Source of the DNA: Paludibacteraceae bacterium
GTDB taxonomy: Bacteria; Bacteroidota; Bacteroidia; Bacteroidales; Paludibacteraceae
Length of the DNA stretch: 64,000 nt
Assembly (NCBI GenBank): GCA_017647145.1
Contig: JAGCLD010000034.1
Span: forward strand, 28,838 to 92,837
Reading direction: 5' to 3'
Shown: positions 1 through 64,000 of the stretch, in pieces
How positions within the stretch are numbered: position 1 is the stretch's first letter
Layout of the letters: each line of letters begins with the position of its first letter
Made by a program: the position numbers and the translations under genes
Notes under the pieces: generated by a model
Seen by the model: only the letters and a program-made list of their open reading frames with translations
Databases searched by the model: none
What the model was told of the DNA's origin: nothing

Positions 1-124
1 TTTTTATTCTTTGTGTGGATAAATTCAGTGATGATAGGGAAGAATGTAAATTTGCTATAAGAGAATTTGCAATAGATTAGGACCAGATGACCGATTAGTG
101 CTTAACAAATTGCTCAATAATAAT

Positions 125-160
125 AAAAACGACTGCATCAATCGGTGCAGTCGTTTTTTA
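125..160 (-). terminator. Bidirectional hairpin terminator downstream of the M49 peptidase gene
   Basis: Perfect 8-bp stem CGACTGCA (130-137) / TGCAGTCG (146-153), flanked by an A-run and a T6-run, 19 nt past the CDS end. Confidence 0.6.
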
Positions 161-178
161 TTTTGATTACTCTTTAGA

Positions 179-2221
179 TTAGTTGTAAGTAGGAAGTACT
201 GAATAGTCCTTGCTGTAGCGCAAGTGTTGTTCTGCATATCCTTCTGTGTAGTCCAGAGTTACATTTATAATGTTGCCTTCTGCGTCGTATTCCGGGATAT
301 ATACAGGGTTTACAAATCCTTTGTATGGTGCCAAGTTGAGTTTTGCATAACGTTCCAACACTTCTTTGTGGAGGTCTTGGTTCACTTGCACGGCATATTG
401 TTCCACGATTTGCTTGCCGGCTTCATAGTCTCCGGTTGATTTGATGCGTTGAATTTCGCGCAAGAGTTCGCCGAATAAGTCTCGAAGTTTTTCGTAGTCG
501 TTCACAACAACATAGGTCTTTCCATCTCTTTCTTTAAATTCCACTACCTTTTCTGCTGCGCCATGCTCCATCACCCAGTTGGCAATCAACTGACGGTTAC
601 GCATGTGGGCTTCTTCAATGGTTTTGCCTGGTTCTATTCGCATCAATTGGGTCATTGCTCCATTCATCATGAATTGATAGTATTCTGCTTTATAAGCATC
701 TGCATTAGGTAAAATACCCAATTCTACGATTTTTGGATCGGCAATGTAATACAAACCAAACAAGTCAGCACGTGTTTCTTCAATAGCTGAACCATATTCT
801 TTCATTGCATCAGGATCAACGCCCGGGAGCAACTTACCAGAGCCGTGTCCTAAACATTCGTGAAGGTCTGTGTGTAGGTTGTTGGTTAGCGAACCATATT
901 CTTTTGCACGGTTCATTTCTTCTTCGCTCCACATAAATTCTTGTGAGAATCCATTGCCCATAGCTGCTTTGTCATAGGCTTCGGTGAGGTTCTCGATGGT
1001 CACAGATTTTGAACCATGTTGTTGGCGAATCCAGTTGGAGTTAGGTAGGTTGATTCCAATCGGAGTAGTTGGATAGCAATCACCTCCGAGCATAGCGGCT
1101 GTAATCACTTTTGCGCTTACTCCTTTCACGGTTTCTTTCTTGAATTGATCATCCACTGGTGAGTTGTCTTCAAACCATTGTGCGTTTTGGCTAATTAATT
1201 CAGTGCGCTTAGTGGCTTCAAGGTCTTTGAAGTTGATGAGTGATTCCCAGCTTGCTTTCATTCCAAGTGGATCTCCATAGGTTTCAGTAAATCCGTTCAC
1301 AAAGTCGATTTGTGATTCCAAGTCATGCACCCACAAGATGCAGAACTCGTCAAATTCTTTCAAACAACCGGTTCTGTTGTATGAAATCAATTTCTCAATC
1401 ACTTCGCGTTGTTTGTCATTTTCTGCTACGGCAGCTGCTTTTTCAAGCCAACCTACTACGCGTTCTAATGCAGCTGAATACATACCTCCCACTTTGTAGG
1501 TCTTTTCCACTAACACTCCGTCTTCTTTCATCAACTTGGAGTTGAGACCATATGACACAGGAGTCAAGTCGTTGGTGTCTTTCATGGCAGCGTAGAATGC
1601 TTCAGCTTCAGCTTGTGTTACACCTTCATAGTAGTTTCCTGCTGATGTGGCCACCAAGTCTTCTCCGGCTGCTTGATTAACGCGTTTTGCCATAACGCTT
1701 GGATCAAAAATCACAGGAGTCAATTTTTCTACCAAGGCATCCACTGTTTCACCTTCGCTCAAGGGTAATAAAGTGGGGTCAATGGATTTCACGGCTTCGG
1801 CAAAGAATGTTTGTGAGAAAGCTGGGATAAATTTATCTCCGGAATAGTGGTGGTGAATACCGTTAGCTACCCACACTCTCTTTAGATAGAGTTCGAATGC
1901 TTGAAAATCTGCTGAAGTCTTGTCACCTGCATAATTCACATATACAGCTTCCATAGTACGGCGAATACACAAATTGTGTTTACCATTTTGGTCAAACAGA
2001 ATGTCACGTCCTTCCAATGCAGCTTGTGAAAGGTAGTAAAGCATTTCTTTTTGTTTAGGTTGCAATTGGTCAAATCCATGCACTTTGTAACGCAGAATTT
2101 CCATGTCGGCAAATTGCTCCACGGTGTAGCTGAAGTCTTCTGCTACTTGCTCTTTTTCTTGTTTCGGGCCACATGCAGTTAGTGTTGCGGCGGCCATGCA
2201 TACATACATTAGTTTTTTCAT
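179..2221 (-). CDS. Dipeptidyl-peptidase III family (M49) lipoprotein
   Basis: 680-aa ORF with signal/lipobox MAAATLTAC. Carries the M49 zinc motifs HECLGH and EETRAD. Confidence 0.85.
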   Translation of the reverse strand: MKKLMYVCMAAATLTACGPKQEKEQVAEDFSYTVEQFADMEILRYKVHGFDQLQPKQKEMLYYLSQAALEGRDILFDQNGKHNLCIRRTMEAVYVNYAGDKTSADFQAFELYLKRVWVANGIHHHYSGDKFIPAFSQTFFAEAVKSIDPTLLPLSEGETVDALVEKLTPVIFDPSVMAKRVNQAAGEDLVATSAGNYYEGVTQAEAEAFYAAMKDTNDLTPVSYGLNSKLMKEDGVLVEKTYKVGGMYSAALERVVGWLEKAAAVAENDKQREVIEKLISYNRTGCLKEFDEFCILWVHDLESQIDFVNGFTETYGDPLGMKASWESLINFKDLEATKRTELISQNAQWFEDNSPVDDQFKKETVKGVSAKVITAAMLGGDCYPTTPIGINLPNSNWIRQQHGSKSVTIENLTEAYDKAAMGNGFSQEFMWSEEEMNRAKEYGSLTNNLHTDLHECLGHGSGKLLPGVDPDAMKEYGSAIEETRADLFGLYYIADPKIVELGILPNADAYKAEYYQFMMNGAMTQLMRIEPGKTIEEAHMRNRQLIANWVMEHGAAEKVVEFKERDGKTYVVVNDYEKLRDLFGELLREIQRIKSTGDYEAGKQIVEQYAVQVNQDLHKEVLERYAKLNLAPYKGFVNPVYIPEYDAEGNIINVTLDYTEGYAEQHLRYSKDYSVLPTYN

Positions 2222-2269
2222 TTTTTTGTTAATTAGTCTTTTTGTGTTTTTCTTGATATGTGTTGTTGA

Positions 2270-3148
2270 TTATATGCGGTCTAAAACGGTTTCCACTAAT
2301 TTCTTTACAAAGGGTTTATAGTCGGTGTTGGCGGCTTCTATACGACGTTGTGCAATCACGCAACACACAGTCATGGCTTTGTGTCCCATTAGTAATGCTA
2401 ATCCGGCTATGGCTGACCCTTCCATCTCATAGTTGGTAATGCGCTGACCTTCATAGCGGAACGATTCTATCAAGTCGTTAATCTCCGGATTGTGTATGTC
2501 GCAACGCAACACCCTTCCTTGTGGCCCATAAAATCCATTGGCAGAGATGGTACATCCTCGGTACATATCATCTCGGGCAATGCGATCCACCAGTTCATTG
2601 TTTGCACTCACCACATAAGGTGATGCTGCCTTCGGATTCCAATTTAAGTGCTTCTTTAGCGCTTCTTCAAAGCCTAATTCGCTCACCTCATCTCGGCCGG
2701 CATAAAAGGCTAATAAGCCGTCAAAGCCAATCGACTTTTCTGATACTAAGAAACTGCCTAATGGAATGTCGGCCTGCATTCCGCCACATGTGCCAATGCG
2801 CACCAACTCCAGTGTGCGGTGTTCGGCTTTCTCCGTGCGAGTGGAAAAGTCAATGTTGGCCAACGCGTCCAACTCGTTCACCACAATGTCAATGTTGTCT
2901 GTCCCAATTCCGGTAGAAATGCAACTGATGCGTTTCCCTTTGTACATTCCGGTCACAGTTCTAAACTCACGACTTTCTATGCGACATTCAATAGAGCCCT
3001 CGTCAAAAAACGAAGCCACCATATCCACACGTCCGGGATCGCCCACCAAGATAACCTTGTCAGCCAATTGTTCCGGCTTTAAGTGTAAGTGAAAAATACT
3101 TCCGTCTTCATTAATAATGAGCTCGGAGGGAGCAAAGTGTTTACTCAT
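2270..3148 (-). CDS. Nucleoside phosphorylase (PNP/UDP phosphorylase family)
   Basis: 292 aa with family-like blocks GDPGRVD, RIGTCGG and YEMEGSAIAG. Confidence 0.75.
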   Translation of the reverse strand: MSKHFAPSELIINEDGSIFHLHLKPEQLADKVILVGDPGRVDMVASFFDEGSIECRIESREFRTVTGMYKGKRISCISTGIGTDNIDIVVNELDALANIDFSTRTEKAEHRTLELVRIGTCGGMQADIPLGSFLVSEKSIGFDGLLAFYAGRDEVSELGFEEALKKHLNWNPKAASPYVVSANNELVDRIARDDMYRGCTISANGFYGPQGRVLRCDIHNPEINDLIESFRYEGQRITNYEMEGSAIAGLALLMGHKAMTVCCVIAQRRIEAANTDYKPFVKKLVETVLDRI

Positions 3149-3181
3149 AGTTCTCCTAATTTCGTGTTGTTATTCTTTACC

Positions 3182-3652
3182 CTACTTGAAAGTATACGAT
3201 TGCAGAGCATACTTTATGGTGTAATGTTTCTTGTACTGTTTATCGTAACTATCGGTGGTTTTGTAATAGGCATAGTCTGAGGAACCGTACCCCGTATAGT
3301 CATTAGCACGTGACATTTGAGGATCAATTTCTTCTCTAAAGGTGAAATCTTCATAGTCTAACATGGTGCCTTTCATGTCATAATACATAATGCGATATGT
3401 GTACATGGAAATGACTTGGTCAGTGTTGTTTTTTACTGTTACATGGTCAAACATGTCAGCCGTATATGAGGTGAGGGTCAATGCTTGGGCATCAAACCCT
3501 TCATCGCCTTCGTTGAAGGTTTGGCTGGTGGATGTTGTGCCTCTTACTACTGTTTCAGTGTCAGTGGAATATACTTGTTCCATTCTGCACAATGCATAAC
3601 CTAACCACAAGCCGAATACGAAAGCTAATAAATAACTGAGAAATTTTATCAT
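3182..3652 (-). CDS. Membrane-anchored hypothetical protein whose C-terminal domain is paralogous to that of 31840..32718
   Basis: N-terminal TM helix. C-terminal block YYDMKGTMLDYEDFT...YGSSDYAYYK aligns with YYDMKGNMLDYQDFT...YGTKDWYAYYK in the other ORF. Confidence 0.6.
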   Translation of the reverse strand: MIKFLSYLLAFVFGLWLGYALCRMEQVYSTDTETVVRGTTSTSQTFNEGDEGFDAQALTLTSYTADMFDHVTVKNNTDQVISMYTYRIMYYDMKGTMLDYEDFTFREEIDPQMSRANDYTGYGSSDYAYYKTTDSYDKQYKKHYTIKYALQSYTFK

Positions 3653-3663
3653 GTGTTTTATTG

Positions 3664-3930
3664 TTATTGTTGTTGTCCAATCTCTTTTTCCTTTTGCATG
3701 TCGCGTAAGATTTTCTCAGTGCTATTACCCACAATCAGCAGAAGAATGCAGGCTAAAAATGGGGTGGTAATATATGATAATAACACCCATCCTAGCGCAC
3801 TTCGCCCGCGATTCTTGGCTAATTTAGCAGGAAGGTATATAAATAGGAGAATATGTAAAATCACACCAATAATAATGATTGCAATAAACCCGATTGTATA
3901 AGGTAAATTGGAATTGGAAAATAAATCCAT
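3664..3930 (-). CDS. Small two-TM membrane protein (hypothetical)
   Basis: 88-aa ORF with two hydrophobic helices, co-directional and tightly spaced with its neighbours. Confidence 0.45.
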   Translation of the reverse strand: MDLFSNSNLPYTIGFIAIIIIGVILHILLFIYLPAKLAKNRGRSALGWVLLSYITTPFLACILLLIVGNSTEKILRDMQKEKEIGQQQ

Positions 3931-3968
3931 AGTTTACAATATTATTATGATTATACCTTAATGCAAAA

Positions 3969-4397
3969 TTATTTCACTCTAAACCAGTCCATCGTACGTC
4001 CGAGTATGCCGCGTTTATCCAACGAACCTCTCACTTTCAGTGTATTACCTTCCACCTTCATGGAGCAATTATAAGTCTTTCCGTTACCCGGGTCATAAAT
4101 GCTTCCGTTGCCATACTCATTGCCTCCTTTGTGCTTCAATCCGCTCAACATGTTCAGGCCTATCAACTGACGTGTACGCAACTTCTCATCTGGATTATTG
4201 TTGTCTTTTGCAGGTGTACCATCTGGATCGTTCGGCTCTTCCAGCCAAACAATACGTCCGTTAAAATTATCTCCCTCTTGATACACTTCCACAATAGCTG
4301 TGCCATCATCCAACTTCCATTTTCCAATAACACTCTGAGCAAGTGATATACAAACTGATGTGATTGCCAAGGTAATAACTAAAAAATACTTTTTCAT
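3969..4397 (-). CDS. DUF2147-like secreted protein
   Basis: Signal peptide, then GKWK..DG...V.....G...GRIVWL and GSIYDPGNGKTY...LKVRG blocks, as remembered for DUF2147. Confidence 0.7.
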   Translation of the reverse strand: MKKYFLVITLAITSVCISLAQSVIGKWKLDDGTAIVEVYQEGDNFNGRIVWLEEPNDPDGTPAKDNNNPDEKLRTRQLIGLNMLSGLKHKGGNEYGNGSIYDPGNGKTYNCSMKVEGNTLKVRGSLDKRGILGRTMDWFRVK

Positions 4398-4639
4398 GTT
4401 TCTACAAATGTTAAGGGTTGTTTCTTATGTTTGTTTTATGTGTGAAAGGCATCTCATGCCTCACAAGTTACAAATATACAACATATTTGCCAATTATCCT
4501 CATTTCTGAGAAAAAAATGCCATTTATGCTCGATAAAAACATCCAAATACTCCTCTCTCTGCGGAGTAACCTACCGCAGGCACACGCCATTTGCGTCAGC
4601 AAATCACATCTATATATTATAAATCCAATAGGGCAACGA

Positions 4640-4743
4640 GTATCCTGTTATCCTCGGGACCACTCCGGGACCACTCCGGGACCACTCCGGGACCATTAGG
4701 TAGGAATTAGGTAGAATCAAGGTGGCTTTTAGGGCACTCTGTA
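4640..4743 (-). repeat. 11-bp-period modular tandem array, locus A (GGACCACTCCG x3 plus degenerate units)
   Basis: Read directly: GGGACCACTCC at 4656, 4667 and 4678, then GGGACCATTAG, GTAGGAATTAG, GTAGAATCAAG and GTGGCTTTTAG in register. The reverse complement gives TTCCTAC units followed by GTGGTCCCG units, as in locus B. Confidence 0.95.
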
Positions 4744-5093
4744 CATCTGCTACTTCACCTCCTTACGCATCCCATAATTGTTCTATGCTAGCAATAATGA
4801 GAATGTCAGTAAAATTGTCCAACTATATGCCAAATTTCTTAGAACGCAGTTGAATGTGTTAAAAAAAACATGTAAATTTGCCACATAATTCCCTAACCAT
4901 GAAGTGTGGAAAAATATAAAAAAATATATATACACGACGCTTGCCCTTTTGAAACAATCAGAGAGTCATTGCTTGTGCTTACATATGTATGAGTAAATAA
5001 TCTGATAATCAGAAAAAATGAACTTGAATTTTGATTTCTTGATATTGGCTGTGATTTCACACTTATTGCTTAATGTGTAATAAGTAAAACACT

Positions 5094-5486
5094 ATGAGAA
5101 AGAAAATAGATTGTCATACTGAAACAATAGAGAGTGTCGAACTGATACGAACAAGCACTAGTTGGAATGGAACTTCTCTGCCTGACTACCCACAGGGAAA
5201 GCCGGAATTGGTGGCTGTGAAGTATATAATTCCACCGGGGCAAAAACTCGGATGGCATCACCATATAGCAATGAACCACGGAGTTCTCATCCAAGGCGAA
5301 CTCACTGTCGTAGGATTAGACGGACAGACCAAAGTGTTTCGTGAAGGTGATGTGATAGTAGAAATGGTGGAAGATATCCATCATGGGGAAAATCAAGGAG
5401 CTACTACGGTTATTCTCTATATGTTCTACTTGGCTCAAGAGAATATGCCTCTATCGGTACAACATCCTGAAATACCCATAAAGTAA
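5094..5486 (+). CDS. Cupin domain protein
   Basis: 130 aa with two cupin motifs, GQKLGWHHH....G and GDVIVEMVEDIHHGEN. Confidence 0.7.
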   Translation: MRKKIDCHTETIESVELIRTSTSWNGTSLPDYPQGKPELVAVKYIIPPGQKLGWHHHIAMNHGVLIQGELTVVGLDGQTKVFREGDVIVEMVEDIHHGENQGATTVILYMFYLAQENMPLSVQHPEIPIK

Positions 5487-5519
5487 TGAATGCCTTAGGA
5501 GATTTCAGAAAATAAAGAA

Positions 5520-5638
5520 ATAGTATCACGGATACTATAATGATAGTATCTAAAAACGATTGTTCTGATGGAAGAAATAGAGCAAAATATATCGAACTAG
5601 CGTTATGGTAATTTTATAATAGCATGTTTAATAGTATC
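5520..5638. promoter_or_regulatory. Candidate operator cluster: four ATAGTATC half-sites
   Basis: ATAGTATC at 5520, 5543 and 5631, with an inverted copy GATACTAT at 5531. The first pair forms an 8+3+8 palindrome. The cluster lies between the cupin gene and the DUF4252-like gene. Confidence 0.35.
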
Positions 5639-5661
5639 TAATATATATTGTAACACTTGAT

Positions 5662-6135
5662 ATGAAAAGAAAATTATTTATTCTCTCGCTCTGTATCTTG
5701 GCGGCGCTAACGGGTTATGCGCAAAACTCTTCTGATGTGGAAACAAAAGTTAAGGAGATTGTAAGCAAATATGAGAATGTAAAAGGGGTAAATTGCATGA
5801 CTGTTGCCAAGGGAAGTGGATTGGGGTTGGTCAAGGCAATGTTCAAGGATGAGTTCGGTAAGGACTTTATGAAGGGGGTGACATCAATCACAATCATTGA
5901 ATATACCAATGCTTCACATGATGTCTGCCTGCAATTACGCAAAGAACTTGATGGGTTAGCTCAAATCCTGGAAGAAATTGATGTTAATAGGGAAGATGGG
6001 GCTGATGATTCTATCTATGCGAGAAGTTTTGCCCTTACACTTGAAGATAATGCTATGTCTGACTTTGTGATTGCTATGGAAAACAAAGAGTCGAAGATGA
6101 TTATGTACATGGCTGGTAAAATAAAAGTGGAATAA
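5662..6135 (+). CDS. Secreted DUF4252-like protein
   Basis: Signal peptide ending AQ. Size and overall pattern resemble DUF4252. This assignment is from memory only. Confidence 0.5.
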   Translation: MKRKLFILSLCILAALTGYAQNSSDVETKVKEIVSKYENVKGVNCMTVAKGSGLGLVKAMFKDEFGKDFMKGVTSITIIEYTNASHDVCLQLRKELDGLAQILEEIDVNREDGADDSIYARSFALTLEDNAMSDFVIAMENKESKMIMYMAGKIKVE

Positions 6136-6188
6136 AGGGTGAAAACATCATAACAACAGTAAAGGCTATAATGATAAGTGACATTACA

Positions 6189-7427
6189 ATGAAAAAACTA
6201 TTATGCATAATTCTCTTAGTGTGTGGACTACTCAGCACGCATGCACAAGAGAAAACTGGCTACCCATACTCTGAATGGGATTATGCAAAAGAGATATTGA
6301 TGCACACACCGGGCGAAGAACTGTTTGATGGAGTAATTCATCCATATGCGGGTCTTTTTGAGTATTATTTTGATGTAGATGCTGCGGCTGAAGAACATAG
6401 AGGGTATATCAGAGCCCTCGAAAATAATGGAATCAAAGTGCACACGGTAAAGGAATTGCTCAATCAAGTTCCTATCAAAAAATTGCGTCAATGTGCAATG
6501 AAAGCCTTAAAATATGACGCAAAAAATATGACTGACATAAGCAGTGAGAAATCGGAAAAATATCGACAATTTGTCATTGCTCAAATGTCACGTGCTGACC
6601 TTATTAGATGCATATTGCTGCGCCCTACTGTAAGTTTATACAAATCGGACTTGAACACTGGTTTTGAAGCGGTATATACGCATTCGCCACTCATGAATCT
6701 ATATTTCACACGCGACCAAAGTATCACTACGCCACGTGGACATATAATCAGCTTCATGAATTCTACACAGCGTGCATGCGAAACAGAAATAATATCACTC
6801 TGCTATGAACAACTTGGCGTAAAACCCATCCTCTCTATTACAGGTGACGGAAGATTGGAAGGTGGAGACTATTTGAGAGGAGGTACTATATCTTACATTG
6901 GTTGCGGTATGCGCACCAATATGGAGGCTATTAAGCAAATAATGGAGGCGGATGCGTTTGGCCATGATACCATTGCGGTGGTAAATGACCATAAATGGTG
7001 GCAGATGCAGATGCACCTAGACACTTATTTTAACATAATAGATAAGGATTTGTGTACATTGGTAGAGAGTCGATACTATGCCAAACAGGGAGATCCTGAA
7101 TGGGTCACTGTAGATATTTATACGCGAAAAAAGGGTGAAAAAGAATACCACCTCACAAGGAAAGGGCTGTCTTTCTTGGACTTCTTGAAAGAAAGGGGAT
7201 TTAAGATTATACCTATATCACAAAAGGATGAGTTGCATTATGCGAATAATTTCTTGACAATTGCTCCTCGTCATATTCTGGCTGTGGGTAATCAGTCTAA
7301 ACAACTGCAACAACTGTTTGATAAGCATGGAGTTAAAGTGGAATGGATACCACTTGAAACACTGATTAAAGGCTATGGAGCAGCACACTGCATGACTCAA
7401 GTGATGAAGGTGAAATTGACAAAATAA
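6189..7427 (+). CDS. Arginine deiminase / amidinotransferase-superfamily protein with a signal peptide
   Basis: Start refined to MKKLLCIILLVCGLLSTHAQ. ADI-like blocks FTRDQ, LEGGD, MHLDTYFN and a C-terminal GAAHCMTQ carrying the catalytic Cys. Confidence 0.7.
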   Translation: MKKLLCIILLVCGLLSTHAQEKTGYPYSEWDYAKEILMHTPGEELFDGVIHPYAGLFEYYFDVDAAAEEHRGYIRALENNGIKVHTVKELLNQVPIKKLRQCAMKALKYDAKNMTDISSEKSEKYRQFVIAQMSRADLIRCILLRPTVSLYKSDLNTGFEAVYTHSPLMNLYFTRDQSITTPRGHIISFMNSTQRACETEIISLCYEQLGVKPILSITGDGRLEGGDYLRGGTISYIGCGMRTNMEAIKQIMEADAFGHDTIAVVNDHKWWQMQMHLDTYFNIIDKDLCTLVESRYYAKQGDPEWVTVDIYTRKKGEKEYHLTRKGLSFLDFLKERGFKIIPISQKDELHYANNFLTIAPRHILAVGNQSKQLQQLFDKHGVKVEWIPLETLIKGYGAAHCMTQVMKVKLTK

Positions 7428-7609
7428 ATAATTGGGGATTTTAGAAAATAATAACCATAAGAAAAGTAGGAATGATTGCTCGTTGAGCGATGTCAGCGCA
7501 CGAATCTACTAATATTAACAATAAACAAAAACTTCTGATGGTGAGTCTTATTTGCGCTGGTTGGACTTATCTGAGGAAAAATCAATAAATCTTTATAAAA
7601 ATAAAAGGT

Positions 7610-8017
7610 ATGAAACGTGTTTTATTGTTAGCATTCTGTTGTTTATCTCTCTTGGGATGTGAGCCTAAGCCAGAACAACAGTACAATGAATTATTAGGTG
7701 ATTGGTATCTATATGCAGCTTATAAAGAGGGTAGTGATACGGATTTACTACCTATGGCTGAGTTTGTTGGATTTGGATGTATGAAAACATCGGTGCTGCA
7801 TGTCACTGAAGGCGAATTTATACTTGATAGTGATTGTGATTGGTTGGCATGCACGGGTACATATGTGCAAGAAGACTCAGTCATTAATGGAGTTAAAGAG
7901 GATGGAGAAAAACTGGTGTTTTATTTCAAACAAGGTGTACTTTCTACGATAAAAAACATTCCGACAATCGGAAATGTGGAAATGCGCTTCCAAAAGTTAG
8001 AGGAAAATATACAATAA
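7610..8017 (+). CDS. Small lipoprotein (hypothetical)
   Basis: Lipobox LLGC. 135 aa. Confidence 0.5.
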   Translation: MKRVLLLAFCCLSLLGCEPKPEQQYNELLGDWYLYAAYKEGSDTDLLPMAEFVGFGCMKTSVLHVTEGEFILDSDCDWLACTGTYVQEDSVINGVKEDGEKLVFYFKQGVLSTIKNIPTIGNVEMRFQKLEENIQ

Positions 8018-8030
8018 ACATAGAAGAAAA

Positions 8031-9686
8031 ATGAAACAAATATTTTTAACTTTAGCTTTATGTCTATGTGCAGGCATACAAGCTCAAGTCTCAAAGGCTT
8101 GGGTGGCTGACCAAGGTGATGGTACATATAAAAACCCCATACTCTATGCTGATTATTCAGACCCTGATGTCTGTAGAGTGGGAGATGACTACTATATGAC
8201 ATCATCTAGTTTTGGTTGTGTGCCGGCTTTACAAATCCTACACTCTAAAGACCTCGTTAATTGGACTATCATAGGTGCTGCTATTCCTCATGCCTTGCCA
8301 CCTGTCTCTGATACTAAACCCATGCATGGAATGCGTGTTTGGGCTCCTTGTATTCGTCATCACAACGGAATTTTTTATATATTCTGGGGAGACCCGGATC
8401 AAGGTATCTTTATGGTCAAGACCGAAGATGTAAAAGGTACTTGGTCTGAACCTGTATTAGTGAAACAGGGTAAAGGACTGATTGATTCATCACCGCTATG
8501 GGATGATGATGGAAGGGTTTACTTGGTGCATGCCTATGCAGGAAGCAGAGCAGGCCTGAAGAGTGTAATCGCTATTTGTGAACTAAATGCTGAGGCTACC
8601 AAAGCAATCACTCCTTCGCGTATCATATTTGACGGACACGAAGCACACGAAACTTGTGAAGGACCGAAGTTCTACAAAAGAAATGGTTATTACTACATCT
8701 TCCATCCGGCAGGGGGTGTGCCCACAGGATGGCAGGTTGTACAACGTTCCAAGAATATCTATGGACCTTATGAGTGGAGAAAAGTCTTGGAGCAAGGCAC
8801 AACATCCGTCAATGGACCCCATCAAGGAGCATGGGTAGATACACCCGAAGGAGAAGACTGGTTCTTCCATTTCCAAGACGTGGGAGCTATGGGTCGCTTG
8901 GTTCATCTACAACCTATGCATTGGCACAACGACTGGCCTGTAATGGGACTGGATAAAGATGGTGACGGATGTGGCGAACCAGTGTTGCAATATCGCAAAC
9001 CCAAAGTGACAGCAAAAACCACTCTGCTCACTCCGCAAGATAGCGATGAATTTGATGAAGGTGTATTGGGATGGCAATGGCAGTGGCATGCAAATGTAGA
9101 TGAACGTTGGTATTTTGCAGATACAGCAAACAGCAAACTACGTCTATATTCATTCCCAGTAGTGAGCGGATACAAGAGTTTGTGGGATGTGCCTAATCTC
9201 TTGTTACAAAAACTGAATGCGCCAAGTCTCACGGCAACAGCTAAAATAAACTTCTCTCCGATACATAAATATAAAGGTGAACGTGCAGGTATGGTCTTGA
9301 TGGGAATGGACTATTCGGCTCTTGTCTTAGTTAATACGGCAGATGGACTGCAGTTGCAACAGGTAGAATGTATGAAAGCGGACAAAGGCACTACTGAAAC
9401 TGTTGTAGCATCAATACCTGCCGAATCTTCTACAATATACCTGAGATTAAAAGTGCAGACAACTCCATACAAAATCAAACAAAGTGAAGGGGGACACGAT
9501 CATCTGGTTAAAGCTCACTGGAACTATAGTTATGATGGTAAAAAATTCCATAAGATAGGCAACGAATTTACAGTGAAAGAAGGTAAATGGATAGGTGCTA
9601 AAATGGGACTGTTCTGTACAAGACCTGCCATCGTAACAAATGATGGAGGATGGATGGATGTTGATTGGTTTAGAGTGGATAAATAA
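8031..9686 (+). CDS. Glycoside hydrolase family 43 (beta-xylosidase / arabinofuranosidase type) with a C-terminal beta-sandwich
   Basis: Signal peptide. GH43 N-terminal signature NPILYADYSDPDVCRVGDDYYMTSSSF, then WAPCIRH and EGPKFYKRNGYYY. Confidence 0.85.
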   Translation: MKQIFLTLALCLCAGIQAQVSKAWVADQGDGTYKNPILYADYSDPDVCRVGDDYYMTSSSFGCVPALQILHSKDLVNWTIIGAAIPHALPPVSDTKPMHGMRVWAPCIRHHNGIFYIFWGDPDQGIFMVKTEDVKGTWSEPVLVKQGKGLIDSSPLWDDDGRVYLVHAYAGSRAGLKSVIAICELNAEATKAITPSRIIFDGHEAHETCEGPKFYKRNGYYYIFHPAGGVPTGWQVVQRSKNIYGPYEWRKVLEQGTTSVNGPHQGAWVDTPEGEDWFFHFQDVGAMGRLVHLQPMHWHNDWPVMGLDKDGDGCGEPVLQYRKPKVTAKTTLLTPQDSDEFDEGVLGWQWQWHANVDERWYFADTANSKLRLYSFPVVSGYKSLWDVPNLLLQKLNAPSLTATAKINFSPIHKYKGERAGMVLMGMDYSALVLVNTADGLQLQQVECMKADKGTTETVVASIPAESSTIYLRLKVQTTPYKIKQSEGGHDHLVKAHWNYSYDGKKFHKIGNEFTVKEGKWIGAKMGLFCTRPAIVTNDGGWMDVDWFRVDK

Positions 9687-9738
9687 ATATATCACTACAC
9701 ACAAAAGCGTTTGACTTGGTAAACTTACTAAAAAGTAC

Positions 9739-9746
9739 TACCTTTG
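9739..9746 (+). promoter_or_regulatory. Bacteroidetes -7 promoter box TAccTTTG for pheS
   Basis: Exact TAnnTTTG match 21 nt upstream of the refined pheS ATG. Confidence 0.55.
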
Positions 9747-9766
9747 CAGGAAGATATAAGAAAGAT

Positions 9767-10783
9767 ATGAAAGTACGTATAGAACAATTACTCCAACAAA
9801 TTAAGGAGTTAAAAGCTAATAATGTGGAAGAACTTGAAGCTCTTCGCATTAAGTATTTAAGCAAGAAAGGGGAAATTACTGCCTTGTTTGCTGACTTCCG
9901 CAATGTTCCTAACGAAGAAAAAAGAGAAATAGGACAGTTGCTTAATGAATTGAAAAATACAGCACAAGAACGTATTAACCAACTGCGTGAAGCGTTTGAC
10001 AGTCAAGTTGCAACAGATGATTCTTTAGACTTGACTCGTACACCGGATAGTATTATGTTGGGAACGCGTCATCCGCTCTCATTGGTGCGTAATGAGATTA
10101 TTGATATATTCTCTCACATCGGATTTACCATTGCTGAAGGACCGGAAGTGGAAGATGATTGGCATGTGTTTGGAGCGCTTAACTTCCCGCCTGAACATCC
10201 GGCACGTGACATGCAAGATACTTTCTTCATAGAGAAAAATCCGGATGTGTTATTACGTACACATACTTCAAGTGTACAATCAAGAGTGATGGAATGTACG
10301 CAACCTCCTATTCGTGTATTATGTCCCGGACGTGTGTATCGTAATGAGGCAATCTCAGCTCGTGCACACTGTTTCTTCCATCAAATTGAAGGACTCTACG
10401 TGGATAAGAATGTTTCTTTTGCTGACTTAAAACAAGCATTGCTTTATTTCGCAAAAGAAATGTTTGGTGCTGAAACTAAGATTCGTTTGCGTCCGTCTTA
10501 TTTCCCATTCACCGAACCTAGTGCTGAGATGGATATTTCATGTAATCTCTGTGGAGGAAAGGGATGTTCATTCTGTAAGCACACCGGATGGGTGGAGATA
10601 TTAGGTTGTGGTATGGTGGATCCTGCGGTGCTTGAAGCTAATGGCATTGATAGTAAAATCTATTCAGGATATGCATTCGGTTTCGGAGTTGAACGTATCA
10701 CTAACTTGAAGTACCAAGTGAAAGACTTACGTATGTTCTCTGAAAACGATGTGCGTTTCTTGCGACAATTTGAGAATGCCTAA
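9767..10783 (+). CDS. pheS: Phenylalanine--tRNA ligase alpha subunit
   Basis: Start refined to MKVRIEQLL. Class II aaRS motifs (FPPEHPARDMQDTF, RTHTSSVQ, GFGVERI). Confidence 0.95.
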   Translation: MKVRIEQLLQQIKELKANNVEELEALRIKYLSKKGEITALFADFRNVPNEEKREIGQLLNELKNTAQERINQLREAFDSQVATDDSLDLTRTPDSIMLGTRHPLSLVRNEIIDIFSHIGFTIAEGPEVEDDWHVFGALNFPPEHPARDMQDTFFIEKNPDVLLRTHTSSVQSRVMECTQPPIRVLCPGRVYRNEAISARAHCFFHQIEGLYVDKNVSFADLKQALLYFAKEMFGAETKIRLRPSYFPFTEPSAEMDISCNLCGGKGCSFCKHTGWVEILGCGMVDPAVLEANGIDSKIYSGYAFGFGVERITNLKYQVKDLRMFSENDVRFLRQFENA

Positions 10784-10830
10784 AAGGCTACACTCGTACG
10801 CTGAGATAGGTATTACATGATAGTAAAATA

Positions 10831-10866
10831 AAGAGGAAACTTCCAATAGGAGTTTCCTCTTTTGTA
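10831..10866 (+). terminator. Intrinsic terminator after pheS
   Basis: 10-bp perfect stem AGAGGAAACT / AGTTTCCTCT with a 9-nt loop, followed by a T-rich tail (TTTGTATTTG; first run only 3 T). Confidence 0.7.
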
Positions 10867-10990
10867 TTTGAATCGAATCTATGACTCTTTTGTTTCTATA
10901 ACGATATTGTAATACTTGCTTTTAAATATTCGTCGTTACTTATGACTTACAGGTCTTACTTGTCAACTTTGGCTGATTCTTTTTCTGATG

Positions 10991-11866
10991 TTATTTTCTG
11001 TTGCGTGCAGCCTGAAGCGTGTTGCGTAGGAGCGAGATGATAGTCATTGGACCTACGCCACCCGGCACAGGTGTGATGTAACTACATTTAGGTGCAACAT
11101 TCTTGAAGTCAACGTCACCACATAGTCGGTAGCCGGATTTGGTCTCTGTTGAAGGAATACGTGTAGTGCCCACGTCAATGATGACTGCTCCTTCTTTAAC
11201 CATATCTTCTTTTACAAATTCAGGAGAGCCGATAGCGGCAATGATGATGTCTGCTTGTCGAGTGATTTCTGCTAGGTTTTGGGTGTGACTGTGGCACACT
11301 GTTACGGTAGCATCGCCAGGGTAGCCTTTGAGCATCATCAGTGTTGCGATAGGTTTTCCTACGATGTTGGAACGCCCGATAATTACGCAATTCTTACCTT
11401 TGGTTGGGATTTCATAACGACGTAGTAATTCAATGATACCGGAAGGTGTTGCTGATACGAAACATGGGAGTCCGATAGTCATTCTACCGACATTACTTGG
11501 ATGAAAACCGTCGACATCTTTACGATAGTCAATGGATTCTATAATCTTTTGCTCGTCAATATGTTTTGGTAATGGTAGTTGTACTATAAGTCCGTCTAAT
11601 TCAGGGTCTGCATTTAGGCGAGCAATTTCTTGTAGGAGTTCTTCTTCTGTAACATCTTCTTCAAGTGCTATGTGAGTGGATTTGAATCCCACTTGTGCAC
11701 ATGATTTTACCTTGTTGGCAACGTAGGCTTCACTACCGCCATCGTGTCCTACAATGATGACTGCCAAGTGTGGTGGACGTTGTCCATTGGCCACCATTTG
11801 TTGTACTTCTTCTGCAATCTCTGTCTTGATTTGTTCTGCTATTTTTTTACCGTCTATTAGTTGCAT
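10991..11866 (-). CDS. folD: Bifunctional methylenetetrahydrofolate dehydrogenase/cyclohydrolase
   Basis: 291 aa, full-length FolD-like ([20 protein letters not shown]). Confidence 0.95.
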
Positions 11867-11892
11867 AGGATGTATTTGTCTTAAGTGTTGTG

Positions 11893-13200
11893 TTATTTTC
11901 TTCTTTTGAATTTACCGGAAGATGCCATCTTCATCATTTTACACATCTGGTCAAATTGTTTAAGGAGACGGTTGACTTCTACAATGGATGTACCACTTCC
12001 TTGTGCAATTCTATTTTTGCGACTACCATTCAAAATGGAAGGGTTTTGTCTTTCTTTAGGTGTCATGGAGTGTATGATTGCTTCCACACTCTTAAAGGCG
12101 TTGTCATCAATGTCAACGTCTTTAAGTGCTTTGCTCATACCAGGAAGCATACCCAATAGATCTTTTACGTTACCCATCTTCTTGATTTGTTGTATCTGTG
12201 CCAGGAAGTCGTCAAAGTCAAATTGATTTTTTGCTAATTTTTTGGATATGCGTCTTGCTTCTTCTTCGTCGTATTGCGCTTCTGCTCGTTCTACCAATGA
12301 TACGATGTCACCCATGCCCAGGATACGGTCGGCCATACGTTCGGGGTGGAATACGTCAATGGCATCCATTTTTTCTCCTGTTCCTATAAATTTGATGGGT
12401 TTATCTACTACAGAGCGTATGGATAGGGCAGCTCCACCACGTGCGTCACCGTCTAATTTGGTGAGGATGACTCCGTCAAAGTCTAATCTGTCGTTAAAGG
12501 TTTTTGCTGTATTGACTGCGTCTTGTCCGGTCATGGCATCTACCACAAAAAGTATTTCTTGTGGTTGGATGGCTTGCTTGATGGCTGCAATTTCATTCAT
12601 CATTTGCTCATCTACAGCTAAGCGTCCTGCGGTGTCTATGATTACTACATCGTGTCCGTAGGTTTTAGCGTGTTTGATGGCGTTTTGGGCAATTTGTACG
12701 GGGTTAGTGTTGCCTTCTTCTTTGTAAACGTTGACTGCGAGTTGTTCGCCTAATACGCTTAACTGCTCGATTGCAGCCGGACGATATACGTCGCATGCAA
12801 CTAACAAAGGTTTTTTGCCTTTTTTGTTTTTAAGCATGTTGGCGAGTTTGCCGGAGAAGGTGGTTTTACCGGAACCTTGTAAACCAGACATGAGTATGAC
12901 TGCAGGTGAGCCTTTTAGATTGATATCTACGCTTGTACCGCCCATCAATGATGCTAATTCGTCATGGACGATCTTCACCATTAATTGGCTTGGCTTGATT
13001 GAGGTGAGTACGTTTTGTCCTAAGGCTTTTTGTTTTACAGTATCTGTAAACGTCTTGGCTGTTTTGAAGTTGACGTCGGCTTCGAGTAATGCTTTTCTGA
13101 CGTCTTTTAGGGTTTCCGCAACGTTGATTTCTGTGATTTTTCCTTCTCCTTTCAATATCTTGAAAGAGCGTTCGAGTCGTTCACTAAGATTTTCAAACAT
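11893..13200 (-). CDS. ffh: Signal recognition particle protein
   Basis: GLQGSGKTT and DTAGR GTPase motifs, and a Met-rich M domain at the C-terminus. Confidence 0.95.
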
Positions 13201-13264
13201 ATTATTTCTTGTGTGTGTTATTTAGAAAGGGATGTGCCCCCTTTGGCTTACAAAAACTTTTTTG

Positions 13265-13272
13265 CAAAGATA
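13265..13272 (-). promoter_or_regulatory. -7 promoter box (TAtcTTTG on the minus strand) for ffh
   Basis: CAAAGATA on the plus strand, 65 nt upstream of the ffh start. Part of the extended block CAAAGATAGTGCAAAC. Confidence 0.5.
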
Positions 13273-13399
13273 GTGCAAACGTACTGAAGACGCAAACATA
13301 AGTTTGCTTAATTTTGCTTTGCTGTTACTTTCTTTGTCTTCTTAGTGATCTTATTATTGGTGTGCGGTAAATGTAATATTTAGGTGTCTTGATTTGGTG

Positions 13400-13509
13400 T
13401 TGTTCTTATCTTCTTCCTATCTTCTTCCTATCTAGTTCCTATCTAGTTCCTATCTGTTTTGTATCTATATCCTACGTAGTGGTCCCGAGGTGGTCGCGAG
13501 ATGGTCCCG
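13400..13509 (+). repeat. 11-bp-period modular tandem array, locus B
   Basis: In register: TTCTTCCTATC x2, TAGTTCCTATC x2, TGTTTTGTATC, TATATCCTACG, TAGTGGTCCCG, AGGTGGTCGCG, AGATGGTCCCG. Confidence 0.95.
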
Positions 13510-13532
13510 GTGATGCTTGCTGTTTTGTTGGT

Positions 13533-15788
13533 TTAGAATGTGATGATAAATCCTCCGTGTAGATTGATTCCGGCTTGTGTGTAATACCATGGTGAATAGT
13601 ATTTGCTTCCGTCTGTAAACATGCACATGTAGTTTCCTCCGTTTGCTTCGTATTTTGCGTTGAACAGGTTGTTGATTTGACAGCGTAGGGCAATTGATGG
13701 CCAGTTGTTGGGGAGTGGGAGTTCATATTGTATGTTGAGGTTGGTGGTGCTATATGCTTTGAGGCTTGCTTCTTCTGACATGGTGTTGTCGAGGTATTGT
13801 TTGCTTACGAAGTTGGTTTGCAGGGTGGTGGTGAGTCCTGCAAGGTCGAGTGTGAATATGGATGTTGCTGTGATGGAGGGCGAAAATGCTATGTTTACGT
13901 TGCCGAAGTTGATTTCTTCTTGTCGTAGCCATTCCCAGTTTTCATTGTTGAGGTCGATCCAGTCTGTGTAGTTGAGTATGCGATTGCGTGAGAGTGTGAT
14001 GTTTCCTTCCCAGTCAAATTTGATGTGGTGGGTGTTTTTGATGGGTTTATTGATGATGTGTATGCCGGCTGTGATTTCTGCTCCTGTTCGATAGGAGTCT
14101 TTTACGTTTCGTGTGAGGTAGGCTCCTGTGTCACTGTATTTTCCTGTAAGTACTAATTGGTTGTCGTAGTCCATGTAGTAGAGGTTGATTCCAATGTGGA
14201 AGCGTGGGTGTGTGTAGGTGTATCCTAACTCATAGTCATAGAGTCGTTCGGATTGTGGTATGTCGTTGATTCCGGCTTCTGTGTAGTTTTGTCGTGATGG
14301 TTCTCGGTTGGCTATAGCGAAGTTAAAGTATGTTTGGTGTTCTTGGTTGCGATAAGATAATCCAGCTTTTGGGTTGAAGAAGTGGAATGTCTCGTTCACG
14401 GGTATGGGTTGTAGGTCTTCGTCGTTGATTCCGTCAATGATGTAGTTGACGTGTCTGTATTGCATGTCGGCGTAGAGTGTGAGTTTTTCTTCTGCTCTGT
14501 GTATGATTCGCCAGTTGGTTTTGGCGTATATGTTGGCATCTATTTTTTTTCCTATCGAGCGGTAGTATTCGTAGTTGTGGGGGAGGTTGTAGGGATAGAG
14601 TGAGTCGCGTAGGTATATGATTGTGCCGTAGTGGTGTCCGATGTAATGATTGGCTGCTCCTCCTATTTGTAGGTCAATGGGTTCGGATATGTATTTGGCT
14701 GATATAACTGTTCCGTAGAAGTGGTTATAGAGGTGTTTTTGTCGGATGAAGTCGGATTTTTTGATTGTTTCTCCTTGTTGGTTTGTGTAGGAGGATAGTC
14801 CGTAATCGGAGAATTTTTTGTCGGCTTTGTATTGCTCATAGTATCCGTTTCCGTGTGTGTAGTGTAGTGCTGCATTTAGCCACCATTGTTTTGTGATGCG
14901 TTGTGTGAGGTGTAGTTGTGTGTGTAGTTGTGTGTAGTTGTCTGTTTGGTTGTCATAGTAGGCAGTGTTGCCATTGTCGTCGGTGTATTCTCCGGCGGGG
15001 TTGTATCTTCTGTTTTCTTTTAATTGTTCGTGTGTTACTCCGTCCCATGCCATGTAGGTTTTTTCTTTTCCTCCAAAGAGGCTAAGGTTTAGTTTTGTTT
15101 TTTTTCCGTTGTATCCTAACGCTGTGTGGTAGGAGTATAGGTCGGAGAATGCGCGTTCGAGGTATCCGTCTGAGTTGACTTTTGAAAATCGTGCTTGGAA
15201 GTACATGTTTTGCGGGAGTGTGATGTCAGCGTTTATCATTTCTCTGAAGGTGTTGTACATGCCTCCGTTGAATGCGATTTGTACTTTGTTGTTGGTGGGT
15301 GTTTGATTGGTTTGTAGTGTTTGCATGTTGACAGATGCTCCGAAGGATGCTGATCCATTGGTGGAGGTTCCCACTCCTCGTTGTACGTCTAAACTACTCA
15401 TGGATGAGGCCATGTCTGTCATGTTTACCCAGAAAACTGTTTGGGATTCTGAGTCGTTGAGCGGCACATCGTTGATGGTCATGTTGATGCGTGTGTGGTC
15501 TGTTCCTCTGATTCTGAAGTAGGTGTAACCGATGCCTAAACCATCATCTGACATGACAACAAGTGATGGTGTGGCTGATAGAAGGTAGGGTAGGTTTTGC
15601 CCTGTGTTGTTTTCGTTGAGTGATTCTTGAGTTAGTTTGACGTGGTTGTCTGTTGGCTGTTTGAGTGTGGCTGTTACGTTGATTTCTTCAATAGTTGAAA
15701 GTATTGTCAGTGTATCGGTAGTTTGAGCAGTCAGATTAGTTGCTACTGCTAATAAAAAAAAGAGGTAGTACTTTTTCATTTTTTTCAT
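13533..15788 (-). CDS. TonB-dependent outer-membrane receptor, likely a thiamine-related transporter
   Basis: Signal peptide, plug-domain blocks, and a C-terminal beta-barrel ending in GGFIITF. Lies directly downstream of a TPP riboswitch. Confidence 0.85.
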   Translation of the reverse strand: MKKMKKYYLFFLLAVATNLTAQTTDTLTILSTIEEINVTATLKQPTDNHVKLTQESLNENNTGQNLPYLLSATPSLVVMSDDGLGIGYTYFRIRGTDHTRINMTINDVPLNDSESQTVFWVNMTDMASSMSSLDVQRGVGTSTNGSASFGASVNMQTLQTNQTPTNNKVQIAFNGGMYNTFREMINADITLPQNMYFQARFSKVNSDGYLERAFSDLYSYHTALGYNGKKTKLNLSLFGGKEKTYMAWDGVTHEQLKENRRYNPAGEYTDDNGNTAYYDNQTDNYTQLHTQLHLTQRITKQWWLNAALHYTHGNGYYEQYKADKKFSDYGLSSYTNQQGETIKKSDFIRQKHLYNHFYGTVISAKYISEPIDLQIGGAANHYIGHHYGTIIYLRDSLYPYNLPHNYEYYRSIGKKIDANIYAKTNWRIIHRAEEKLTLYADMQYRHVNYIIDGINDEDLQPIPVNETFHFFNPKAGLSYRNQEHQTYFNFAIANREPSRQNYTEAGINDIPQSERLYDYELGYTYTHPRFHIGINLYYMDYDNQLVLTGKYSDTGAYLTRNVKDSYRTGAEITAGIHIINKPIKNTHHIKFDWEGNITLSRNRILNYTDWIDLNNENWEWLRQEEINFGNVNIAFSPSITATSIFTLDLAGLTTTLQTNFVSKQYLDNTMSEEASLKAYSTTNLNIQYELPLPNNWPSIALRCQINNLFNAKYEANGGNYMCMFTDGSKYYSPWYYTQAGINLHGGFIITF

Positions 15789-15796
15789 CGAAATTG

Positions 15797-15897
15797 GCGA
15801 TGGGAAAAATGCGTACTAACTTTCCAATATCCCTTGGCAGCATTACCTGCCCAGGTTCTTAGGGTTTGTTCTCAGCCTTCCGGCACCCCCATCGATG
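15797..15897 (-). promoter_or_regulatory. TPP (thiamine pyrophosphate) riboswitch
   Basis: Minus-strand read: CGAUGGGGGUGCCGGAAGGCUGAGAACAAACCCUAAGAACCUGGGCAGGUAAUGCUGCCAAGGGAUA...CCCAUCG. It contains the GGGGUGC, CUGAGA, ACCUG, UAAUGC and AGGGA cores. The P1 stem is CGAUGGG/CCCAUCG, and its 3' strand ends about 10 nt before the start codon. Confidence 0.85.
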
Positions 15898-15917
15898 TTA
15901 TACATAAATTTCGCAGA

Positions 15918-15925
15918 CAAAGGTA
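15918..15925 (-). promoter_or_regulatory. -7 promoter box (TAccTTTG on the minus strand) driving the riboswitch and receptor
   Basis: CAAAGGTA on the plus strand, about 20 nt upstream of the riboswitch P1 stem. Confidence 0.55.
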
Positions 15926-15990
15926 AGTGTATTTTTCTTTTCTGCAATACTTGTGAGTGTTAAAAAAACGAAATGAATGTATTCTGTTTT

Positions 15991-16302
15991 TTAGTGTTTT
16001 TGTTTTTCTGTATAGTCGTTTTCTCTCTTTGGATTTTTAGGAAACCACCCTCTGAGTACGCGTTTGCGTTGTTCGAATAATTCACCTATGCTCCACAGAC
16101 TAGATGCTCCGGTCACTCCCAGTATAGAACTGAGGAGTATGTTTTTGATGAATAGTGCGATTGTGATGGTGCAAATACCCACCAAGAGGAAAATCCACCA
16201 TGGTTTTGTTCCGAAGTGGTACTCACATTTAATGACGATGGGGTGAAAGATTCCTATGATAATAAATGTACAGATTGCGATAATAATGCCAGTGAAGTAC
16301 AT
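15991..16302 (-). CDS. Small three-TM membrane protein (DUF4491-like)
   Basis: Start refined to MYFTGIIIAICTF. Hydrophobic helices. Lies downstream of korB, as I recall for Bacteroides. Confidence 0.55.
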   Translation of the reverse strand: MYFTGIIIAICTFIIIGIFHPIVIKCEYHFGTKPWWIFLLVGICTITIALFIKNILLSSILGVTGASSLWSIGELFEQRKRVLRGWFPKNPKRENDYTEKQKH

Positions 16303-16424
16303 AGCGTATTTGGGTTGGTGTGGTAGAGATGAAAATAATTTATGTTGATATTTTAATGAAAGAAGGTGCCCCAATTGTGTCAGGCGCACCTTCTTTATTA
16401 TTGTGATTGTTTTTTAGTCAATCA

Positions 16425-17423
16425 TTAGATGTCCCATTTTTCACAACTGTTTACGAGGTCGTCAAAGTTGTGAATCTTTGTTTTGGCTTGTACATCTGCG
16501 ATTTGGTTGTGTACTGCTTCTTCGTATGTCTCAGCTTCTACATCGCGAATTACACCCATTGCAATAGGCATGTCGGGACCTGTCATCATGGCTAATTTGT
16601 AATGAAGGGTAGGGTCTTCTTCTTTTGCATTATGTACCAGGATGTCTTTTTCTGTGATTCCGTTTTCTCCGATTGTCACAACTTTTAAGTTCCATCCGTC
16701 TAACACGAGACCTTTGTCGTTGTTTTTACCGAAAATCATTGGTTTTCCGTGTTCAAGTACGATGATTCTGTCTGCTCTGTTTTCTTTGTCAGAGATCCAG
16801 TTGTGAGCTCCGTTGTTGAAGATAACGCAGTTTACTAAACATTCTACAATGGATGTTCCTTTGTGTTTAGCAGCAGCCACCATGCAGTTTTGTGTTGTCT
16901 TTAAATCTACGTCTAAGGTTCGTGCAAAGAATGTAGCTCTTGCTCCTAAAGCCAATTCGGCCGGACGGAAAGGACGTTCAACTGTGCCATAAGGAGATGA
17001 TTTGGTGATAGCTCCTTTCTTGCTGGTAGGTGAGTATTGTCCTTTTGTTAAGCCATATATTTGGTTATTGAAAAGTACTACGTTTAAGTCTATGTTGCGT
17101 CGTACACTATGAATGAAGTGGTTACCTCCAATAGCAAGGCAGTCGCCATCACCAGTCATTTGCCAAACTGTGAGTTCCGGATGTGATGTTTTAACTCCGG
17201 TTGCTATTGCAGCTCCACGTCCGTGAATGGTGTGGAAGCCATATGTGTTTAAGTAGTAAGGCATACGTGATGAACATCCGATACCTGAGATAACTACAGT
17301 TTCCCATGGTGCTACACCAACTTCGGCCATTGCCTTTTGTAGTGAGTTTACAATGGCGTGGTCGCCACATCCCGGACACCAACGTACGTATTGGTCGCTT
17401 TTATAATCTGCAGGGGTAAACAT
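16425..17423 (-). CDS. korB: 2-oxoglutarate:ferredoxin oxidoreductase beta subunit
   Basis: TPP-binding GDGD block (MTGDGDCLAIGGNH). N-terminal CPGCGDH. Confidence 0.9.
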   Translation of the reverse strand: MFTPADYKSDQYVRWCPGCGDHAIVNSLQKAMAEVGVAPWETVVISGIGCSSRMPYYLNTYGFHTIHGRGAAIATGVKTSHPELTVWQMTGDGDCLAIGGNHFIHSVRRNIDLNVVLFNNQIYGLTKGQYSPTSKKGAITKSSPYGTVERPFRPAELALGARATFFARTLDVDLKTTQNCMVAAAKHKGTSIVECLVNCVIFNNGAHNWISDKENRADRIIVLEHGKPMIFGKNNDKGLVLDGWNLKVVTIGENGITEKDILVHNAKEEDPTLHYKLAMMTGPDMPIAMGVIRDVEAETYEEAVHNQIADVQAKTKIHNFDDLVNSCEKWDI

Positions 17424-17453
17424 ATATCTTGTGTTTTATGGTTCGTAATGAAT

Positions 17454-19313
17454 TTATTTTATATGGTTTTCAAAGCATTCTTCTAATTCGGCAGTTGTGA
17501 ATGGTTGTCCTTCCACTTTGTTGTATTGGTGGAAATGTACACCCTCTACCTTTGTGCGAAGATAAGTAGCAAATTGTCCGCTATTTAATTCGCAAACAAC
17601 AGCTTTTGGATATTGTTTAATGATTTCCTCCGTGTTTTTAGGTAATGGGTTGATGTAGTTGAAGTGAGCCAAAGCAATACGGTGTCCTTTTTGGTTCATG
17701 TTTTCCACTGCGCTCAACAAGTGTCCGTATGTACTTCCCCATCCAATAACTAAGAGTTCCGCATTATCTTTACATCCTTCTACTGTGAGTTGAGGAATGC
17801 TATTAGCAACGCCTTCTACCTTTTCAGCGCGTGCATCTACCATGCGTTGGTGGTTTTCAGGGTTAGTAGAAATAGCTCCACGTTCATAGTCTTTTTCAAG
17901 ACCACCATTACGGTGTGTGAATCCTTCTCTTCCCGGTATAGCCCAATAGTGAATTTTGGTAGCTTCATCGCGTGAAGTAGCTTTCATTTGTCCTTTTAAG
18001 CTTTCAGGTGCATAGAAAGGCTTGATTTCTTCGAGTTCAGCTAATTTAGGAAGTTTCCAGAGTGAAGTACCATTAGCAAGGAATGTGTCGGTCAAAAGGA
18101 TAACCGGTGTCATGTGTTCCAAAGCAATCTTTCCTGCCATATATGCGTAGTGGAAACAGTCGCTTGGTTTGCTTGCTGCGATTACGACGCAAGGGCTTTC
18201 TCCGTTACGTCCGTAGAGCGCTTGGAGTAGGTCTGTTTGTTCTGTTTTGGTTGGTAATCCAGTAGAAGGTCCTCCACGCATTACGTCAATAACCACTAAT
18301 GGGAGTTCAGCCATTACCGCTAATCCGAGAGCTTCTGATTTTAGAGCAAGTCCCGGTCCAGATGTGCTGGTCGCTGCTAAATCACCTGCAAAGGAAGCTC
18401 CAATTGCTGTACAGATACCGGATATTTCATCTTCAGCTTGCACTACTTTTACTCCCACATCTTTGCGGAGTGCCAATTCGTGCATGATGTCAGTAGCCGG
18501 AGTAATTGGATAACTACCCAAGAATAGTTCTAATCCCGCTTTTTCTGCAGCTGCGATAAGTCCCCATGAGGTCGCCTTGTTACCATTGATACTTGTATAT
18601 GTGCCGTGTTCTAGCTCTTGTGTTCTGTCAATGTGGAAAGTGCTGATGTTTAGGTGTAGGTTATTAGCATAATTGTAACCATCAGTGAGCACTTTTACGT
18701 TGGCTTTTAACAGGTCAGGTTTCTTTCCGAATTTATTGCCAAGGAAGTGTATGGCTTGGTCAATAGGACGGTTGAAAAGCCAGCATACTACTCCAAGAGC
18801 GAACATGTTCTTGCAACGAATAACTGATTTGTTGTCCATTCCAAAGTCAGCCAAACTATCTTTTGTAAGGCTTGTCAGTGGAATAGGAATGATTTGTATG
18901 GTGTCAGACAAGTCAAGTTCTTCATAAGGATTGTCAGTCTTGAACTCGGCTTTTTCTAAGTCTTTTTTCTCAAATGAGTCAGCATCTACGATGAGTACCC
19001 CCATTTTTTTGATGCCCTTAGCATTTACTTTGAGTGCAGCAGGATTCATAGCTACAAGAACGTCAGCCATGTCGCCAGGGGTGTAAACTTTTTGAGAACC
19101 TAGATGTACTTGGAACCCAGAAACACCTCCGATAGTTCCTTGTGGTGCGCGAATTTCAGCCGGGAAGTCAGGGAATGTAGAGATTTCATTACCCAGGATG
19201 GCTGATAAGTTGGAGAATAAGGTACCGGTTAACTGCATACCATCTCCAGAGTCACCCGAAAAACGAATCACAACGTTTTCGTTGTTCGTAACCTTTACTG
19301 TTTGTTTGTCCAT
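17454..19313 (-). CDS. korA: 2-oxoacid:acceptor oxidoreductase alpha subunit
   Basis: 619 aa with fused gamma/alpha-type domains. Directly upstream of korB. Confidence 0.9.
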   Translation of the reverse strand: MDKQTVKVTNNENVVIRFSGDSGDGMQLTGTLFSNLSAILGNEISTFPDFPAEIRAPQGTIGGVSGFQVHLGSQKVYTPGDMADVLVAMNPAALKVNAKGIKKMGVLIVDADSFEKKDLEKAEFKTDNPYEELDLSDTIQIIPIPLTSLTKDSLADFGMDNKSVIRCKNMFALGVVCWLFNRPIDQAIHFLGNKFGKKPDLLKANVKVLTDGYNYANNLHLNISTFHIDRTQELEHGTYTSINGNKATSWGLIAAAEKAGLELFLGSYPITPATDIMHELALRKDVGVKVVQAEDEISGICTAIGASFAGDLAATSTSGPGLALKSEALGLAVMAELPLVVIDVMRGGPSTGLPTKTEQTDLLQALYGRNGESPCVVIAASKPSDCFHYAYMAGKIALEHMTPVILLTDTFLANGTSLWKLPKLAELEEIKPFYAPESLKGQMKATSRDEATKIHYWAIPGREGFTHRNGGLEKDYERGAISTNPENHQRMVDARAEKVEGVANSIPQLTVEGCKDNAELLVIGWGSTYGHLLSAVENMNQKGHRIALAHFNYINPLPKNTEEIIKQYPKAVVCELNSGQFATYLRTKVEGVHFHQYNKVEGQPFTTAELEECFENHIK

Positions 19314-19422
19314 AGTATTATTTTAATTCTTTTTGTCCTTCTATGCTTCACTCATTCGTCTTGTTCGTTTCATTGGTCAAGCATATTCGGGAGCAAGTTA
19401 GTGTTTTGTGTTTTCTATTTCG

Positions 19423-21096
19423 TTATACCAGTTTTTTGTATCTGACGCGTTTAGGCGTGCAGGCATCTTCACCGAGTCTCATGCGTTTGTTGGCTTCATA
19501 CTCAGAGTAGCTTCCTTCAAATACAAAGACTTGAGAGTTGCCTTCAAAGGCGATGATGTGTGTACAGATACGGTCTAGGAACCATCTGTCGTGGCTAATG
19601 ACAACTGCGCATCCGGCAAATCCTTCTAATCCTTCTTCTAATGCGCGCAGTGTGTTGACGTCAATGTCGTTGGTAGGTTCGTCGAGTAGTAGCACATTTG
19701 CTTCCGATTTGAGTGTAAGTGCCAGGTGTAGTCGGTTTCTTTCTCCTCCTGACAACACTCCACAAAGTTTTTCTTGGTCACCTCCCGTGAAGTTAAATCG
19801 TGCCAAGTAAGCTCTTGCATTGATTTCTCTTCCTCCGACACGGATGAATTCAGTTCCCCCAGATACTGTCTGGAATACTGTTTTCTCCGGATCTATGTCT
19901 GTGTGTGTTTGGTCAACGTAGCCTATTTTGACTGTTTCTCCGACTGAGAATGTTCCTGCATCAGCTTGTTCCATGCCCATAATCATGCGGAACAGTGTTG
20001 TTTTTCCTGCTCCGTTAGGTCCGATTACTCCCACAATTCCGTTGGGAGGTAGCATGAAATTGAGGTTCTCAAAGAGTAGTTTATCACCGAATGATTTGGC
20101 TACTCCGTTGGCTTCAATTACTTTATTTCCTAATCTTGGTCCGTTAGGGATGTATAATTCGAGTTTTTCTTCTCGTTCTTTTTGGTCCTCATTCAAGAGT
20201 TTGTCATAGGCTTCAAGACGTGCTTTTCCTTTGGCTTGTCGAGCTTTAGGTGCCATTCTTACCCATTCTAATTCTCGTTCGAGTGTTTTTCTTCTTTTGC
20301 TGGCTTGCTTTTCTTCCATGGCAAGACGTGCTGTCTTTTGTTCAAGCCATGAGCTATAGTTTCCTTTCCATGGAATACCTTCTCCACGGTCAAGTTCTAA
20401 AATCCATCCTGCTACATTGTCAAGGAAGTATCTGTCGTGTGTTACAGCAATGACAGTACCTTCGTATTGGTGCAGATGTTGTTCCAACCATTCCACTGAC
20501 TCTGCGTCTAAGTGGTTGGTAGGCTCGTCAAGCAGAAGTATATCGGGTTTTTGAAGTAAGAGTCGGCAGAGTGCTACACGACGTCTTTCACCTCCTGAGA
20601 GGTTTTTTACTATTGCGTTTTCGTCCGGACAACGGAGTGCATCCATTGCCCTTTCGAGACGGTTGTCTATGTTCCAAGCGTCGGCATGGTCAAGTAGTTC
20701 TTGTAATTCGCCTTGTCGTGCAATGAGCTTGTCGAAATCTGCCTCCGGGTCAGCAAATTGTTCGTTTACCTTATCAAATTCGGCAAGTAAGTCCATGATG
20801 GGTTGTACTCCTTCTTGTACAACTTCTTTGACTGTCTTTTCCGGGTCCAGTTGTGGTTCTTGTTCGAGGTATCCCACTGAATATCCCGGAGAGAATACGA
20901 CTTCTCCTTGGTATGATTTGTCAATGCCTGCAATGATTTTCAGCAGTGTAGACTTACCGGAGCCGTTTAAACCGATGATACCAATCTTAGCTCCGTAGAA
21001 GAATGATAAGTAGATATTATTGAGTACCTTCTTTTGTTGGTTGAATGTTTTGCTTACACCCACCATTGAGAAGATTATTTTTTTGTCGTCTGCCAT
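19423..21096 (-). CDS. ettA: ABC-F translational throttle protein EttA
   Basis: Two ABC cassettes (GLNGSGKST / LSGGERRR and GPNGAGKTT / LSGGERNR) with no TM domain. 557 aa. Confidence 0.9.
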   Translation of the reverse strand: MADDKKIIFSMVGVSKTFNQQKKVLNNIYLSFFYGAKIGIIGLNGSGKSTLLKIIAGIDKSYQGEVVFSPGYSVGYLEQEPQLDPEKTVKEVVQEGVQPIMDLLAEFDKVNEQFADPEADFDKLIARQGELQELLDHADAWNIDNRLERAMDALRCPDENAIVKNLSGGERRRVALCRLLLQKPDILLLDEPTNHLDAESVEWLEQHLHQYEGTVIAVTHDRYFLDNVAGWILELDRGEGIPWKGNYSSWLEQKTARLAMEEKQASKRRKTLERELEWVRMAPKARQAKGKARLEAYDKLLNEDQKEREEKLELYIPNGPRLGNKVIEANGVAKSFGDKLLFENLNFMLPPNGIVGVIGPNGAGKTTLFRMIMGMEQADAGTFSVGETVKIGYVDQTHTDIDPEKTVFQTVSGGTEFIRVGGREINARAYLARFNFTGGDQEKLCGVLSGGERNRLHLALTLKSEANVLLLDEPTNDIDVNTLRALEEGLEGFAGCAVVISHDRWFLDRICTHIIAFEGNSQVFVFEGSYSEYEANKRMRLGEDACTPKRVRYKKLV

Positions 21097-21133
21097 ATAT
21101 TTCTTTCTTAACTATAGTTATCCTTGTTGGGCG

Positions 21134-21141
21134 CAAATGTA
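21134..21141 (-). promoter_or_regulatory. -7 promoter box (TAcaTTTG on the minus strand) for ettA
   Basis: CAAATGTA on the plus strand, 38 nt upstream of the ettA start. Confidence 0.5.
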
Positions 21142-21179
21142 TAAAAAAACTTTGATATGCAAGCCTTATTTAACAACTT

Positions 21180-22244
21180 TTACTTTAAATCTCGTAGCTT
21201 GTTTCTGAGTAATTCAATTAATCGAGGTACGGGGTAGGTGTTTTCTTGCTCTTTTGTTGTCTTTATAAATTTATTCAAGTGCTCGTTGGGATGTTTAATT
21301 TGAATGTGTATCATCTTGGCATACAGGTGTTGGTGGCTCAGTATATGCTTGGTTTTTACTTCGTTGATGATTTCGACAATACCGCTGTTATGGGTTAGTG
21401 TTGTGAATGTTGGGTGTTGCAGTAGTTCCGGCATTTGCATTTCATGGTTGTTTTCAATGAGTGGAGGCTCGTACAGATGTTGCCAGATGTCTTTTTTTGT
21501 GCGTTTCTGCAGGAATGTCTCTTGTGGAGTTTCAATGTATAGGTAATGCAAATAACGTTGTTTGATTTTGGTTTTCTTTTCTTTGAGAGGTAATTCTTCT
21601 GCTGTTCCAGCATGAGTGGCTTGGCAAACAGTTATTAGCGGACATGTTGTGCAGTCGGGATTTGCCGGTGTGCATTGTATGGCTCCCAGTTCCATCATTG
21701 CTTGATTGTGTATGCGTGGTGCTACGTGGTCTAGTAGGGTAGTGGCTATCTGTGTGAATAGTTTTTTTCCTGCTGTGCTGTCAATGGGTGTTGCATTGTT
21801 GGTGAGTCTGGATAGTACTCTATATACGTTGCCATCCACAACGGCGTAGGGTTGGTTAAATGCAATGGAGCAGATGGCAGCAGCTGTGTAGTCGCCCACG
21901 CCTTTTAGTCGTCGTATGTCTTCATATTTTGTGGGAAATGCTCCATTGTGTTCTTGCATGATTTGTTTGGCAGCGTTGTGTAGGTTGCGTGCTCTGCTGT
22001 AGTAGCCCAATCCCTGCCATAGACGTAATACATCTTCTTCTTCGGCAGATGCTAATGCTGCTACTGACGGGAACTGAGATATGAAACGTTTGTAGTATTC
22101 AAGTCCTTGCACTACGCGTGTTTGTTGTAGTATGATTTCGGAGATCCATATGTAGTATGGGTTGTTGGTTTCTCTCCAAGGCAAATGTCTTTGGTTTTGT
22201 TCGTACCATTCGCGTAGTGTTTTTCTTGTGTATTCAAGATTCAT
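21180..22244 (-). CDS. mutY: A/G-specific adenine DNA glycosylase
   Basis: HhH-GPD region and the 4Fe-4S loop CTPANPDCTTCPLITVC, plus a C-terminal NUDIX-like domain. Confidence 0.9.
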   Translation of the reverse strand: MNLEYTRKTLREWYEQNQRHLPWRETNNPYYIWISEIILQQTRVVQGLEYYKRFISQFPSVAALASAEEEDVLRLWQGLGYYSRARNLHNAAKQIMQEHNGAFPTKYEDIRRLKGVGDYTAAAICSIAFNQPYAVVDGNVYRVLSRLTNNATPIDSTAGKKLFTQIATTLLDHVAPRIHNQAMMELGAIQCTPANPDCTTCPLITVCQATHAGTAEELPLKEKKTKIKQRYLHYLYIETPQETFLQKRTKKDIWQHLYEPPLIENNHEMQMPELLQHPTFTTLTHNSGIVEIINEVKTKHILSHQHLYAKMIHIQIKHPNEHLNKFIKTTKEQENTYPVPRLIELLRNKLRDLK

Positions 22245-22358
22245 GTGTAGGGTTCATTAATTTTGTCACGAAGGTAGTTAAAGTTCGTCTAATAATCAAA
22301 GATTTTTTGATGTATGTTGGGGTGAGTGTGTAAATGCTTGTGTGTTGGGAGTGTTGTT

Positions 22359-22479
22359 GTTTTATCCTGTATAGTTCTTATGTATGTCCTATCTTTATCC
22401 TATCTTTATCCTACGAGTATCCTACGTGTATCCTACGTGTATCCTACGTGTATCCTACGTGTATCCTACGTGTGTGTTA
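22359..22479 (+). repeat. 11-bp-period modular tandem array, locus C
   Basis: In register: TGTATGTCCTA, TCTTTATCCTA x2, CGAGTATCCTA, CGTGTATCCTA x4, CGTGTGTGTTA. Confidence 0.95.
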
Positions 22480-22555
22480 TGTGTGTTGGATGGTGTGTAA
22501 TAGGGTTTGGTGTATAGTTTTTTCTGTTTCTCTTGTGTGATTGTAAAAAAACTTA

Positions 22556-22563
22556 TATCTTTG
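22556..22563 (+). promoter_or_regulatory. -7 promoter box TAtcTTTG for tRNA-Arg
   Basis: Exact motif 20 nt upstream of tRNA position 1. Confidence 0.6.
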
Positions 22564-22582
22564 CAGTCCGTTAAGATATGAT

Positions 22583-22656
<74 letters not shown>

Positions 22657-22660
22657 CAGA

Positions 22661-22696
22661 AGAGAGAAGTCATGCGATTTCTCTCTTTTGTTTTTT
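22661..22696 (+). terminator. Intrinsic terminator after tRNA-Arg
   Basis: 8-bp stem AGAGAGAA / TTCTCTCT, followed by TTTGTTTTTT. Confidence 0.6.
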
Positions 22697-22730
22697 GTGG
22701 GTTATTTTTGTATTATTGCGGATAATATTC

Positions 22731-22738
22731 TACCTTTG
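22731..22738 (+). promoter_or_regulatory. -7 promoter box TAccTTTG for the LRR protein gene
   Basis: Exact motif about 95 nt upstream of the refined ATG at 22833. Confidence 0.45.
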
Positions 22739-22832
22739 CTACATCCTAGATTATGGGGTGCTAATTGTGTGGATTGATGGGATGGAATCTACAGAAGGAA
22801 CACTAACTATTTATAAAATTATAATTTGGCTT

Positions 22833-25631
22833 ATGAAACGAATTTTACTGTTTGTTTGGAGCGTGTGTAGTGTGGCTACTATGATGGCTGCTACCTTATC
22901 CGGAAGTATTGAAAACACAAAGTTGACTTGGAGTTTTGACACCGAAACAGCAACATTGACTGTGGATGGAGATGATTACCTTTGTCTTGGTAGTACCACA
23001 GAGACTTACTTTTTTGATCAGTTTGAGGATGATGTCAGATATCTTGTGATAGGTAAACAAGTAAAACGTCTGGATGAGGCAGGGGCAAGTGAGTTAGCCG
23101 CTCGCTTTAAACTGAATGAAATGCTTGCCGAGACAGACAACTTGCTGGGTGAGATGCAGGTGTTTGCTTATTCTTTGCCTTTAACCCATATGGATTACCT
23201 GGAGACGATAGAGGTGGAAGCAAGCAATGCCACTTTAGCCTCCGCATTTGATGGACTTTATAATAAGAATTTGACAACTTTACTTTTTTATCCGCTGAGC
23301 GCATGCCGCTATGAAGAAGGTGAGGATATTGTGGTGGATGATTTTTCTGATGATTTAACTACGATTAGTACAGGCGCATTTAGAGAAGTTTTTGGACTGG
23401 AGAATGACATTGTGATGAAAGAAGTGAAACTCTGGTTGCCGGAAACTGTGACAAAACTTGAGAAGAGCGCCGTGTATATTCTGAATGAGAATATTGATAA
23501 ATTTACTATTTATATAGAACCGCAGTTGCCTCCAATGATGGAAGAAGATGCATTTGTGGTTAGTGGATTGACCCTTGCTGTGGACTATGAATACTACTCT
23601 ACGTGGATGAATGCATTGGCAGATGTGAATGTGCCGGTAGTGGTGTTTGAATACTCATATGCCCAAAGTGTGGATTTGGAGGAGGGCGTACATTGTGGGA
23701 ATTTTGAGTTAGAAAATGGGTTTAGTGGCGACATTCTTTGTGAATTGAAGGATGGAAAAAAAATAAAGGGTGCAATGATAACCCAGATTCCTTATGACCA
23801 AGAGGTGGTGTATATTCCGGAGAAAGTGCCTTTTGAACAAGAAAGATGGGAGAGTGTATATAATGAAGAATATGACTACTGGGAAGATGTATTGGTGACA
23901 GAAACAGTGTATATAGAGGTTATTTCTGTGCGGGCTTCCAGTGATAATATGAGGGAAATTCATATACCGGCTACACTGCAAAGAATATACTCTTTGAGAG
24001 GAAACAATTTGCAGAACATCCATGTGGCTGCCGGAAATGCTAATTATAGCAGTGAGGATGGTTTGTTGTTGTCAAAAGACAAGACCACCTTGTTGATGTA
24101 TCCTCAAGGACGCACTGCCACTACTTATACTATGCCGAATTGTGTGAAACGCCTTGCGAGAGAAGCAGTGAACAACAATTCTTCTCTAAAGGAGTTGTAT
24201 TTGACCAATGTGGAAGAAATGGAACAATATGCGATAGGGTCTTGCACTTCTTTGGAAACCATGCATGTGGGTAGCAATATGAGGGATGTGCGCTATGGTA
24301 ACTTTGATGCCCCTAACTTGCTGAATATCTATGTTGATGGAAAGAACAAGAAGTATCAATCAGTGGAAGGTGTCTTGGTGGAGAATAATTCAGTGTTGCT
24401 GAAGTATCCCGCCGGTAGAACAGCTACCACCTATGTGGTGCCTGAAGGATTGACAGAAATTGGTGAGAATGCCATTGAACGGAATGAGTATTTGACAGAA
24501 GTGGTGTTGCCTTCCACACTCAAAAGACTTCAAATAGAGTCAATTCTTCTTGAAAACTTGACCAAGATAAGTTTACCGGAATCTTTGGAACAATTGGACG
24601 GTTCTGCGATTGGTTCGGGAAAGTTAAAAACGATACATATTCCTGCTAAGGTGAAAATTATAGGCTCGGGAGTCTTTATGAACTGTGAAGTGCTGGAAAG
24701 TATCACTGTGGATGAAAATAATCCGTATTATACAGCTGTGGATGGTGTTCTTTATACCAAGTCAATGAATTGCCTTGTGCAATATCCGAATGCGAAGAAG
24801 GATACAGAATTTACAGTTCCTGCTAAAGTAAAATCGTTGGGCTTGTGGGCGTTCTTGGAAGTGCCGGCATTAAAAGAGTTGGTGTTGCAAGAAGGGTTAG
24901 TTTTAGTGGAAGAATGTTTAAATGAATTAGATAATCTGGAACGCATTGTATGTAACACGGTCACACCTCCCTACGTGGATGAAGAAAACGAATATATGTT
25001 AAGAGGATTTTGGGAAGATGTCATCCTTTGTATTCCTCGTGAGGCGCATGACGCTTATGTGAATCATCCTGTGTGGGGTAATTTTGTACATATGGAGTAT
25101 ATCACAGCAGAAGGCGCTGAAATGGAAAAAGAAGAAGTGGAAATTGTGGAAGATGAAACATCTGTGGAAATCACTTGGCCAAAGGTGGATGGTGCGGATA
25201 ATTATACTATTGTCATCACTTATCAAGGAATGCCAATTTGCACGCTGACTTTCAATGCGCTTGGACAGTTAGTGAATATAAACTTTGAGCGCAATGGTGC
25301 TCCACGTGCTGCAACAGAAGGATTTAAGTTTACAGTGACCGGATTAGACTCCGGTACGCAGTATGCTTATAGTGTGGTGGCCACAACTCAAGGTGAAGAA
25401 GTTAAGACCTATACCGGCGAATTTACCACTCTTGGAGAGGCAACCGGCATAGAGGAAGGTGTAAGCAAGAATGTGATTAGTGTGGTGGATGGAACCATTG
25501 TGAGTGAAAGAGGAGCTGTGACCATCTATAATGTCACAGGAAATGATGTGACAGCCCAGAATGGAAACCTCGCCACCGGCGTGTATGTGGTGAGAGTGGG
25601 AGGAGATGTGATGAAGGTGATGGTGAGATAG
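22833..25631 (+). CDS. BspA-type leucine-rich-repeat surface protein with an Fn3-like domain and a T9SS C-terminal sorting domain
   Basis: Start refined to MKRILLFVWSVCSVATMMA. Repeated LRR_5-like units (L..I.IP..V..IG..AF..C..L). Fn3-like WPKVDGADNYTIV. C-terminus ATGVYVVRVGGDVMKVMVR is typical of a T9SS CTD. Confidence 0.8.
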   Translation: MKRILLFVWSVCSVATMMAATLSGSIENTKLTWSFDTETATLTVDGDDYLCLGSTTETYFFDQFEDDVRYLVIGKQVKRLDEAGASELAARFKLNEMLAETDNLLGEMQVFAYSLPLTHMDYLETIEVEASNATLASAFDGLYNKNLTTLLFYPLSACRYEEGEDIVVDDFSDDLTTISTGAFREVFGLENDIVMKEVKLWLPETVTKLEKSAVYILNENIDKFTIYIEPQLPPMMEEDAFVVSGLTLAVDYEYYSTWMNALADVNVPVVVFEYSYAQSVDLEEGVHCGNFELENGFSGDILCELKDGKKIKGAMITQIPYDQEVVYIPEKVPFEQERWESVYNEEYDYWEDVLVTETVYIEVISVRASSDNMREIHIPATLQRIYSLRGNNLQNIHVAAGNANYSSEDGLLLSKDKTTLLMYPQGRTATTYTMPNCVKRLAREAVNNNSSLKELYLTNVEEMEQYAIGSCTSLETMHVGSNMRDVRYGNFDAPNLLNIYVDGKNKKYQSVEGVLVENNSVLLKYPAGRTATTYVVPEGLTEIGENAIERNEYLTEVVLPSTLKRLQIESILLENLTKISLPESLEQLDGSAIGSGKLKTIHIPAKVKIIGSGVFMNCEVLESITVDENNPYYTAVDGVLYTKSMNCLVQYPNAKKDTEFTVPAKVKSLGLWAFLEVPALKELVLQEGLVLVEECLNELDNLERIVCNTVTPPYVDEENEYMLRGFWEDVILCIPREAHDAYVNHPVWGNFVHMEYITAEGAEMEKEEVEIVEDETSVEITWPKVDGADNYTIVITYQGMPICTLTFNALGQLVNINFERNGAPRAATEGFKFTVTGLDSGTQYAYSVVATTQGEEVKTYTGEFTTLGEATGIEEGVSKNVISVVDGTIVSERGAVTIYNVTGNDVTAQNGNLATGVYVVRVGGDVMKVMVR

Positions 25632-25656
25632 CACTCTCTCGGACAGATAAGATAAG

Positions 25657-25691
25657 AAAGGTTGGCTTTTGTGTGAAGCCAACCTTTTTTA
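25657..25691 (+). terminator. Intrinsic terminator after the LRR gene
   Basis: 12-bp perfect stem AAAGGTTGGCTT / AAGCCAACCTTT, followed by a T-run. Confidence 0.75.
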
Positions 25692-25730
25692 TTATGTGTA
25701 AGAGTCTTTGCAGGAACAGCAATAATATCT

Positions 25731-25738
25731 TATCTTTG
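25731..25738 (+). promoter_or_regulatory. -7 promoter box TAtcTTTG for the TlpA-like gene
   Basis: Exact motif 30 nt upstream of the ATG at 25768. Confidence 0.55.
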
Positions 25739-25767
25739 CTCAGTAGAAATATAATACTTGTACAAAT

Positions 25768-26547
25768 ATGAAAAAATCATTCTTTTTGATGGCAGCGGTT
25801 TTATTGTTGGCTGCATGTAATAAACCTCAAACACAATCACTTAATGAGCGCTATAAGGCTCTGGAAACAGCAGTGTATAAAGCCTTAGACGAACTGCCGA
25901 CTACGGAGCAACGTGATTCGGCTATTCAAGTGTATGTGGAGGAATCGTATGCATTGTTGACGGAAAACTTGAATCAACCTTATTCGGATACCTTGTTTGT
26001 TAGTTTGTATCAACTCTTGGATAACGAACAACGTAAGTTTATATTTGAGTCGTTGGAAGGGGAATATCTGCAAATGCCCGAAATTCAACAAATGAAACAA
26101 CTTTTTGATGCAGAGCAGGCTACAGCTATTGGTGCTACTTATATTGATGTGACTGCAGAGGATGTGAATGGTGGTGTTCATTCGTTGAGTGAATGGGTAG
26201 GCAAGACAGATTATCTCTTAGTGGACTTCTGGGCTTCTTGGTGTGGACCTTGCAAACGACTTATACCTCATCTAAAAGCTGTGTATGAGCAATATAATCC
26301 AGTGGGCAAACTTGAAATTGTGGGTATCAGTTGTGACAGAGATTCAGCTCAATGGCAAACATTGGTGAATAATCAACAATTAGCATGGCCACAATTGGTA
26401 GATAAATCAGGTGCTGCCGATGGCGCTTATAGTAAGTATGGCGTTGTGACTATCCCGACAACTCTGCTGATAGATTCTGAGGGTGTGATAGTGTTGCGCA
26501 ATCCTTCACATGAGGAATTGGAAGAGTTTTTAGGTCAAAGTAACTAG
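25768..26547 (+). CDS. TlpA-family thiol-disulfide oxidoreductase lipoprotein
   Basis: Lipobox LLAAC. Thioredoxin fold with WASWCGPC. Confidence 0.8.
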   Translation: MKKSFFLMAAVLLLAACNKPQTQSLNERYKALETAVYKALDELPTTEQRDSAIQVYVEESYALLTENLNQPYSDTLFVSLYQLLDNEQRKFIFESLEGEYLQMPEIQQMKQLFDAEQATAIGATYIDVTAEDVNGGVHSLSEWVGKTDYLLVDFWASWCGPCKRLIPHLKAVYEQYNPVGKLEIVGISCDRDSAQWQTLVNNQQLAWPQLVDKSGAADGAYSKYGVVTIPTTLLIDSEGVIVLRNPSHEELEEFLGQSN

Positions 26548-26556
26548 TGTGATTCT

Positions 26557-27213
26557 GTGGGTATGAGCAAAAGAATTGGCTTTGTGTTGGTGTGTTGCTT
26601 GCTGTTGTGTGTAGGGTGTGGGGAGAAAATGACAGAGCGATGCTTGGTGAAGTATCCCGGTAGGACATTTGATTATCATCAGAAGTTTAACGATCTGCAG
26701 ACTAGTCAGTTGAAGGCCGCTAAAGCCAAAGGATTGGAAACAGTTCCTGAGAGCAGACAGCAAGTGACGGCTATGCGGAGACAGTTGCGCAAAGTGGAGA
26801 GTAACAGCAACTATGTAGTGGACCATTTGACCCACTCAGTTCCGTATCTCACACCGACTGCCGCTGCGGAATTAGATTCTATTGGCGAAGAATTTGCTCA
26901 TATTTTAGAACGTAATGGTTTGCCTCACTATCGTTTTTATGTGACCAGTGTGTTGCGGACCAAACAAGATGTGGAGAGTTTGCGCAAGAGTGGTAATATC
27001 AATGCTTCGCCCAATTCTTGCCATTGTTATGGCACTACATTTGACCTTGCCTATACGCGTTTTGATAAAGCAAGGTGGGGTGGAAACTATATGAATGAAG
27101 ATAATCTAAAATTAGTGTTAGGGCAAGTTCTCCTGAATCGTCAACGTCGTGGTCGTATATATGTCAAATACGAGAAGAAGCAGTCATGCTTTCACATCAC
27201 ATGCCGTCTGTGA
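26557..27213 (+). CDS. LAS/M15-like peptidase-fold lipoprotein (DUF5715-like)
   Basis: Lipobox CVGC. SCHCYGTTFD fits the SxHxxGxxxD zinc motif of VanY-type peptidases, and there is a C-terminal His (CFHI). Confidence 0.45.
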   Translation: MGMSKRIGFVLVCCLLLCVGCGEKMTERCLVKYPGRTFDYHQKFNDLQTSQLKAAKAKGLETVPESRQQVTAMRRQLRKVESNSNYVVDHLTHSVPYLTPTAAAELDSIGEEFAHILERNGLPHYRFYVTSVLRTKQDVESLRKSGNINASPNSCHCYGTTFDLAYTRFDKARWGGNYMNEDNLKLVLGQVLLNRQRRGRIYVKYEKKQSCFHITCRL

Positions 27214-27312
27214 TGTGAAGTTGTAAAGGGTTTACTTTCACTATTATTTTATACGGACCCCTTTCGCTATGGTAATTTCTCTAATTATCTTTTGACAGAA
27301 CTCTCTGTTTGA

Positions 27313-28134
27313 TTAGAGTGAGAAGGTGTAGGCAATGCACACAGCAAGGTAATGATTTGTTTGCATGGTGATTGGCATAGTGAGTTGTGGGTTGGGGTTG
27401 TTGCTTGCAGTGATGTCTTTGTCTTGTAGTAGGTCGTAGATTAGATAGAAGTCTAATGCGTTGTGGTCGGTTACTTGCCATTCTGTACCAAGCGAGAATC
27501 TATAACGATTGAAATAAGCATCTTGGTGTCCGACAAAGGAGGCAGTCTCAAAGGAGTTTTTTGTGTTCCATAATGCGCCGTTCATCAATAGGCGTGGCTC
27601 AAAATAGATGTATGGCTCAATGGGGTGTCGGCGTGGTTTGTAGGCCGCTTTTAAGCGACTGCGTAGTACCCAAGTGGTTTGTGGTTGTTCGAGGAGATTG
27701 ACAGAAGTTGTGCGATAAGTGGCTTGTATTCTTTCTCTAAGTGAAAATTTCCATTGGTTTGCTTTCATGGAGAAAGTGAGGTCGAATGTTCCTCGATGGC
27801 GCAGGTCGGTGGTGTAGTTGGTGTTATGAAGGGGTAGGTCGGTGTCTCCTTTGAAATTGGTAATCGCTGTGTAAGACAAGCCCACTTGCATGAATGATAA
27901 TGGCTTGTAAGCAATACCGATTTCGCTATAGAGACAATCCAGGATGTCATAATCCGCCAAACGCAGTTCTTCGGATAGAGATATTTGTAGGTCTTTTATA
28001 GGCTCATATTCAAATGTTGCAGCAAAACGCGCTCCCCATAGTTCGGCTATGGGTGTGGTGGCTTTGAGGGGTAAATAACTCATCATGCATATACAGAGGA
28101 AGAGTAATTTGTTTGTGCCTATGTTTTTTTTCAT
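27313..28134 (-). CDS. Putative outer-membrane beta-barrel protein (DUF2490-like)
   Basis: Signal peptide, alternating amphipathic strands rich in Y/T/R, and C-terminal YTFSL. The family call is from memory. Confidence 0.4.
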   Translation of the reverse strand: MKKNIGTNKLLFLCICMMSYLPLKATTPIAELWGARFAATFEYEPIKDLQISLSEELRLADYDILDCLYSEIGIAYKPLSFMQVGLSYTAITNFKGDTDLPLHNTNYTTDLRHRGTFDLTFSMKANQWKFSLRERIQATYRTTSVNLLEQPQTTWVLRSRLKAAYKPRRHPIEPYIYFEPRLLMNGALWNTKNSFETASFVGHQDAYFNRYRFSLGTEWQVTDHNALDFYLIYDLLQDKDITASNNPNPQLTMPITMQTNHYLAVCIAYTFSL

Positions 28135-28149
28135 ACTCTGGTTTGTGTG

Positions 28150-29016
28150 TTATGAGGGTTGTGAGTTAAGAATCTTGATGCAGCGTTCTAAGGCATTTAT
28201 CCAATAAGGAATTTCTATGTTGAAGGTGTGCTTTATTTTTCCTTTGTTGAGAACACTGTAGTGTGGTCGAGGAGTTCTGACAGGGTAGGCAGAAGACTCA
28301 ATGGGGAATACTTTGCATGTGTTGTTGCCTGCTTTTTCAAGTATCACCTTGCAGAAGTCGTACCAACTGCAGACTCCCTCGTTGGAGAAGTGGTAGATGC
28401 CTGCTTTCCATTCGTTTTGGTCAATGATGGTTAAGATGGCTTCAGCCAAATCAGCGGCATAAGTAGGTGTTCCAACTTGGTCGAAGATGACGTTTAACGA
28501 ATCACGTTCGGAGCTCAAGCGCAACATGGTCTTGACAAAGTTGTTTCCAAAAGAAGAGTAAAGCCATGATGTGCGAATGATGACACTATCCGGAGCTACC
28601 ATCAGTAATTCTTTCTCACCTTGTAATTTGGTGTTACCATAGACATTCGTGGGACATACGGGCATGTCTTCAGTGTAGGGGATGTGAGAAGTGCCATCAA
28701 ATACATAATCGGTAGATATGTGAATCACACGCGCATTGTGTTTACGGGCAACCACACCGATGTTCTTGACAGCTTCGGTGTTGATGAGAGCACATCTATC
28801 TTGGTCATCTTCAGCCTTGTCAACTGCTGTGTATGCGGCACAATTGACTAATATGTCAGGTGAGTGTTGGCTGAAGTAGGCGTCTAATTGGTCAAGGTTG
28901 CATATGTCGAGCGTGTCGGCATCTGTGAACAAATATGTGTGGTTTGCGTGGTGAGCAGATGCTACTCTTAGTTCATTTCCGAGTTGTCCGTAAGCTCCAG
29001 TGATTAAAATCTTCAT
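28150..29016 (-). CDS. rfbD: dTDP-4-dehydrorhamnose reductase
   Basis: N-terminal GAYGQLG Rossmann motif and the STDYVFDG block. 288 aa. Confidence 0.9.
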   Translation of the reverse strand: MKILITGAYGQLGNELRVASAHHANHTYLFTDADTLDICNLDQLDAYFSQHSPDILVNCAAYTAVDKAEDDQDRCALINTEAVKNIGVVARKHNARVIHISTDYVFDGTSHIPYTEDMPVCPTNVYGNTKLQGEKELLMVAPDSVIIRTSWLYSSFGNNFVKTMLRLSSERDSLNVIFDQVGTPTYAADLAEAILTIIDQNEWKAGIYHFSNEGVCSWYDFCKVILEKAGNNTCKVFPIESSAYPVRTPRPHYSVLNKGKIKHTFNIEIPYWINALERCIKILNSQPS

Positions 29017-29690
29017 TGTATGGTTTCTTTATTGTATCCAACAGGATGATTTAATAAGGGTACTTGGTTTTCGTTGAGATTTAATGCTTCCTTAAGCGCG
29101 TCAGTGCTCATTGTGCCGCGAGCTACTGTAGCTAAATTGGCTATTGTGCAGTAGAGATAAATGTTCTGTGATACATATCCTGCATCCATACAGCCTAATT
29201 GCAATGCTTTTTCCTTGTTGTCAAACGGGAAACGGCTTAAGTCGCTCACGAGGACTAGTGAGATGGGAGCCTCTTGTGCAAACTCTTGTGTATGCGCAAT
29301 TTCCTTTCGAAGGTCTTGGGTAGAGACTTGTTGTAGTGAGTGTGCTTCGTGATTGTAAATAAAGGCACCTTGCTCCATGCATACATAAATCAGTATGTCT
29401 TGCGCATTAACAGCAGATGGTGCGGTGCGTTTAGCAGACTCCTCTCTATTGATTCCATTAGCAGCCCAAAGGAGATCAGATAGTGTCTCAAGGTCCAGTG
29501 CTTTTGTGTCGAATGTGCGCACAGAGCATCTGTTTTTCAGTGCATTCATTAGTTCTCCCCGGACTTGAAGGTCGGGTTGTGTTAATTTGATTTCATTATT
29601 GTCAACACTAATGGGAGTACTTGTGCGGGTTGGTAGAGTATTACATGATGTGAGCATAAACAATACGCTTAAGAAAATAAAAGTTTTCAT
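29013..29690 (-). CDS. Nitroreductase-family protein with a signal peptide
   Basis: RCSVRTF and WAANGINR nitroreductase-like blocks. 4-nt overlap with rfbD. Confidence 0.65.
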   Translation of the reverse strand: MKTFIFLSVLFMLTSCNTLPTRTSTPISVDNNEIKLTQPDLQVRGELMNALKNRCSVRTFDTKALDLETLSDLLWAANGINREESAKRTAPSAVNAQDILIYVCMEQGAFIYNHEAHSLQQVSTQDLRKEIAHTQEFAQEAPISLVLVSDLSRFPFDNKEKALQLGCMDAGYVSQNIYLYCTIANLATVARGTMSTDALKEALNLNENQVPLLNHPVGYNKETIQ

Positions 29691-29696
29691 GGTGTG

Positions 29697-30245
29697 TTAG
29701 ATGAGGAAGTTTTGTGGTATTTTACCTTTTATGTCTTTGTAGAAAAGCTTGATTTTTTGCATGTCGGCTTCGACATCTCCAGTGATGTGGAAATTAGTAG
29801 CGATACCGACTTCTTTCTTTGTGTAGTCAATGTAGGCTAATTGGATGGGTACGGCTGCTTTTTGTGCGATGTAGTAGAATCCTTTTTTCCATTCAGCATT
29901 AGGTTTGCGTGTTCCCTCTGGTGTGATGGCCAGATGAAACTCTTCAGAATTTACAAATCGTTGTGCTAATTGGTCGGTGATGGAGTTCTTTTTGTTTCTA
30001 TCAATAGGTACTCCTCCAATAGCCTTGAAGAAATAGCCCAATGGAAAGAAAAACCACTCTTTTTTCATGAAGAAACTTGCTTTTCTGCCAACAGCAGAGT
30101 AATAGAGTTTTCCGATGATAAAGTCCCAATTACTGGTGTGAGGAGCAACGCAGATGACGCATTTTTTTTCTTTTGGTGCGCTATCTATGAGTGTCCATCC
30201 AGCGGCTTTTAGAATCCATTGGCTTATTTTCTTCATATTTGACAA
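29697..30245 (-). CDS. Lysophospholipid (1-acyl-glycerol-3-phosphate type) acyltransferase
   Basis: H(X)4D motif HTSNWD and the PEGTR block. Confidence 0.75.
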   Translation of the reverse strand: MSNMKKISQWILKAAGWTLIDSAPKEKKCVICVAPHTSNWDFIIGKLYYSAVGRKASFFMKKEWFFFPLGYFFKAIGGVPIDRNKKNSITDQLAQRFVNSEEFHLAITPEGTRKPNAEWKKGFYYIAQKAAVPIQLAYIDYTKKEVGIATNFHITGDVEADMQKIKLFYKDIKGKIPQNFLI

Positions 30246-30255
30246 TTATTGTGGG

Positions 30256-31242
30256 TTATTTTTTGTTTTTACCGGTTGTTCCTGCCGCAGGTTTAGCTAT
30301 AGCGTCGCGCATGTTTGTATCGGCTTCTATATTGCGCATTTTATAGTAATCCATAATGCCTAAATTACCACTTCTAAACGCTTCAGCCATTGCTTGTGGC
30401 ACTTCAGCTTCGGCTTCAATCACTTTTGCTCTAGCTTCTTGTGCTCTAGCTTTCATTTCTTGTTCTAAAGCAACCGCCATAGCTCTTCTTTCTTCCGCCT
30501 TTGCTTGAGCGATATTCTTATCAGCTTCGGCTTGGTCAATTTGTAGTTGCGCTCCGATGTTTCTACCTATGTCGATGTCTGCAATATCAATGGATAGAAT
30601 TTCAAATGCTGTTCCGGCATCTAATCCTTTTCGTAATACCAGTTTGGAGATAGAATCAGGGTTTTCTAATACAGATTTGTGTGAATCGCTTGAACCAATG
30701 GATGAGACGATACCTTCTCCAACGCGTGCAAGGATGGTGTCTTCACCGGCACCTCCCACTAATTGTTTAATGTTAGCGCGCACTGTGACACGTGCTTTAG
30801 CGATTAATTGGATACCATCTTTGGCTACTGCTGTTACCGGTGGTGTGTCAATCACTTTTGGGTTGACAGACATCTGTACGGCTTCAAATACGTCACGTCC
30901 AGCTAAATCGATAGCTGTTGCCATGTGGAAACTGAGATCAATATTAGCTTTGTTAGCCGAGACTAATGCATGAACAACGCGTTCGATGTTTCCGCCGGCT
31001 AAGTAATGCGCTTCTAATCCATCTCGCTTTACATCGTTCAGTCCAGCTTTGTGTGCCTCAATCATACATGCAACAATCTTGTGTGGAGGGACCTTACGGA
31101 TACGCATCAAGAATAATTGAATCAATGAAATGCTCACTCCAGATACTTTTGCTGATACCCATAATAGGAAGGGTACATAATAGAAGAACACGATGAGTGC
31201 GATTGCAAGAAGTGCAAAAAGGATGATTTCAAATACTAACAT
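30256..31242 (-). CDS. floA: Flotillin-like protein FloA (SPFH family)
   Basis: N-terminal TM hairpin, an SPFH core, and an Ala/Glu-rich coiled C-terminus ([36 protein letters not shown]). Confidence 0.85.
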
Positions 31243-31263
31243 AATGAATTGGTTTTATTGTGA

Positions 31264-31728
31264 TTATTCAATGTTGGTTACTTGTAGAACGTTACCTTCA
31301 ATTCCGATAACTTTTACACGAGTGGCTTCTTCAATAAATCCACTCATGGACTTACATTCGTAGTTGGTGTTGGCTATTCTCACGTTTCCCATAGGAGCAA
31401 GTCGTGAGGTGGTGATACCTTCTGTGCCTATTTCCACTTGGTTGTTAATAAGGTTGACTTGAGAGTCAATGTTGGTGGTGAGTGACATTCGGTCAAGTGT
31501 GCGTGCTTTTAGGAAATAATAAATACCTAATGCTACAATGGCCAATGCTATGAACAATGTTATGTGTCCTGCTAATGCTCCTAAGAATGTGTAAGCTGCA
31601 TAAACAGCTCCTCCTAATGATAGAAATCCGCATATTCCAGCAATGGATAGCCCCGGGATGAGGAATAGTTCAAGAAGAATAAGCGCTAATCCGGCAACTA
31701 ATAGTAATATGATAACTGCAATGTTCAT
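31264..31728 (-). CDS. NfeD-family membrane protein
   Basis: Three N-terminal TM helices plus a C-terminal OB-fold-like soluble domain. Immediately upstream of floA. Confidence 0.75.
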   Translation of the reverse strand: MNIAVIILLLVAGLALILLELFLIPGLSIAGICGFLSLGGAVYAAYTFLGALAGHITLFIALAIVALGIYYFLKARTLDRMSLTTNIDSQVNLINNQVEIGTEGITTSRLAPMGNVRIANTNYECKSMSGFIEEATRVKVIGIEGNVLQVTNIE

Positions 31729-31839
31729 ATTGTTTGTGAGTTTAACTAATGAGTATTATTAATTTGCTTTCTACTTACAAAGATAAGTTATTTGTTGCTA
31801 ACAAGCAAGAGTTGAGTAGGCGTGTGGCTGTTGTCTCTA

Positions 31840-32718
31840 TTACTTGCTGTATGTTAAGGATTTTAATTGGAACTTTACTTTGTATTTTCTTTCGGGGTTT
31901 GCAACGGATGCTTCGCTCTTATAGTAAGCGTACCAATCTTTAGTTCCATAACCTGCTAATTTGAAACTTTTGACCATATCAGGTTCAATAGTAATGTGTT
32001 TTGTGAAATCTTGATAATCAAGCATGTTGCCTTTCATATCATAATATAGTAAGCGACCAGTGATACTATTAATGGTGTGAGTTGTGTTGTTTTTTAGGGA
32101 TATGCTGGCTTCGGATTGGTAGGAATCGTGTGTGTAGTGAGTTAATGTTACGTCGTTTTCGTTGATGGATGTGTTTACCTTTGATGTGGCTATGGCATCA
32201 GATTGCTCGGTGGTGCTTGAGCCGGTGTTGGTGCTTGCGGTAGTGACACTTGCTTTGTAGCTCGTAGTGGAGGTTTGTTGTCTGACAGCCGTTTGACTGC
32301 TACTCATGCTGCTTTGCGATGCAACTGTTTTCTGACTGCTATAAGAAGATTTGGCAACAGTCTTTTTTAATTGATAGAACTCGCTTTTCAGGGTGGTGAT
32401 TTCTGCTTGCATGGTGTGGACTGTTGCTTTGAGTGTTGCAACTTCTTTTTGATGTTTGTTCCACTCGGCAGTTGTCATTGTAATTTGTCCTGTTGCTTGT
32501 GTTTCGTTTGTGGGCTCAGTGATTTCTACCTCCGTGAGATATTCTTCAGGAGTAGTAACAGTATCTGTTGCGAGGTTTTCTTCAGTGGTAACAGAGCGGA
32601 CTGACCGGCGTTGAGAGAAATATTTATACGCAAATATGCCGAGCGATGCTATTATGACAACTATAATGAGGATACTTAATAGATCCTGCAAATGACTTTT
32701 TGACTTGTTTTCTTCCAT
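31840..32718 (-). CDS. Membrane-anchored protein with a coiled coil, an S/T-rich linker, and a C-terminal domain shared with 3182..3652
   Basis: TM helix LSILIIVVIIASLGIFAY, a heptad-like segment (ATLKATVHTMQAEITTLKSEFYQLKK), a long Ser/Thr tract, then the YYDMKGNMLDYQDFT domain. Confidence 0.6.
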   Translation of the reverse strand: MEENKSKSHLQDLLSILIIVVIIASLGIFAYKYFSQRRSVRSVTTEENLATDTVTTPEEYLTEVEITEPTNETQATGQITMTTAEWNKHQKEVATLKATVHTMQAEITTLKSEFYQLKKTVAKSSYSSQKTVASQSSMSSSQTAVRQQTSTTSYKASVTTASTNTGSSTTEQSDAIATSKVNTSINENDVTLTHYTHDSYQSEASISLKNNTTHTINSITGRLLYYDMKGNMLDYQDFTKHITIEPDMVKSFKLAGYGTKDWYAYYKSEASVANPERKYKVKFQLKSLTYSK

Positions 32719-33020
32719 ATCTTTTGTGTATTTGTATCGGTGATTTGAGGATTTAATGATAATTTGAGCGCAAGTTACTATTTTTTTTCTAAATGGACGA
32801 TAGAATGTGCTAAATAAATTCGTTTTGCTGTGTGTAAAAAATATATTGGCGTCTGATAATAATTGGAGTCGGTATATAAGTGTGTCTTCATCGCAGTATT
32901 TATGCGATGGAGTTTTCTTTTTTTAAATTTAAACTTCCTTATAAAGAAATAGGTTAGTTGTGAGGTGAATGTTGCGTCTAAGATTATTCTATTTTCTTTG
33001 TCTTAATAATTAATCTTATG

Positions 33021-33075
33021 CTTATCCTTGCTGAATAGCCTACTAATAGCCTACTAATAACCTACTAGGGTCAGG
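33021..33075 (+). repeat. 11-bp-period tandem array, locus D (short)
   Basis: CTGAATAGCCTA, CTAATAGCCTA, CTAATAACCTA and CTAGGGTCAGG, followed by a G/T-rich tail to about 33140. Confidence 0.85.
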
Positions 33076-33189
33076 AGGTTTGCGTGTGTGAGAAGTTTGT
33101 GAAATCCGTTGTGAGATGCGGAGGCGCAGGTTGTGAAATGTAGATTAGTAGTGGTTAGAAGTTGTTTTGTGGGATAGTAATATGTTTTT

Positions 33190-36030
33190 TTATATGAGTT
33201 CTTTTAAGAATTCTCCGGTGATACTGTTGGGGTTGTTGGCTATTTCGGAGGGTGTTCCTGTGGCGATGATTTGTCCACCGTTTTTTCCACCTTCCGGTCC
33301 CATGTCAATGATGTGGTCGGCGCATTTAATGACATCGAGGTTGTGCTCGATGATGAGTATGGTGTTTCCTTTGTCGGCAAGTTTGTGGAGCACGTCGAGT
33401 AGCACTCTGATGTCTTCAAAATGTAGTCCTGTGGTTGGTTCGTCGAGTATGTATAATGTTTTTCCGGTGTCTCTTTTGGATAGTTCTGTGGCTAATTTTA
33501 CTCGTTGGCTTTCGCCGCCGGAGAGGGTTGTGCTAGGTTGTCCGAGTTTGATGTATCCTAATCCTACTTCCTGCAGTGTTTTTATTTTTCGGATGATTGT
33601 GGGTTGGTTTTCAAAGAATTCTACTGCTTGATTGATGGTCATGTCGAGTACATCAGCAATGCTTTTTCCTTTGAAACGCACTTCGAGTGTTTCTCGGTTG
33701 TATCTTTTTCCTGCACATATTTCGCATGGTACGTAAACGTCGGGCAGGAAGTTCATTTCAATGGTTTTGTATCCGTTTCCACCGCATGTTTCGCATCTTC
33801 CTCCTGCTGTGTTGAATGAGAATCGTCCGGGTTTGTATCCTCTGATTTTGGCTTCGGGTAGTGATGTGAAAAGGTTTCTTATTTCGTTGAATACTCCTGT
33901 GTAGGTTGCGGGATTGGAGCGTGGTGTTCGTCCGATGGGGCTTTGGTCCATTTGTACTACCTTGTCGATGTGTTCGATGCCTTCTATGCGTTCGTAGGGT
34001 AGTGGTTGTTGTGTAGAACGATAGAAATGTTGGCTCAGAATTGGGTGGAGTGTGGAGTTGATGAGTGTGGATTTTCCGCTACCTGACACTCCTGTGACGC
34101 ATATTATTTTTCCTAAGGGAATTTCTAAATCTACGTGTTTGAGGTTGTTGCCTGTGGCTCCGTATAGGTGTATTGTGTGCCCGTTTCCTATTCGTGTGTT
34201 TGTTTTGGGTTGTATCTTGATTTGTTGGTTTAGATATTTGGCAGTGAGTGTGTTGCTCTGTAGCATCTGGGTGGGAGTGCCTGCAAATACAACTTCTCCG
34301 CCTAATCTTCCTGCGTGTGGACCAAGGTCGATGACGTAGTCGGCTTCTCTCATCATGCTTTCGTCGTGTTCAACGACGATTACTGTGTTGCCAGCGTCTC
34401 GCAGGTTTTTTAGAGAATGTATAAGCTTGATGTTGTCACGTTGGTGTAGTCCGATGCTCGGTTCGTCGAGTATGTAGAGTACATTAACGAGGTCGGAACC
34501 GATTTGTGTAGCGAGTCTAATTCGTTGGCTTTCACCTCCTGATAGGCTTTGCGAGCTTCGGTTGAGTGAAAGGTATTGTAGTCCAACGTTGAGCATGAAT
34601 TGGAGGCGACTTCGTATTTCTTTGAGTATTTCGGCTGCGATTTTTTGTTGCCTTGCGTTTAGTGTTGGTTCTACTTGGTCGATATATTCCATGAGGTCAG
34701 TGATGTCCATGGATGCCATTTCGGCTATATTTTTTGTTCCGATTCGGAAGTGTAGGGCTTCTTTTCTGAGTCTTGCTCCTTGACATTCGGGACATGTGAC
34801 TTCGTGCGCGTATTGGCTGAATTGTTTGATTTCCATTGCACTTCCGGCATTTTCTTGTTCGGCTTTGAGGTGGTTGATGATGCCTTCGTAGCGCACGAAA
34901 TAGTTGGAGTTACCTAAGGCGGCATTTTTTATGTGAATTGATTCTCCTGTTCCGTATAGAATGGCTTGTAGTGCTTCTTCGGGTAGGTCGCAGATGGGTG
35001 TTTTTATGTTGCATCCGTGTTGTTCGAGTATGCTTTCGATTTGCCAGAATATGGTTGTGTTACGATATTTTCCGAGGGGTTCAATGCCACCACTGTATAT
35101 GCTGATTTTTTTATCAGGGATGACTTTGTTGATGTCAATTTGGTCGATTAGACCAAGTCCTTGACAATGTGGACATGCGCCTTGTGGCGAATTGAATGAG
35201 AAATTGTGTGGTGCGGGTTCGTTGTAGGATATGCCAGATGTGGGGCACATGAGTGATCGACTAAAGAAGCGTGTTTCTTCTTGTCCGTGTTCAATGATCA
35301 TGATGATGCCATTTCCTTGTTGCATGGCTTTCGCTACGGATTCTTTGAGTCGTTTTCTGTCTTTTTCATTGACTTGCAACTTGTCTATAACGACTTCTAT
35401 ATCGTGGTTTTTATATCTGTCGACACGCATGCCGAATGTGAGTTCGTGTATTTCACCGTCAACCCTGACATTCATGTATCCTTTTTTTCGTATTTGTTCG
35501 AAAAGTTCTTTGTAGTGTCCTTTTCTGTTGCGCACGAGTGGTGCGAGCAGGTATATGCGTTTTCCTTCGTAGTCTTTGATTATGAGGTCAATGATTTGTT
35601 CTTCGCTGTATTTTATCATGGGTTCGCCAGTGATGTAGGAATAGGCAACTCCGGCTCGTGCGAAGAGTAGGCGCAAATAGTCGTATATTTCAGTGGTGGT
35701 TCCTACGGTGGAACGTGGGTTTTTGTTGGTTGTTTTTTGTTCGATTGATATGACAGGGCTTAGTCCGCTGATTTTGTCAACGTCAGGGCGTTCTAATGCA
35801 CCGAGAAATCCTCTGGCGTATGCGGAGAATGTTTCTATGTAGCGTCTTTGTCCTTCTGCGTAGATTGTGTCAAAAGCGAGTGATGATTTTCCACTTCCGC
35901 TGAGACCTGTGATAACAGTGAGTGAGTTGCGTGGGATGCTTACATCAATGTTTTTTAGGTTGTGTACGCGTGCTCCTATAACGTCAATTTGTTCGGTTTC
36001 TATTATTGGTGTATTGGATAGTTCTGACAT
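33190..36030 (-). CDS. uvrA: Excinuclease ABC subunit A
   Basis: 946 aa with two ABC modules ([18 protein letters not shown]) and zinc-finger Cys pairs. Confidence 0.95.
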
Positions 36031-36057
36031 GTGATATGAGTCTATGGTGGCGTTGAG

Positions 36058-36996
36058 TTAAAGGTTGTTTTTTTCGTAGGCTTCCACGATGCGTTGTACT
36101 AATTTGTGGCGCACAATATCTTCTTTTGCGAAGACTACTTTTGCTATTCCTTTGACCTCTTTGAGCACCTCGAACGCTTCGGCTAATCCTGAGCGTTGGT
36201 GTTGTGGTAGGTCAATTTGTGTCATGTCGCCAGTGACAATAATCTTTGAGTTTAGTCCCATTCTTGTGAGGAACATTTTGATTTGTTGTGTTGTGGTGTT
36301 TTGTGCTTCGTCAAGAATTACTACAGCGTCGCTCAATGTTCTACCTCGCATGAAGGCTAATGGTGCTATTTGTATGGTTCCGTTTGTGAGGTAGTCTTGG
36401 AGTTTTGCTCCAGGAATCATGTCTTGTAGTGCGTCGTATAGGGGTTGTAAGTAGGGGTCAATTTTTTCTTTCATGTCACCCGGCAGAAAACCTAATTTTT
36501 CTCCGGCTTCAACTGCCGGTCTGCTGAGTATTATTCTCCTTATTTCCTTGTTTTTTAATGCTTTGACAGCGAGTGCGATGGCTGTGTATGTTTTTCCGGA
36601 ACCGGCAGGTCCGATAGCGAACAGGAGGTCGTTGCGGGTGAATTCTTTGACTAATTTTTGTTGATTTGCGGTGCGTGCGATGATGGATTTACCGTTGACA
36701 CCATGAAGAATAAGGTTGTCAATGACGCGGTTGCCTTCTGTGTTGTCACCGGTGAAGAATGCTCTGATGGTGTCTTCGTTGAGAGTGTTGTAGTGTAGGC
36801 AATGTTGTTCTATTTTTTGCAGGTGTTTTACGCAGCGTGTTATATCAGCTTCATTGCCGCTGATTTTTAACATCACTCCTCTTCCGATGAGTTTGACTGC
36901 AGGATGTAATGCTTTTATTAATAGTATATTTGCGTTGTTTACACCATAAAAAAGAGTGGTGTCAGTGTTGTCTGATAATTCGTAAATCGATTCCAT
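36058..36996 (-). CDS. phoH: PhoH-family ATPase
   Basis: Walker A GPAGSGKTY and the ILDEAQN block. Confidence 0.9.
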   Translation of the reverse strand: MESIYELSDNTDTTLFYGVNNANILLIKALHPAVKLIGRGVMLKISGNEADITRCVKHLQKIEQHCLHYNTLNEDTIRAFFTGDNTEGNRVIDNLILHGVNGKSIIARTANQQKLVKEFTRNDLLFAIGPAGSGKTYTAIALAVKALKNKEIRRIILSRPAVEAGEKLGFLPGDMKEKIDPYLQPLYDALQDMIPGAKLQDYLTNGTIQIAPLAFMRGRTLSDAVVILDEAQNTTTQQIKMFLTRMGLNSKIIVTGDMTQIDLPQHQRSGLAEAFEVLKEVKGIAKVVFAKEDIVRHKLVQRIVEAYEKNNL

Positions 36997-37021
36997 ATAC
37001 CCCTTGTTTTGAGTTAGCTGA

Positions 37022-37029
37022 CAAAGTTA
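37022..37029 (-). promoter_or_regulatory. -7 promoter box (TAacTTTG on the minus strand) for phoH
   Basis: CAAAGTTA on the plus strand, 26 nt upstream of the phoH start. Confidence 0.5.
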
Positions 37030-37155
37030 CGGCTTTATTTTTGAATAAGCTATAAAGTGATTGGAATGTTCTCTGTCTCTTCCGTAAAAACGAGAAAAAA
37101 GCAGTGATGAAGTAAAAAAAATGTGTAAAAGTTTTCTAATCAGAAATTAAAGCCG

Positions 37156-37163
37156 TATATTTG
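37156..37163 (+). promoter_or_regulatory. -7 promoter box TAtaTTTG for the HU gene
   Basis: Exact motif 70 nt upstream of the ATG at 37233. Confidence 0.55.
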
Positions 37164-37232
37164 CAACCCATTTTCGGATAAGCAAATAGGTAATAAAAAA
37201 ATAATTTAGTAATTAACTTAATTTACACAACA

Positions 37233-37505
37233 ATGACAAAAGCTGAAATTGTAAATGAAATTGCCAGAAATACTGGAGTTGACAAAGCAACAGTTCTTAC
37301 TACTGTTGAAGCTTTTATGGAAGCAGTGAAGGATTCTTTGGCAAAGAATGAGAATGTTTATTTGAGAGGATTTGGTAGCTTTATTGTGAAAACCAGAGCT
37401 AAAAAAACTGCTCGTAACATTTCAAAGAACACTACAATCATTATTCCAGAGCACAACATTCCTGCTTTTAAGCCAGCGAAGACTTTCCTTTCACAAGTGA
37501 AATAA
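37233..37505 (+). CDS. hup: HU-family DNA-binding protein
   Basis: 90 aa with the HU/IHF fold pattern (MTKAEIVNEIA...LRGFGSF...ARNISKN). Confidence 0.9.
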   Translation: MTKAEIVNEIARNTGVDKATVLTTVEAFMEAVKDSLAKNENVYLRGFGSFIVKTRAKKTARNISKNTTIIIPEHNIPAFKPAKTFLSQVK

Positions 37506-37542
37506 TGAATTAAGAAACAACTATTTAAAAACTATCAATATT

Positions 37543-37632
37543 ATGCCAAACGGAAAGAAACATAAGAGACATAAAATGTCCACGCACAAGCGTAAAAAAA
37601 GATTACGTAAGAACAGACATAAGAAAAAATAA
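37543..37632 (+). CDS. 29-aa highly basic peptide, candidate ribosomal protein bS22-like (too short for the ORF track)
   Basis: ATG at 37543 to TAA at 37630-37632 encodes MPNGKKHKRHKMSTHKRKKRLRKNRHKKK. It sits 38 nt after the hup stop and before a terminator hairpin. Confidence 0.5.
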   Translation: MPNGKKHKRHKMSTHKRKKRLRKNRHKKK

Positions 37633-37664
37633 TTCTTACGAATTCTAAATGGAAAATTGGCAAA

Positions 37665-37707
37665 AACAAGCTTATGAACCGAGCAAATGTTTGTAAGTTT
37701 GTTTTTT
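37665..37707 (+). terminator. Intrinsic terminator after the hup / small-ORF unit
   Basis: 10-bp stem AACAAGCTTA / TAAGTTTGTT (one G-U pair) with a 19-nt loop, followed by T6. Confidence 0.5.
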
Positions 37708-37797
37708 CCGTATTTAATAATCACGTTGCTTTGTGATGACTCTGCTTGAGTAGGCGTAAGGGCGGAGTTAATAAAGTGACATTAAAGAGAAAGAATA

Positions 37798-39354
37798 GTG
37801 AATAGCGAATTAGTGGTTGATGTTCAACCGAAAGAGGTTTCTATTGCGCTGCTCGAGAATGATAGGCTTGCGGAGATTAATAAGGAGACACGTGAGCAGA
37901 TCTACGCCGTTGGTAATATCTATTACGGAAGAGTTAAGAAGATAATGCCCGGATTGAACGCAGCGTTTGTGGACATTGGCTATGGGAAAGACGCTTTTTT
38001 ACACTATCTCGATTTAGGTTCAACATTTAATACGCTGAATGGGTATGTACAGCATGCGATGGAAGATAAGAAGAAAGTTCCTTCCATGGTACGTACTAAG
38101 CAACATGCAGATTTGCCCAAAGAGGGTATGATCTCAGATGTGTTGCAGGTGGGTCAGCAAATATTGGTTCAAGTAGCAAAAGAGCCGATATCCACCAAGG
38201 GCCCTCGTTTGACAGCAGAGATATCCATCGCGGGTCGTTACTTGGTGCTGATTCCTTTTGCTGATAAGGTGTCAGTTTCAGCCAAGATAGAGAGCGTGCA
38301 AGAACGAACTCGTCTGAAACAACTGATTCAGAGTGTGAAGCCCAAGGGTTATGGGGTGATCGTCAGAACAGTAGCTGAAGATAAAAAAGTAGCCGAGCTC
38401 AATAATGAATTACGAGTGTTGGTGAAAAGATGGGAAGACTCTGTGAGTAAATTACAGAAATCGAGTGGTATATCATTGATTACTGAGGAAATTGGACGTA
38501 CTATTGGTATTATACGTGATATTTTTAATCCTACCTTTCAACATATTCACGTTAATGACCAAGAGGTCTATGAAGAAATCAGGGATTACATTCGTTTGAT
38601 TGCCCCAGAAAGCGAGGGGATTGTATCGCTTTATGAAGGAGAATTGCCTATATTTGATAAGTTTGCCATTACCAAGCAACTTAAGTCGGGTTTAGGCAGA
38701 ACAGTATCCTTTAAAAATGGAGCTTATCTGATTATAGAACATACAGAAGCTCTGCATGTGATTGATGTAAATAGTGGAAACAGGTCGAAGGCGGGAAATG
38801 ATCAAGAAGCAAATGCTTTTGAAGTGAATATGGCTGCTGCAGACGAAATAGTACATCAGTTACGATTGAGAGATATGGGGGGGATAGTTGTGATTGATTT
38901 TATAGATATGCATACTGCTGAACACAAGCAAGAACTCTATGAACGTGTGAGGGAATTGATGTCTAATGATAGAGCTAAACACAATATTCTTCCTTTGAGT
39001 AAATTTGGATTGATGCAAATTACGCGTCAACGTGTGAGGCCGGTTATAGATGTTGATGTGACAGAAGTGTGTCCTGTGTGTCAAGGTAAAGGGAAAACAC
39101 AATCTACACTTTTGTTTGTGGATGAAGTGGAGCATATTTTAGCTTCCTATATACAACAATTTGGTAAAGGTATTACCATGTATGTCCATCCTTATGTGTG
39201 CGCCTACATTACTAAAGGATGGTGGAATTCCCTTAAACGACAGTGGAGAAGGAAGTATGGTAAGTTTAAGATACTTCCATCTGAAGAATTGGGACTTTTT
39301 TCCTATAAGTTGTATGACAAGAAAAAAAATGAATTGAAATTGTTGAACCAATAA
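37798..39354 (+). CDS. rng: Ribonuclease E/G family protein
   Basis: GTG start. S1 domain (GNIYYGRVKKIMPGLNAAFVDIG) and the catalytic core block HVIDVNSG. Confidence 0.9.
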   Translation: MNSELVVDVQPKEVSIALLENDRLAEINKETREQIYAVGNIYYGRVKKIMPGLNAAFVDIGYGKDAFLHYLDLGSTFNTLNGYVQHAMEDKKKVPSMVRTKQHADLPKEGMISDVLQVGQQILVQVAKEPISTKGPRLTAEISIAGRYLVLIPFADKVSVSAKIESVQERTRLKQLIQSVKPKGYGVIVRTVAEDKKVAELNNELRVLVKRWEDSVSKLQKSSGISLITEEIGRTIGIIRDIFNPTFQHIHVNDQEVYEEIRDYIRLIAPESEGIVSLYEGELPIFDKFAITKQLKSGLGRTVSFKNGAYLIIEHTEALHVIDVNSGNRSKAGNDQEANAFEVNMAAADEIVHQLRLRDMGGIVVIDFIDMHTAEHKQELYERVRELMSNDRAKHNILPLSKFGLMQITRQRVRPVIDVDVTEVCPVCQGKGKTQSTLLFVDEVEHILASYIQQFGKGITMYVHPYVCAYITKGWWNSLKRQWRRKYGKFKILPSEELGLFSYKLYDKKKNELKLLNQ

Positions 39355-39395
39355 ACATGAGAGGAGAGTAGAAAAGTACTTCTCTGACAGTCAAT

Positions 39396-39438
39396 AAAAA
39401 AAGAGGTCATTCTTGAAAGAATGGCCTCCTTTTTTTTG
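39396..39438. terminator. Bidirectional terminator between convergent rng and gcvT
   Basis: A7 run, a stem of 10-12 bp (GAGGTCATTC / GAATGGCCTC, one G-U pair), then a T8 run. Confidence 0.75.
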
Positions 39439-39460
39439 TTGTGTGTTTATTTGTTGCTTA

Positions 39461-40531
39461 CTACACTACGCGAGCTAAGATTTGTTTGTCACGAATTTTT
39501 ACATAGAATTCATTTCCAGCTTTCGCTAATGCTGTAGGTACATATCCCATACCGATACCGGTTTTTGTTCCTGGAAGCATAATACCTGAAGTGACAACAC
39601 CAATTTTTTCTCCTTCAGCATTTACAATGTCATAACCATGACGTGGAATACCTCTTTCTACTAATTCAAAACGAACTAAGCGACGAGTTGTTCCTTCTTG
39701 TTTTTGTTTCCATAGTAAGTCTCTATCGATGAAGTTTTTGCCTTCTGCAAACTTGGTAATCCATCCTAAACCAGCTTCAATAGGTGATGTGGTGTCGTCA
39801 ATGTCGTTGCCATACAAGCAGAATCCTTTTTCAAGACGCAAGCTATCGCGAGCTCCGAGTCCGATAGGTTTTAATCCGTATTCTTCGCCTACTTCAAAGA
39901 GGGCATCCCAAATTTGTTTTCCGTCTTCTGGGTTGAAATAAAGTTCAAAACCACCAGCTCCAGTGTATCCGGTGTTACTGATGATAACAGGGCGAGCTCC
40001 TGCAAATGTCCATTCTCTAAATGAATAGTATGGGATTTCGAAGAGATCAATGTCAGTTAATTTTTGCAACATTTCGGTTGCCTTAGGTCCTTGAACAGCT
40101 AATTGTGCCATGCGGTCAGAAGCGTTTTCAAGTGTTACACCTTCTGTGTTGTGTTCAACGCACCATTTCCAGTCTTTTTCAATGTTAGCTGCGTTGACTA
40201 CTAATAAGAATTTAGTAGTTGAATATTGATAAAGCAGGAAGTCGTCGATGATACCGCCTTTTCCGTTAGGGAAGCAAGTGTATTGTACTTTGCCAGGAGT
40301 GAGTTTAGATACGTCATTTGAGGTGATTTTTTGGAGATATTCCATGGCTCTTTCGCCTTTTACCCAAAATTCTCCCATGTGAGATACGTCAAACACACCA
40401 ACACCATTGCGTACGATAAGGTGTTCGTTGTTGATTCCCGTGGGATATTCAATAGGCATGTTATAGCCTGCAAATTCATGCATCTTTGCTCCTAAAGCAA
40501 TGTGGATGTCAGTAAATGGAGTAGTTTTCAT
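39461..40531 (-). CDS. gcvT: Glycine cleavage system aminomethyltransferase T
   Basis: 356 aa, full-length GcvT-like ([19 protein letters not shown]). Confidence 0.95.
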
Positions 40532-40582
40532 TTTTTATAAATTTGTTTGGTTAAGTAATTTATTCGTATGTGTTTTTATGTG

Positions 40583-41806
40583 TTAGGCTTGTGCCACCAT
40601 TTCTATGATTATCACTACTACAGCCATGGCTTTTTCCATGCTTTGTACAGGAATATATTCAAAGCGTCCATGGAAGTTGTGTCCTCCGGTGAAGATATTG
40701 GGGCAGGGGAGTCCTTCAAATGACAATCTTGCTCCGTCAGTACCCCCTCTGATAGGTTTTACAGATGGTGTCACGCCAACTGCTTTCATGGCATCTGCAG
40801 CTAAATCGATAATGTGCATTACAGGCTCGATTTTTTCGCGCATATTGTAGTATTGGTCTTTAATTTCAATAGTGGCTGTATCTGTGCCGTATTCGTTATT
40901 GATTCTCTCTACAATAGTAGCCATTTCAGCTTTTCGTGCTTCAAATTTTTGGCGATCGTGGTCGCGTATGATGTAGCTTAAAGTGGTTTCTTCTACACTA
41001 CCTTGCATGTGAATTAGGTGATAGAATCCTTCATAACCTGTGGTGTGTTCAGGCACTTCATTGGTTGGGAGCATGGCTGTCAGTTGGTTTGCAATACGCA
41101 TGGAATTGCGCATTTTATCTTTTGCGTATCCAGGGTGTACGTTTACTCCTTTGATGGTAATTTTAGCAGATGCGGCATTGAAGTTTTCATATTCAAGTTC
41201 TCCAATTTCGCCTCCGTCTATTGTGTATGCCCAGTTAGCACCAAATTTAGCAACGTCAAAGTGGTCAGCACCTTCTCCAATTTCTTCATCAGGAGTAAAG
41301 CCAACTCGGATTTTGCCATGTTTGATTTCAGGGTGTGCTATCAAATATTCCATAGCAGTGATAATCTCAGCAATACCGGCTTTGTCGTCTGCGCCAAGTA
41401 GGGTTTTACCATTGGTTACAATGATGTCTTGTCCTATGTATTGTAAGATTTCAGGGTATTTTTCTGTTTCTAATACAATTCCTTCTTCCTTGTTCAGCAC
41501 GATGTCGCCACCTTGGTAGTTTTCTACAATGCGAGGTTGTACGTGTTTTCCGCTCATTTCTGGACTTGTGTCTAAATGAGCAATAAATCCGATGGTTGGA
41601 AGGGGTTGGTCGCAATTAGCAGGAAGTGTTGCCATTAAATAACCATTTTGGTCGAGCTCAATGTCAACTAATCCAATTGATTGAAGTTCTTCAGCCAGGT
41701 AGCGGGCAAATACAATTTGTCCCGGTGTGCTGGGATTCATACGAGTGTTCTCATCAGAAGTAGTGAGAAAACCTACATACTTAAGAAAGCGTGATGTAAT
41801 ATCCAT
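40583..41806 (-). CDS. pepT: Peptidase T (M20B tripeptidase)
   Basis: Start refined to [11 protein letters not shown] (407 aa). HLDT, GADDKAG and TPDEEIG metal-ligand blocks. Confidence 0.9.
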
Positions 41807-41832
41807 ATCTACATGTATTATTAGATGTTTTG

Positions 41833-41840
41833 CAAAGATA
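41833..41840 (-). promoter_or_regulatory. -7 promoter box (TAtcTTTG on the minus strand) for pepT
   Basis: CAAAGATA on the plus strand, 27 nt upstream of the refined pepT start. Part of CAAAGATAGTGCAAGGTGAGCG, which recurs in degenerate form at 41910-41931. Confidence 0.55.
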
Positions 41841-42056
41841 GTGCAAGGTGAGCGAAATAGCAAATAAGCTTGCTTAAATTTACTTATTTTGCGCCTCTGA
41901 TATCTTATTAAAAGACAATGCAAGGTGAGCGCATAGGAAATAGTTTGTTGTGGACTAACTATAGTTTTGATTATTTAGATTTATTTAAGCAATTTACTTA
42001 GTTGTAAGCTATCTTAATTGTATGCAATAGAAGTTTAATGTATAATAGAGGTGTGT

Positions 42057-42788
42057 TTATTCTTTGGTATTTTGTAAGTCTATTTTTCCGAGTTTGGGCA
42101 TTAGTTTAAGAATTTGTGTTTGCCTTTTTCTTACGTAGGATGATGGGTGTTCTGGTGACATGCGTCTTGGATTGGGTAGACACACGGCTATCAGTGCTGA
42201 CTGTGATGATGTGAGTTGTTTGGGTGTTGTGTGAAAGTAGATCTCACTAGCTGCAGCTACACCATATATTCCGTCACCCATTTCAATGATGTTTAGGTAG
42301 ACTTCCATGATTCTTTCTTTTCCCCATATAATTTCTATTAATATGGTGAAATAGGCTTCGAGGGCTTTCCGAAGATAAGTTTTACTTGGTGTGAGAAACG
42401 CATTCTTGGCCGTTTGTTGCGAGATTGTACTGCCTCCTCTAATGCGTTTTCCACTTTGTTTCTCTTTTATTGCGAGTTGTATCTGCTTGAAAGAAAATCC
42501 TTTGTGTTGCAAGAATAGATTGTCTTCAGATGCTATGACAGCGCGCACCATGTTAGGTGAAATCTGTTCGATGGGCGTCCATTGGTGGTGTCGTTCAACT
42601 TTTTTACCGTTCTTGAGTGCTTCGCATGAGCGAATGAGCATAAGGGGTGTATAGTGAATGGGTACAAATTTATAGAGCACAACCGTACCTATGCTCAGCA
42701 TAAAGCATGTGAGCAGTGTAAAACCTATTCCTCGCAAGCAGCGTTGTTTCCAAGTGATTGGTGTGTTATTTGTTTTGTGTGCTGTCAA
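42057..42788 (-). CDS. mtgA: Monofunctional peptidoglycan glycosyltransferase (GT51)
   Basis: N-terminal TM helix. GT51 motifs EDNLFLQHKGF and GGSTISQQTAKN. Confidence 0.85.
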   Translation of the reverse strand: MTAHKTNNTPITWKQRCLRGIGFTLLTCFMLSIGTVVLYKFVPIHYTPLMLIRSCEALKNGKKVERHHQWTPIEQISPNMVRAVIASEDNLFLQHKGFSFKQIQLAIKEKQSGKRIRGGSTISQQTAKNAFLTPSKTYLRKALEAYFTILIEIIWGKERIMEVYLNIIEMGDGIYGVAAASEIYFHTTPKQLTSSQSALIAVCLPNPRRMSPEHPSSYVRKRQTQILKLMPKLGKIDLQNTKE

Positions 42789-42802
42789 TTTTTCTCTCTT
42801 TA

Positions 42803-45800
42803 TTAGATTCTACGTTCTATGGTGAATGTGAACTCTTTTTGATTCTGCGCTTCAATTAGGGCTTCGTATTGCTCATTGTTGAGTTCTACTTGGTCAAGTT
42901 GACACAATGCATCTAAACGGATGTGTTCTTGGTTTTGGTCATATAGTTGTAGCCATACGGGTATTGTTCCCTTTTCTTTGTTGTTTTTTATGATGGCCAT
43001 AAGATTGTCAATCATGATACCATCCACATTTTGGTAGGGTAGTTGCAGGGTTACTTGTTTGACAAATGTAGTTAGGTTTGTTTCTGATAGTGGATATATT
43101 TTATTTACTTTTATTAGGTATTCTACCGGTTCTCCAGGCTTAGGTTTGTAGTATTTCCAGTCTTCTCCCTTTTTCTGCACAGTGGCAACAATAAGCAGGT
43201 ATAGATTTTTTGCTAAGTATTTATTGAAATCTATATAGTCTTTGCCAAAGAATGCGAGTTCATATGAACCTGTATAGTCATTCAATACCATCTTTCCAAA
43301 TGGTTTTCCTGTTTTTGAACTTACCGCATCCCACGCGTCAGTTACCATTCCTCCAAAGATTATTTTCTTTCCATAGAATGATTCTAAGCCTGATGAGAGC
43401 TGAACTGTGGTAGTGTTACATACTTGCTGAAACACGACTTTGTATTCATCTAATGGGTGAGAAGAAATGTACATTCCTATACATTCTTTTTCTTTGTTAA
43501 GACGCTCTACTATTGACCATTTTTCTGTTTTTGGTAGTTCGGGTTTGGTAATGGCAGCTCCCATACCAATATCTCCAAAGAGTGTGTTTTGCTTCATGCT
43601 TTGGTCTTGTTGGTATCTGTTGCCATATCTAACGATCAACTCTAAAACGCTTTCATCTTTTGCATTGAGTTCAAACATTTGCTCTCTTTCAAAGTTGTCA
43701 AAGCAATCGAATGCTCCGGAAAGAATAAGACTTTCAAGCGTTTTCTTGTTGCATGCAGAGAGGTTAACACGTTCTACGAAGTCATAGATACTTAAGAACT
43801 TTCCGTTTTTCTTACGTTCGTTCACAATGGCTTCCACAGCACCTTCACCTACTCCCTTGATGCCGCCGAGTCCAAAACGAATGTTACCTTGTGTGTTTAC
43901 AGTAAAGTTCAATTCACTTTCGTTGACGTCAGGTTCTAGTACTTTTATGCCCATTTTGCTACATTCGTTCATGAATTTGCTAACTTCGGTGATGTCATCC
44001 TTGTTACGTGTCAAGTTGGCAGCCATGAATTCAGCAGGATAGTGTGCTTTCAAATAGGCAGTCTGGTATGCTACCCATGAGTAGCATGTGGCGTGCGATT
44101 TATTGAATGCATAGGAGGCAAATTTCTCCCAGTCTTTCCATATTTTGTCTAAGATGATTGGGTCGTGACCTTTTGCAGAGCCTCGTGAGATGAAGTCTGG
44201 CTTCATCTGATCAAGTTTGTCACGTAGCTTTTTACCCATTGCTTTTCGCAGGTTGTCTGATTCACCTCGGGTGAAGTCAGCCAATAGTCTTGAGAGCAAC
44301 ATGACCTGTTCTTGATACACAGTAATTCCATAAGTGTCTTTCAGATATACCTCCATGTCGGGTATGTCATACTCAATGGGTTCTTTGCCGTGTTTGCGTG
44401 CGATAAATTGTGGAATGTAGTCCATGGGCCCCGGTCTGTAGAGGGCATTCATCGCAATGAGGTCTTCAAAGGTAGTGGGTTTAAGTTCTTTCAGGTGTTT
44501 CTGCATTCCTGGTGATTCAAACTGGAATGTACCAATAGTTTTTCCTTCTCCGAAGAGTTGATAGGTGAGTGCATCGTCTTTAGGGATAGCATCAATATTT
44601 AGTTCTTCGTTTCTTGACTTGCGAATATTAGAGAGTGCTTCTTTGATGATAGATAGGGTCTTAAGTCCTAGAAAGTCCATCTTGATAAGCCCCACCGACT
44701 CTATCACTGAACCTTCATATTGTGTAACCAATAAGTCTTCATCCGTTCCTTTTTCTTTGGCTGTGCTCAATGGAGCAAATTTAGTGAGGTCATCGGCTCC
44801 GATGATTACTCCACATGCATGTACACCTGTCTGTCGTACGGTTCCTTCCAACATTTCGGCGTATTTGAGTGTGTCTGACACGGCTTTGTCACTAGAGAAT
44901 CGTTTTTCGCGTAACTCAGGTACATATTTGAAGCAATTAGTCAGATTTACTTTAGGAATTTTCTGTGTGGCTTTATCCATTTCTTTTTCACCAAACTTGT
45001 CGGGTACCATTTTTGTGAGTTCTATTACCTCTTTTAATGGAACTCCTTGCACACGACCCACGTCTTTAATAGATGATTTTGTCGCCATGGTTCCATAAGT
45101 AATGATGTGTGCCACTTTTTCTTTCCCATATTTTTCTGTTACCCATTGCAGAACAGATGCTCTCCCATCGTCATCAAAGTCAATGTCAATATCAGGTAAT
45201 GAGATACGGTCGGGGTTCAGAAAACGTTCAAACAGAAGGTCATATTCCAGTGGATTGATATCTGTAATTTTTAGGCAGTAAGCTACAACAGAACCCGCAG
45301 CCGAGCCACGTCCGGGTCCTACTGACACTCCCATGTTGCGTGCAGCTTGGATAAAATCTTGTACAATCAAGAAGTAGCCAGGAAAACCCATTGTCTTCAT
45401 GATGTAGAGCTCGAAGTTGATTCGTTCACGTATTTCCTCAGTAATCTCCCCATATCGTTTTGCAGCCCCTTCCCATGCTAATTTGGCAAGATAATCCGCT
45501 TCAAGCTTGATGCGATATAATTTGTCATATCCTCCCAATGTTTCTACTTTTTTCTCGGCTTTCTCTTGTGAGAGTACAACATTGCCTTTTTCATCTTGTG
45601 TAAACTCGTCAAAAAGTTGTTGTTCTGTGTATTTTTGTCGATATTCTTCCTCTGTTCCAAATTCAGCAGGGATATCAAACTTGGGCATGAGGGGAGGGGA
45701 GTCTATGCTATACACTTCCACCTTCTGAGCGATTTCCAGTGTGTTGGTGAGTATCTCCGGATGGTCGGAGAATATCTCAGCCATCTGTTCGGGTGTTTTA

Positions 45801-46687
45801 AGCCATTCTTGTTTGGTGTAGCGCATGCGTTTGGAATCGTGCAAGTCGGCCGATGTGCTCAGACAGATCAAATGGTCGTGTGCTTCAGCATGTTCCTCTT
45901 CCACAAAGTGTACGTCGTTCGTAGCAATGACTTTTGTATTCGTTTTTTCTGCTAAGTGAAAAATGACTTCATTTACCGCCTTTTGTTTTTCATACGTTGT
46001 TTGGTCGGCATTCGGCTTATAAGTTTCGTGGCGTTGTACTTCCAGATAAAAATCATCCCCCCATATGTTCTTAAACCACATGATTGCCTCTTCGGCAGCT
46101 TGTATGTTTCCTTGCATGATTTTTTGTGGAACTTCTCCCCCTAAACAGGCAGATGAAATGATAAGTCCTTCGCTGTATTGTTCAAGTAATTCCTTGTCAA
46201 TACGCGGACGATAATAATAGCCGTCAATCCATGATTTAGAGACAAGTTTACAGAGGTTTTGATATCCTTTTTTGTTTTTTGCAAGCAAAACAAGGTGCCA
46301 TCCACTACCATCTTCTTTCAGTTCTTTTTTTGTTAACGACCTACGTGCGCAATATGCCTCGACACCCACAATAGGCTTGAAACATTTTTGTTGCAATTCC
46401 TCAATTTGTTGAGTCAATTGTTTCACCTCTTCTTCTTGTTCAGGAGTGGCTTCTTCTTTACTTTTTTCCTTTAAAGTTTCTTTCAGCTTTTTGATTTCTC
46501 CCTTGTATCCACCATTTTTCTTATCCACATAATCCAAAAATTCTTTGATACCAAACATGGAACCATGGTCAGTAATAGCAATCGCCGGCATGTTGTTTTG
46601 TAAACATTTGTCGACTAAGGCTGATATCTTAGACATTCCGTCAAGAATAGAATAGTGAGTGTGAACGTGTAGGTGTACAAAACTCAT
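42803..46687 (-). CDS. dnaE: DNA polymerase III alpha subunit
   Basis: Start refined to MSFVHLHVHTHYSILDG (PHP domain). Polymerase core and a C-terminal OB region. Confidence 0.95.
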   Translation of the reverse strand: MSFVHLHVHTHYSILDGMSKISALVDKCLQNNMPAIAITDHGSMFGIKEFLDYVDKKNGGYKGEIKKLKETLKEKSKEEATPEQEEEVKQLTQQIEELQQKCFKPIVGVEAYCARRSLTKKELKEDGSGWHLVLLAKNKKGYQNLCKLVSKSWIDGYYYRPRIDKELLEQYSEGLIISSACLGGEVPQKIMQGNIQAAEEAIMWFKNIWGDDFYLEVQRHETYKPNADQTTYEKQKAVNEVIFHLAEKTNTKVIATNDVHFVEEEHAEAHDHLICLSTSADLHDSKRMRYTKQEWLKTPEQMAEIFSDHPEILTNTLEIAQKVEVYSIDSPPLMPKFDIPAEFGTEEEYRQKYTEQQLFDEFTQDEKGNVVLSQEKAEKKVETLGGYDKLYRIKLEADYLAKLAWEGAAKRYGEITEEIRERINFELYIMKTMGFPGYFLIVQDFIQAARNMGVSVGPGRGSAAGSVVAYCLKITDINPLEYDLLFERFLNPDRISLPDIDIDFDDDGRASVLQWVTEKYGKEKVAHIITYGTMATKSSIKDVGRVQGVPLKEVIELTKMVPDKFGEKEMDKATQKIPKVNLTNCFKYVPELREKRFSSDKAVSDTLKYAEMLEGTVRQTGVHACGVIIGADDLTKFAPLSTAKEKGTDEDLLVTQYEGSVIESVGLIKMDFLGLKTLSIIKEALSNIRKSRNEELNIDAIPKDDALTYQLFGEGKTIGTFQFESPGMQKHLKELKPTTFEDLIAMNALYRPGPMDYIPQFIARKHGKEPIEYDIPDMEVYLKDTYGITVYQEQVMLLSRLLADFTRGESDNLRKAMGKKLRDKLDQMKPDFISRGSAKGHDPIILDKIWKDWEKFASYAFNKSHATCYSWVAYQTAYLKAHYPAEFMAANLTRNKDDITEVSKFMNECSKMGIKVLEPDVNESELNFTVNTQGNIRFGLGGIKGVGEGAVEAIVNERKKNGKFLSIYDFVERVNLSACNKKTLESLILSGAFDCFDNFEREQMFELNAKDESVLELIVRYGNRYQQDQSMKQNTLFGDIGMGAAITKPELPKTEKWSIVERLNKEKECIGMYISSHPLDEYKVVFQQVCNTTTVQLSSGLESFYGKKIIFGGMVTDAWDAVSSKTGKPFGKMVLNDYTGSYELAFFGKDYIDFNKYLAKNLYLLIVATVQKKGEDWKYYKPKPGEPVEYLIKVNKIYPLSETNLTTFVKQVTLQLPYQNVDGIMIDNLMAIIKNNKEKGTIPVWLQLYDQNQEHIRLDALCQLDQVELNNEQYEALIEAQNQKEFTFTIERRI

Positions 46688-46753
46688 AGAATTTATTAAT
46701 TTACTCGTTATTAGGTGATTATACTGTGGATTGACTATTATATCTCTCTTTTG

Positions 46754-46761
46754 CAAAGATA
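46754..46761 (-). promoter_or_regulatory. -7 promoter box (TAtcTTTG on the minus strand) for dnaE
   Basis: CAAAGATA on the plus strand, 67 nt upstream of the refined dnaE start. Confidence 0.5.
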
Positions 46762-46834
46762 GTACAAACCGAAAGCAGAACAAAATAAATTCATTTATTT
46801 TTTATGCTGAGGTGCAGCCTATATTGGCCGTAGG

Positions 46835-46842
46835 CAAAGATA
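46835..46842 (-). promoter_or_regulatory. Second, upstream copy of the extended promoter block
   Basis: CAAAGATAGTGCAAGGTGCAAACCGAACGCAGAA, compared with CAAAGATAGTACAAACCGAAAGCAGAA at 46754. Confidence 0.35.
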
Positions 46843-47096
46843 GTGCAAGGTGCAAACCGAACGCAGAATATAGGGTTATTAAAATAACTCCCATTTCTCC
46901 CGATTAACAACTATTGCGCTCGTAACAACACAACGAGCGCTCAGAAGAAATAATTAGCCTATCGAACGAGCGATTTTTTGCTTGGTTTGTGTGAACTCCA
47001 GTAGTATACCTAATAATCTAGCCTTCACCAACTCTTGTGTTGGCTCCAAAGATTGACAATCCTTCCAGTAAATTAATTGTTTGCACAAGGTAACAC

Positions 47097-47146
47097 CTAA
47101 TTTGCATTCCCCAATTTTTTTACTAATCTTGGAGAATGCAAATTAG
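47097..47146. repeat. Perfect 13-bp inverted repeat with a 24-nt spacer
   Basis: CTAATTTGCATTC (47097-47109) and GAATGCAAATTAG (47134-47146). The spacer contains T7. Lies 43 nt beyond the stop of the 47189..47734 gene. Confidence 0.9.
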
Positions 47147-47188
47147 AAATCATAAGAATGTGTGACTATTGGTGTAACTATGAAGGCA

Positions 47189-47734
47189 TCACTTTACATA
47201 ATAACGAAGTGCGAATCCTACGCTCCAGTCGAACATATGAAATTCAGTTTTTACTCCATAAGGAACACCAATCATATATGCATAACCAGGTCTAAAATCA
47301 GCACTAATGGAAAATGGTATTCCTTCAAATACATATTCCATGCCAGCAATAGCATTTGTCCCTATCTTACCGAATACGGGGGCATCATATTCCATAGCCA
47401 AACCACCACTTATACCCATACCTGCAAAATAGTTCAACCATCCTACTTTGACATCGCAAATAGGAGCTTGATACATCACATTGGGGTTAAGGGCAAAATC
47501 CCAATGCCCTTCTGTGATTGCGCCATAATCTATATCTTCGAAAAATAGTTTACCTGCTACTTTGTGTAATCCTACATAGAGATCTGTTTGAAAAACAATG
47601 TTATCCGAACAATACATTTTATAACTTCCTCCATAGAGAGAGCCTACAATAGGACCAGAAGCATAACGATACTGTGCATTAGCAGTAATTGTGCATGCGA
47701 TTGCAACAATAGCAATAATAAAAAACTTTTTCAT
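47189..47734 (-). CDS. Small outer-membrane beta-barrel protein (OmpW / OMP_b-brl-like)
   Basis: Signal peptide ending ANAQ, Gly/Tyr-rich alternating strands, and C-terminal FALRYYVK. Confidence 0.55.
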   Translation of the reverse strand: MKKFFIIAIVAIACTITANAQYRYASGPIVGSLYGGSYKMYCSDNIVFQTDLYVGLHKVAGKLFFEDIDYGAITEGHWDFALNPNVMYQAPICDVKVGWLNYFAGMGISGGLAMEYDAPVFGKIGTNAIAGMEYVFEGIPFSISADFRPGYAYMIGVPYGVKTEFHMFDWSVGFALRYYVK

Positions 47735-47757
47735 AAGAATAAATTTTTAAAGATTGT

Positions 47758-48285
47758 TTATTTATTGTCAAATACCAACATGCGAACGGAATACTGTCCA
47801 TTTGTTGTTTTGGGGTTAATCAGGCGCACTACGCGTAGATAATTAGAAGTAATGGCTTCTACATTGAGTTCTACTTGATTGGAGACGACTTCTGTTCCTA
47901 ATTGCAGATTTCTGCCGTAAATGATGACCTTATTCCCATTCCTTCTCCAAGTAAGTTGCTGCCCATTACTTCCGTATAGCCCCGATTCGTAGCATGTATG
48001 ATTGGAATAAAATTGAATCCACTGTTTTCTATAATAGTTCTTTGCCTCATTTGTTGTGGTGGATAGAAACTGACCATTTCTATAATAATGAGTAGAGGTT
48101 TCTCCATAAGTCAACTCCCAACGCCGGGAGCAGAGAAGCTGGTCTGAAGTATAAATATATTCAGAGGAACTTGAACTGCTTGTAGAGGATGATTTAGAAC
48201 CGGAACTTGCAGAGGAAAGAAAGAAGCAACCTGTTTGTCCCATGCACAATAACATAAAGATAAGAATTTTGAATACATTTTTCAT
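47758..48285 (-). CDS. Lipoprotein with a poly-Ser linker (hypothetical)
   Basis: Lipobox GQTGC, followed by SSASSGSKSSSTSSSSSSE. Confidence 0.5.
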   Translation of the reverse strand: MKNVFKILIFMLLCMGQTGCFFLSSASSGSKSSSTSSSSSSEYIYTSDQLLCSRRWELTYGETSTHYYRNGQFLSTTTNEAKNYYRKQWIQFYSNHTCYESGLYGSNGQQLTWRRNGNKVIIYGRNLQLGTEVVSNQVELNVEAITSNYLRVVRLINPKTTNGQYSVRMLVFDNK

Positions 48286-48407
48286 TTTGATCTGTTATTA
48301 AGTTGTTGAACAATTAAAGTGTATAATTTTTTGTTGAGGAAAATAAATGAATGAGGCGAGAGTTTTATACATTTCGTCTGTACATTTTGATAAATAAGGA
48401 AGGTGGA

Positions 48408-48845
48408 TCATTGTTTTCTTGCTGGGGCACCTGCCGTACCTCCTTGAGGCTTGTTGGTGGGTGGCTTTAGATAAGTCTCTTCTGTCCATGTTCCATTTAT
48501 GGCATCTCCCATATATAGCACTAATGTAGAACTTTTAATTGTTACATAGTAATTATTGCTAACTTCACCATGTGATAGGGTTAACATTTTGTTACCGTCG
48601 TACATCCAAATGCCATTTTCATAGCGACCTGATGCGTGCCAATACTTTATATATTGACCGGATTTTTCAAGTGTTAACGTAATGTGAGGTGCAGAACTTT
48701 CTGTTCCGTTGTTGGTCTTGAGTTTGCTTAATTCCCATGCACCAAATAACTGTTGGGTTTTATCCACATTTGTTTGGGATAAGTCGCAGCTTGGCAGCAT
48801 GATTAACACTACCAGTGCACAAAATAATAGTTTTAAGAATTTCAT
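48408..48845 (-). CDS. Lipocalin-like lipoprotein (hypothetical)
   Basis: Start refined to MKFLKLLFCALVVLIMLPSC. Confidence 0.5.
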   Translation of the reverse strand: MKFLKLLFCALVVLIMLPSCDLSQTNVDKTQQLFGAWELSKLKTNNGTESSAPHITLTLEKSGQYIKYWHASGRYENGIWMYDGNKMLTLSHGEVSNNYYVTIKSSTLVLYMGDAINGTWTEETYLKPPTNKPQGGTAGAPARKQ

Positions 48846-48877
48846 AATGTTAATGTTTTTATTTAGTTTGTAAATAA

Positions 48878-49378
48878 TTATCTTATTTTTCTTGCTTCTA
48901 AAGTAGCTTCGACATTTGAACAATATATTTCACTACCATCTGAACATGTTACTTCAACCCATGCATATTTTCCGCTTTCTATAGTAAATTCTTTCATATT
49001 ATATTTTACAGGAATATTGTTCCAAGCACAATACGCTTCATATTGTTTACCCTGTTCTGACCATTCAAAACTATCGTCTGTAAATCCGAGTCGTGGTTCA
49101 CCATACATTTCAAAAAAGTCATCAACAACTCCATCAAAATATGAATTTTCAATATCCCCCTCTAGATATCCATGTAAATTCTCATCCCAAGTGAAAGTAC
49201 CTGTAAACTTCTTTGTCCCAGATACAGATGGATCTGTGTTATTAGTCCCTTTAAAGGAGATTTCAATAGTATATTCCCATTTTCCAGCTAATGATTTTTC
49301 AATTGCTTCTTCGCGTTCACATGAAGTAGCGAATATTGCTAATGCAATAAGAACTAAAGATTTAATAATAGATTTCAT
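48878..49378 (-). CDS. Lipoprotein (hypothetical)
   Basis: Lipobox FATSC. 166 aa. Confidence 0.5.
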   Translation of the reverse strand: MKSIIKSLVLIALAIFATSCEREEAIEKSLAGKWEYTIEISFKGTNNTDPSVSGTKKFTGTFTWDENLHGYLEGDIENSYFDGVVDDFFEMYGEPRLGFTDDSFEWSEQGKQYEAYCAWNNIPVKYNMKEFTIESGKYAWVEVTCSDGSEIYCSNVEATLEARKIR

Positions 49379-49415
49379 AATGTTAATATTTAATTGATTT
49401 ATAATTTGTTGTTAT

Positions 49416-50270
49416 TTATTTTACATCTTGAACAAGGCGGACAAACCCCCTTTTTGAAGTGCTATTGAACATACCACACCCAGCGTAACTCGCATCAAAT
49501 TCGAAGTAATAAGCATATACATGTGGAGAATATTTTCCTTTTAAAGTTGATGACCAATAATATCCCTCCGAGTTTTCATTTACATAACTATACATATTAT
49601 CTTCTGTAACTGGTAAAAAGATTGCACCCGATTCCTCTAACACAAGCCAATTTTCTAATGTTATTATTTGATGCTCTGCATAATCTTCTTCACTATGCCC
49701 AACAGCAACCCCACGTTTGAATGATACATCACTTGGACAAGTCCAATTATCTGGTAATAGGATAAATCCATTCATTCCATCTATTTGTGCCACAGAACAC
49801 AGACTATCTGCATTTTTGCGTCCCTCTTTACCATCTGTTAGATAATTCCATTCTTCATTTGTCAATGTACGCCATGTGTTAGGTTTATCATTACCAATCT
49901 GATTGATTCCCCAATCTACAAAGTTAACAAATGCGGTGTCTGGACTAAAAATATCAGTAGAAACTTTAGTAGGACAATTTCCTGTTCCCCAACAGAACAA
50001 ATCTATCCAACCATCGTATGTGGCGGATAGACTATCTTCTGGCACTTCCTTCATACGCTCTAACTGACTTTCTGCAAAACGCCATTCATTATTTAGAGGA
50101 TGATATTGCAAATTTCCATTTGAGAAAAGAATTTTCTTATGTTTAGAAACACTAAATGCCTTTGTCCTTTTTAAATCTGGATTGTTTAAATCTGGATTGT
50201 TCTGACTATCTGAACAACCCGCAAATACAAACGCCATTAATAGGATGGCTAAATTATAAAACTTTTTCAT
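49416..50270 (-). CDS. Lipoprotein with a FISUMP/DUF1566-like domain
   Basis: Lipobox FAGC. The WRTLTNEEWNYL, GYYWSST and C-terminal RGFVRLVQDV pattern resembles that of 63127..63858. Confidence 0.5.
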   Translation of the reverse strand: MKKFYNLAILLMAFVFAGCSDSQNNPDLNNPDLKRTKAFSVSKHKKILFSNGNLQYHPLNNEWRFAESQLERMKEVPEDSLSATYDGWIDLFCWGTGNCPTKVSTDIFSPDTAFVNFVDWGINQIGNDKPNTWRTLTNEEWNYLTDGKEGRKNADSLCSVAQIDGMNGFILLPDNWTCPSDVSFKRGVAVGHSEEDYAEHQIITLENWLVLEESGAIFLPVTEDNMYSYVNENSEGYYWSSTLKGKYSPHVYAYYFEFDASYAGCGMFNSTSKRGFVRLVQDVK

Positions 50271-50338
50271 TGTTTATAAAGTTTTGTGGGAAGTCGGCTC
50301 CAAACGGCCCGTTAGTATAAAAAGAAAGCGTGGAACCT

Positions 50339-50346
50339 TATCTTTG
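50339..50346 (+). promoter_or_regulatory. -7 promoter box TAtcTTTG driving the structured sRNA
   Basis: Exact motif 10 nt upstream of the first base of the closing helix. Confidence 0.55.
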
Positions 50347-50351
50347 CTTAT

Positions 50352-50545
50352 CCTTAGATTCGAGGTTCCTGCAAGACCCTACCAACAAGAATAAGCAATT
50401 AACGCCCACGCCGAATATGGAATGCCACCAAACAGAGCAATCCAACAAAGGATGCTCTGTGGCAGGATATACATATCCCAAAAGGGCGTTTACTGCAATC
50501 TTGCTTTGGGTTGGTGAAATTTTGCAGGATTTCGAATCTCCAAAA
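50352..50545 (+). ncRNA. Structured sRNA of about 190 nt with 6S-RNA-like rod architecture (candidate ssrS). The ends are approximate.
   Basis: Hand fold. An 18-bp closing helix pairs 50356-50374 with 50522-50539. Further helices are ACCAAC/GTTGGT, AAGCAA/TTGCTT and AACGCCC/GGGCGTT. There is a large central bubble of 16 nt against 20 nt, with a small hairpin GGATAT/ATATCC on the 3' side, and a terminal stem-loop at 50424-50463. G-U pairs form only on the plus strand. Confidence 0.5.
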
Positions 50546-50782
50546 CAAGCGCTAATAAACGCTTTTAATCATTATGTCTGCTTCTCCTGCCTCTTGGACA
50601 TAGCCATCGGCGTAGAGTTGCCTGACAAAGATAATGTATATCTTTGAAAAATGCAAACTCATCCACACTCTGCGCATAACGCGTCCGCGAAACCGTCTTG
50701 TGGCGAGTATAAGGAACTCCTATTTCTCACTTATCATCCCCGACAGTCAGAGATAGGAGTAAGCAAAGAAACACCAAGCCCA

Positions 50783-50912
50783 ATCGTTACCACACCGTTA
50801 CCATACCGTTACCATTAGATACAAAACAGATACCAACTAGATAGGAACTAGATAGGAACTAGGTGGGAACTAGATAGGAACTGGATAGGAACTAGGTAGG
50901 AACTAGATACCT
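50783..50912 (-). repeat. 11-bp-period modular tandem array, locus E (reverse orientation)
   Basis: Minus-strand read: TAGTTCCTA[CT]C-type units x6, TAGTTGGTATC, TGTTTTGTATC, then TAATGGTAACG, GTATGGTAACG and GTGTGGTAACG. Confidence 0.95.
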
Positions 50913-50982
50913 TTCAGTACTTTTATTTACACAAAGAGCCCGGCATTTTGCCGAGCTCTTTGTGGTTATGTTTTGTAGTGTG

Positions 50983-52269
50983 TTATGCTCCGAAGTTGTC
51001 GTACATAAGGTTTTCCTTTGGAACTCCAAGACTGTCAAGCATGTTTTCTACTGCTTTACTCATCGGACCAGGACCGCACATGTAGTATTCGATGTCTTCA
51101 GGTGCATCGTGGTCTTTTAAGTATGTTTCGTAAATCACATTGTGCACAAAGCCCGGGGTGTATTTCACGCCTGCTGCATCAGCCACAGGGTCTGGTCGGT
51201 CGAGCGCCAAGTGGAATGAGAAGTTAGGGAAATCTTTTTCTATTTGTAAGAAGTCTTCCAAATAGAATACTTCGTTCAAAGCGCGAGCTCCATAGAAGTA
51301 AGACATTTTTCTGTCAGTAGTTTTCAATGTCTTAGTTAAGTGCATGATTTGAGCACGTAAGGGAGCCATACCAGCACCACCACCAATCCACATCATTTCG
51401 TTTTTAGAATCAAAGATAGGGTGGAAGTCGCCATAAGGACCACTCATTGTTACTTTATCGCCCGGTTTGAGGGTGAAGATGTAGGAAGAAGCGATACCCG
51501 GCATTACGTCTTGGAATCCACCGCCTTGTTCTTTTGGTTTGAATGGAGGAGTAGCAATACGCACGGTAAGCATAATACGATCTCCTTCAGCAGGGTAGTT
51601 AGCCATAGAGTATGCACGTATGGTTTCTTCTGTATTTTCGCATTTTAAACCAAAGAGTCCGAAGTTTTGCCAAGCAGGAAGATATTCGTCACCAATGAGT
51701 GATTTGTCAATATCTTTGTCATAGTCCATTTTGTATTTAGGAATCTTGATTTGTGCATATGAACCCGGCACGAAATCCATGTGTTCTCCCGGAGGAAGCG
51801 CCACGATGAATTCTTTGATGAAGGTAGCAACGTTTTTGTTGCTGATTACTTCGCATTCCCATTCTTTAACGCCTAAAACAGATTCGTCAACTTTCAATGA
51901 TAAGTCACCTTTTACTTTTACTTGGCAACCCAAACGCCAGTGGTCTTTTACTTGTTTGCGACTGAAGTGTACCATTTCTGTTGGGAGGATTTCTCCACCT
52001 CCTTCAAGGACTTGGCATTTGCATTGTGCGCATGAACCTTTACCACCGCAAGCTGAAGGCAAGAATACGCCGGCATTAGCCATTGCGCTAAGTAATGAAC
52101 CTCCTGCGCCAACCTCCATTTCTTTCTCTCCATTGAGAAGGACTTTTACGTTGCCGGATGCTACTAAATATTTTTTAGCGACGAGCAGTATGACTACCAA
52201 CAGCAAGATTACCACTAAGAAGACAATCAAGCTGGATAGTATGCTCAATGAATTAATTTCTAATAACAT
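50983..52269 (-). CDS. nqrF: Na+-translocating NADH:quinone oxidoreductase subunit F
   Basis: N-terminal TM helix, 2Fe-2S CGGKGSCAQCKC, FAD block RAYSMAN, and an NADH-binding domain. Confidence 0.95.
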   Translation of the reverse strand: MLLEINSLSILSSLIVFLVVILLLVVILLVAKKYLVASGNVKVLLNGEKEMEVGAGGSLLSAMANAGVFLPSACGGKGSCAQCKCQVLEGGGEILPTEMVHFSRKQVKDHWRLGCQVKVKGDLSLKVDESVLGVKEWECEVISNKNVATFIKEFIVALPPGEHMDFVPGSYAQIKIPKYKMDYDKDIDKSLIGDEYLPAWQNFGLFGLKCENTEETIRAYSMANYPAEGDRIMLTVRIATPPFKPKEQGGGFQDVMPGIASSYIFTLKPGDKVTMSGPYGDFHPIFDSKNEMMWIGGGAGMAPLRAQIMHLTKTLKTTDRKMSYFYGARALNEVFYLEDFLQIEKDFPNFSFHLALDRPDPVADAAGVKYTPGFVHNVIYETYLKDHDAPEDIEYYMCGPGPMSKAVENMLDSLGVPKENLMYDNFGA

Positions 52270-52306
52270 ATTTTTGTGATTTTATGTTTACAGATAGTTT
52301 ATTTTA

Positions 52307-52951
52307 TTAGATTTCTAAGCCTGAGAAGCAGAGGAATGCCATTGCCATGAGGCCAACAACGATAAATGTGATTCCGAGTCCTTTGAGGGGTGCCGGAACA
52401 TCGTTGTATTCCATTTTTTCACGTATAGCAGCAAGTCCTACAATTGCCAGCATCCATCCGATTCCAGAACCGAGTGCGTAAGCCATAACGTCCAGCATAC
52501 TTGTGAGTGCTTTAGGGTCGGTTGGTTCAAGTCCCACGCGTTGTTGCATGAACAATGCTCCACCCATGATTGCGCAGTTTACAGCAATCAATGGCAGGAA
52601 GATACCTAATGAAGCATATAATGATGGAGAGAATTTTTCTACAATCATTTCCACTAATTGTACAATAGCAGCAATCACGGCGATGAAGAGGATGAAACTT
52701 AGATAGCTGAGGTCTAATGTAGCAAAGTCTTCGCTTATCCATTTAAGTGCACCTGCGCTTAATACTTTGGTTTCTAATAAATAGTTGACCGGAAGGGTGA
52801 TCATCAATACAAATGTTACTGCAACCCCTAATCCCAATGATGTTTTAACATTCTTGGATACGGCCAAGTAAGAACACATTCCAAGGAAGAATGCGAAAAT
52901 CATGTTGTCCACAAAGATGGATCGAACAAATAATGTTAATGCGTGTTCCAT
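52307..52951 (-). CDS. nqrE: Na+-NQR subunit E
   Basis: Polytopic membrane protein in nqr order, with a conserved Cys in a TM helix (AVNCAIMGG). Confidence 0.9.
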
Positions 52952-52964
52952 ATATCAATCCTCC

Positions 52965-53588
52965 TTATTTTTCTTGTAAATCTTTATTTAATGAACGATG
53001 AACCCAGATGATGCAGGCCACCAAGATAAGTGCCATAGAAGGCATCATCATTAAACCATTGTTGCTGTATCCGGCTTCGTAGAAGCAGTTAGGAATGACT
53101 TGGAAACCAAATAGTTTTCCACTTCCTAATAATTCGCGGAAGAATGCCACTGCGATTAAAATCCAAGCATAACCAATACCATTACCAATACCATCCAAGA
53201 AAGAATCCCATGGTTTGTTGCTCATAGCAAATGCTTCCAAACGTCCCATGAGGATACAGTTGGTAATAATTAATCCGATGTATACGGATAATTGTACGCT
53301 TACATCATAGGCGAAAGCTTTTAGGACTTCGCTCACAATGGTAACTACAGTCGCAACCACCACTAATTGTACAATGATACGCACACTGTTAGGAATGGTG
53401 TTGCGGAGTAAAGAAATAATTACGTTTGCCAATGCAACGATGATGGTAACGGAAAGTCCCATCACGATAGCCGGCTTTAATTCAACGGTTACCGCCAATG
53501 CAGAACAGATACCTAACACTTGCAGGATAACCGGATTATTCTTGTTCAATGGACCTAATAAAGTCTCTTTGAATTTGTCATTTTTCAT
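52965..53588 (-). CDS. nqrD: Na+-NQR subunit D
   Basis: Polytopic, NqrD/RnfE-like (GICSALAVT, ITNCILMGR). Confidence 0.9.
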   Translation of the reverse strand: MKNDKFKETLLGPLNKNNPVILQVLGICSALAVTVELKPAIVMGLSVTIIVALANVIISLLRNTIPNSVRIIVQLVVVATVVTIVSEVLKAFAYDVSVQLSVYIGLIITNCILMGRLEAFAMSNKPWDSFLDGIGNGIGYAWILIAVAFFRELLGSGKLFGFQVIPNCFYEAGYSNNGLMMMPSMALILVACIIWVHRSLNKDLQEK

Positions 53589-53606
53589 ATTTTTAGTCTC
53601 CTTTTC

Positions 53607-54488
53607 TTATTCTTCGGTAATTACCAATTCTTCAGTGGCTTCTATTGTTGCATTTTCAGCTTCTTGCGCAACTGATTTTACTAAAAATGGTTCGTATGGA
53701 GCGATGCTTGTTTGTAGCATGCTTTCTACACCTTTACTTGTGATGGTGCCACCTGAGATAGCATCAACTTGGTCTTGTCCTTCTGCTGATTGTCCCGCTT
53801 TCATAATGGCAATAGAAGCAAATTTACCATTTTGCATAATGTGTTTTCCAATGAATGGTTTACGGAATGCAGGCATAACAATATTTGCTCCCAAACCCGG
53901 TGTTTCACTTGCGTGTGAGAAGTACACTCCATTGATGGTGTTTCTGTCGTCATCAAGGGCAATGTATCCCCAGATGGCTCCCCAAAGACCTTTTCCGTAT
54001 AAAGGAATGATCCATTTGGTAGTTTGTTCAACTTCAGCCATGTAGATTACATATTCTCCCGCTTGTGGAGCATAGTTGAAGTCACTGACAGGGTCAAGGT
54101 CTTTGATGATTTCACCTGTTTCGTCCAAGATGTAGATGTGCTTGATGTTGTCAGCAAATAGTTGTGCTGCATCAGCTCCTTCTAATACGACAGCAGGAAG
54201 AGAAGAAAGTATTTGTTTCTTCTTGTCAAGTTCGATGTTAGCATTTTGTCTGCTTTTAAGGGCACCTGATGTGATAGATAAGAGCAATGCCACAATTACA
54301 ACAATGATGGTGGTGTAAACCATGATGTAGGCATTTGAATTTTTATTGATGCCTTTTTTCTTTTGTTCGCCACCTTCTATGAGTTCAAACTCAGATGCAG
54401 GTGCTTGGCAAACCGGACATTTCTCCGGAGCAGTAGCTCCTTCATGAATATATCCGCAAACTTTACATTTATATTTATTTGTAGCCAT
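53607..54488 (-). CDS. nqrC: Na+-NQR subunit C with an N-terminal rubredoxin-like CxxC...CxxC extension
   Basis: FMN attachment block ISGGTITSKG. The N-terminal YKCKVCGYIHEGATAPEKCPVCQAPASEF precedes the single TM helix. Confidence 0.85.
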   Translation of the reverse strand: MATNKYKCKVCGYIHEGATAPEKCPVCQAPASEFELIEGGEQKKKGINKNSNAYIMVYTTIIVVIVALLLSITSGALKSRQNANIELDKKKQILSSLPAVVLEGADAAQLFADNIKHIYILDETGEIIKDLDPVSDFNYAPQAGEYVIYMAEVEQTTKWIIPLYGKGLWGAIWGYIALDDDRNTINGVYFSHASETPGLGANIVMPAFRKPFIGKHIMQNGKFASIAIMKAGQSAEGQDQVDAISGGTITSKGVESMLQTSIAPYEPFLVKSVAQEAENATIEATEELVITEE

Positions 54489-54501
54489 AATATTCTTTCT
54501 T

Positions 54502-55704
54502 TTATTTAGTTGCGCGTTTCAGTCTTCGTTTAATGTTGGCTTGTACTACATAGTAGTCAATGAGGCATGCGAAGATATTCATTAATAGGATAGCCAACAT
54601 CATACCTTCCGGATATCCTGGATTCAATACTCTGACCACGACTGCGATTACACCAATCAAGAAGCCATAAATCCATTTTCCTGTTTCAGTACGTGCAGCG
54701 GTTACTGGGTCAGTAGCCATGAATACTGCACCAAATGCAAAACCACCTAATACTAAATGGTTGTACCAAGGCAGGTTAGCAATGGCAGTTTCAGGTCCCC
54801 AGAGGTTGAATGCTAATGCTGTGAGTGCACCTCCGGCAAATACAGAAAGAGTGATTTTCCAACTTGAGATACCAGTGACCATTAATAACATTCCTCCAAG
54901 AAGGATTGCCAATGTACATGTTTCTCCTACAGAACCAGGAATCAGTCCAAGGAATCCGTCTATGAATCCGATGTTATTGCCCAGTATGTCTGTGAATAGT
55001 GGTGTGCTCTCAGTGGCAGTTCCAACTTGTCCGAGTGGGGTAGCACCGGTGAATGTGTCAACTGTAGCATGTCCGTTGCTCCATCCCCATGTTCCTTGAG
55101 TTCTTACCCATACTTGGTCGCCTGACATAGCTGTCGGGTAAGCAAAGAAAAGGAATGCACGTGTGATTAATGCTACATTGAATATATTGTAGCCAGTTCC
55201 TCCAAATACTTCTTTAGCGAAGATTACAGCGAATGCTGTAGCCACTGCAACCATCCATAATGGAGTGTTGATAGGCACGATAAGCGGAATAAGAATACCG
55301 GTTACAAGAAAGCCTTCTGCAATTTCGTGTCCTTTGATTTGTGCTACTGTGAATTCAATTCCAAGCCCTACTACATAAGCTACGACTATGTATGGCAAGA
55401 CAGCCAGTGCTCCGAAGAAGAATGTGCTCCAGAAAGAGGCATCTTGTCCTATTGCAAGGAAGTGTTGATAACCTACGTTGTACATACCGAACAATAAGGC
55501 AGGGATCAAGGCAAGTACTACCATAATCATCGTGCGCTTAGAGTCGATGGCATCATGAATTTGTGTTCCTATGCGTTTGCTTGTGCTGTTAGGAACGAAT
55601 AAGAATGTTTCAAATCCGTCAAATACGGAATGGAACATACTCAATTTTCCGCCTTCTGAGAAGGTGGGCTTGAGCTTATCTACTATGTCTTTTAAAAATT
55701 TCAT
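54502..55704 (-). CDS. nqrB: Na+-NQR subunit B
   Basis: Polytopic, with FMN attachment block TFTGATPLG. Confidence 0.9.
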   Translation of the reverse strand: MKFLKDIVDKLKPTFSEGGKLSMFHSVFDGFETFLFVPNSTSKRIGTQIHDAIDSKRTMIMVVLALIPALLFGMYNVGYQHFLAIGQDASFWSTFFFGALAVLPYIVVAYVVGLGIEFTVAQIKGHEIAEGFLVTGILIPLIVPINTPLWMVAVATAFAVIFAKEVFGGTGYNIFNVALITRAFLFFAYPTAMSGDQVWVRTQGTWGWSNGHATVDTFTGATPLGQVGTATESTPLFTDILGNNIGFIDGFLGLIPGSVGETCTLAILLGGMLLMVTGISSWKITLSVFAGGALTALAFNLWGPETAIANLPWYNHLVLGGFAFGAVFMATDPVTAARTETGKWIYGFLIGVIAVVVRVLNPGYPEGMMLAILLMNIFACLIDYYVVQANIKRRLKRATK

Positions 55705-55724
55705 ATATCGTTCAATATTTGTCG

Positions 55725-57092
55725 TTATTCTAATTCAGATTTCATGTTGTCCAACGCTTTGCGAACTATGGCTTGTAATGGTAGTTTTGATGTGCAAACA
55801 AATTCACAAAGAGCTACATCTTCAGGAGCAATTTCATAAGCACCCAATGCTTCCATCTTGTCTATGTTACCCGCGATCATGGCTTTGATGAGGTATTCTA
55901 CATAGATGTCCATAGGCAATACTTTTTCATATTCACCTGACATAATCATAGCGCGTTGTCCTCCTAATATACGTGCGTCAAAGTTGAATGTCATTTTTGG
56001 GCATACTTTGCGAAGTATTTTTGTTAGAAAGGTGTTGCTGTTGCTGAACTTGTCGAAGCGAGGCATAATCCAACCGAATAACTCATGTGTGTCGGCTCCT
56101 TCTTCCAATACGGTGATTTGATTGGTGTAAGGTGATAAGACTTCGTCTTCGTTGATTTGGTGTCCTGACAAGACATTGCCACATACTAAGCGTAAGGCTA
56201 TTTCTTTGTGAATGTTACCGCGCAGAATGTTGCTAGCTGTGCTACCATATTTTACGCGATAGTATTGTGGTTCGTGCACTTCAGGTCCTGTTAATGCAAC
56301 TACTTTGGTCATATCAACAATGCCTTCGCAGAGGAATTTACCGATAATAAGCATGTCTTGCAGGTTGATGGTCCACACAACTTCGCCTTTGTTGACTGCG
56401 TCTATATGGTGGATTTGCACGCCTACGTTTCCTGCAGGGTGTGCTCCTTCGAATTCGGTGAAGTGTGCATGTTGCAACATTCTGAATTCGGTAGATGTGC
56501 TTCCTGCACGTAATCCTATTTCTACGTCTTTACCGCTGATGATGCTAAATGCTTTTACAGCTGCTTGTAGGTAGTTAGCCTTTCCTTGTGCTACAAACTC
56601 GTAGTTAGGTGCAAGAGGTGCTGTGTCGAATGTGGAAACAAAGACTTTCTTAGGTGCAATAGCCGGATTGGCAATTACGTCATAAGGGCGTTGTTTTACA
56701 CACCACCACAGACCACTCTCTAACAGGGCTTGTTTGAGATTGTCTGCGCTTGCGTTTGCAAGGTTGATTTTTTCAAATGTTTTGTACACTTGTTCTTTGT
56801 CTGCACGGATATCGATGCTGAGCACTTTACGGCGTTCTCCGCGATTGACAGCAATGATTTCCCCGCTTACAGGGGCAACAAATTGCATTTCAGAACATTG
56901 TTTATTGTAAAATACGGGTGAACCTGCTTCTACTCGTTCACCTTCTTTCACCACCACTTTGGGGGTGATGCCCGCAAAATGATCAGGCACTACGGAAAAG
57001 ATTTCGCTCTGAGGATTACTTCCGATGACTTCGGCAGCTTTTCCGTTGATGGCAATGTCTAATCCGCGTTTAAGTTTAATTTTTTGGATCAT
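55725..57092 (-). CDS. nqrA: Na+-NQR subunit A
   Basis: 455-aa soluble subunit at the head of the nqrABCDEF order. Confidence 0.9.
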   Translation of the reverse strand: MIQKIKLKRGLDIAINGKAAEVIGSNPQSEIFSVVPDHFAGITPKVVVKEGERVEAGSPVFYNKQCSEMQFVAPVSGEIIAVNRGERRKVLSIDIRADKEQVYKTFEKINLANASADNLKQALLESGLWWCVKQRPYDVIANPAIAPKKVFVSTFDTAPLAPNYEFVAQGKANYLQAAVKAFSIISGKDVEIGLRAGSTSTEFRMLQHAHFTEFEGAHPAGNVGVQIHHIDAVNKGEVVWTINLQDMLIIGKFLCEGIVDMTKVVALTGPEVHEPQYYRVKYGSTASNILRGNIHKEIALRLVCGNVLSGHQINEDEVLSPYTNQITVLEEGADTHELFGWIMPRFDKFSNSNTFLTKILRKVCPKMTFNFDARILGGQRAMIMSGEYEKVLPMDIYVEYLIKAMIAGNIDKMEALGAYEIAPEDVALCEFVCTSKLPLQAIVRKALDNMKSELE

Positions 57093-57240
57093 AGTGATTA
57101 ATTAATCTTATGCTGAATTCTATTGTTTTTGTGCTTTTCTCGGTGTTAGTTTTTTGCTTTATATTTCGTTTCTTTTTTTTGATGGTAATCCTTATTGTGG
57201 GTTCCTATTGAACGTAATTCTCGCAATAAACTTAACTTTG

Positions 57241-57248
57241 CAAAAGTA
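57241..57248 (-). promoter_or_regulatory. -7 promoter box (TActTTTG on the minus strand) for the nqr operon
   Basis: CAAAAGTA on the plus strand, about 150 nt upstream of the nqrA start. Confidence 0.45.
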
Positions 57249-57327
57249 CATCATTTATTTCTAATAAAGAAATCTATCTTTAATAATTTGTATTTTTTTG
57301 TTATTGCTGTTCGGTGAAAGAGCTATT

Positions 57328-57467
57328 GTGGTATCTTCTTCCTATCTAGTTCCTATCTGTTTTGTATCTTTATCCTACGTGTATCCTACGTGTATCCTAC
57401 GTGTATCCTACGTGTATCCTACGTGTATCCTACGTGTATCCTACGTGTATCCTACGTGTCTGGTAGG
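57328..57467 (+). repeat. 11-bp-period modular tandem array, locus F (longest copy)
   Basis: In register from 57336: TTCTTCCTATC, TAGTTCCTATC, TGTTTTGTATC, TTTATCCTACG, TGTATCCTACG x7, TGTCTGGTAGG. Confidence 0.95.
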
Positions 57468-57677
57468 TAAAAATTTACAAAGTTAGGGAATTTTGGGGAT
57501 AGGATGCTCACGGAGTGAGGTGGAGGCACGGGTGCAGATGTGTTTGTCGGTGCAAAGGGTGTGTGCCTGCGGCAGGGTGTGTCGCGGGGCGAGGTGGAAG
57601 GGTTATGGGTTAAAGGGATTTTTTGTGGTGTATCATGTATTTAGAGAAGATGATTTGTTTTTTTTAAAAATATAAAT

Positions 57678-57685
57678 TATATTTG
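57678..57685 (+). promoter_or_regulatory. -7 promoter box TAtaTTTG at the head of the long leader
   Basis: Exact TAnnTTTG motif preceded by an AT-rich tract. Confidence 0.5.
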
Positions 57686-57690
57686 CAATG

Positions 57691-58029
57691 TGAATCCACG
57701 TCGGGGATATGTCTATTATAAACGGGGTGGGTGAGCGGACATAATGAAAGGCGTTTATTGACGCTCTGTTCTGATGCTCTGAAACTTCGCAACTTTCATA
57801 TTTGTATTCAGGACTTAGCAACGGTAGATGTCCTACGGGATATAGGATTATCCCTCTTGTGCTCATTCGGGTACGCATGTTACGTATATAGATACGTGCA
57901 TGTTTTGTGTGTAAGCATAAGAGAATATTTTATATTCGGCGTGGGCTTCGCGTTGTCGGTCTAATACAAAGGGCAATGCGAAGGCCTAAGAGCATGGAAC
58001 GACAACAGTCGGACTCCACGCTTTTTTTA
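57691..58029 (+). ncRNA. Structured leader or sRNA of about 340 nt ending in a terminator, upstream of the caspase-like operon
   Basis: Several hand-found hairpins: TATGTC/GACATA, GGGATA/TATCCC, and an 11-bp CATG-TACGTAT/ATACGT-GCATG. The 3' composite helix is GGCGTGG...CCACGC plus GTTGTCG/CGACAAC, followed by T7 at 58022-58028, 55 nt before the ATG at 58084. Confidence 0.35.
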
Positions 58030-58083
58030 TGTGTATATGTGAAAACTAATAAGTTATAATCAACCATTAAACAAATTAATCGT

Positions 58084-58755
58084 ATGAAAAAGGTATTATT
58101 CGTGGCGATGGCATTGCTGGTAGCATGCAGCGCAAGTTTTGCACAAGATGCAAAAGAAATTATGAAAGAGCGTCAAGTAACTGCTAAATTAGCTAAAAAA
58201 GAACTTAATGCTAAAGTAGATAAAACAACAAAGAAGGAGGCAAAACGCCTTAAAAGAGAAGGTTGGGTAGTCAGCCCCGGTGCATTGCCATTAGAGAAAC
58301 AGTTGGAGCGTTCGTATTTGATGGAGTTTGAGTATGACGAAAATCTCTTCCCAAAATACATTATGGCAAACGCTCAATCTATCGGCGAGAATTATGATGC
58401 AGCCAAGACTGCAGTAACTTCATTGGCTATTACTAACCTTGCAGGTCAAATTCAAACAGAAGTAACTGCTCTCATTGAAAATACGGTGGCAAACAGACAA
58501 TTAGCAGCAGAAGATGCAGCAAGTATCACAGAGACCGTCATGGCTAGCAAAAACTTAATCAGCCAATCTATCGGCCGGGTGATTACCGTAGTAGAGTGCT
58601 ACCGCATTTTGGATAACAAGAACCGCGAAGTAATGGTCCGCATTGCTTATAATGGCGAAATGGCAAAAGAAGCAGCAAAGAAAGCTGTACGTCAAGAATT
58701 AGAGAAGAAGGGCGATAAATTGCACGAACAATTGGATCAAATACTTGGTCTCTAA
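58084..58755 (+). CDS. Lipoprotein, LPP20-like
   Basis: Lipobox LLVAC, a Lys-rich coiled N-terminal segment, and an alpha/beta domain with an A..A...A..L pattern. The family call is from memory. Confidence 0.5.
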   Translation: MKKVLFVAMALLVACSASFAQDAKEIMKERQVTAKLAKKELNAKVDKTTKKEAKRLKREGWVVSPGALPLEKQLERSYLMEFEYDENLFPKYIMANAQSIGENYDAAKTAVTSLAITNLAGQIQTEVTALIENTVANRQLAAEDAASITETVMASKNLISQSIGRVITVVECYRILDNKNREVMVRIAYNGEMAKEAAKKAVRQELEKKGDKLHEQLDQILGL

Positions 58756-59633
58756 TGAAACGCACTTTGTTGATTATATGTGCATTACTGATATGCTTGG
58801 TGTCGTTTGCCGGCGACATTATGCATATCAGTATTACCTATGACTATATCTCTGATAACCCTAACGAAACACCCGAACAGGCAGAGCAAACGGCCATTCA
58901 AATGGCACAACAAAAGGCATTGGAGGAGCATTTTGGATTGGATGTAGTAGGTATTACGAGTACGATACAACGCAATCGCCAAGAGGGTCGGCAAGTTTCT
59001 TCTACATCGGATGTCTTTTCGTTGCGCGAAACATCGGTACGTGGCGAGTGGATAGAAACAACTTCACAGAAGGTTCTTGAGCAGACCTTTAAAAATGGCT
59101 TCTGGCATGTGAAGGTATATGTTGTAGGACGTGCGCGTAATCATTCTACGGATAAGCCAGCAATACAGTATGCGTTTATCAATAACGCCCATGACAAGCA
59201 AAGTCGGGATCAGTATTATGATGGTGATGACATATTCTTGCGCTTTACTTCACCTGTAAGTGGCGCATTGTGTGTTTATCTTGTTGACGCTGAGCAAAAT
59301 GCTTATTGTTTATTGCCTTATCAATCAAGTATTGTTGGGTATCAATCTATATATGCAAATCATGAATATATTTTCTTCTCCACATCTACTGACCTTAATG
59401 CTGATGAATATACCTTGAATACGAAGCAGAGTAGTGAACAGAATGCGTTGTATGTAGTTTTCTCTCCTAATACTTTTACCAAAGCAATAGACAAACAAGT
59501 AGGTAAGAACTGGCGCGATGAGCAATTGCCTCGCCAATTGACTTATGAGGAATTGATGAAATGGCTCGCAAAAAATCAAACCCGCGATGAAAATATGGTA
59601 GTACGTCGCGAGGTGATAACAATTCGAAAATAA
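58755..59633 (+). CDS. Secreted protein with an LPP20-like N-terminal region and a DUF4384-like C-terminal domain
   Basis: Signal peptide. The start overlaps the upstream stop (TAATG). YYDGDDIFLRFTSPVSGALCVYLVDAEQNAYCLLPY resembles DUF4384. Confidence 0.5.
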   Translation: MKRTLLIICALLICLVSFAGDIMHISITYDYISDNPNETPEQAEQTAIQMAQQKALEEHFGLDVVGITSTIQRNRQEGRQVSSTSDVFSLRETSVRGEWIETTSQKVLEQTFKNGFWHVKVYVVGRARNHSTDKPAIQYAFINNAHDKQSRDQYYDGDDIFLRFTSPVSGALCVYLVDAEQNAYCLLPYQSSIVGYQSIYANHEYIFFSTSTDLNADEYTLNTKQSSEQNALYVVFSPNTFTKAIDKQVGKNWRDEQLPRQLTYEELMKWLAKNQTRDENMVVRREVITIRK

Positions 59634-59669
59634 ATATTGAAAGTCTAATATATTTCTATTGTTAAATAT

Positions 59670-60407
59670 ATGAGTAGATTCATTTTTCTTTTGAGTTTCA
59701 TCTTTGCGACAATAGCGCTCTTGGCGGAAAATGTCACCAATGTTTATGTATGGCAGGAAGGTACAGAGATAATTATTACTTACGACTTGGATAAGGAAGC
59801 AGATATTACATTGTCTTACACAGTACAAGGAAGGACAATGCCAGAGCCTTATTCTGTATATGGTGATGTGGGAACTAATATAGCACCTGGTTCTAAAGAA
59901 ATTGTATGGAAAGTATTGGAAGATTTTGAAAGTTTTGAATACGAGGATGTTGTTTTTTATGTTAATGCTACGAAATCAACAAAACGGAAACTCCGTGAAC
60001 CTAAAAAATATTACATAGACCCATGGGGAGGAGCAGATTTTGGTATTGGAATAGCAGGAGATAAAGCATTTGGAGCTTTTGTTACTGGGTATATACCATT
60101 AGGAGTAAATCGTTTAAGTCTTGTCACAAATCTTCGTTTAACATACCCAGCCCCCAATGCGCCTGAAGCAGATATGTTAATTGCCTGTAATGTTGGACTT
60201 TCTGTAATGTTACGTCCAGGTATATGTGTATCTGTAGCTCCAGGAGTTGGAGTTGCCAAAGAACTTGACCCTTATAATTACGACTACTCATGGGGTGCTT
60301 GTTTCTCAATTGACATGGGTGTCGGACTTCTCATGAATGTGGTTAGTTTAACGATGCATTTGGCTTATCCGATTTTTTTTGGTCTTGGGTTGGGGTTTGG
60401 GATGTAG
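59670..60407 (+). CDS. Secreted protein: a shared N-terminal beta-sandwich-like domain plus a Gly-rich hydrophobic C-terminal tail
   Basis: Signal peptide. The N-terminal domain aligns with that of 63127..63858 (VTNV..QEG..I..YDL.K). The C-terminal 130 aa are G/A/V-rich and end in GLGLGFGM. Confidence 0.55.
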   Translation: MSRFIFLLSFIFATIALLAENVTNVYVWQEGTEIIITYDLDKEADITLSYTVQGRTMPEPYSVYGDVGTNIAPGSKEIVWKVLEDFESFEYEDVVFYVNATKSTKRKLREPKKYYIDPWGGADFGIGIAGDKAFGAFVTGYIPLGVNRLSLVTNLRLTYPAPNAPEADMLIACNVGLSVMLRPGICVSVAPGVGVAKELDPYNYDYSWGACFSIDMGVGLLMNVVSLTMHLAYPIFFGLGLGFGM

Positions 60408-60681
60408 TGTTGTGAGAATGTGTATAAATTATTATGGGTAAAATATATAAAATAAAAAGTGATTATTCCCCCTGTCGTGGTAATTAGATGATATCATAAT
60501 AAGTGTTTTTAACGTTGTTTATTCTTAGCATTGTTATATTTTTATATATGCCAATACTTTTGAGTGAAGAATAATGAAACATAACTTTTGATGCGCATTT
60601 AATCGTGTTCCTTAGTTGGATTGTAATGTAATAGATATAAAAAGGAAAATAAAAGAATGTAATTTATTAATATTAAACGTG

Positions 60682-61446
60682 ATGCCGGAAGAAAAGTTTA
60701 TATGTACAGACAAACTATATCACTATACAACATTTAATAGTGCCCTTAAGATTTTAATAACTCAAACACTTCAATTTAGTTATTTGGCTAATATGAACGA
60801 CATATATGAACAATCAAAACTTTTCTTTTACGCAGAGGATGCTCATCACAATGTAAGCAATTTTTTTGTCAAGGAAATAGCAAAGTATAAACAAATTAGT
60901 TTGACAGAAGATTCTCCACTAGATAATGGTAGAAAAGGTTTTGATATTCCTGCGATGTGGGCACATTATGCAGATAAAGGAAATGGTGTTTGCTTAGTGT
61001 TTGATAAAAAGAAATTGCTACGTCATGTTAGGTCTAATTGGTTAAACGGTCAAGTAAAATACATTAGAGAATTTGATAATAATATAGTTGCCTCGGAGGT
61101 TAAAACTAAACAAGATGTAGTTAATTTTATAAAAAATAAATCTAATGAAATTTTCCTTTGTAAATCTGAAGATTGGGCATACGAGCAAGAATTTCGAATA
61201 GTAGCTAAAACTTCAGTCAGAGCATTAGATGTGTCGGACTGTATAATGTGCGTATTAATCATGGAGAGAACATTTGAAGAATTAGAACAACGTAAAAACA
61301 TTTTTTCAAAAGTAGGCTATAGTGCATATCAATGTTCAAATTTTTTAGGAAACATTTTGATTAAGGATGGAGAAAATCAAATCTATCCTAACCATAATAT
61401 AGAAATTGATTTGTCAGAAACCCCCAATACTAATAATTATGACTAG
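60682..61446 (+). CDS. DUF2971-like cytoplasmic protein
   Basis: Start refined to ATG at 60682. LYHYTTFNSALKILITQTLQFSYLANMNDIYE resembles the DUF2971 N-terminal signature. No signal peptide. Very AT-rich. Confidence 0.55.
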   Translation: MPEEKFICTDKLYHYTTFNSALKILITQTLQFSYLANMNDIYEQSKLFFYAEDAHHNVSNFFVKEIAKYKQISLTEDSPLDNGRKGFDIPAMWAHYADKGNGVCLVFDKKKLLRHVRSNWLNGQVKYIREFDNNIVASEVKTKQDVVNFIKNKSNEIFLCKSEDWAYEQEFRIVAKTSVRALDVSDCIMCVLIMERTFEELEQRKNIFSKVGYSAYQCSNFLGNILIKDGENQIYPNHNIEIDLSETPNTNNYD

Positions 61447-63100
61447 GATTTACCTTATTTTAACTTGTATATTTAATGTGGTTGTTTTATTAGCACAGTC
61501 AAATGCAAGTCAACCGATGAATTTTTATATTGTAAAAGAAATTATCCCTGCTGTTTTGGATGTAATTCCGGGTACTTTAGAATTTGTAGATCAAGACAAC
61601 AACAATGTGATTGATGCCAATGAGACTTGTAAAATTCGTTTTCAAATATCGAATACAGGTCGTGGAGAAGGCTATGGATGCGTGGCACGCACGACTTTCA
61701 CCGGTACTACTCAAGGTGTTTCCATTTCTGATGTTAATCTTCCTATAATTCCTGTGGGTGGTAAACAATGGGTGGAAGTTCCAATTAGAACAAATTCATT
61801 CACTCAAACCGGAGAGATAGCATTGACAATCGTAGTTGATGAACCTAACGGTTTTGGTACAGATCCAATAAAATCTACCATAGGCACACATGAACTAAAA
61901 ACCCCTTACATAAGTATTGTCAGCCACCATTTATCTGGAGTCCAATCAGGAATAGTTGAAAAAAGAAAACCATTTAACTTGCAGATAATTGTGCAAAACA
62001 CAGATCAAGGTTTAGGAGAAGATATAAATGTTAATATTAAATTACCAGAAACGATTAAACGTTATGGTGGTGCAGGAGAAAATATCGTTATTCCAAGTTT
62101 AAAAGCAGGTGAAAGTCGTACTTTTGAATATGAACTTATCGCTAACCAAGAAGCGGCTGAACAAATGAATATACAAATTGCACTATCCGAGAAACATGGT
62201 AGATATGCCAAAAGTGCTGATATTCCACTTAAATTTGGTCAGCACATTGGTGGTAACATAGTGATGAATGTGGAGAGAAATGACCATGAGGTTGAAATTC
62301 AAGAAGTGTCGTTAATCTCCAAGGTTGATAAAGATATACCCGTTACCAATAAGAAGAACTCCAATACTTTTGCTGTAATTATTGCTAATGAAGATTATCA
62401 ATCGGTGGCAGATGTTCCATTTGCACTCAATGATGGTAATATATTCCGTGAGTATTGTTTAAAAACACTGGGCATACCAGAAAAACAGATAAAATATATA
62501 CCTAACGCTACCGGCAATCAAATCAAAGCGCAAGTAGGGTGGCTGAAAACTATTTGTGAAGTGTTTGGAGAAGATGCACAAATCATTTTCTACTATTCCG
62601 GACATGGTATCCCTGACGAAAGAAATAAAACCGCATATTTATTACCTGTAGATGGTATAGGTACTGATGTTACAACAGGATATAAGTTGGATGACCTTTA
62701 TACAGCATTAGGAAATATACCATCTAAGAATGTGACGGTATTTATGGATGCATGTTTCTCCGGAAATACACGTAAAGACGGAAAGGAGATGTTGGTAGCA
62801 GCCAAAGGTGTAGCAATAAAGACACGTAGCGGCATGCCCCAGGGTAACATGGTTGTGTTCTCCGCTGCACAAGGTGATGAGACCGCATATCCAGATTACG
62901 AAGAGAAGCATGGTATGTTTACATATTATCTTCTTAAGAAATTGCAAGAGACTGAGGGATATGTTACTCTACAAGAACTTGGAGAGTTTATCATTGAGAA
63001 TGTTCGTAAAAAGTCAGTGGTCAATGGTAAACTTCAGACTCCATGCGTTACACCATCGGCTTCATTGGATGCTTCATGGAGAGGGTGGAAGTTGAAATAG
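61439..63100 (+). CDS. Secreted caspase-family (peptidase C14) protein with two CARDB/Ig-like N-terminal domains
   Basis: Start refined to MTRIYLILTCIFNVVVLLAQS, with an 8-nt overlap with the upstream gene. Catalytic dyad context YYSGHG and FMDACFSG (DxCxSG). Confidence 0.75.
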   Translation: MTRIYLILTCIFNVVVLLAQSNASQPMNFYIVKEIIPAVLDVIPGTLEFVDQDNNNVIDANETCKIRFQISNTGRGEGYGCVARTTFTGTTQGVSISDVNLPIIPVGGKQWVEVPIRTNSFTQTGEIALTIVVDEPNGFGTDPIKSTIGTHELKTPYISIVSHHLSGVQSGIVEKRKPFNLQIIVQNTDQGLGEDINVNIKLPETIKRYGGAGENIVIPSLKAGESRTFEYELIANQEAAEQMNIQIALSEKHGRYAKSADIPLKFGQHIGGNIVMNVERNDHEVEIQEVSLISKVDKDIPVTNKKNSNTFAVIIANEDYQSVADVPFALNDGNIFREYCLKTLGIPEKQIKYIPNATGNQIKAQVGWLKTICEVFGEDAQIIFYYSGHGIPDERNKTAYLLPVDGIGTDVTTGYKLDDLYTALGNIPSKNVTVFMDACFSGNTRKDGKEMLVAAKGVAIKTRSGMPQGNMVVFSAAQGDETAYPDYEEKHGMFTYYLLKKLQETEGYVTLQELGEFIIENVRKKSVVNGKLQTPCVTPSASLDASWRGWKLK

Positions 63101-63126
63101 ATAAAAAATCATTAATACTTCATTTT

Positions 63127-63858
63127 ATGCGGAAGATATATGTTTTAATTTTGTTGCTTTTCTCAACATTATTTGTGATGGCTCAAGAATATGTCACAAA
63201 TGTTCGTGCATTGCAAGAGGGTCAGAAAATAGTGCTATTGTACGATTTGACTAAAGATACTTATATCCGTCAAGTAAATATGAGGGTGGATGGAACGCAA
63301 AGGTGTATTCCTATGTATAGTCTAAAAGGTGATGTGGATAAACTGATTAGTGCCGGAAAGAATAAGCGTATCGAATATGATGTGTTGTTAGATTATGCAG
63401 GCGGTTTTCGTGCAGAGAATGTAGTTTTTGAAATACAATCTATATTGTCAGACTATGTTGATTTAGGCTTACCGAGTGGTACATTGTGGAAAAACGCCAA
63501 TGAAGGTGGAGATAATGCTCGTTATACTTATGATGAAGCGGTAAGTGAATTTGGTAATAAATTGCCGACTAAGCGACAGTTACAAGAACTTATAAATAAA
63601 TGTACTTGGAAATGGACACAAAATGGGGTAAAGGGATATAAGGTGACGGGACCCAATGGGAATAGCATCTTTTTGCCGGCTGTGGGTTACCGCGATTGCG
63701 AGGTCGGTGTGCGCTACATAGGTACGTACGGCTACTATTTGTCGTCCACTCCTCGCGCTTATGAATCCGCGTGGAGCCTCTACTTCGATTCGAGTGGGGT
63801 CGACATGGACTACGGCGAGCGCTGCGACGGGCTCTCCGTGCGTTTAGTCCAGAATTAA
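63127..63858 (+). CDS. Secreted protein: the shared N-terminal domain plus a FISUMP/DUF1566-like C-terminal domain
   Basis: Start refined to MRKIYVLILLLFSTLFVMAQE. C-terminal LPSGTLW...LPTKRQLQEL...GYYLSST...LSVRLVQN. Confidence 0.6.
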   Translation: MRKIYVLILLLFSTLFVMAQEYVTNVRALQEGQKIVLLYDLTKDTYIRQVNMRVDGTQRCIPMYSLKGDVDKLISAGKNKRIEYDVLLDYAGGFRAENVVFEIQSILSDYVDLGLPSGTLWKNANEGGDNARYTYDEAVSEFGNKLPTKRQLQELINKCTWKWTQNGVKGYKVTGPNGNSIFLPAVGYRDCEVGVRYIGTYGYYLSSTPRAYESAWSLYFDSSGVDMDYGERCDGLSVRLVQN

Positions 63859-64000
63859 TAAAATTTCGCAAGGCGCGTATGCGCTCAGTGAAATTTGTGA
63901 GCATAAATCTTCTCGATTTTGTCCGAGGCTTTGCCGTGACAAAAGCAAGTTGTTTTTTTAGGAGGATAAGTGGTGGGTGTGGGAGGCACGGGTGCGGATG

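Follow-up and report, generated by a model that had tools for sequence, protein, structure and literature searches.

Modular 11-bp tandem arrays between the genes of an uncultured rumen Paludibacteraceae bacterium: a candidate dispersed mosaic repeat

Introduction

Mosaic intergenic elements, built from few module types in a set order, include the BIME/REP elements of enterobacteria and the BOX elements of pneumococci. Both are present in many copies near housekeeping genes, and in BOX the number of internal modules (boxB) varies. REP and BOX modules measure 35–60 bp and act via hairpins. The cyanobacterial STRR, in turn, are a family of short tandem heptamers.

TAACTGA repeats are found in Beggiatoaceae, Cyanobacteria and some Bacteroidetes, in sets located a few nucleotides upstream of start codons and with a fixed orientation (PMC4679880). 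The BrickBuilt minisatellite-MITE of Porphyromonas gingivalis consists of a leader, spacer-less tandem units and a tail, and is present in 19 intergenic copies (Klein et al. 2015, PMC4596501). It has one unit type of 23 nt, a leader of up to 285 nt and a tail of up to 318 nt, and carries the IS5-like terminal inverted repeats GAGACCTTTGCA (PMC4596501). Subirana and Messeguer described repeats of constant size and variable sequence, with size classes of 20–21 nt (reaching 23) and 52 nt; most come from Firmicutes, with some other groups represented as well. An 11-nt class and Bacteroidetes are unmentioned there, and protein polymerisation or small RNAs are discussed for such repeats (PMC8161180). 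Tandem 11-bp repeats are known from parC of plasmid R1, where two sets of five flank a promoter and every unit binds one ParR dimer on the same helical face (PMC2241845).

Here we describe six loci (A to F) with tandem 11-bp units in one 64-kb stretch of DNA, called the window throughout. With a probability of about one half, we read them as copies of a mosaic repeat that is dispersed, non-autonomous and non-coding, belongs to an uncultured rumen Paludibacteraceae bacterium, is of the BrickBuilt/BIME/BOX kind and gains or loses length in whole units, for which slippage is the simplest cause. The element is a variant, as yet undescribed, of the mosaic intergenic repeats of other bacteria and, judged by its design, its closest described analogue is BrickBuilt.

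Results and Discussion

A single tandem period in the window

Scanning the window at periods of 5–24 returned five segments with strong arrays at period 11, plus its double 22, and no strong array at any other period; 11 is the sole tandem period of the whole stretch. For a degenerate pattern of three units we counted 14 matches, where 100 dinucleotide-preserving shuffles gave an expectation of 0.00, and the period scan and shuffle test together place the occurrence of the arrays far beyond chance. Tandem Repeats Finder located period-11 arrays at all six loci: 4655–4695 (A), 13403–13455 and 13479–13509 (B), 22387–22473 (C), 33034–33067 (D), 50785–50815 and 50835–50909 (E) and 57371–57459 (F, 8.1 copies with 100% matches). 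In the same output, periods 22 and 33 are mere multiples that come from alternating unit variants.

Every locus sits between ORFs or between an ORF and the tRNA gene, and the six intergenic, non-coding arrays proposed by the first-pass annotation are confirmed in number and position. Six of the nine intergenic regions of at least 300 bp in the window carry an array, and in a wider set of arrays with scorable flanks 60 of 66 fall outside ORFs. A CRISPR array, with repeats of 23–47 bp and unique spacers of similar length, is excluded, since the 11-bp units abut directly and spacers are absent; the earlier annotation had made the same judgement. The arrays lie neither within ORFs nor between promoter elements, which also excludes a phase-variable contingency locus.

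Ordered modules in a common register

The element is composed, in a common 11-bp register, of a head, a left (L) block, a junction, an M block, one or more R blocks and a tail. The head (ATTGGTGTCCG GTAAAAG...) is about 35–55 nt long, and its consensus ATTGGTGTCCG GTAAAAG.... ATTATNGTATC is present in about 11 of 38 copies. It is followed by the L block, (TAGTTCCTATC)n, with units of the TTCCTATC type, by one copy of the junction TGTTTTGTATC, by the M block, (TGTATCCTACG)n, with units of the ATCCTACG type, and by R blocks of n units of TGGTCCCG or TGGTAACG. The tail, GTGATGCTTGC, measures 11–22 nt and often has a G-rich module next to it. At least five unit types occur in the window, every one of 11 bp, and the single skeleton T..(A/T)T(G/C)(G/C)T(A/C)(C/T)(C/G) fits all of them, which suggests common descent.

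Three of the loci (B, E and F) are of the archetype and three (A, C and D) are related. Locus F, on the plus strand, begins with the head ATTGCTGTTCG GTGAAAGAGCT ATTGTGGTATC (57303–57335), which keeps the 11-bp register of the array, and continues with the L units TTCTTCCTATC and TAGTTCCTATC (57336–57357), the single junction unit TGTTTTGTATC (57358–57368) and eight M units, TTTATCCTACG and then TGTATCCTACG seven times (57369–57456). The end unit TGTCTGGTAGG, with an inverted CCTAC, and the conserved tail TAAAAATTTACAAAGTTAGGGAATTTTGGGGATAGGA complete it (57457–57515). The unit-by-unit reading first given from 57336, namely TTCTTCCTATC, TAGTTCCTATC, TGTTTTGTATC, TTTATCCTACG, seven copies of TGTATCCTACG and TGTCTGGTAGG, is exact to the base. 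The tail contains a -7-like box, TAACTTTG, on the minus strand; end unit and tail are identical in the loci L138, L139 and L141, and L109 and L157 conserve them. Behind the tail lies a G-rich module (57516–57625, plus strand; GGAGGCACGGGTGC ... GTGTGCCTGCGGCAGG ... GTGTCGCGGGGCGAGG), which recurs in L035, L109, L151 and L160 and at two further places in the window. One is its core at 4552–4603 on the minus strand, on the 3' side of the locus A array, which forms the inverted repeat I9 with 57543–57594; the other is a start only, at 63960–64000 on the plus strand, which has an array-free 5' side and is interrupted by the end of the window.

The borders of locus B (13349–13524, plus strand) were taken from its 81% match to L148, a copy with unrelated flanks. 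Read from a register print, this element has a head (13356–13410), 2+2 L units (13411–13454), the junction (13455–13465), a single M unit (13466–13476), the R units TGGTCCCG/TGGTCGCG (13477–13509) and the tail GTGATGCTTGC (13510–13520), all on the plus strand. Locus E (50763–50916) runs on the minus strand, 67 bp past the nqrF stop and the nqrF hairpin terminator, with seven L units (50905–50829), the junction (50828–50818) and three TGGTAACG units (50817–50785). The 16-mer TATCTGTTTTGTATCT lies at 13451–13466 (+), 57354–57369 (+) and 50817–50832 (-), as expected from the claim that the modules recur at three loci around a single-copy junction. With head, module order, junction and tail in common, the description of these loci as homologous copies of one modular element holds.

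Among the related loci, the array of locus A (4641–4727, minus strand) has two CCTACC units (4727–4696) and four TGGTCCCGGAG units (4695–4652) and closes with an end unit. Locus C (22364–22484, plus strand), which the tRNA-Arg promoter follows at a distance of about 100 bp, starts with degenerate lead units, which are followed by ATCCTATC units and then by six copies of ATCCTACG. At locus D (33023–33077, plus strand), 115 bp past the uvrA stop, the lead unit TATCCTTGCTG precedes three copies of AATAGCCTACT; in L150, an array of this type abuts an archetype head back to back.

Dispersal of whole elements

About 28 further copies of the element were found in metagenomes, whose flanks resemble neither one another nor the window, and with the three archetype and three related loci of the window they make it an interspersed repeat. 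Locus B and L148 match at 81% from head to tail and show no similarity beyond. The composite of array and G-rich module was found beside unrelated genes of another genome (L109). Given this ordered grammar between unrelated flanks, the initial step of the mechanism that we propose would be the copying of whole elements to many intergenic sites.

The likeness to BrickBuilt is one of design, sequence homology being no part of the comparison. Both belong to the order Bacteroidales and are intergenic and dispersed, with spacer-less direct repeats between a conserved leader and tail; in both, copy number varies by locus and strain, and the unit length is not divisible by three. The layout is that of a BrickBuilt-type MITE (leader, tandem units, tail, intergenic position), but the IS-related terminal inverted repeats of such elements are missing. 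BrickBuilt has a single 23-nt unit type, whereas several 11-nt types occur here in a fixed order, and its long leader and tail with inverted repeats contrast with the short head and tail of the present element, with no such repeats near the arrays. No BrickBuilt/ISPg terminal repeat motif was found near the arrays when up to 2 mismatches were allowed, no inverted repeats link head with tail regions, and no target-site duplications are visible at the B/L148 borders or in the aligned flanks, which were compared without an empty site. The spreading step is thus without a mechanism, as the analysis detected neither terminal inverted repeats nor a transposase, nor any target-site duplication.

With BIME and BOX the element shares a mosaic of ordered modules, a variable internal module number and housekeeping neighbours. 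REP and BOX modules, however, are hairpins, while those described here are direct repeats without significant folding: z-scores range from -0.86 to +2.07 over both strands of loci B, E and F. The palindromic hairpin of REP/BIME is therefore absent from these loci, REP-like hairpins in RNA or single-stranded DNA are excluded by the scores and, in contrast to REP, no RAYT-type transposase is in view. STRR and TAACTGA repeats resemble the element in having short units amplified in tandem at many intergenic sites per genome and a patchy phylogenetic distribution, but they have period 7 and a single unit type per array, against a period-11 mosaic here; TAACTGA sets are also proximal to start codons, whereas the present arrays lie tens of bp or more from promoter boxes.

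Direct 11-bp repeats in tandem are shared with parC, and the period of exactly 11 is that of iterons and parC. The arrays could then be iterons, a centromere-like site or transposon-end sites of an integrated plasmid, phage or ICE. Such repeats are classic for parC, modular 11-bp arrays exist in viral contigs (L004, L008, L016, L018), and in L031 they stand on either side of a VapE-like gene. We nevertheless consider this origin highly improbable. parC is one plasmid site beside parR/parM, while here six chromosomal sites with several unit types lie among core housekeeping genes in 64 kb. The 30 window proteins that were scanned, with the neighbours of all arrays among them, yielded no rep, par, integrase or transposase gene; the arrays have neither a cognate Rep/Par neighbour nor a mobile replicon around them. 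BLAST gave no match to the arrays among 72,556 plasmids and 50,697 phage records and, with housekeeping genes as the scanned neighbours, a plasmid or phage origin is close to refuted.

Against Rfam 15 the whole window gave tRNA-Arg alone at gathering score, and the region 50200–58200 had no match at E<=1, which excludes a known RNA family. A literature search on Bacteroidetes 11-bp repeats, the unit sequence and Paludibacteraceae tandem repeats returned nothing specific. The earlier opinion that this is not a described repeat family thus agrees with the lack of Rfam, plasmid, phage and literature matches, but it needs correction in one respect: the kind itself has a precedent in the leader/tandem units/tail design of BrickBuilt.

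Unit gain and loss in strains and relatives

The first-pass annotation had noted different copy numbers at different loci, and this extends to strains, in steps of 11 bp at loci B and F. At locus B, three independent assemblies (L125–L127), which also differ in flank SNPs, show 2+2 versus 1+1 L units. At locus F, the M units number eight in the window and in L001, five in L002 and two in a relative with 93% NqrA identity; the count of five could be a short-read collapse. With head-to-tail units whose number differs between strains at these two loci, the arrays are also VNTRs or minisatellites.

Short-read contigs frequently terminate within arrays (L003, L128, L130–L132), as they might if the arrays had arisen in assembly or sequencing. 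Identical arrays with identical flanks, however, come from independent samples and assemblers, k=141 contigs included, and the variants are consistent over three assemblies. Absence from independent assemblies, and invariant copy number combined with a lack of transcript or protein association, had been named as grounds for doubt; the same loci and flanks are present in the assemblies of other samples, and the counts vary (2+2 vs 1+1 at B, 8/5/2 at F). These differences between independent assemblies indicate that the arrays are real and that their length changes in 11-bp steps; an artefact, to which we give practically no credence, is ruled out by the independent assemblies.

Arrays turn over fast between relatives. 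In the relative at 93% NqrA identity the left half of locus F is replaced and its 50-bp tail is 100% conserved; at 85% identity, single-copy 'proto' units follow nqrF at the place of locus E; at 73% identity arrays are absent. The conserved module order, the F tail retained at 93% and the nqrF element at 85% could reflect selection.

In the proposed mechanism, blocks would gain and lose whole 11-bp units; the strain differences show the unit steps, for which slipped-strand mispairing is the probable cause. The fixed period would derive from one ancestral 11-mer together with changes solely in whole units, so that sequence drifts while length stays constant, as in the 'library' model of satellites. 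With every unit gained or lost, flanking sites would come to lie about one helical turn further apart or closer together, and any effect on neighbouring promoters would be a side effect of this variable spacing.

Predicted shape and the strict register

A period near the helical repeat, in arrays that lie upstream of promoters, could indicate intrinsically curved DNA, with a small bend summed at every helical turn. We estimated curvature with two dinucleotide models, in which the phased A-tract controls behaved as expected. The arrays fell at the 19th–82nd percentile of the window, and the units bent less than their own shuffles in 12 of 14 cases (Bolshoy) and 11 of 14 (Olson); TGTATCCTACG x8 gave 2.1 degrees, against 29.9 +/- 15.3 for shuffles. 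Curvature is thus very improbable as an explanation, and on these predictions, with arrays ordinary for the window and straighter than shuffled units, we exclude it. For the mosaic repeat, these predictions and those on folding would complete the mechanism: with predicted unstructured single strands and a nearly straight duplex, the copies would persist because they appear to be inert.

A straight and unstructured duplex, if correctly predicted, would also be apt as a binding rod. Because a unit equals one turn of the helix in negatively supercoiled DNA, all units present the same face. A nucleoid-associated protein or a regulator, or a separate protein for each module, might polymerise along the array, as ParR does on parC, and serve as an insulator or architectural element on the upstream side of promoters. 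In line with this proposal, the 11-bp register is strict from head to tail across differing modules, module order and tail are conserved, and period 11 is strongly favoured over 10 and 12 irrespective of sequence; arrays are placed 30–220 bp upstream of TAnnTTTG boxes, frequently with divergent promoters on either side. Precedents are the single ParR dimer per 11-bp iteron (PMC2241845), the iteron-like 3x11-bp sets around the VapE-like gene of L031 and the protein polymerisation proposed for constant-size repeats by Subirana and Messeguer (PMC8161180). The strict register is compatible with such a landing pad, but many unrelated 11-mers share the period. No candidate protein gene stands beside any array, all neighbours being housekeeping genes (ffh, uvrA, mutY, nqrA-F, tRNA-Arg and a TonB-dependent receptor). 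Five or more unit types per genome, and dozens over relatives, would call for many proteins or a reader of shape only. Identical units with varying copy number are what slippage without selection would produce, and close relatives lose or replace arrays. The distance from an array to the nearest TAnnTTTG (-7) box varies from 31 to 218 bp, never placing an array between promoter elements, which excludes a fixed distance or phase to promoters. On balance, we regard a protein platform as unlikely.

Orientation, composition and possible transcription boundaries

The classes of flanking-gene orientation around arrays resemble those of all long intergenic regions, so a preference for divergent regions is excluded. 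In the window, A, C and F are flanked by divergent genes, and B, D and E each sit between a gene end and the next promoter. Such positions fit a boundary element, but any long intergenic insert would sit there. In co-directional settings the L-unit (C-rich) strand is antisense to both flanking genes in 10 of 13 cases, and in a broader set the element is antisense to genes 26 times and sense 15 times; E alone has the sense orientation in the window. The tail is frequently 24–85 bp past a stop codon. This modest orientation bias and the proximity to stop codons are not predicted by purely neutral insertion.

The L units contain 29.9% C and 6.9% G, whereas the 50 nt on the 3' side of the array contain 33% G and 12% C. 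The strand asymmetry originally ascribed to whole arrays is accordingly confined to the left, TTCCTATC-type block (C 30%, G 7%); both the 3' flank and the blocks to the right are G-rich. The composition of a rut site (C-rich, G-poor and unstructured over about 60–80 nt) is found in the left block only, in the sense direction.

From this switch, the element could be pictured as a bidirectional transcription stop cassette that insulates transcription units: the first RNA made from either side, C-rich and G-poor, would load Rho, and the distal G- or purine-rich RNA would slow the polymerase. In the sense direction the L units would be the loading RNA; in antisense, R units and the G-rich 3' flank would supply it through their complement. 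Apart from composition, the absence of stable RNA structure, the orientation bias (10:3 and 26:15), the position of B, D and E and the tails that often follow a stop without an intervening hairpin terminator (e.g. at B and D) agree with such a role. Yet no gene reads into loci A, C and F or into five of the 20 fully flanked copies, whose neighbouring genes diverge, and E is preceded by a good intrinsic terminator. The C-rich strand being antisense to both genes in 10 of the 13 co-directional settings, it is on the wrong strand for rut. Plus-strand G>C skew is present in intergenic regions of both gene orientations and may therefore reflect replication and not transcription; the C>G skew downstream of stop codons is excluded as an indication of termination by Rho, because the skew tracks the DNA strand and not gene direction. 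The orientation bias is marginally significant and confounded with replication direction, and a role at the RNA level would tolerate periods of about 9–15 instead of the strict 11. Taken together, these points make a stop cassette rather improbable.

Sister families and the 11-bp class

Sister families built on other 11-mers are common in gut and rumen Bacteroidales genomes. Among 693 kb of gut Bacteroidales loci, period 11 accounts for 33 unselected arrays, compared with 6 of period 10 and 5 of period 12, and the unit sequences of the 33 11-mer arrays are unrelated. A core motif common to these families was not detected: TAC/GTA occurs in 13 of the 33 unselected units, against about 29% expected, which is not significant. 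Descent alone may perhaps be insufficient to explain a strict period among unrelated-looking 11-mers of distant Bacteroidota.

With at least five 11-bp unit types in the window and 33 arrays of unrelated units in relatives, the repeats are of constant size in the sense of Subirana and Messeguer. As in their genomes, several families of the same length and different sequence coexist, non-coding and species-specific; the unit measures 20–21 or 52 nt there and 11 nt here, and ordered mosaics with head and tail distinguish the present element. Lengths of 11, 21 and 52 nt would correspond to about 1, 2 and 5 helical turns. If the units are protein platforms, then the 11-nt, 20–21-nt and 52-nt repeats and BrickBuilt (23 nt) would follow one principle, whole helical turns per unit. 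More broadly, the strict register might betray a widespread, unrecognised DNA-level system of gut and rumen Bacteroidota, whether phased protein platforms or two-way Rho-loading/pause cassettes that insulate transcription units, with copy number tuning the effect; we view this idea as doubtful.

For the mosaic repeat, these results extend the puzzle of tandem repeats of 'constant length, variable sequence' to an 11-bp class and a new phylum. The elements fill six of the nine long intergenic regions here, and their sister families, common as they are in gut and rumen Bacteroidales, seem to be undescribed. Arrays break short-read contigs and are thus a practical cause of fragmented metagenome-assembled genomes, while their copy-number differences could be used as strain markers. 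The element is also a compact, ordered object for testing selfish DNA against protein scaffolds and transcription boundaries, a question open to experiment since one carrier of a sister family, Bacteroidales bacterium KHT7 (FNBQ01), is in culture.

Period-11 arrays in the window

The feature described in the first-pass annotation is real and was described well. Read on the plus strand from 57336, the sequence follows the proposed 11-nt register exactly (TTCTTCCTATC, TAGTTCCTATC, TGTTTTGTATC, TTTATCCTACG, TGTATCCTACG x7, TGTCTGGTAGG), and Tandem Repeats Finder recovered period-11 arrays at all six loci that had been named: A (~4641-4727, -), B (13349-13524, +), C (22364-22484, +), D (33023-33077, +), E (50763-50916, -) and F (57303-57625, +). 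The remaining tandem arrays in the window are not comparable in score or length. A self-match scan of the window over periods 5-24 found strong arrays at period 11 (five segments) and period 22, and zero at the other periods in that range. The degenerate pattern WTCCTAYS-NNN, repeated over three units, matched 14 times compared with 0.00 in 100 shuffles. The 16-mer junction said to be common to three loci is indeed present at 13451-13466 (+), 57354-57369 (+) and 50817-50832 (-). All six loci are intergenic, as claimed, and arrays stand in six of the nine window intergenic regions of at least 300 bp.

Recurrence in independent assemblies, from ruminant metagenomes, shows that the arrays are real. 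One contig contains locus F with 8 ATCCTACG units (L001) and reproduces locus C as well (L129), and locus B is reproduced in a different sample (L124).

Element grammar and dispersal

A scan of metagenomes for the junction returned 33 loci; ~28 proved to be genuine elements, and 4 lack arrays and match by chance. Combined with the copies in the window and with relatives found by the genome scan, these elements bear out the proposal of homologous elements, with one module order and a single 11-bp register throughout. The head (ATTGGTGTCCG GTAAAAG.... ATTATNGTATC TTGATGGTATC), complete in ~11 of the 38 copies and abbreviated in the others, is followed by 1-10 L units (T[AT][GC]TTCCTAYC), the single-copy junction TGTTTTGTATC, 0-8 M units (TNTATCCTACG), 0-5 R units (TGGTCCCG/TGGTCGCG and/or TGGTAACG) and a tail, G.GATG(C/A)T(T/A)G(C/G). 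Roughly a third of copies have a seventh part, a dispersed, C-poor and G-rich module (GGAGGCACGGGTGC ... GTGTGCCTGCGGCAGG ... GGGG/GGG runs) that usually lies 3' of the array tail and encloses an 11-bp palindrome, CCTGCGGCAGG. In the window it is found at 57516-57625 (+) after F, at 4552-4603 (-) after A, and at 63960-64000 (+), where the window ends, without an array. Its several G-runs are candidates for G-quadruplex formation.

No flank similarity links the metagenome copies to one another or to the window. Locus B aligns with L148 over the whole element, head through tail (13349-13524), at 81% identity and not beyond its ends, and L109 carries an F-type composite, 89% identical over 164 bp and with a G-rich module, beside unrelated genes. 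The arrays are therefore members of a dispersed repeat family and do not represent local microsatellites. Variants or subsets of the same modules make up loci A, C and D, and in L150 a D-type array lies back to back with the head of an archetype, the type of element at B, E and F. Contig JAZOSF010000082.1 (L035, L109), labelled as part of a Lachnospiraceae metagenome-assembled genome, holds two archetype elements with 88-96% identity to the window elements, and so probably belongs to Paludibacteraceae and was mis-binned.

Genomic setting

The array neighbours are core genes: those for a DUF2147 protein and a cupin at A, ffh and a TonB-dependent receptor gene at B, mutY and tRNA-Arg at C, and uvrA at D. 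The elements at E and F (50783-50912 and 57336-57467) bracket the nqrA-F operon (50983-57092, -) in inverted orientation, forming inverted repeats I6 and I10-I14. The window NqrA is identical to a protein listed by NCBI under a 'Paludibacteraceae bacterium' metagenome-assembled genome. No transposase, integrase, Rep or Par was found among the 30 window proteins scanned, which include all array neighbours. The elements themselves show no terminal inverted repeats, have no visible target-site duplications at the B and L148 borders or in the aligned flanks, and had zero matches in plasmid and phage collections.

Copy number and turnover

Whole-unit copy number differs between strains. At locus B, three independent assemblies (L125-L127), which also carry a few flank SNPs, have 1+1 TTCCTATC-type units versus 2+2 in the window, a firm difference because at this length an array would not collapse in assembly. 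Locus F has 5 units in L002, where short-read collapse is possible, and 2 in three assemblies of a lineage with 93% NqrA identity. Many short-read contigs terminate within an array, for this species the short-read and Logan contigs L003, L128, L130, L131 and L132, so that the elements repeatedly break contigs when rumen metagenomes are assembled.

Turnover between relatives is rapid. In the 93% lineage, the L units and junction that form the left half of F have given way to another, palindrome-rich repeat, and 50 bp of the F tail are 100% conserved. At 85% NqrA identity, the head and single-copy units (tctatcttcttcctatatagtggtaacg) are found at the site after nqrF and a different 11-mer array, GTAATCCTTCG x3, upstream of nqrA; at 73%, arrays are absent from both nqr sites. 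Close relatives also contain a second repeat family (L138, L139, L141, nqrA upstream; L134; L143, right flank), made of REP-like palindromes such as AGGACGCTCGC...GCGAGCTACAGGACGG and TACCTCGCTACGCCCCCTAACCCAGGGCGACAGTGC. These adjoin the 11-bp elements or replace parts of them, and thus these intergenic sites collect several repeat families.

For this dispersed, ordered, non-coding element we propose, with a probability of about one half, that apparently inert copies change by slippage in whole units and share an ancestral 11-mer. Mechanistically, slipped-strand mispairing would lengthen and shorten the blocks. One ancestral 11-mer would be the source of all units, since a skeleton is common to all of them and the register is never left; the period would thus be inherited while the sequence drifts. 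Each unit gained or lost would shift the flanking spacing by about one helical turn.

Sister families across gut Bacteroidales

Other 11-mer arrays, which we call sister families, occur across gut Bacteroidales. A degenerate-pattern scan of the genome collection gave at least 101 loci, ~83 of those listed being from Bacteroidota, for the most part gut and rumen Bacteroidales. Among the matches listed, one metagenome-assembled genome has 17 loci, another 10, and the isolate KHT7 4. Each lineage presents its own unit flavour and its own conserved ends, for example (TATATCCTACG)n or (AAGTTCCTATG)n. The JAZNHG01 loci (L053, L057, L088, L105 and others), from the G+C-rich Bacteroidales metagenome-assembled genome SGB_1770, have (ACCATCCTACC)n and then the conserved end ATTTTAACATTTCGG. 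L026, L051, L098, L117 (KHT7) and L118 have (TTCTTCCTACC)n with a conserved 3' hairpin, ACGAACAATTTCTGGCGAAATTGTTCGT, and in KHT7-type arrays degenerate units grade into (TTCTTCCTACC)n. Bacteroidales bacterium KHT7 is a cultured rumen isolate and could be used for experiments. The arrays are of value mainly because they offer a case of period-locked tandem repeats that is widespread in gut Bacteroidota and open to experiment.

In 693 kb of scanned loci, period 11 accounts for 33 arrays that the pattern did not select, compared with 6 for period 10 and 5 for period 12, and the units of those 33 are unrelated in sequence; what stays constant is therefore the period, whereas the sequence varies. 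The other common period classes there are 7 (89 arrays, the commonest) and 8 (19).

The SGB_1770 arrays are often flanked by inverted heptamer arrays, (GAACACT)n ... (AGTGTTC)n. Modular 11-bp arrays are present in IMG/VR contigs L004, L008, L016/L021 and L018, with GTACTCCATAG x3, GTATTCCTATG, GGATTCCTATG and GGTTATCTATAG blocks in L004 and L008. In L031 (Prevotellaceae metagenome-assembled genome, UBA1716), the gene of a VapE-like P-loop protein (6300-7502, -) is flanked by inverted ~110-bp complex repeats (6190-6300 and 7780-7890), each composed of three AACATCCTACC units in tandem plus an inverted and a distal unit. Such a layout is iteron-like or transposon-end-like, and L044 and L059 of the same genome hold single copies.

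Comparison with described repeats

In the part of the literature that our search covered, no 11-bp family has been described from Bacteroidales. Looser parallels are BIME/REP, BOX and heptamer families, STRR among the last. The nearest described counterpart is BrickBuilt, with 19 intergenic copies in P. gingivalis, each a leader, a variable number of spacer-less 23-nt tandem units and a tail (PMC4596501). The present family differs in its 11-bp unit, its several ordered unit types, its much shorter ends and its lack of IS5-like inverted repeats, with no BrickBuilt or IS5-like ends at the elements; it is therefore an analogue and not a member. It fits the 'constant size, variable sequence' description given by Subirana and Messeguer; the classes in PMC8161180 and a companion paper are of 20-21 nt and 52 nt only, and Bacteroidetes go unmentioned there. 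The TAACTGA heptamer family (PMC4679880) is another of the looser parallels.

Tests of mechanism

Two functional explanations would also suit the strictness of the period, the conservation of module order and tail, the bias in orientation and the place just after stop codons. One is a phased platform for a protein, by analogy with ParR, which binds the 11-bp iterons of parC (PMC2241845); we consider it unlikely. Under two dinucleotide models, with phased A-tract controls behaving as expected, the predicted curvature of the arrays falls in ordinary percentiles of the window, and most units, repeated x8, are straighter than shuffled versions of themselves. Folding z-scores from -0.86 to +2.07 (both strands of B, E and F) indicate neither REP-like hairpins nor structured RNA at these loci. 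Under the slippage reading that we prefer, copies would persist because they are apparently inert, being predicted straight and unstructured.

The second explanation, a two-way terminator or insulator cassette, seems to us slightly less probable again. The L units are 30% C and 7% G, and the 50 nt after the array 33% G and 12% C, a skew gone by 250-300 nt; judged by this composition, transcription from either side would first yield RNA rich in C and poor in G. Against this, intergenic regions of both gene orientations have a plus-strand G>C skew. Archetype elements are antisense to the genes in 10 of 13 co-directional settings, with the tail often 24-85 bp past a stop codon, a modest orientation bias that is inseparable from replication direction. 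With all families pooled, 26 co-directional settings are antisense and 15 sense, and a further 12 settings are divergent and 7 convergent, against a background of 86 co-directional, 29 divergent and 15 convergent long intergenic regions.

Bacteroidetes-type promoter-like boxes (TAnnTTTG) lie on the flanks of the arrays at 31-218 bp, oriented away from the head twofold more often than the opposite way (27 vs 13) and with no fixed head-to-box gap. At 57478-57486 on the minus strand, a TAACTTTG box abuts the end of array F, pointing into the array and towards nqrA; it is kept in L138, L139, L141, L109 and L157 (G for T in L157). If this box were active, array F would be the 5' end of an alternative nqr transcript.

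Neighbouring ncRNA-like units

On the outer side of each element bracketing nqrA-F lies one of two paralogous non-coding units (57681-58058, +, and 50292-50639, -), ~340-370 nt long and sharing 73% identity. Both units possess a TAnnTTTG promoter of their own and end in a long 3' hairpin with a T-run behind it, and the proteins encoded downstream of the two show no relationship. Further relatives were seen in L096, L162, L159 (where an array tail truncates it), L123 and L105, and members often lie within a few hundred bp of the arrays. RNAalifold on four copies gave 59 pairs, 21 of them with compensatory changes, and Rfam returned no match to the units even at E<=1. They are candidates for a new family of structured ncRNAs in Paludibacteraceae. 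At the E-side unit, the promoter region (50640-50660) is a 21-bp palindrome, CAAAGATATACATTATCTTTG. Both of its strands contain a TAnnTTTG box, so it could act as a bidirectional promoter or an operator.

Follow-up and report, generated by a model that had tools for sequence, protein, structure and literature searches.

Several exported clan-CD proteases with a caspase-like fold are found in the envelope of Bacteroidota, namely the gingipains RgpB and Kgp, PorU (family C25), fragipain and PmC11 (family C11), which mature or sort surface proteins, pilins and toxins. In Craspase, a type III-E CRISPR system, the TPR-CHAT protease Csx29 cleaves Csx30 bound to RpoE. The orthocaspases and metacaspases (MEROPS C14), such as Microcystis MaOC1 and Geobacter GSU0716 (PDB 3BIJ), have a p20-like caspase fold with His in ..SGHG and Cys in D.C.SG and are associated with DUF4384, and the fusion of this domain to orthocaspases has been noted (PMC7475262). 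The protease encoded at the locus described here shares the fold, both motifs and the association with DUF4384 with the orthocaspases, but differs from them in its cleavable signal peptide and in its CARDB/Ig-like N-terminal domains, which replace cytoplasmic signalling domains; moreover, DUF4384 is here a separate protein, and the operon is one of outer-membrane and periplasmic proteins.

The locus comes from a gut Bacteroidales bacterium and was analysed within a stretch of 64,000 nucleotides (the window). The cluster is conserved and unstudied, and a literature search found no published function for its gene combination. Six genes, g1 to g6, occupy positions 58084-63858, all in the same direction, with g1 and g2 sharing 1 nt and g5 overlapping g4 by 8 nt in the list of open reading frames, as the first-pass annotation had stated; on the + strand, a scan of the same interval found no terminator-like site. 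Export signals were read in five of the six products, again as first annotated: g1 has a lipobox, g2, g3, g5 and g6 have signal-peptidase-I-type signals, and g4 has neither. Our tentative best explanation, mechanism included, is that the genes at 58084-63858 form an operon encoding a caspase-like (orthocaspase) module of the cell envelope, conserved in Bacteroidales. An envelope C14 operon with partner proteins had been proposed at the outset; its catalytic dyad, export, co-conservation and N-domain fusions survived the analysis, whereas g4 as a partner and the leader as a plain terminator did not.

The protease gene, g5 (61439..63100, + strand), encodes a Sec-exported protein of 553 aa. In a Pfam search, residues 311-539 matched Peptidase_C14 (PF00656) with E=4e-18 and 66.4 bits (cut-off 21.4), confirming the family first suggested from motifs, and models from NCBIfam and PADLOC matched as well. 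His389 (YYSGHG) and Cys439 (FMDACFSG) are invariant in 10/10 aligned homologues, with identity down to 28%; Asp405 and Asp437 are invariant too, and the A-Q-S end of the signal peptide nearly so. The two dyad motifs also line up with their counterparts in the C14 structure 3BIJ, YSGHG and DSCHSG. As judged from its sequence, g5 is a genuine C14 enzyme with the dyad intact. Asp405, in an LPVDG motif, suggests specificity for Arg or Lys. As for the two CARDB/Ig-like domains originally described, one scores above the CARDB cut-off (27.2 vs 22.7, residues 54-137), while the second is inferred from a CARDB match at residues 184-252 of the homologue in locus L010. Since the signal peptide is conserved, g5 is expected to act outside the cytoplasm. 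The first-pass annotation had placed proteolysis in the periplasm or at the surface; since the sequence contains neither a lipobox nor a T9SS C-terminal domain, the periplasm appears more likely than the surface. The same two absences, together with membership of C14, set g5 apart from the C25 and C11 proteases, to which homology was seen here at the level of the clan, and which provide the functional analogy underlying our best explanation.

The first two genes of the operon encode proteins with possible counterparts in Helicobacter and Campylobacter that could be recognized only by fold. The g1 product (58084..58755, + strand) is a lipoprotein of 223 aa with a long predicted N-terminal helix and an Lpp20/Tip-alpha-like alpha/beta domain. 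In the 6-row alignment A4 its lipobox Cys15 does not vary, whereas the invariant and the >=90% columns of the 42-row alignment A5 do not include it. The family counts at least 677 clusters, none of them with a Pfam domain. In profile searches the LPP20 HMM did not match g1, so that the LPP20-like label first given to it does not hold at the HMM level; however, its AF2 model (pLDDT 80) weakly resembles H. pylori Lpp20 (HP1456, 5OK8), Tip-alpha and HP1454, the best PDB matches (probability 0.99-1.0, TM about 0.5, E about 0.01), and the predicted fold is thus like that of the group formed by Lpp20 with HP1454/HP1457 and Tip-alpha, g1 having a lipobox as Lpp20 does. The g2 product (58755..59633, + strand; 292 aa) is predicted to consist of a beta-alpha-beta4 N-terminal domain and a DUF4384 beta-sandwich, and belongs to a family of 839 clusters at 50% identity, all of about 290 aa. 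Its DUF4384-like character, also claimed earlier, is below the Pfam cut-off in g2 itself (E=0.013), but the domain is found at E<=0.01 in 55/70 family members. The only PDB fold lead for the g2 model (pLDDT 93) is a chain of the C. jejuni flagellar-motor periplasmic scaffold (9hmf_A, probability 1.0, TM 0.43), a weak match by which the N-terminal domain may be FlgP/LPP20-like, FlgP being the basal-disk protein of Campylobacter. It should be noted that the LPP20-like and FlgP-like assignments are fold matches only (E about 0.003-0.01, TM 0.43-0.53); neither sequence comparison nor profile searches found similarity of g1 or g2 to Lpp20, Tip-alpha or FlgP. The flagellar context of those systems is absent here, and any ring or scaffold role would be an extrapolation from them.

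The g3 (59670..60407, + strand; 245 aa) and g6 (63127..63858, + strand; 243 aa) products share an exported N-domain (37% identity over 105 aa, E=2e-12; residues ~20-100 in g3). This module of about 85 aa is fused to differing C-terminal payloads, as first described: an OmpX-like barrel, seen in a family of conserved proteins of ~280 aa, and a lectin-like domain. The g3 tail seems to be a shortened, diverged version of that barrel. The barrel-like character originally noticed is weakly backed by OmpX at E=0.048, by OMP_b-brl and Autotransporter matches in single members, and by alignment A9 of g3 to the ~280-aa family, whose end reads ...GIGxxF. In the near-identical strain L012 the barrel was lost by an in-frame deletion, and g3 looks dispensable or decaying. 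The linker that joins the N-domain of g3 to its barrel, TKSTKRKLREPKK, contains many Arg/Lys sites; g6 has no such basic linker. The C-terminal domain of g6, first called FISUMP/DUF1566-like, was not matched by TIGR02145 in an HMM search and scored below the cut-off against Lcl_C/DUF1566 (E=0.0024), a resemblance that points to a C-type-lectin-like domain; it recurs in Fn3 lipoproteins of related loci.

The co-conservation expected from the first-pass annotation was assessed by tblastn and clustering of open reading frames over 11 genome loci, and in distant g1 and g2 relatives chosen blind to gene context. In gut metagenome contigs, and in metagenome-assembled genomes labelled Paludibacteraceae, Alistipes, Bacteroidales UBA5833 and Lentimicrobiaceae, the g1 lipoprotein and the g2 DUF4384 protein are again found with a C14 protease, at identities of 25-95%; every related locus whose flanks are long enough has kept the combination. 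The C14 gene is adjacent to or near g2 in L010, L014 (a minimal pair of C14 and g2), L015, L017, L019, L037, L095, L097 and L098, and within a few genes of it in L014, L015, L017/18, L019, L095/96, L097 and L098/99; the two sampled contigs with no C14 gene, L013 and L020, both end close to g1. The usual company of the three genes is an outer-membrane protein with N-domain and beta-barrel, together with Fn3/lectin lipoproteins. In the Fn3-lectin lipoproteins encoded nearby, the lipobox Cys begins the run C-E-K-D-D-E or C-E-R-D-N-E, with acidic residues that we take to be the Bacteroidetes surface-export signal of lipoproteins. The number and size of lectin/Fn3 genes differ strongly among strains, and protease paralogues recombine.

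These data also bear on whether there is a functional unit at all, or only exported proteins that are neighbours by chance in a variable region. Strain differences in gene order and content, the decay of g3 and the presence of g4, clearly an unrelated insert, would suit chance; however, the linkage of g1, g2 and C14 persists from 95% identity to as little as 25-30%, across several families and despite rearrangement of the gene order, and start and stop codons overlap or are closely spaced. We consider a chance assembly highly improbable. The insert g4 (60682..61446, + strand; 254 aa from 60682) could start at 60616 or 60682, and the ATG at 60682 is the start called in L012, a close strain. Its predicted product is cytoplasmic and matches DUF2971 above the Pfam cut-off (E=2.8e-13) and PADLOC PDC-S31 (E=6.8e-19); the GC content is 0.29 vs about 0.40 in the flanks, and among related loci the gene was found in L012 only, its slot being occupied in L001 by a SIR2_2 gene. 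Being cytoplasmic, of 29% GC and absent from all relatives except L012, g4 was rejected as a partner of the system, and is an unrelated, strain-specific inserted candidate-defence gene (DUF2971/PDC-S31). The window as a whole is a recombination-deleted derivative of a locus with two C14 paralogues.

In more distant relatives the cluster also contains two transglutaminase-like proteins and a sigma-like factor, the genes of which are missing from the window. The sigma-like protein (192-242 aa) lies inside the cluster in six distant loci, L013, L015, L017, L019, L020 and L098, and is followed in four of them (L015, L017, L019 and L020) by a small protein of 119 aa; a related pair is present in L010. 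With a caspase-like protease, a DUF4384 partner and a sigma-like factor, these relatives recall Craspase, some Csx30 proteins ending in a C-terminal DUF4384 domain, and the periplasmic C14 enzyme might free an ECF-like sigma factor by cutting either the DUF4384 protein or a membrane protein of the anti-sigma type, as an extracytoplasmic analogue of Craspase. We regard such regulated-proteolysis signalling as decidedly unlikely. L001, L002, L007, L012 and the window have no sigma-like gene in the cluster, yet keep g1, g2, C14 and N-domain proteins; the Pfam scores of the sigma domains are mostly below the cut-offs (Sigma70_r2 E=0.0012-0.013, although the L010 protein reaches 1e-5 for r2 and 1.4e-4 for r4); and the sigma factor may merely control transcription of the cluster itself. 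In addition, CRISPR and Cas7-11 are absent, the protease is a C14 enzyme rather than a TPR-CHAT protein, and the components are extracytoplasmic, g2 being exported whereas Csx30 is cytoplasmic.

Upstream of g1 lies the most novel part of the locus, a large uncatalogued structured RNA of about 305 nt (57727..58029, + strand), with no match in Rfam 15 even at E<=10. An exact-pattern scan found the family at 74 metagenomic loci, and there are two copies in the window. In alignment A8 (38 sequences), the 8 helices comprise 62 pairs with 96.2% pairing, and covariation is strong, 206 cells being changed on both sides compared with 60±7 in shuffles (0/500 as high as this) and with 25-55 in slid controls; the single-sequence fold of the leader has z=-5.6. 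The element begins downstream of a -7 promoter box, TATATTTG (57678..57685, + strand), read from the sequence as fitting TAnnTTTG, which is presumably the Bacteroides promoter consensus, and would drive both leader and operon. Such a box precedes 50/60 leader copies vs 3/60 control regions, with a sharp positional peak 60-61 nt ahead of an ACATA landmark. At its 3' end the leader contains an intrinsic terminator (57990..58028, + strand), a bulged hairpin of -12.9 kcal/mol followed by U7, 55 nt upstream of the g1 start codon. Hairpin and U-run are kept in 38/38 aligned copies, and five outer pairs are nearly invariant, the stem being too conserved for covariation to show. The terminator-capped leader first described is therefore real and conserved, but the reading as a plain terminator was rejected in favour of a structured-RNA family common to many operons, which precedes at least 45 unrelated gene families, mostly surface-protein gene sets.

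The 5' arm of the terminator (GUGGAAC) doubles as the 3' strand of the closing helix of the leader (alignment columns 50-58 pair with 371-377), and the single-sequence minimum-energy fold contains the terminator and not the closing helix. As in terminating riboswitches, leader attenuators and processive-antitermination RNAs (EAR), a conserved, covarying 5' element directly upstream of open reading frames thus overlaps an intrinsic terminator arm; it differs from them in its unusually large size, in having its own promoter and no Rfam match, and in preceding many gene families and not one pathway. Multiple copies, a promoter of its own and a strong terminator would likewise suit an independent small RNA gene or an element acting at the DNA level, for instance an invertible promoter that has inverted repeats; seen as DNA, the long-range helices might in theory be such repeats, and capsule and surface genes, typical inverton targets, are among the downstream genes. 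Nearly all copies, however, have a co-directional open reading frame starting 40-130 nt past the U-run, and G-U alternates with A-U or G-C at many pairs (e.g. columns 35/43, 100/332, 116/317 and 177/189), which indicates that RNA pairing is kept on the + strand, because the other strand or DNA repeats would have A-C mismatches. Conserved internal loops break up the would-be repeats, and the U-run (49/79 copies) is on the side facing the co-directional frame, although frames were searched on one strand only and the element is split or truncated at 5 loci, so that an inverted copy may still exist. Either alternative to a cis-acting conditional terminator is distinctly improbable in our estimate, and a cassette of promoter, leader RNA and terminator driving the envelope-module operon remains our provisional choice.

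Another reading is that of an envelope system for conflict, defence or programmed death, in which variable lectin/Fn3 proteins sense phage, predators or competitors and the caspase-like effector destroys envelope proteins. The strain-variable lectin/Fn3 genes and recombining protease paralogues would suit it, as would the candidate defence genes within the operon (PDC-S31/DUF2971 in the window, SIR2_2 in L001), the HigB/HTH and HerA genes flanking the cluster in L017 and L018, and the fit of g5 to the generic caspase model of PADLOC (E=4.8e-12); in cyanobacteria, diversity-generating retroelements target lectin-fold domains that are fused to orthocaspases (PMC7517822). On the other hand, PADLOC models match none of g1, g2, g3 and g6, the EACC1-type caspase model gives g5 60.8 bits vs a cut-off of 140, and the cluster showed no sign of an NTPase, a gasdermin, CRISPR or a reverse transcriptase. 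The leader RNA also precedes ordinary surface-protein and polysaccharide genes, and the widespread, syntenic cluster resembles a housekeeping envelope function. A defence role is accordingly considered unlikely.

In the favoured reading of an envelope processing module, the folded state of the leader, stabilised by some factor, would sequester the terminator arm and allow read-through, transcription otherwise stopping at 58028. The g1 lipoprotein would face the periplasm from the outer membrane, because the acidic surface-export signal is absent after its Cys, and could form with the FlgP/LPP20-like N-terminal domain of g2 an outer-membrane-tethered scaffold. The DUF4384 domain of g2 would be a non-catalytic protease partner supplied in trans, the same domain being fused to protease domains in other phyla, while g4 would play no part. 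The transglutaminase-like and sigma-like proteins of distant relatives are left unexplained by this model. The shared N-domain would be a docking module that recruits g3-type barrel proteins and lectin-type proteins (g6 and the Fn3-lectin lipoprotein) to g5, which would cut after Arg or Lys in the periplasm, so that docked proteins are processed, released or turned over, the g3 linker offering many such sites. Our best guess for the function of the protease in these bacteria is the periplasmic processing of outer-membrane and surface proteins.

The six genes of the cluster, all on the forward strand, were found where the first-pass annotation had placed them: g1 at 58084-58755 (223 aa), g2 at 58755-59633 (292 aa), g3 at 59670-60407 (245 aa), g4 starting at either 60616 or 60682 and ending at 61446 (254 aa if the start is 60682), g5 at 61439-63100 (553 aa) and g6 at 63127-63858 (243 aa). 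The overlaps it had described are also present, with one base common to g1 and g2 and eight bases to g4 and g5, and no terminator-like sites were found on the forward strand within the cluster. The cluster is chromosomal, and no obvious mobile element carries it. On the opposite strand upstream of it, diverging from the promoter of the leader RNA that precedes g1, lies what we take from the translations to be an nqrA-F-like operon (Na+-translocating NADH:quinone reductase; 50983-57092, reverse strand), while a gene at 42803-46783 (reverse strand) is, from its translation, presumably dnaE-like (DNA polymerase III alpha). A perfect 11-nt tandem repeat, TATCCTACGTG, has eight units in the interval that separates the promoter of nqrA from that of the leader (57371-57459); five further units are found at a second site of the window (22418-22472), and the repeat is absent from every fetched locus. 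In addition, a 19-mer, GGAGGCACGGGTGC(A/G)GATG, is present within G-rich stretches on both flanks of the cluster, at 57522-57540 and at 63982-64000, the latter copy being cut by the window end, at the point where the near-identical strain L012 diverges.

The assignment of g5 to the caspase-like Peptidase_C14 (C14) family was confirmed by PF00656, which matched residues 311-539 with 66.4 bits (cut-off 21.4), and by the PADLOC caspase model (E=4.8e-12); CARDB was matched with 27.2 bits versus a cut-off of 22.7. The catalytic dyad is intact, because His389 (YYSGHG) and Cys439 (FMDACFSG) are invariant in an alignment of 10 homologues reaching down to 28% identity. Asp405 (LPVDG) and Asp437 are likewise invariant, and the signal peptide ends in a nearly invariant A-Q-S. 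The profile of this alignment matched the C14 structure 3BIJ (E=0.048), with both motifs aligned with YSGHG and DSCHSG. Searching PDB sequences with the single g5, g1 and g2 sequences gave nothing useful. Read in the light of what is known of metacaspases, the two invariant aspartates suggest a pocket specific for basic residues (P1 Arg or Lys). The model of the EACC1-associated caspase (NCBIfam NF047832) scored 60.8 bits, under its cut-off of 140, and the cluster contains no EACC1 partner. Among the loci compared, the catalytic domain is 50-60% identical, while the N-terminal module varies between CARDB/Ig, WG_beta_rep and TPR.

Proteolysis had been proposed to occur in the periplasm or at the surface. 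That g5 is exported was borne out, and the surface half of the proposal is disfavoured: because a lipobox and a T9SS C-terminal domain are both missing from the sequence, and no transmembrane segment follows the signal, g5 is predicted to be periplasmic rather than surface-located.

Gene g4 is an insert and no partner of the protease, contrary to its inclusion in the cluster by the first-pass annotation. It encodes a cytoplasmic DUF2971 protein (PF11185, 51.4 bits versus a cut-off of 22) that also matched the PADLOC candidate system PDC-S31 (E=6.8e-19), it lies in an insert of 29% GC, in a stretch where the GC content falls to 0.29-0.33 versus about 0.40 elsewhere, and it is present only in the window and in L012. 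In L001, another Paludibacteraceae locus, the same slot is filled by a SIR2_2 gene (Dsr1/ThsA-like; L001:9065-9940). Thus, cytoplasmic candidate-defence genes that differ by strain occupy the slot just 5' of the C14 gene (window 60408-61446), which may be an insertion hotspot within the operon. As a separate observation on two of the more distant loci, a HigB toxin/HTH antitoxin pair and an Endonuclease_NS gene precede the cluster (L017:1-4355, L018:1-2839), with a HerA/DUF87 ATPase also ahead of it in L017, a company resembling a defence island. A function of the whole cluster in defence or death at the envelope appears unlikely to us.

The conservation of the cluster was examined by a genome scan that retained one genome per species and yielded eleven loci, mostly from gut MAGs labelled Paludibacteraceae, in addition to an Alistipes MAG, Bacteroidales UBA5833 and a Lentimicrobiaceae MAG. 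In the four Paludibacteraceae loci with the complete gene set (L001, L002, L003 and L007), the order is g1, g2, an N-domain/barrel gene (the N-domain being the N-terminal domain common to g3 and g6), at least one large Fn3+lectin lipoprotein, and C14. At 26-28% identity, UBA5833 retains a transglutaminase-like protein, g2, C14, N-domain/barrel and three lipoproteins. Further contigs were reached from distant relatives of g1 and g2, picked blind to context. A nine-gene form (L015, L017/18 and L019) consists of C14, N-domain/barrel, an Fn3 lipoprotein, g1 and g2, followed by four added genes, in the order transglutaminase-like, sigma70_r2-like (196 aa), a 119-aa protein and a second transglutaminase-like. 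These four genes are extra with respect to the window in the distant clusters (L015:11576-15449, L017, L019, L020, L013 and L098). The two secreted transglutaminase-like proteins are about 480 aa long, with visible Cys-His-Asp-type motifs and weak Pfam matches; the sigma70_r2-like protein measures 192-242 aa across the distant clusters, and the small 119-aa protein is found in L015, L017, L019 and L020.

Given the sigma-like gene, it is conceivable that the cluster serves sigma-factor signalling through regulated proteolysis, a reading that we nevertheless regard as quite improbable. The gene is one of the four that the window does not share. Other arrangements among the contigs are a minimal C14 and g2 pair (L014), g1 and g2 paired with a TPR-C14 gene (L095/96), and g2 flanked by C14 genes on both sides (L097), in addition to sigma-like, g2, C14 and barrel in L098/99. 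From the conserved linkage across all these loci, the stable core consists of g1, g2 and C14, which do recur together elsewhere.

The locus in the window looks like a derived one. L012, about 95% identical to it at the DNA level, carries two C14 genes about 6 kb apart (L012:3074-10624; the ORFs end at 4735 and start at 9020, and the repeat units span 1969-4734 versus 9841-11459). The catalytic halves of the two genes are identical, and their N-terminal halves differ. Between the two copies lie a collagen-like/LRR lipoprotein gene, a full-length N-domain/barrel gene and others. The g5-g6 junction in the window is the same as the junction after the second C14 copy of L012, which suggests that a recombinational deletion between two C14 copies produced the window version.

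LPP20-like and DUF4384-like partners had been described; these two labels, taken here for g1 and g2, respectively, are partly confirmed. Relatives of at least 84% identity, without annotation, were all that a first search with the g2 protein returned; the diversity of the family was obtained by a representative search and by one seeded with a 49%-identical protein from L013. The family is large and unannotated (839 clusters at 50% identity), and nearly all its members are about 290 aa long and match end to end. While g2 itself falls under the PF14326 cut-off (16 bits versus 27, E=0.013), 55 of 70 full-length members match DUF4384 at E<=0.01 (best 2.8e-8). In the AlphaFold model of g2 (pLDDT 93), a beta-alpha-beta4 domain with long hairpins at the N-terminus precedes a beta-sandwich (residues 138-291) at the C-terminus. 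A PDB fold search with this two-domain model gave no match at E<=0.001; the sole specific lead was a C. jejuni flagellar-motor periplasmic scaffold chain (probability 1.0, TM 0.43), and the DUF4384 domain resembles only generic Ig-like and arrestin-like sandwiches.

For g1, which carries no Pfam domain, PF02169 was not matched at E<=0.1, and a single one of 42 relatives matched the LPP20 profile (E=0.0097). On the other hand, the top PDB folds for its model (pLDDT 80) are H. pylori Lpp20, Tip-alpha and HP1454, with probabilities of 0.9-1.0, TM of about 0.5 and E of about 0.01; for 5OK8, Foldseek gave a probability of 0.99-1.0, TM 0.49-0.53 and E=0.013-0.038. The LPP20-like label is therefore supported at the level of the fold only. 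The lipobox cysteine, Cys15, is invariant in the 6-row alignment of the g1 family; in the 42-row one, it falls outside the columns that are invariant or >=90% conserved. Two further comparisons gave no lead: the single match of the g1 profile to PDB sequences was dismissed as chance, and when g1 was compared with the N-terminal domain of g2, hhalign aligned the signal peptides only, which does not demonstrate that the two are homologous.

The N-domain is indeed shared by g3 and g6 (37% identity over 105 aa, E=2e-12) and is attached to different C-termini, an outer-membrane-barrel-like tail in the g3 family and a lectin-like domain in g6. In the relatives, it heads a conserved family of about 280 aa, whose C-terminal 135 aa or so weakly match OmpX/OMP_b-brl and end in ...GIGxxF. 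The match of OmpX to the family profile is weak (E=0.048), and OMP_b-brl (E=0.0028) and Autotransporter (E=0.0054) were matched in single members. Gene g3, whose product ends in ...GFGM, is a shortened and diverged member of this family; in L012, g3 has lost the barrel through an in-frame deletion. As to g6, it had been called DUF1566-like, a name that no profile supports above its threshold (Lcl_C 18.6 bits versus a cut-off of 34.9, E=0.0024; TIGR02145 unmatched), but that is still reasonable because related lipoproteins give similar weak Lcl_C matches.

The more surprising element of the locus is not the protease module but the leader RNA (about 305 nt, 57727-58029). What had been seen as a terminator-capped leader does have the terminator and is conserved; the leader itself, however, is a large structured RNA that belongs to many operons. 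The region 5' of g1 contains near-invariant sequence blocks across L001, L002, L003 and L007, among which the leader is 70-80% identical in nucleotides and g1 75-95% identical, the latter compared as amino acids. Rfam 15 gave no match at E<=1 for 55000-64000, and none at E<=10 for 57660-58090. RNAalifold, applied to 38 non-redundant copies, returned 62 pairs in 8 helices, 96.2% paired, with 21 pairs and 206 cells changed on both sides; shuffled alignments gave 60±7 such cells (0/500 reaching 206) and slid controls 25-55. Three short segments are hypervariable, and complementary in every case. Since G-U often alternates with A-U or G-C, selection acts on the RNA of the forward strand.

The closing helix and the terminator overlap. 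GUGGAAC is at once the 3' strand of the closing helix and the 5' arm of the terminator hairpin, its partner being either columns 50-58 or the GUUCCAC immediately before the U7 run, and in the minimum-energy fold of the single sequence the terminator prevails over the closing helix. A promoter of its own is indicated by a -7 box, TAnnTTTG, found in 50 of 60 copies with a peak exactly 60-61 nt before the RNA landmark (controls 3/60); in the window, this box is at 57678-57685 (forward strand). An RNA bounded by a promoter and a terminator could also be an independent sRNA, or the element an inverton, readings to which we give little credence; in nearly all copies, what follows the RNA is a gene in the same direction, with the ORF starting 40-130 nt after the U-run.

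The distribution of the leader was studied with an exact 21-nt pattern and with an nhmmer sequence profile, rather than a covariance model. The pattern occurs in 74 metagenome contigs, most of them homologous across the whole 305 nt or so and ending in a hairpin and U-run, and no copy was found in viral contigs. Only two of the downstream ORFs are g1-g2. The others belong to at least 45 unrelated families, many with a signal peptide or of lipoprotein type (37 of 67 downstream proteins were positive in a crude signal-peptide test); from their N-terminal sequences, the families presumably include a DegT-type aminotransferase, a glycosyltransferase and zinc-ribbon proteins. The window itself contains a second, diverged copy (50588-50320, reverse strand), which nhmmer detected at E=1.4e-9 and which has a -7 box of its own, TATCTTTG. 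It is followed by an operon on the same strand (47189-50270), whose products are a DUF1566-like lipoprotein of 284 aa, three further lipoproteins, all small, and a beta-barrel protein of 181 aa. This genome thus has more than one copy of the leader, and here too the genes behind it are for envelope proteins. In the distant clusters L013-L020, neither nhmmer nor blastn found an upstream leader, which shows that the protease module can do without one: the leader is a lineage-specific control cassette, separate from the protease machinery.

In summary, the locus comprises an exported, dyad-intact C14 protease closely and widely linked to a lipoprotein of predicted Lpp20-like fold and a DUF4384-like protein, a shared N-domain carried on a putative outer-membrane barrel or a lectin-like domain, and a structured leader, one strand of which doubles as an arm of the terminator. 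In a tentative working model, the cluster would be an envelope protease module in which g1 and g2 would tether the protease to the inner side of the outer membrane and regulate it there. Elsewhere, DUF4384 is fused to orthocaspase proteases (PMC7475262), and some Craspase substrates have it as their C-terminal domain. In the same model, the N-domain would dock client proteins at the protease. Outer-membrane and surface proteins would then be processed or released by g5, as is done by other clan-CD proteases of Bacteroidota. A broader reading, which we consider rather doubtful, is that the leader represents a new class of regulatory RNA, either a riboswitch or a factor-dependent antiterminator, controlling from its own promoter a large surface/envelope regulon of gut Bacteroidales. 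One member would be a previously unrecognised periplasmic caspase system, in which a DUF4384 partner and a common docking domain would guide the C14 protease to proteins of the outer membrane and the surface; the outcome would be signalling, shedding or envelope self-destruction.

Orthocaspases, their link to DUF4384 and exported clan-CD proteases are already known; no account of this conserved envelope module or of the leader RNA was found in the literature. Bacterial caspase-like proteases are now studied as cytoplasmic effectors of death and defence. If the present reading is true, a conserved exported C14 protease with dedicated outer-membrane partners would extend the family to the envelope biology of a dominant gut phylum, and DUF4384, repeatedly found with proteases, would gain a role, that of a protease partner, which can be tested. 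As a large element with strong covariation support, the leader, with its own promoter and a terminator before dozens of unrelated genes, mostly for exported proteins, points to a shared control signal for the expression of surface proteins in Bacteroidales.
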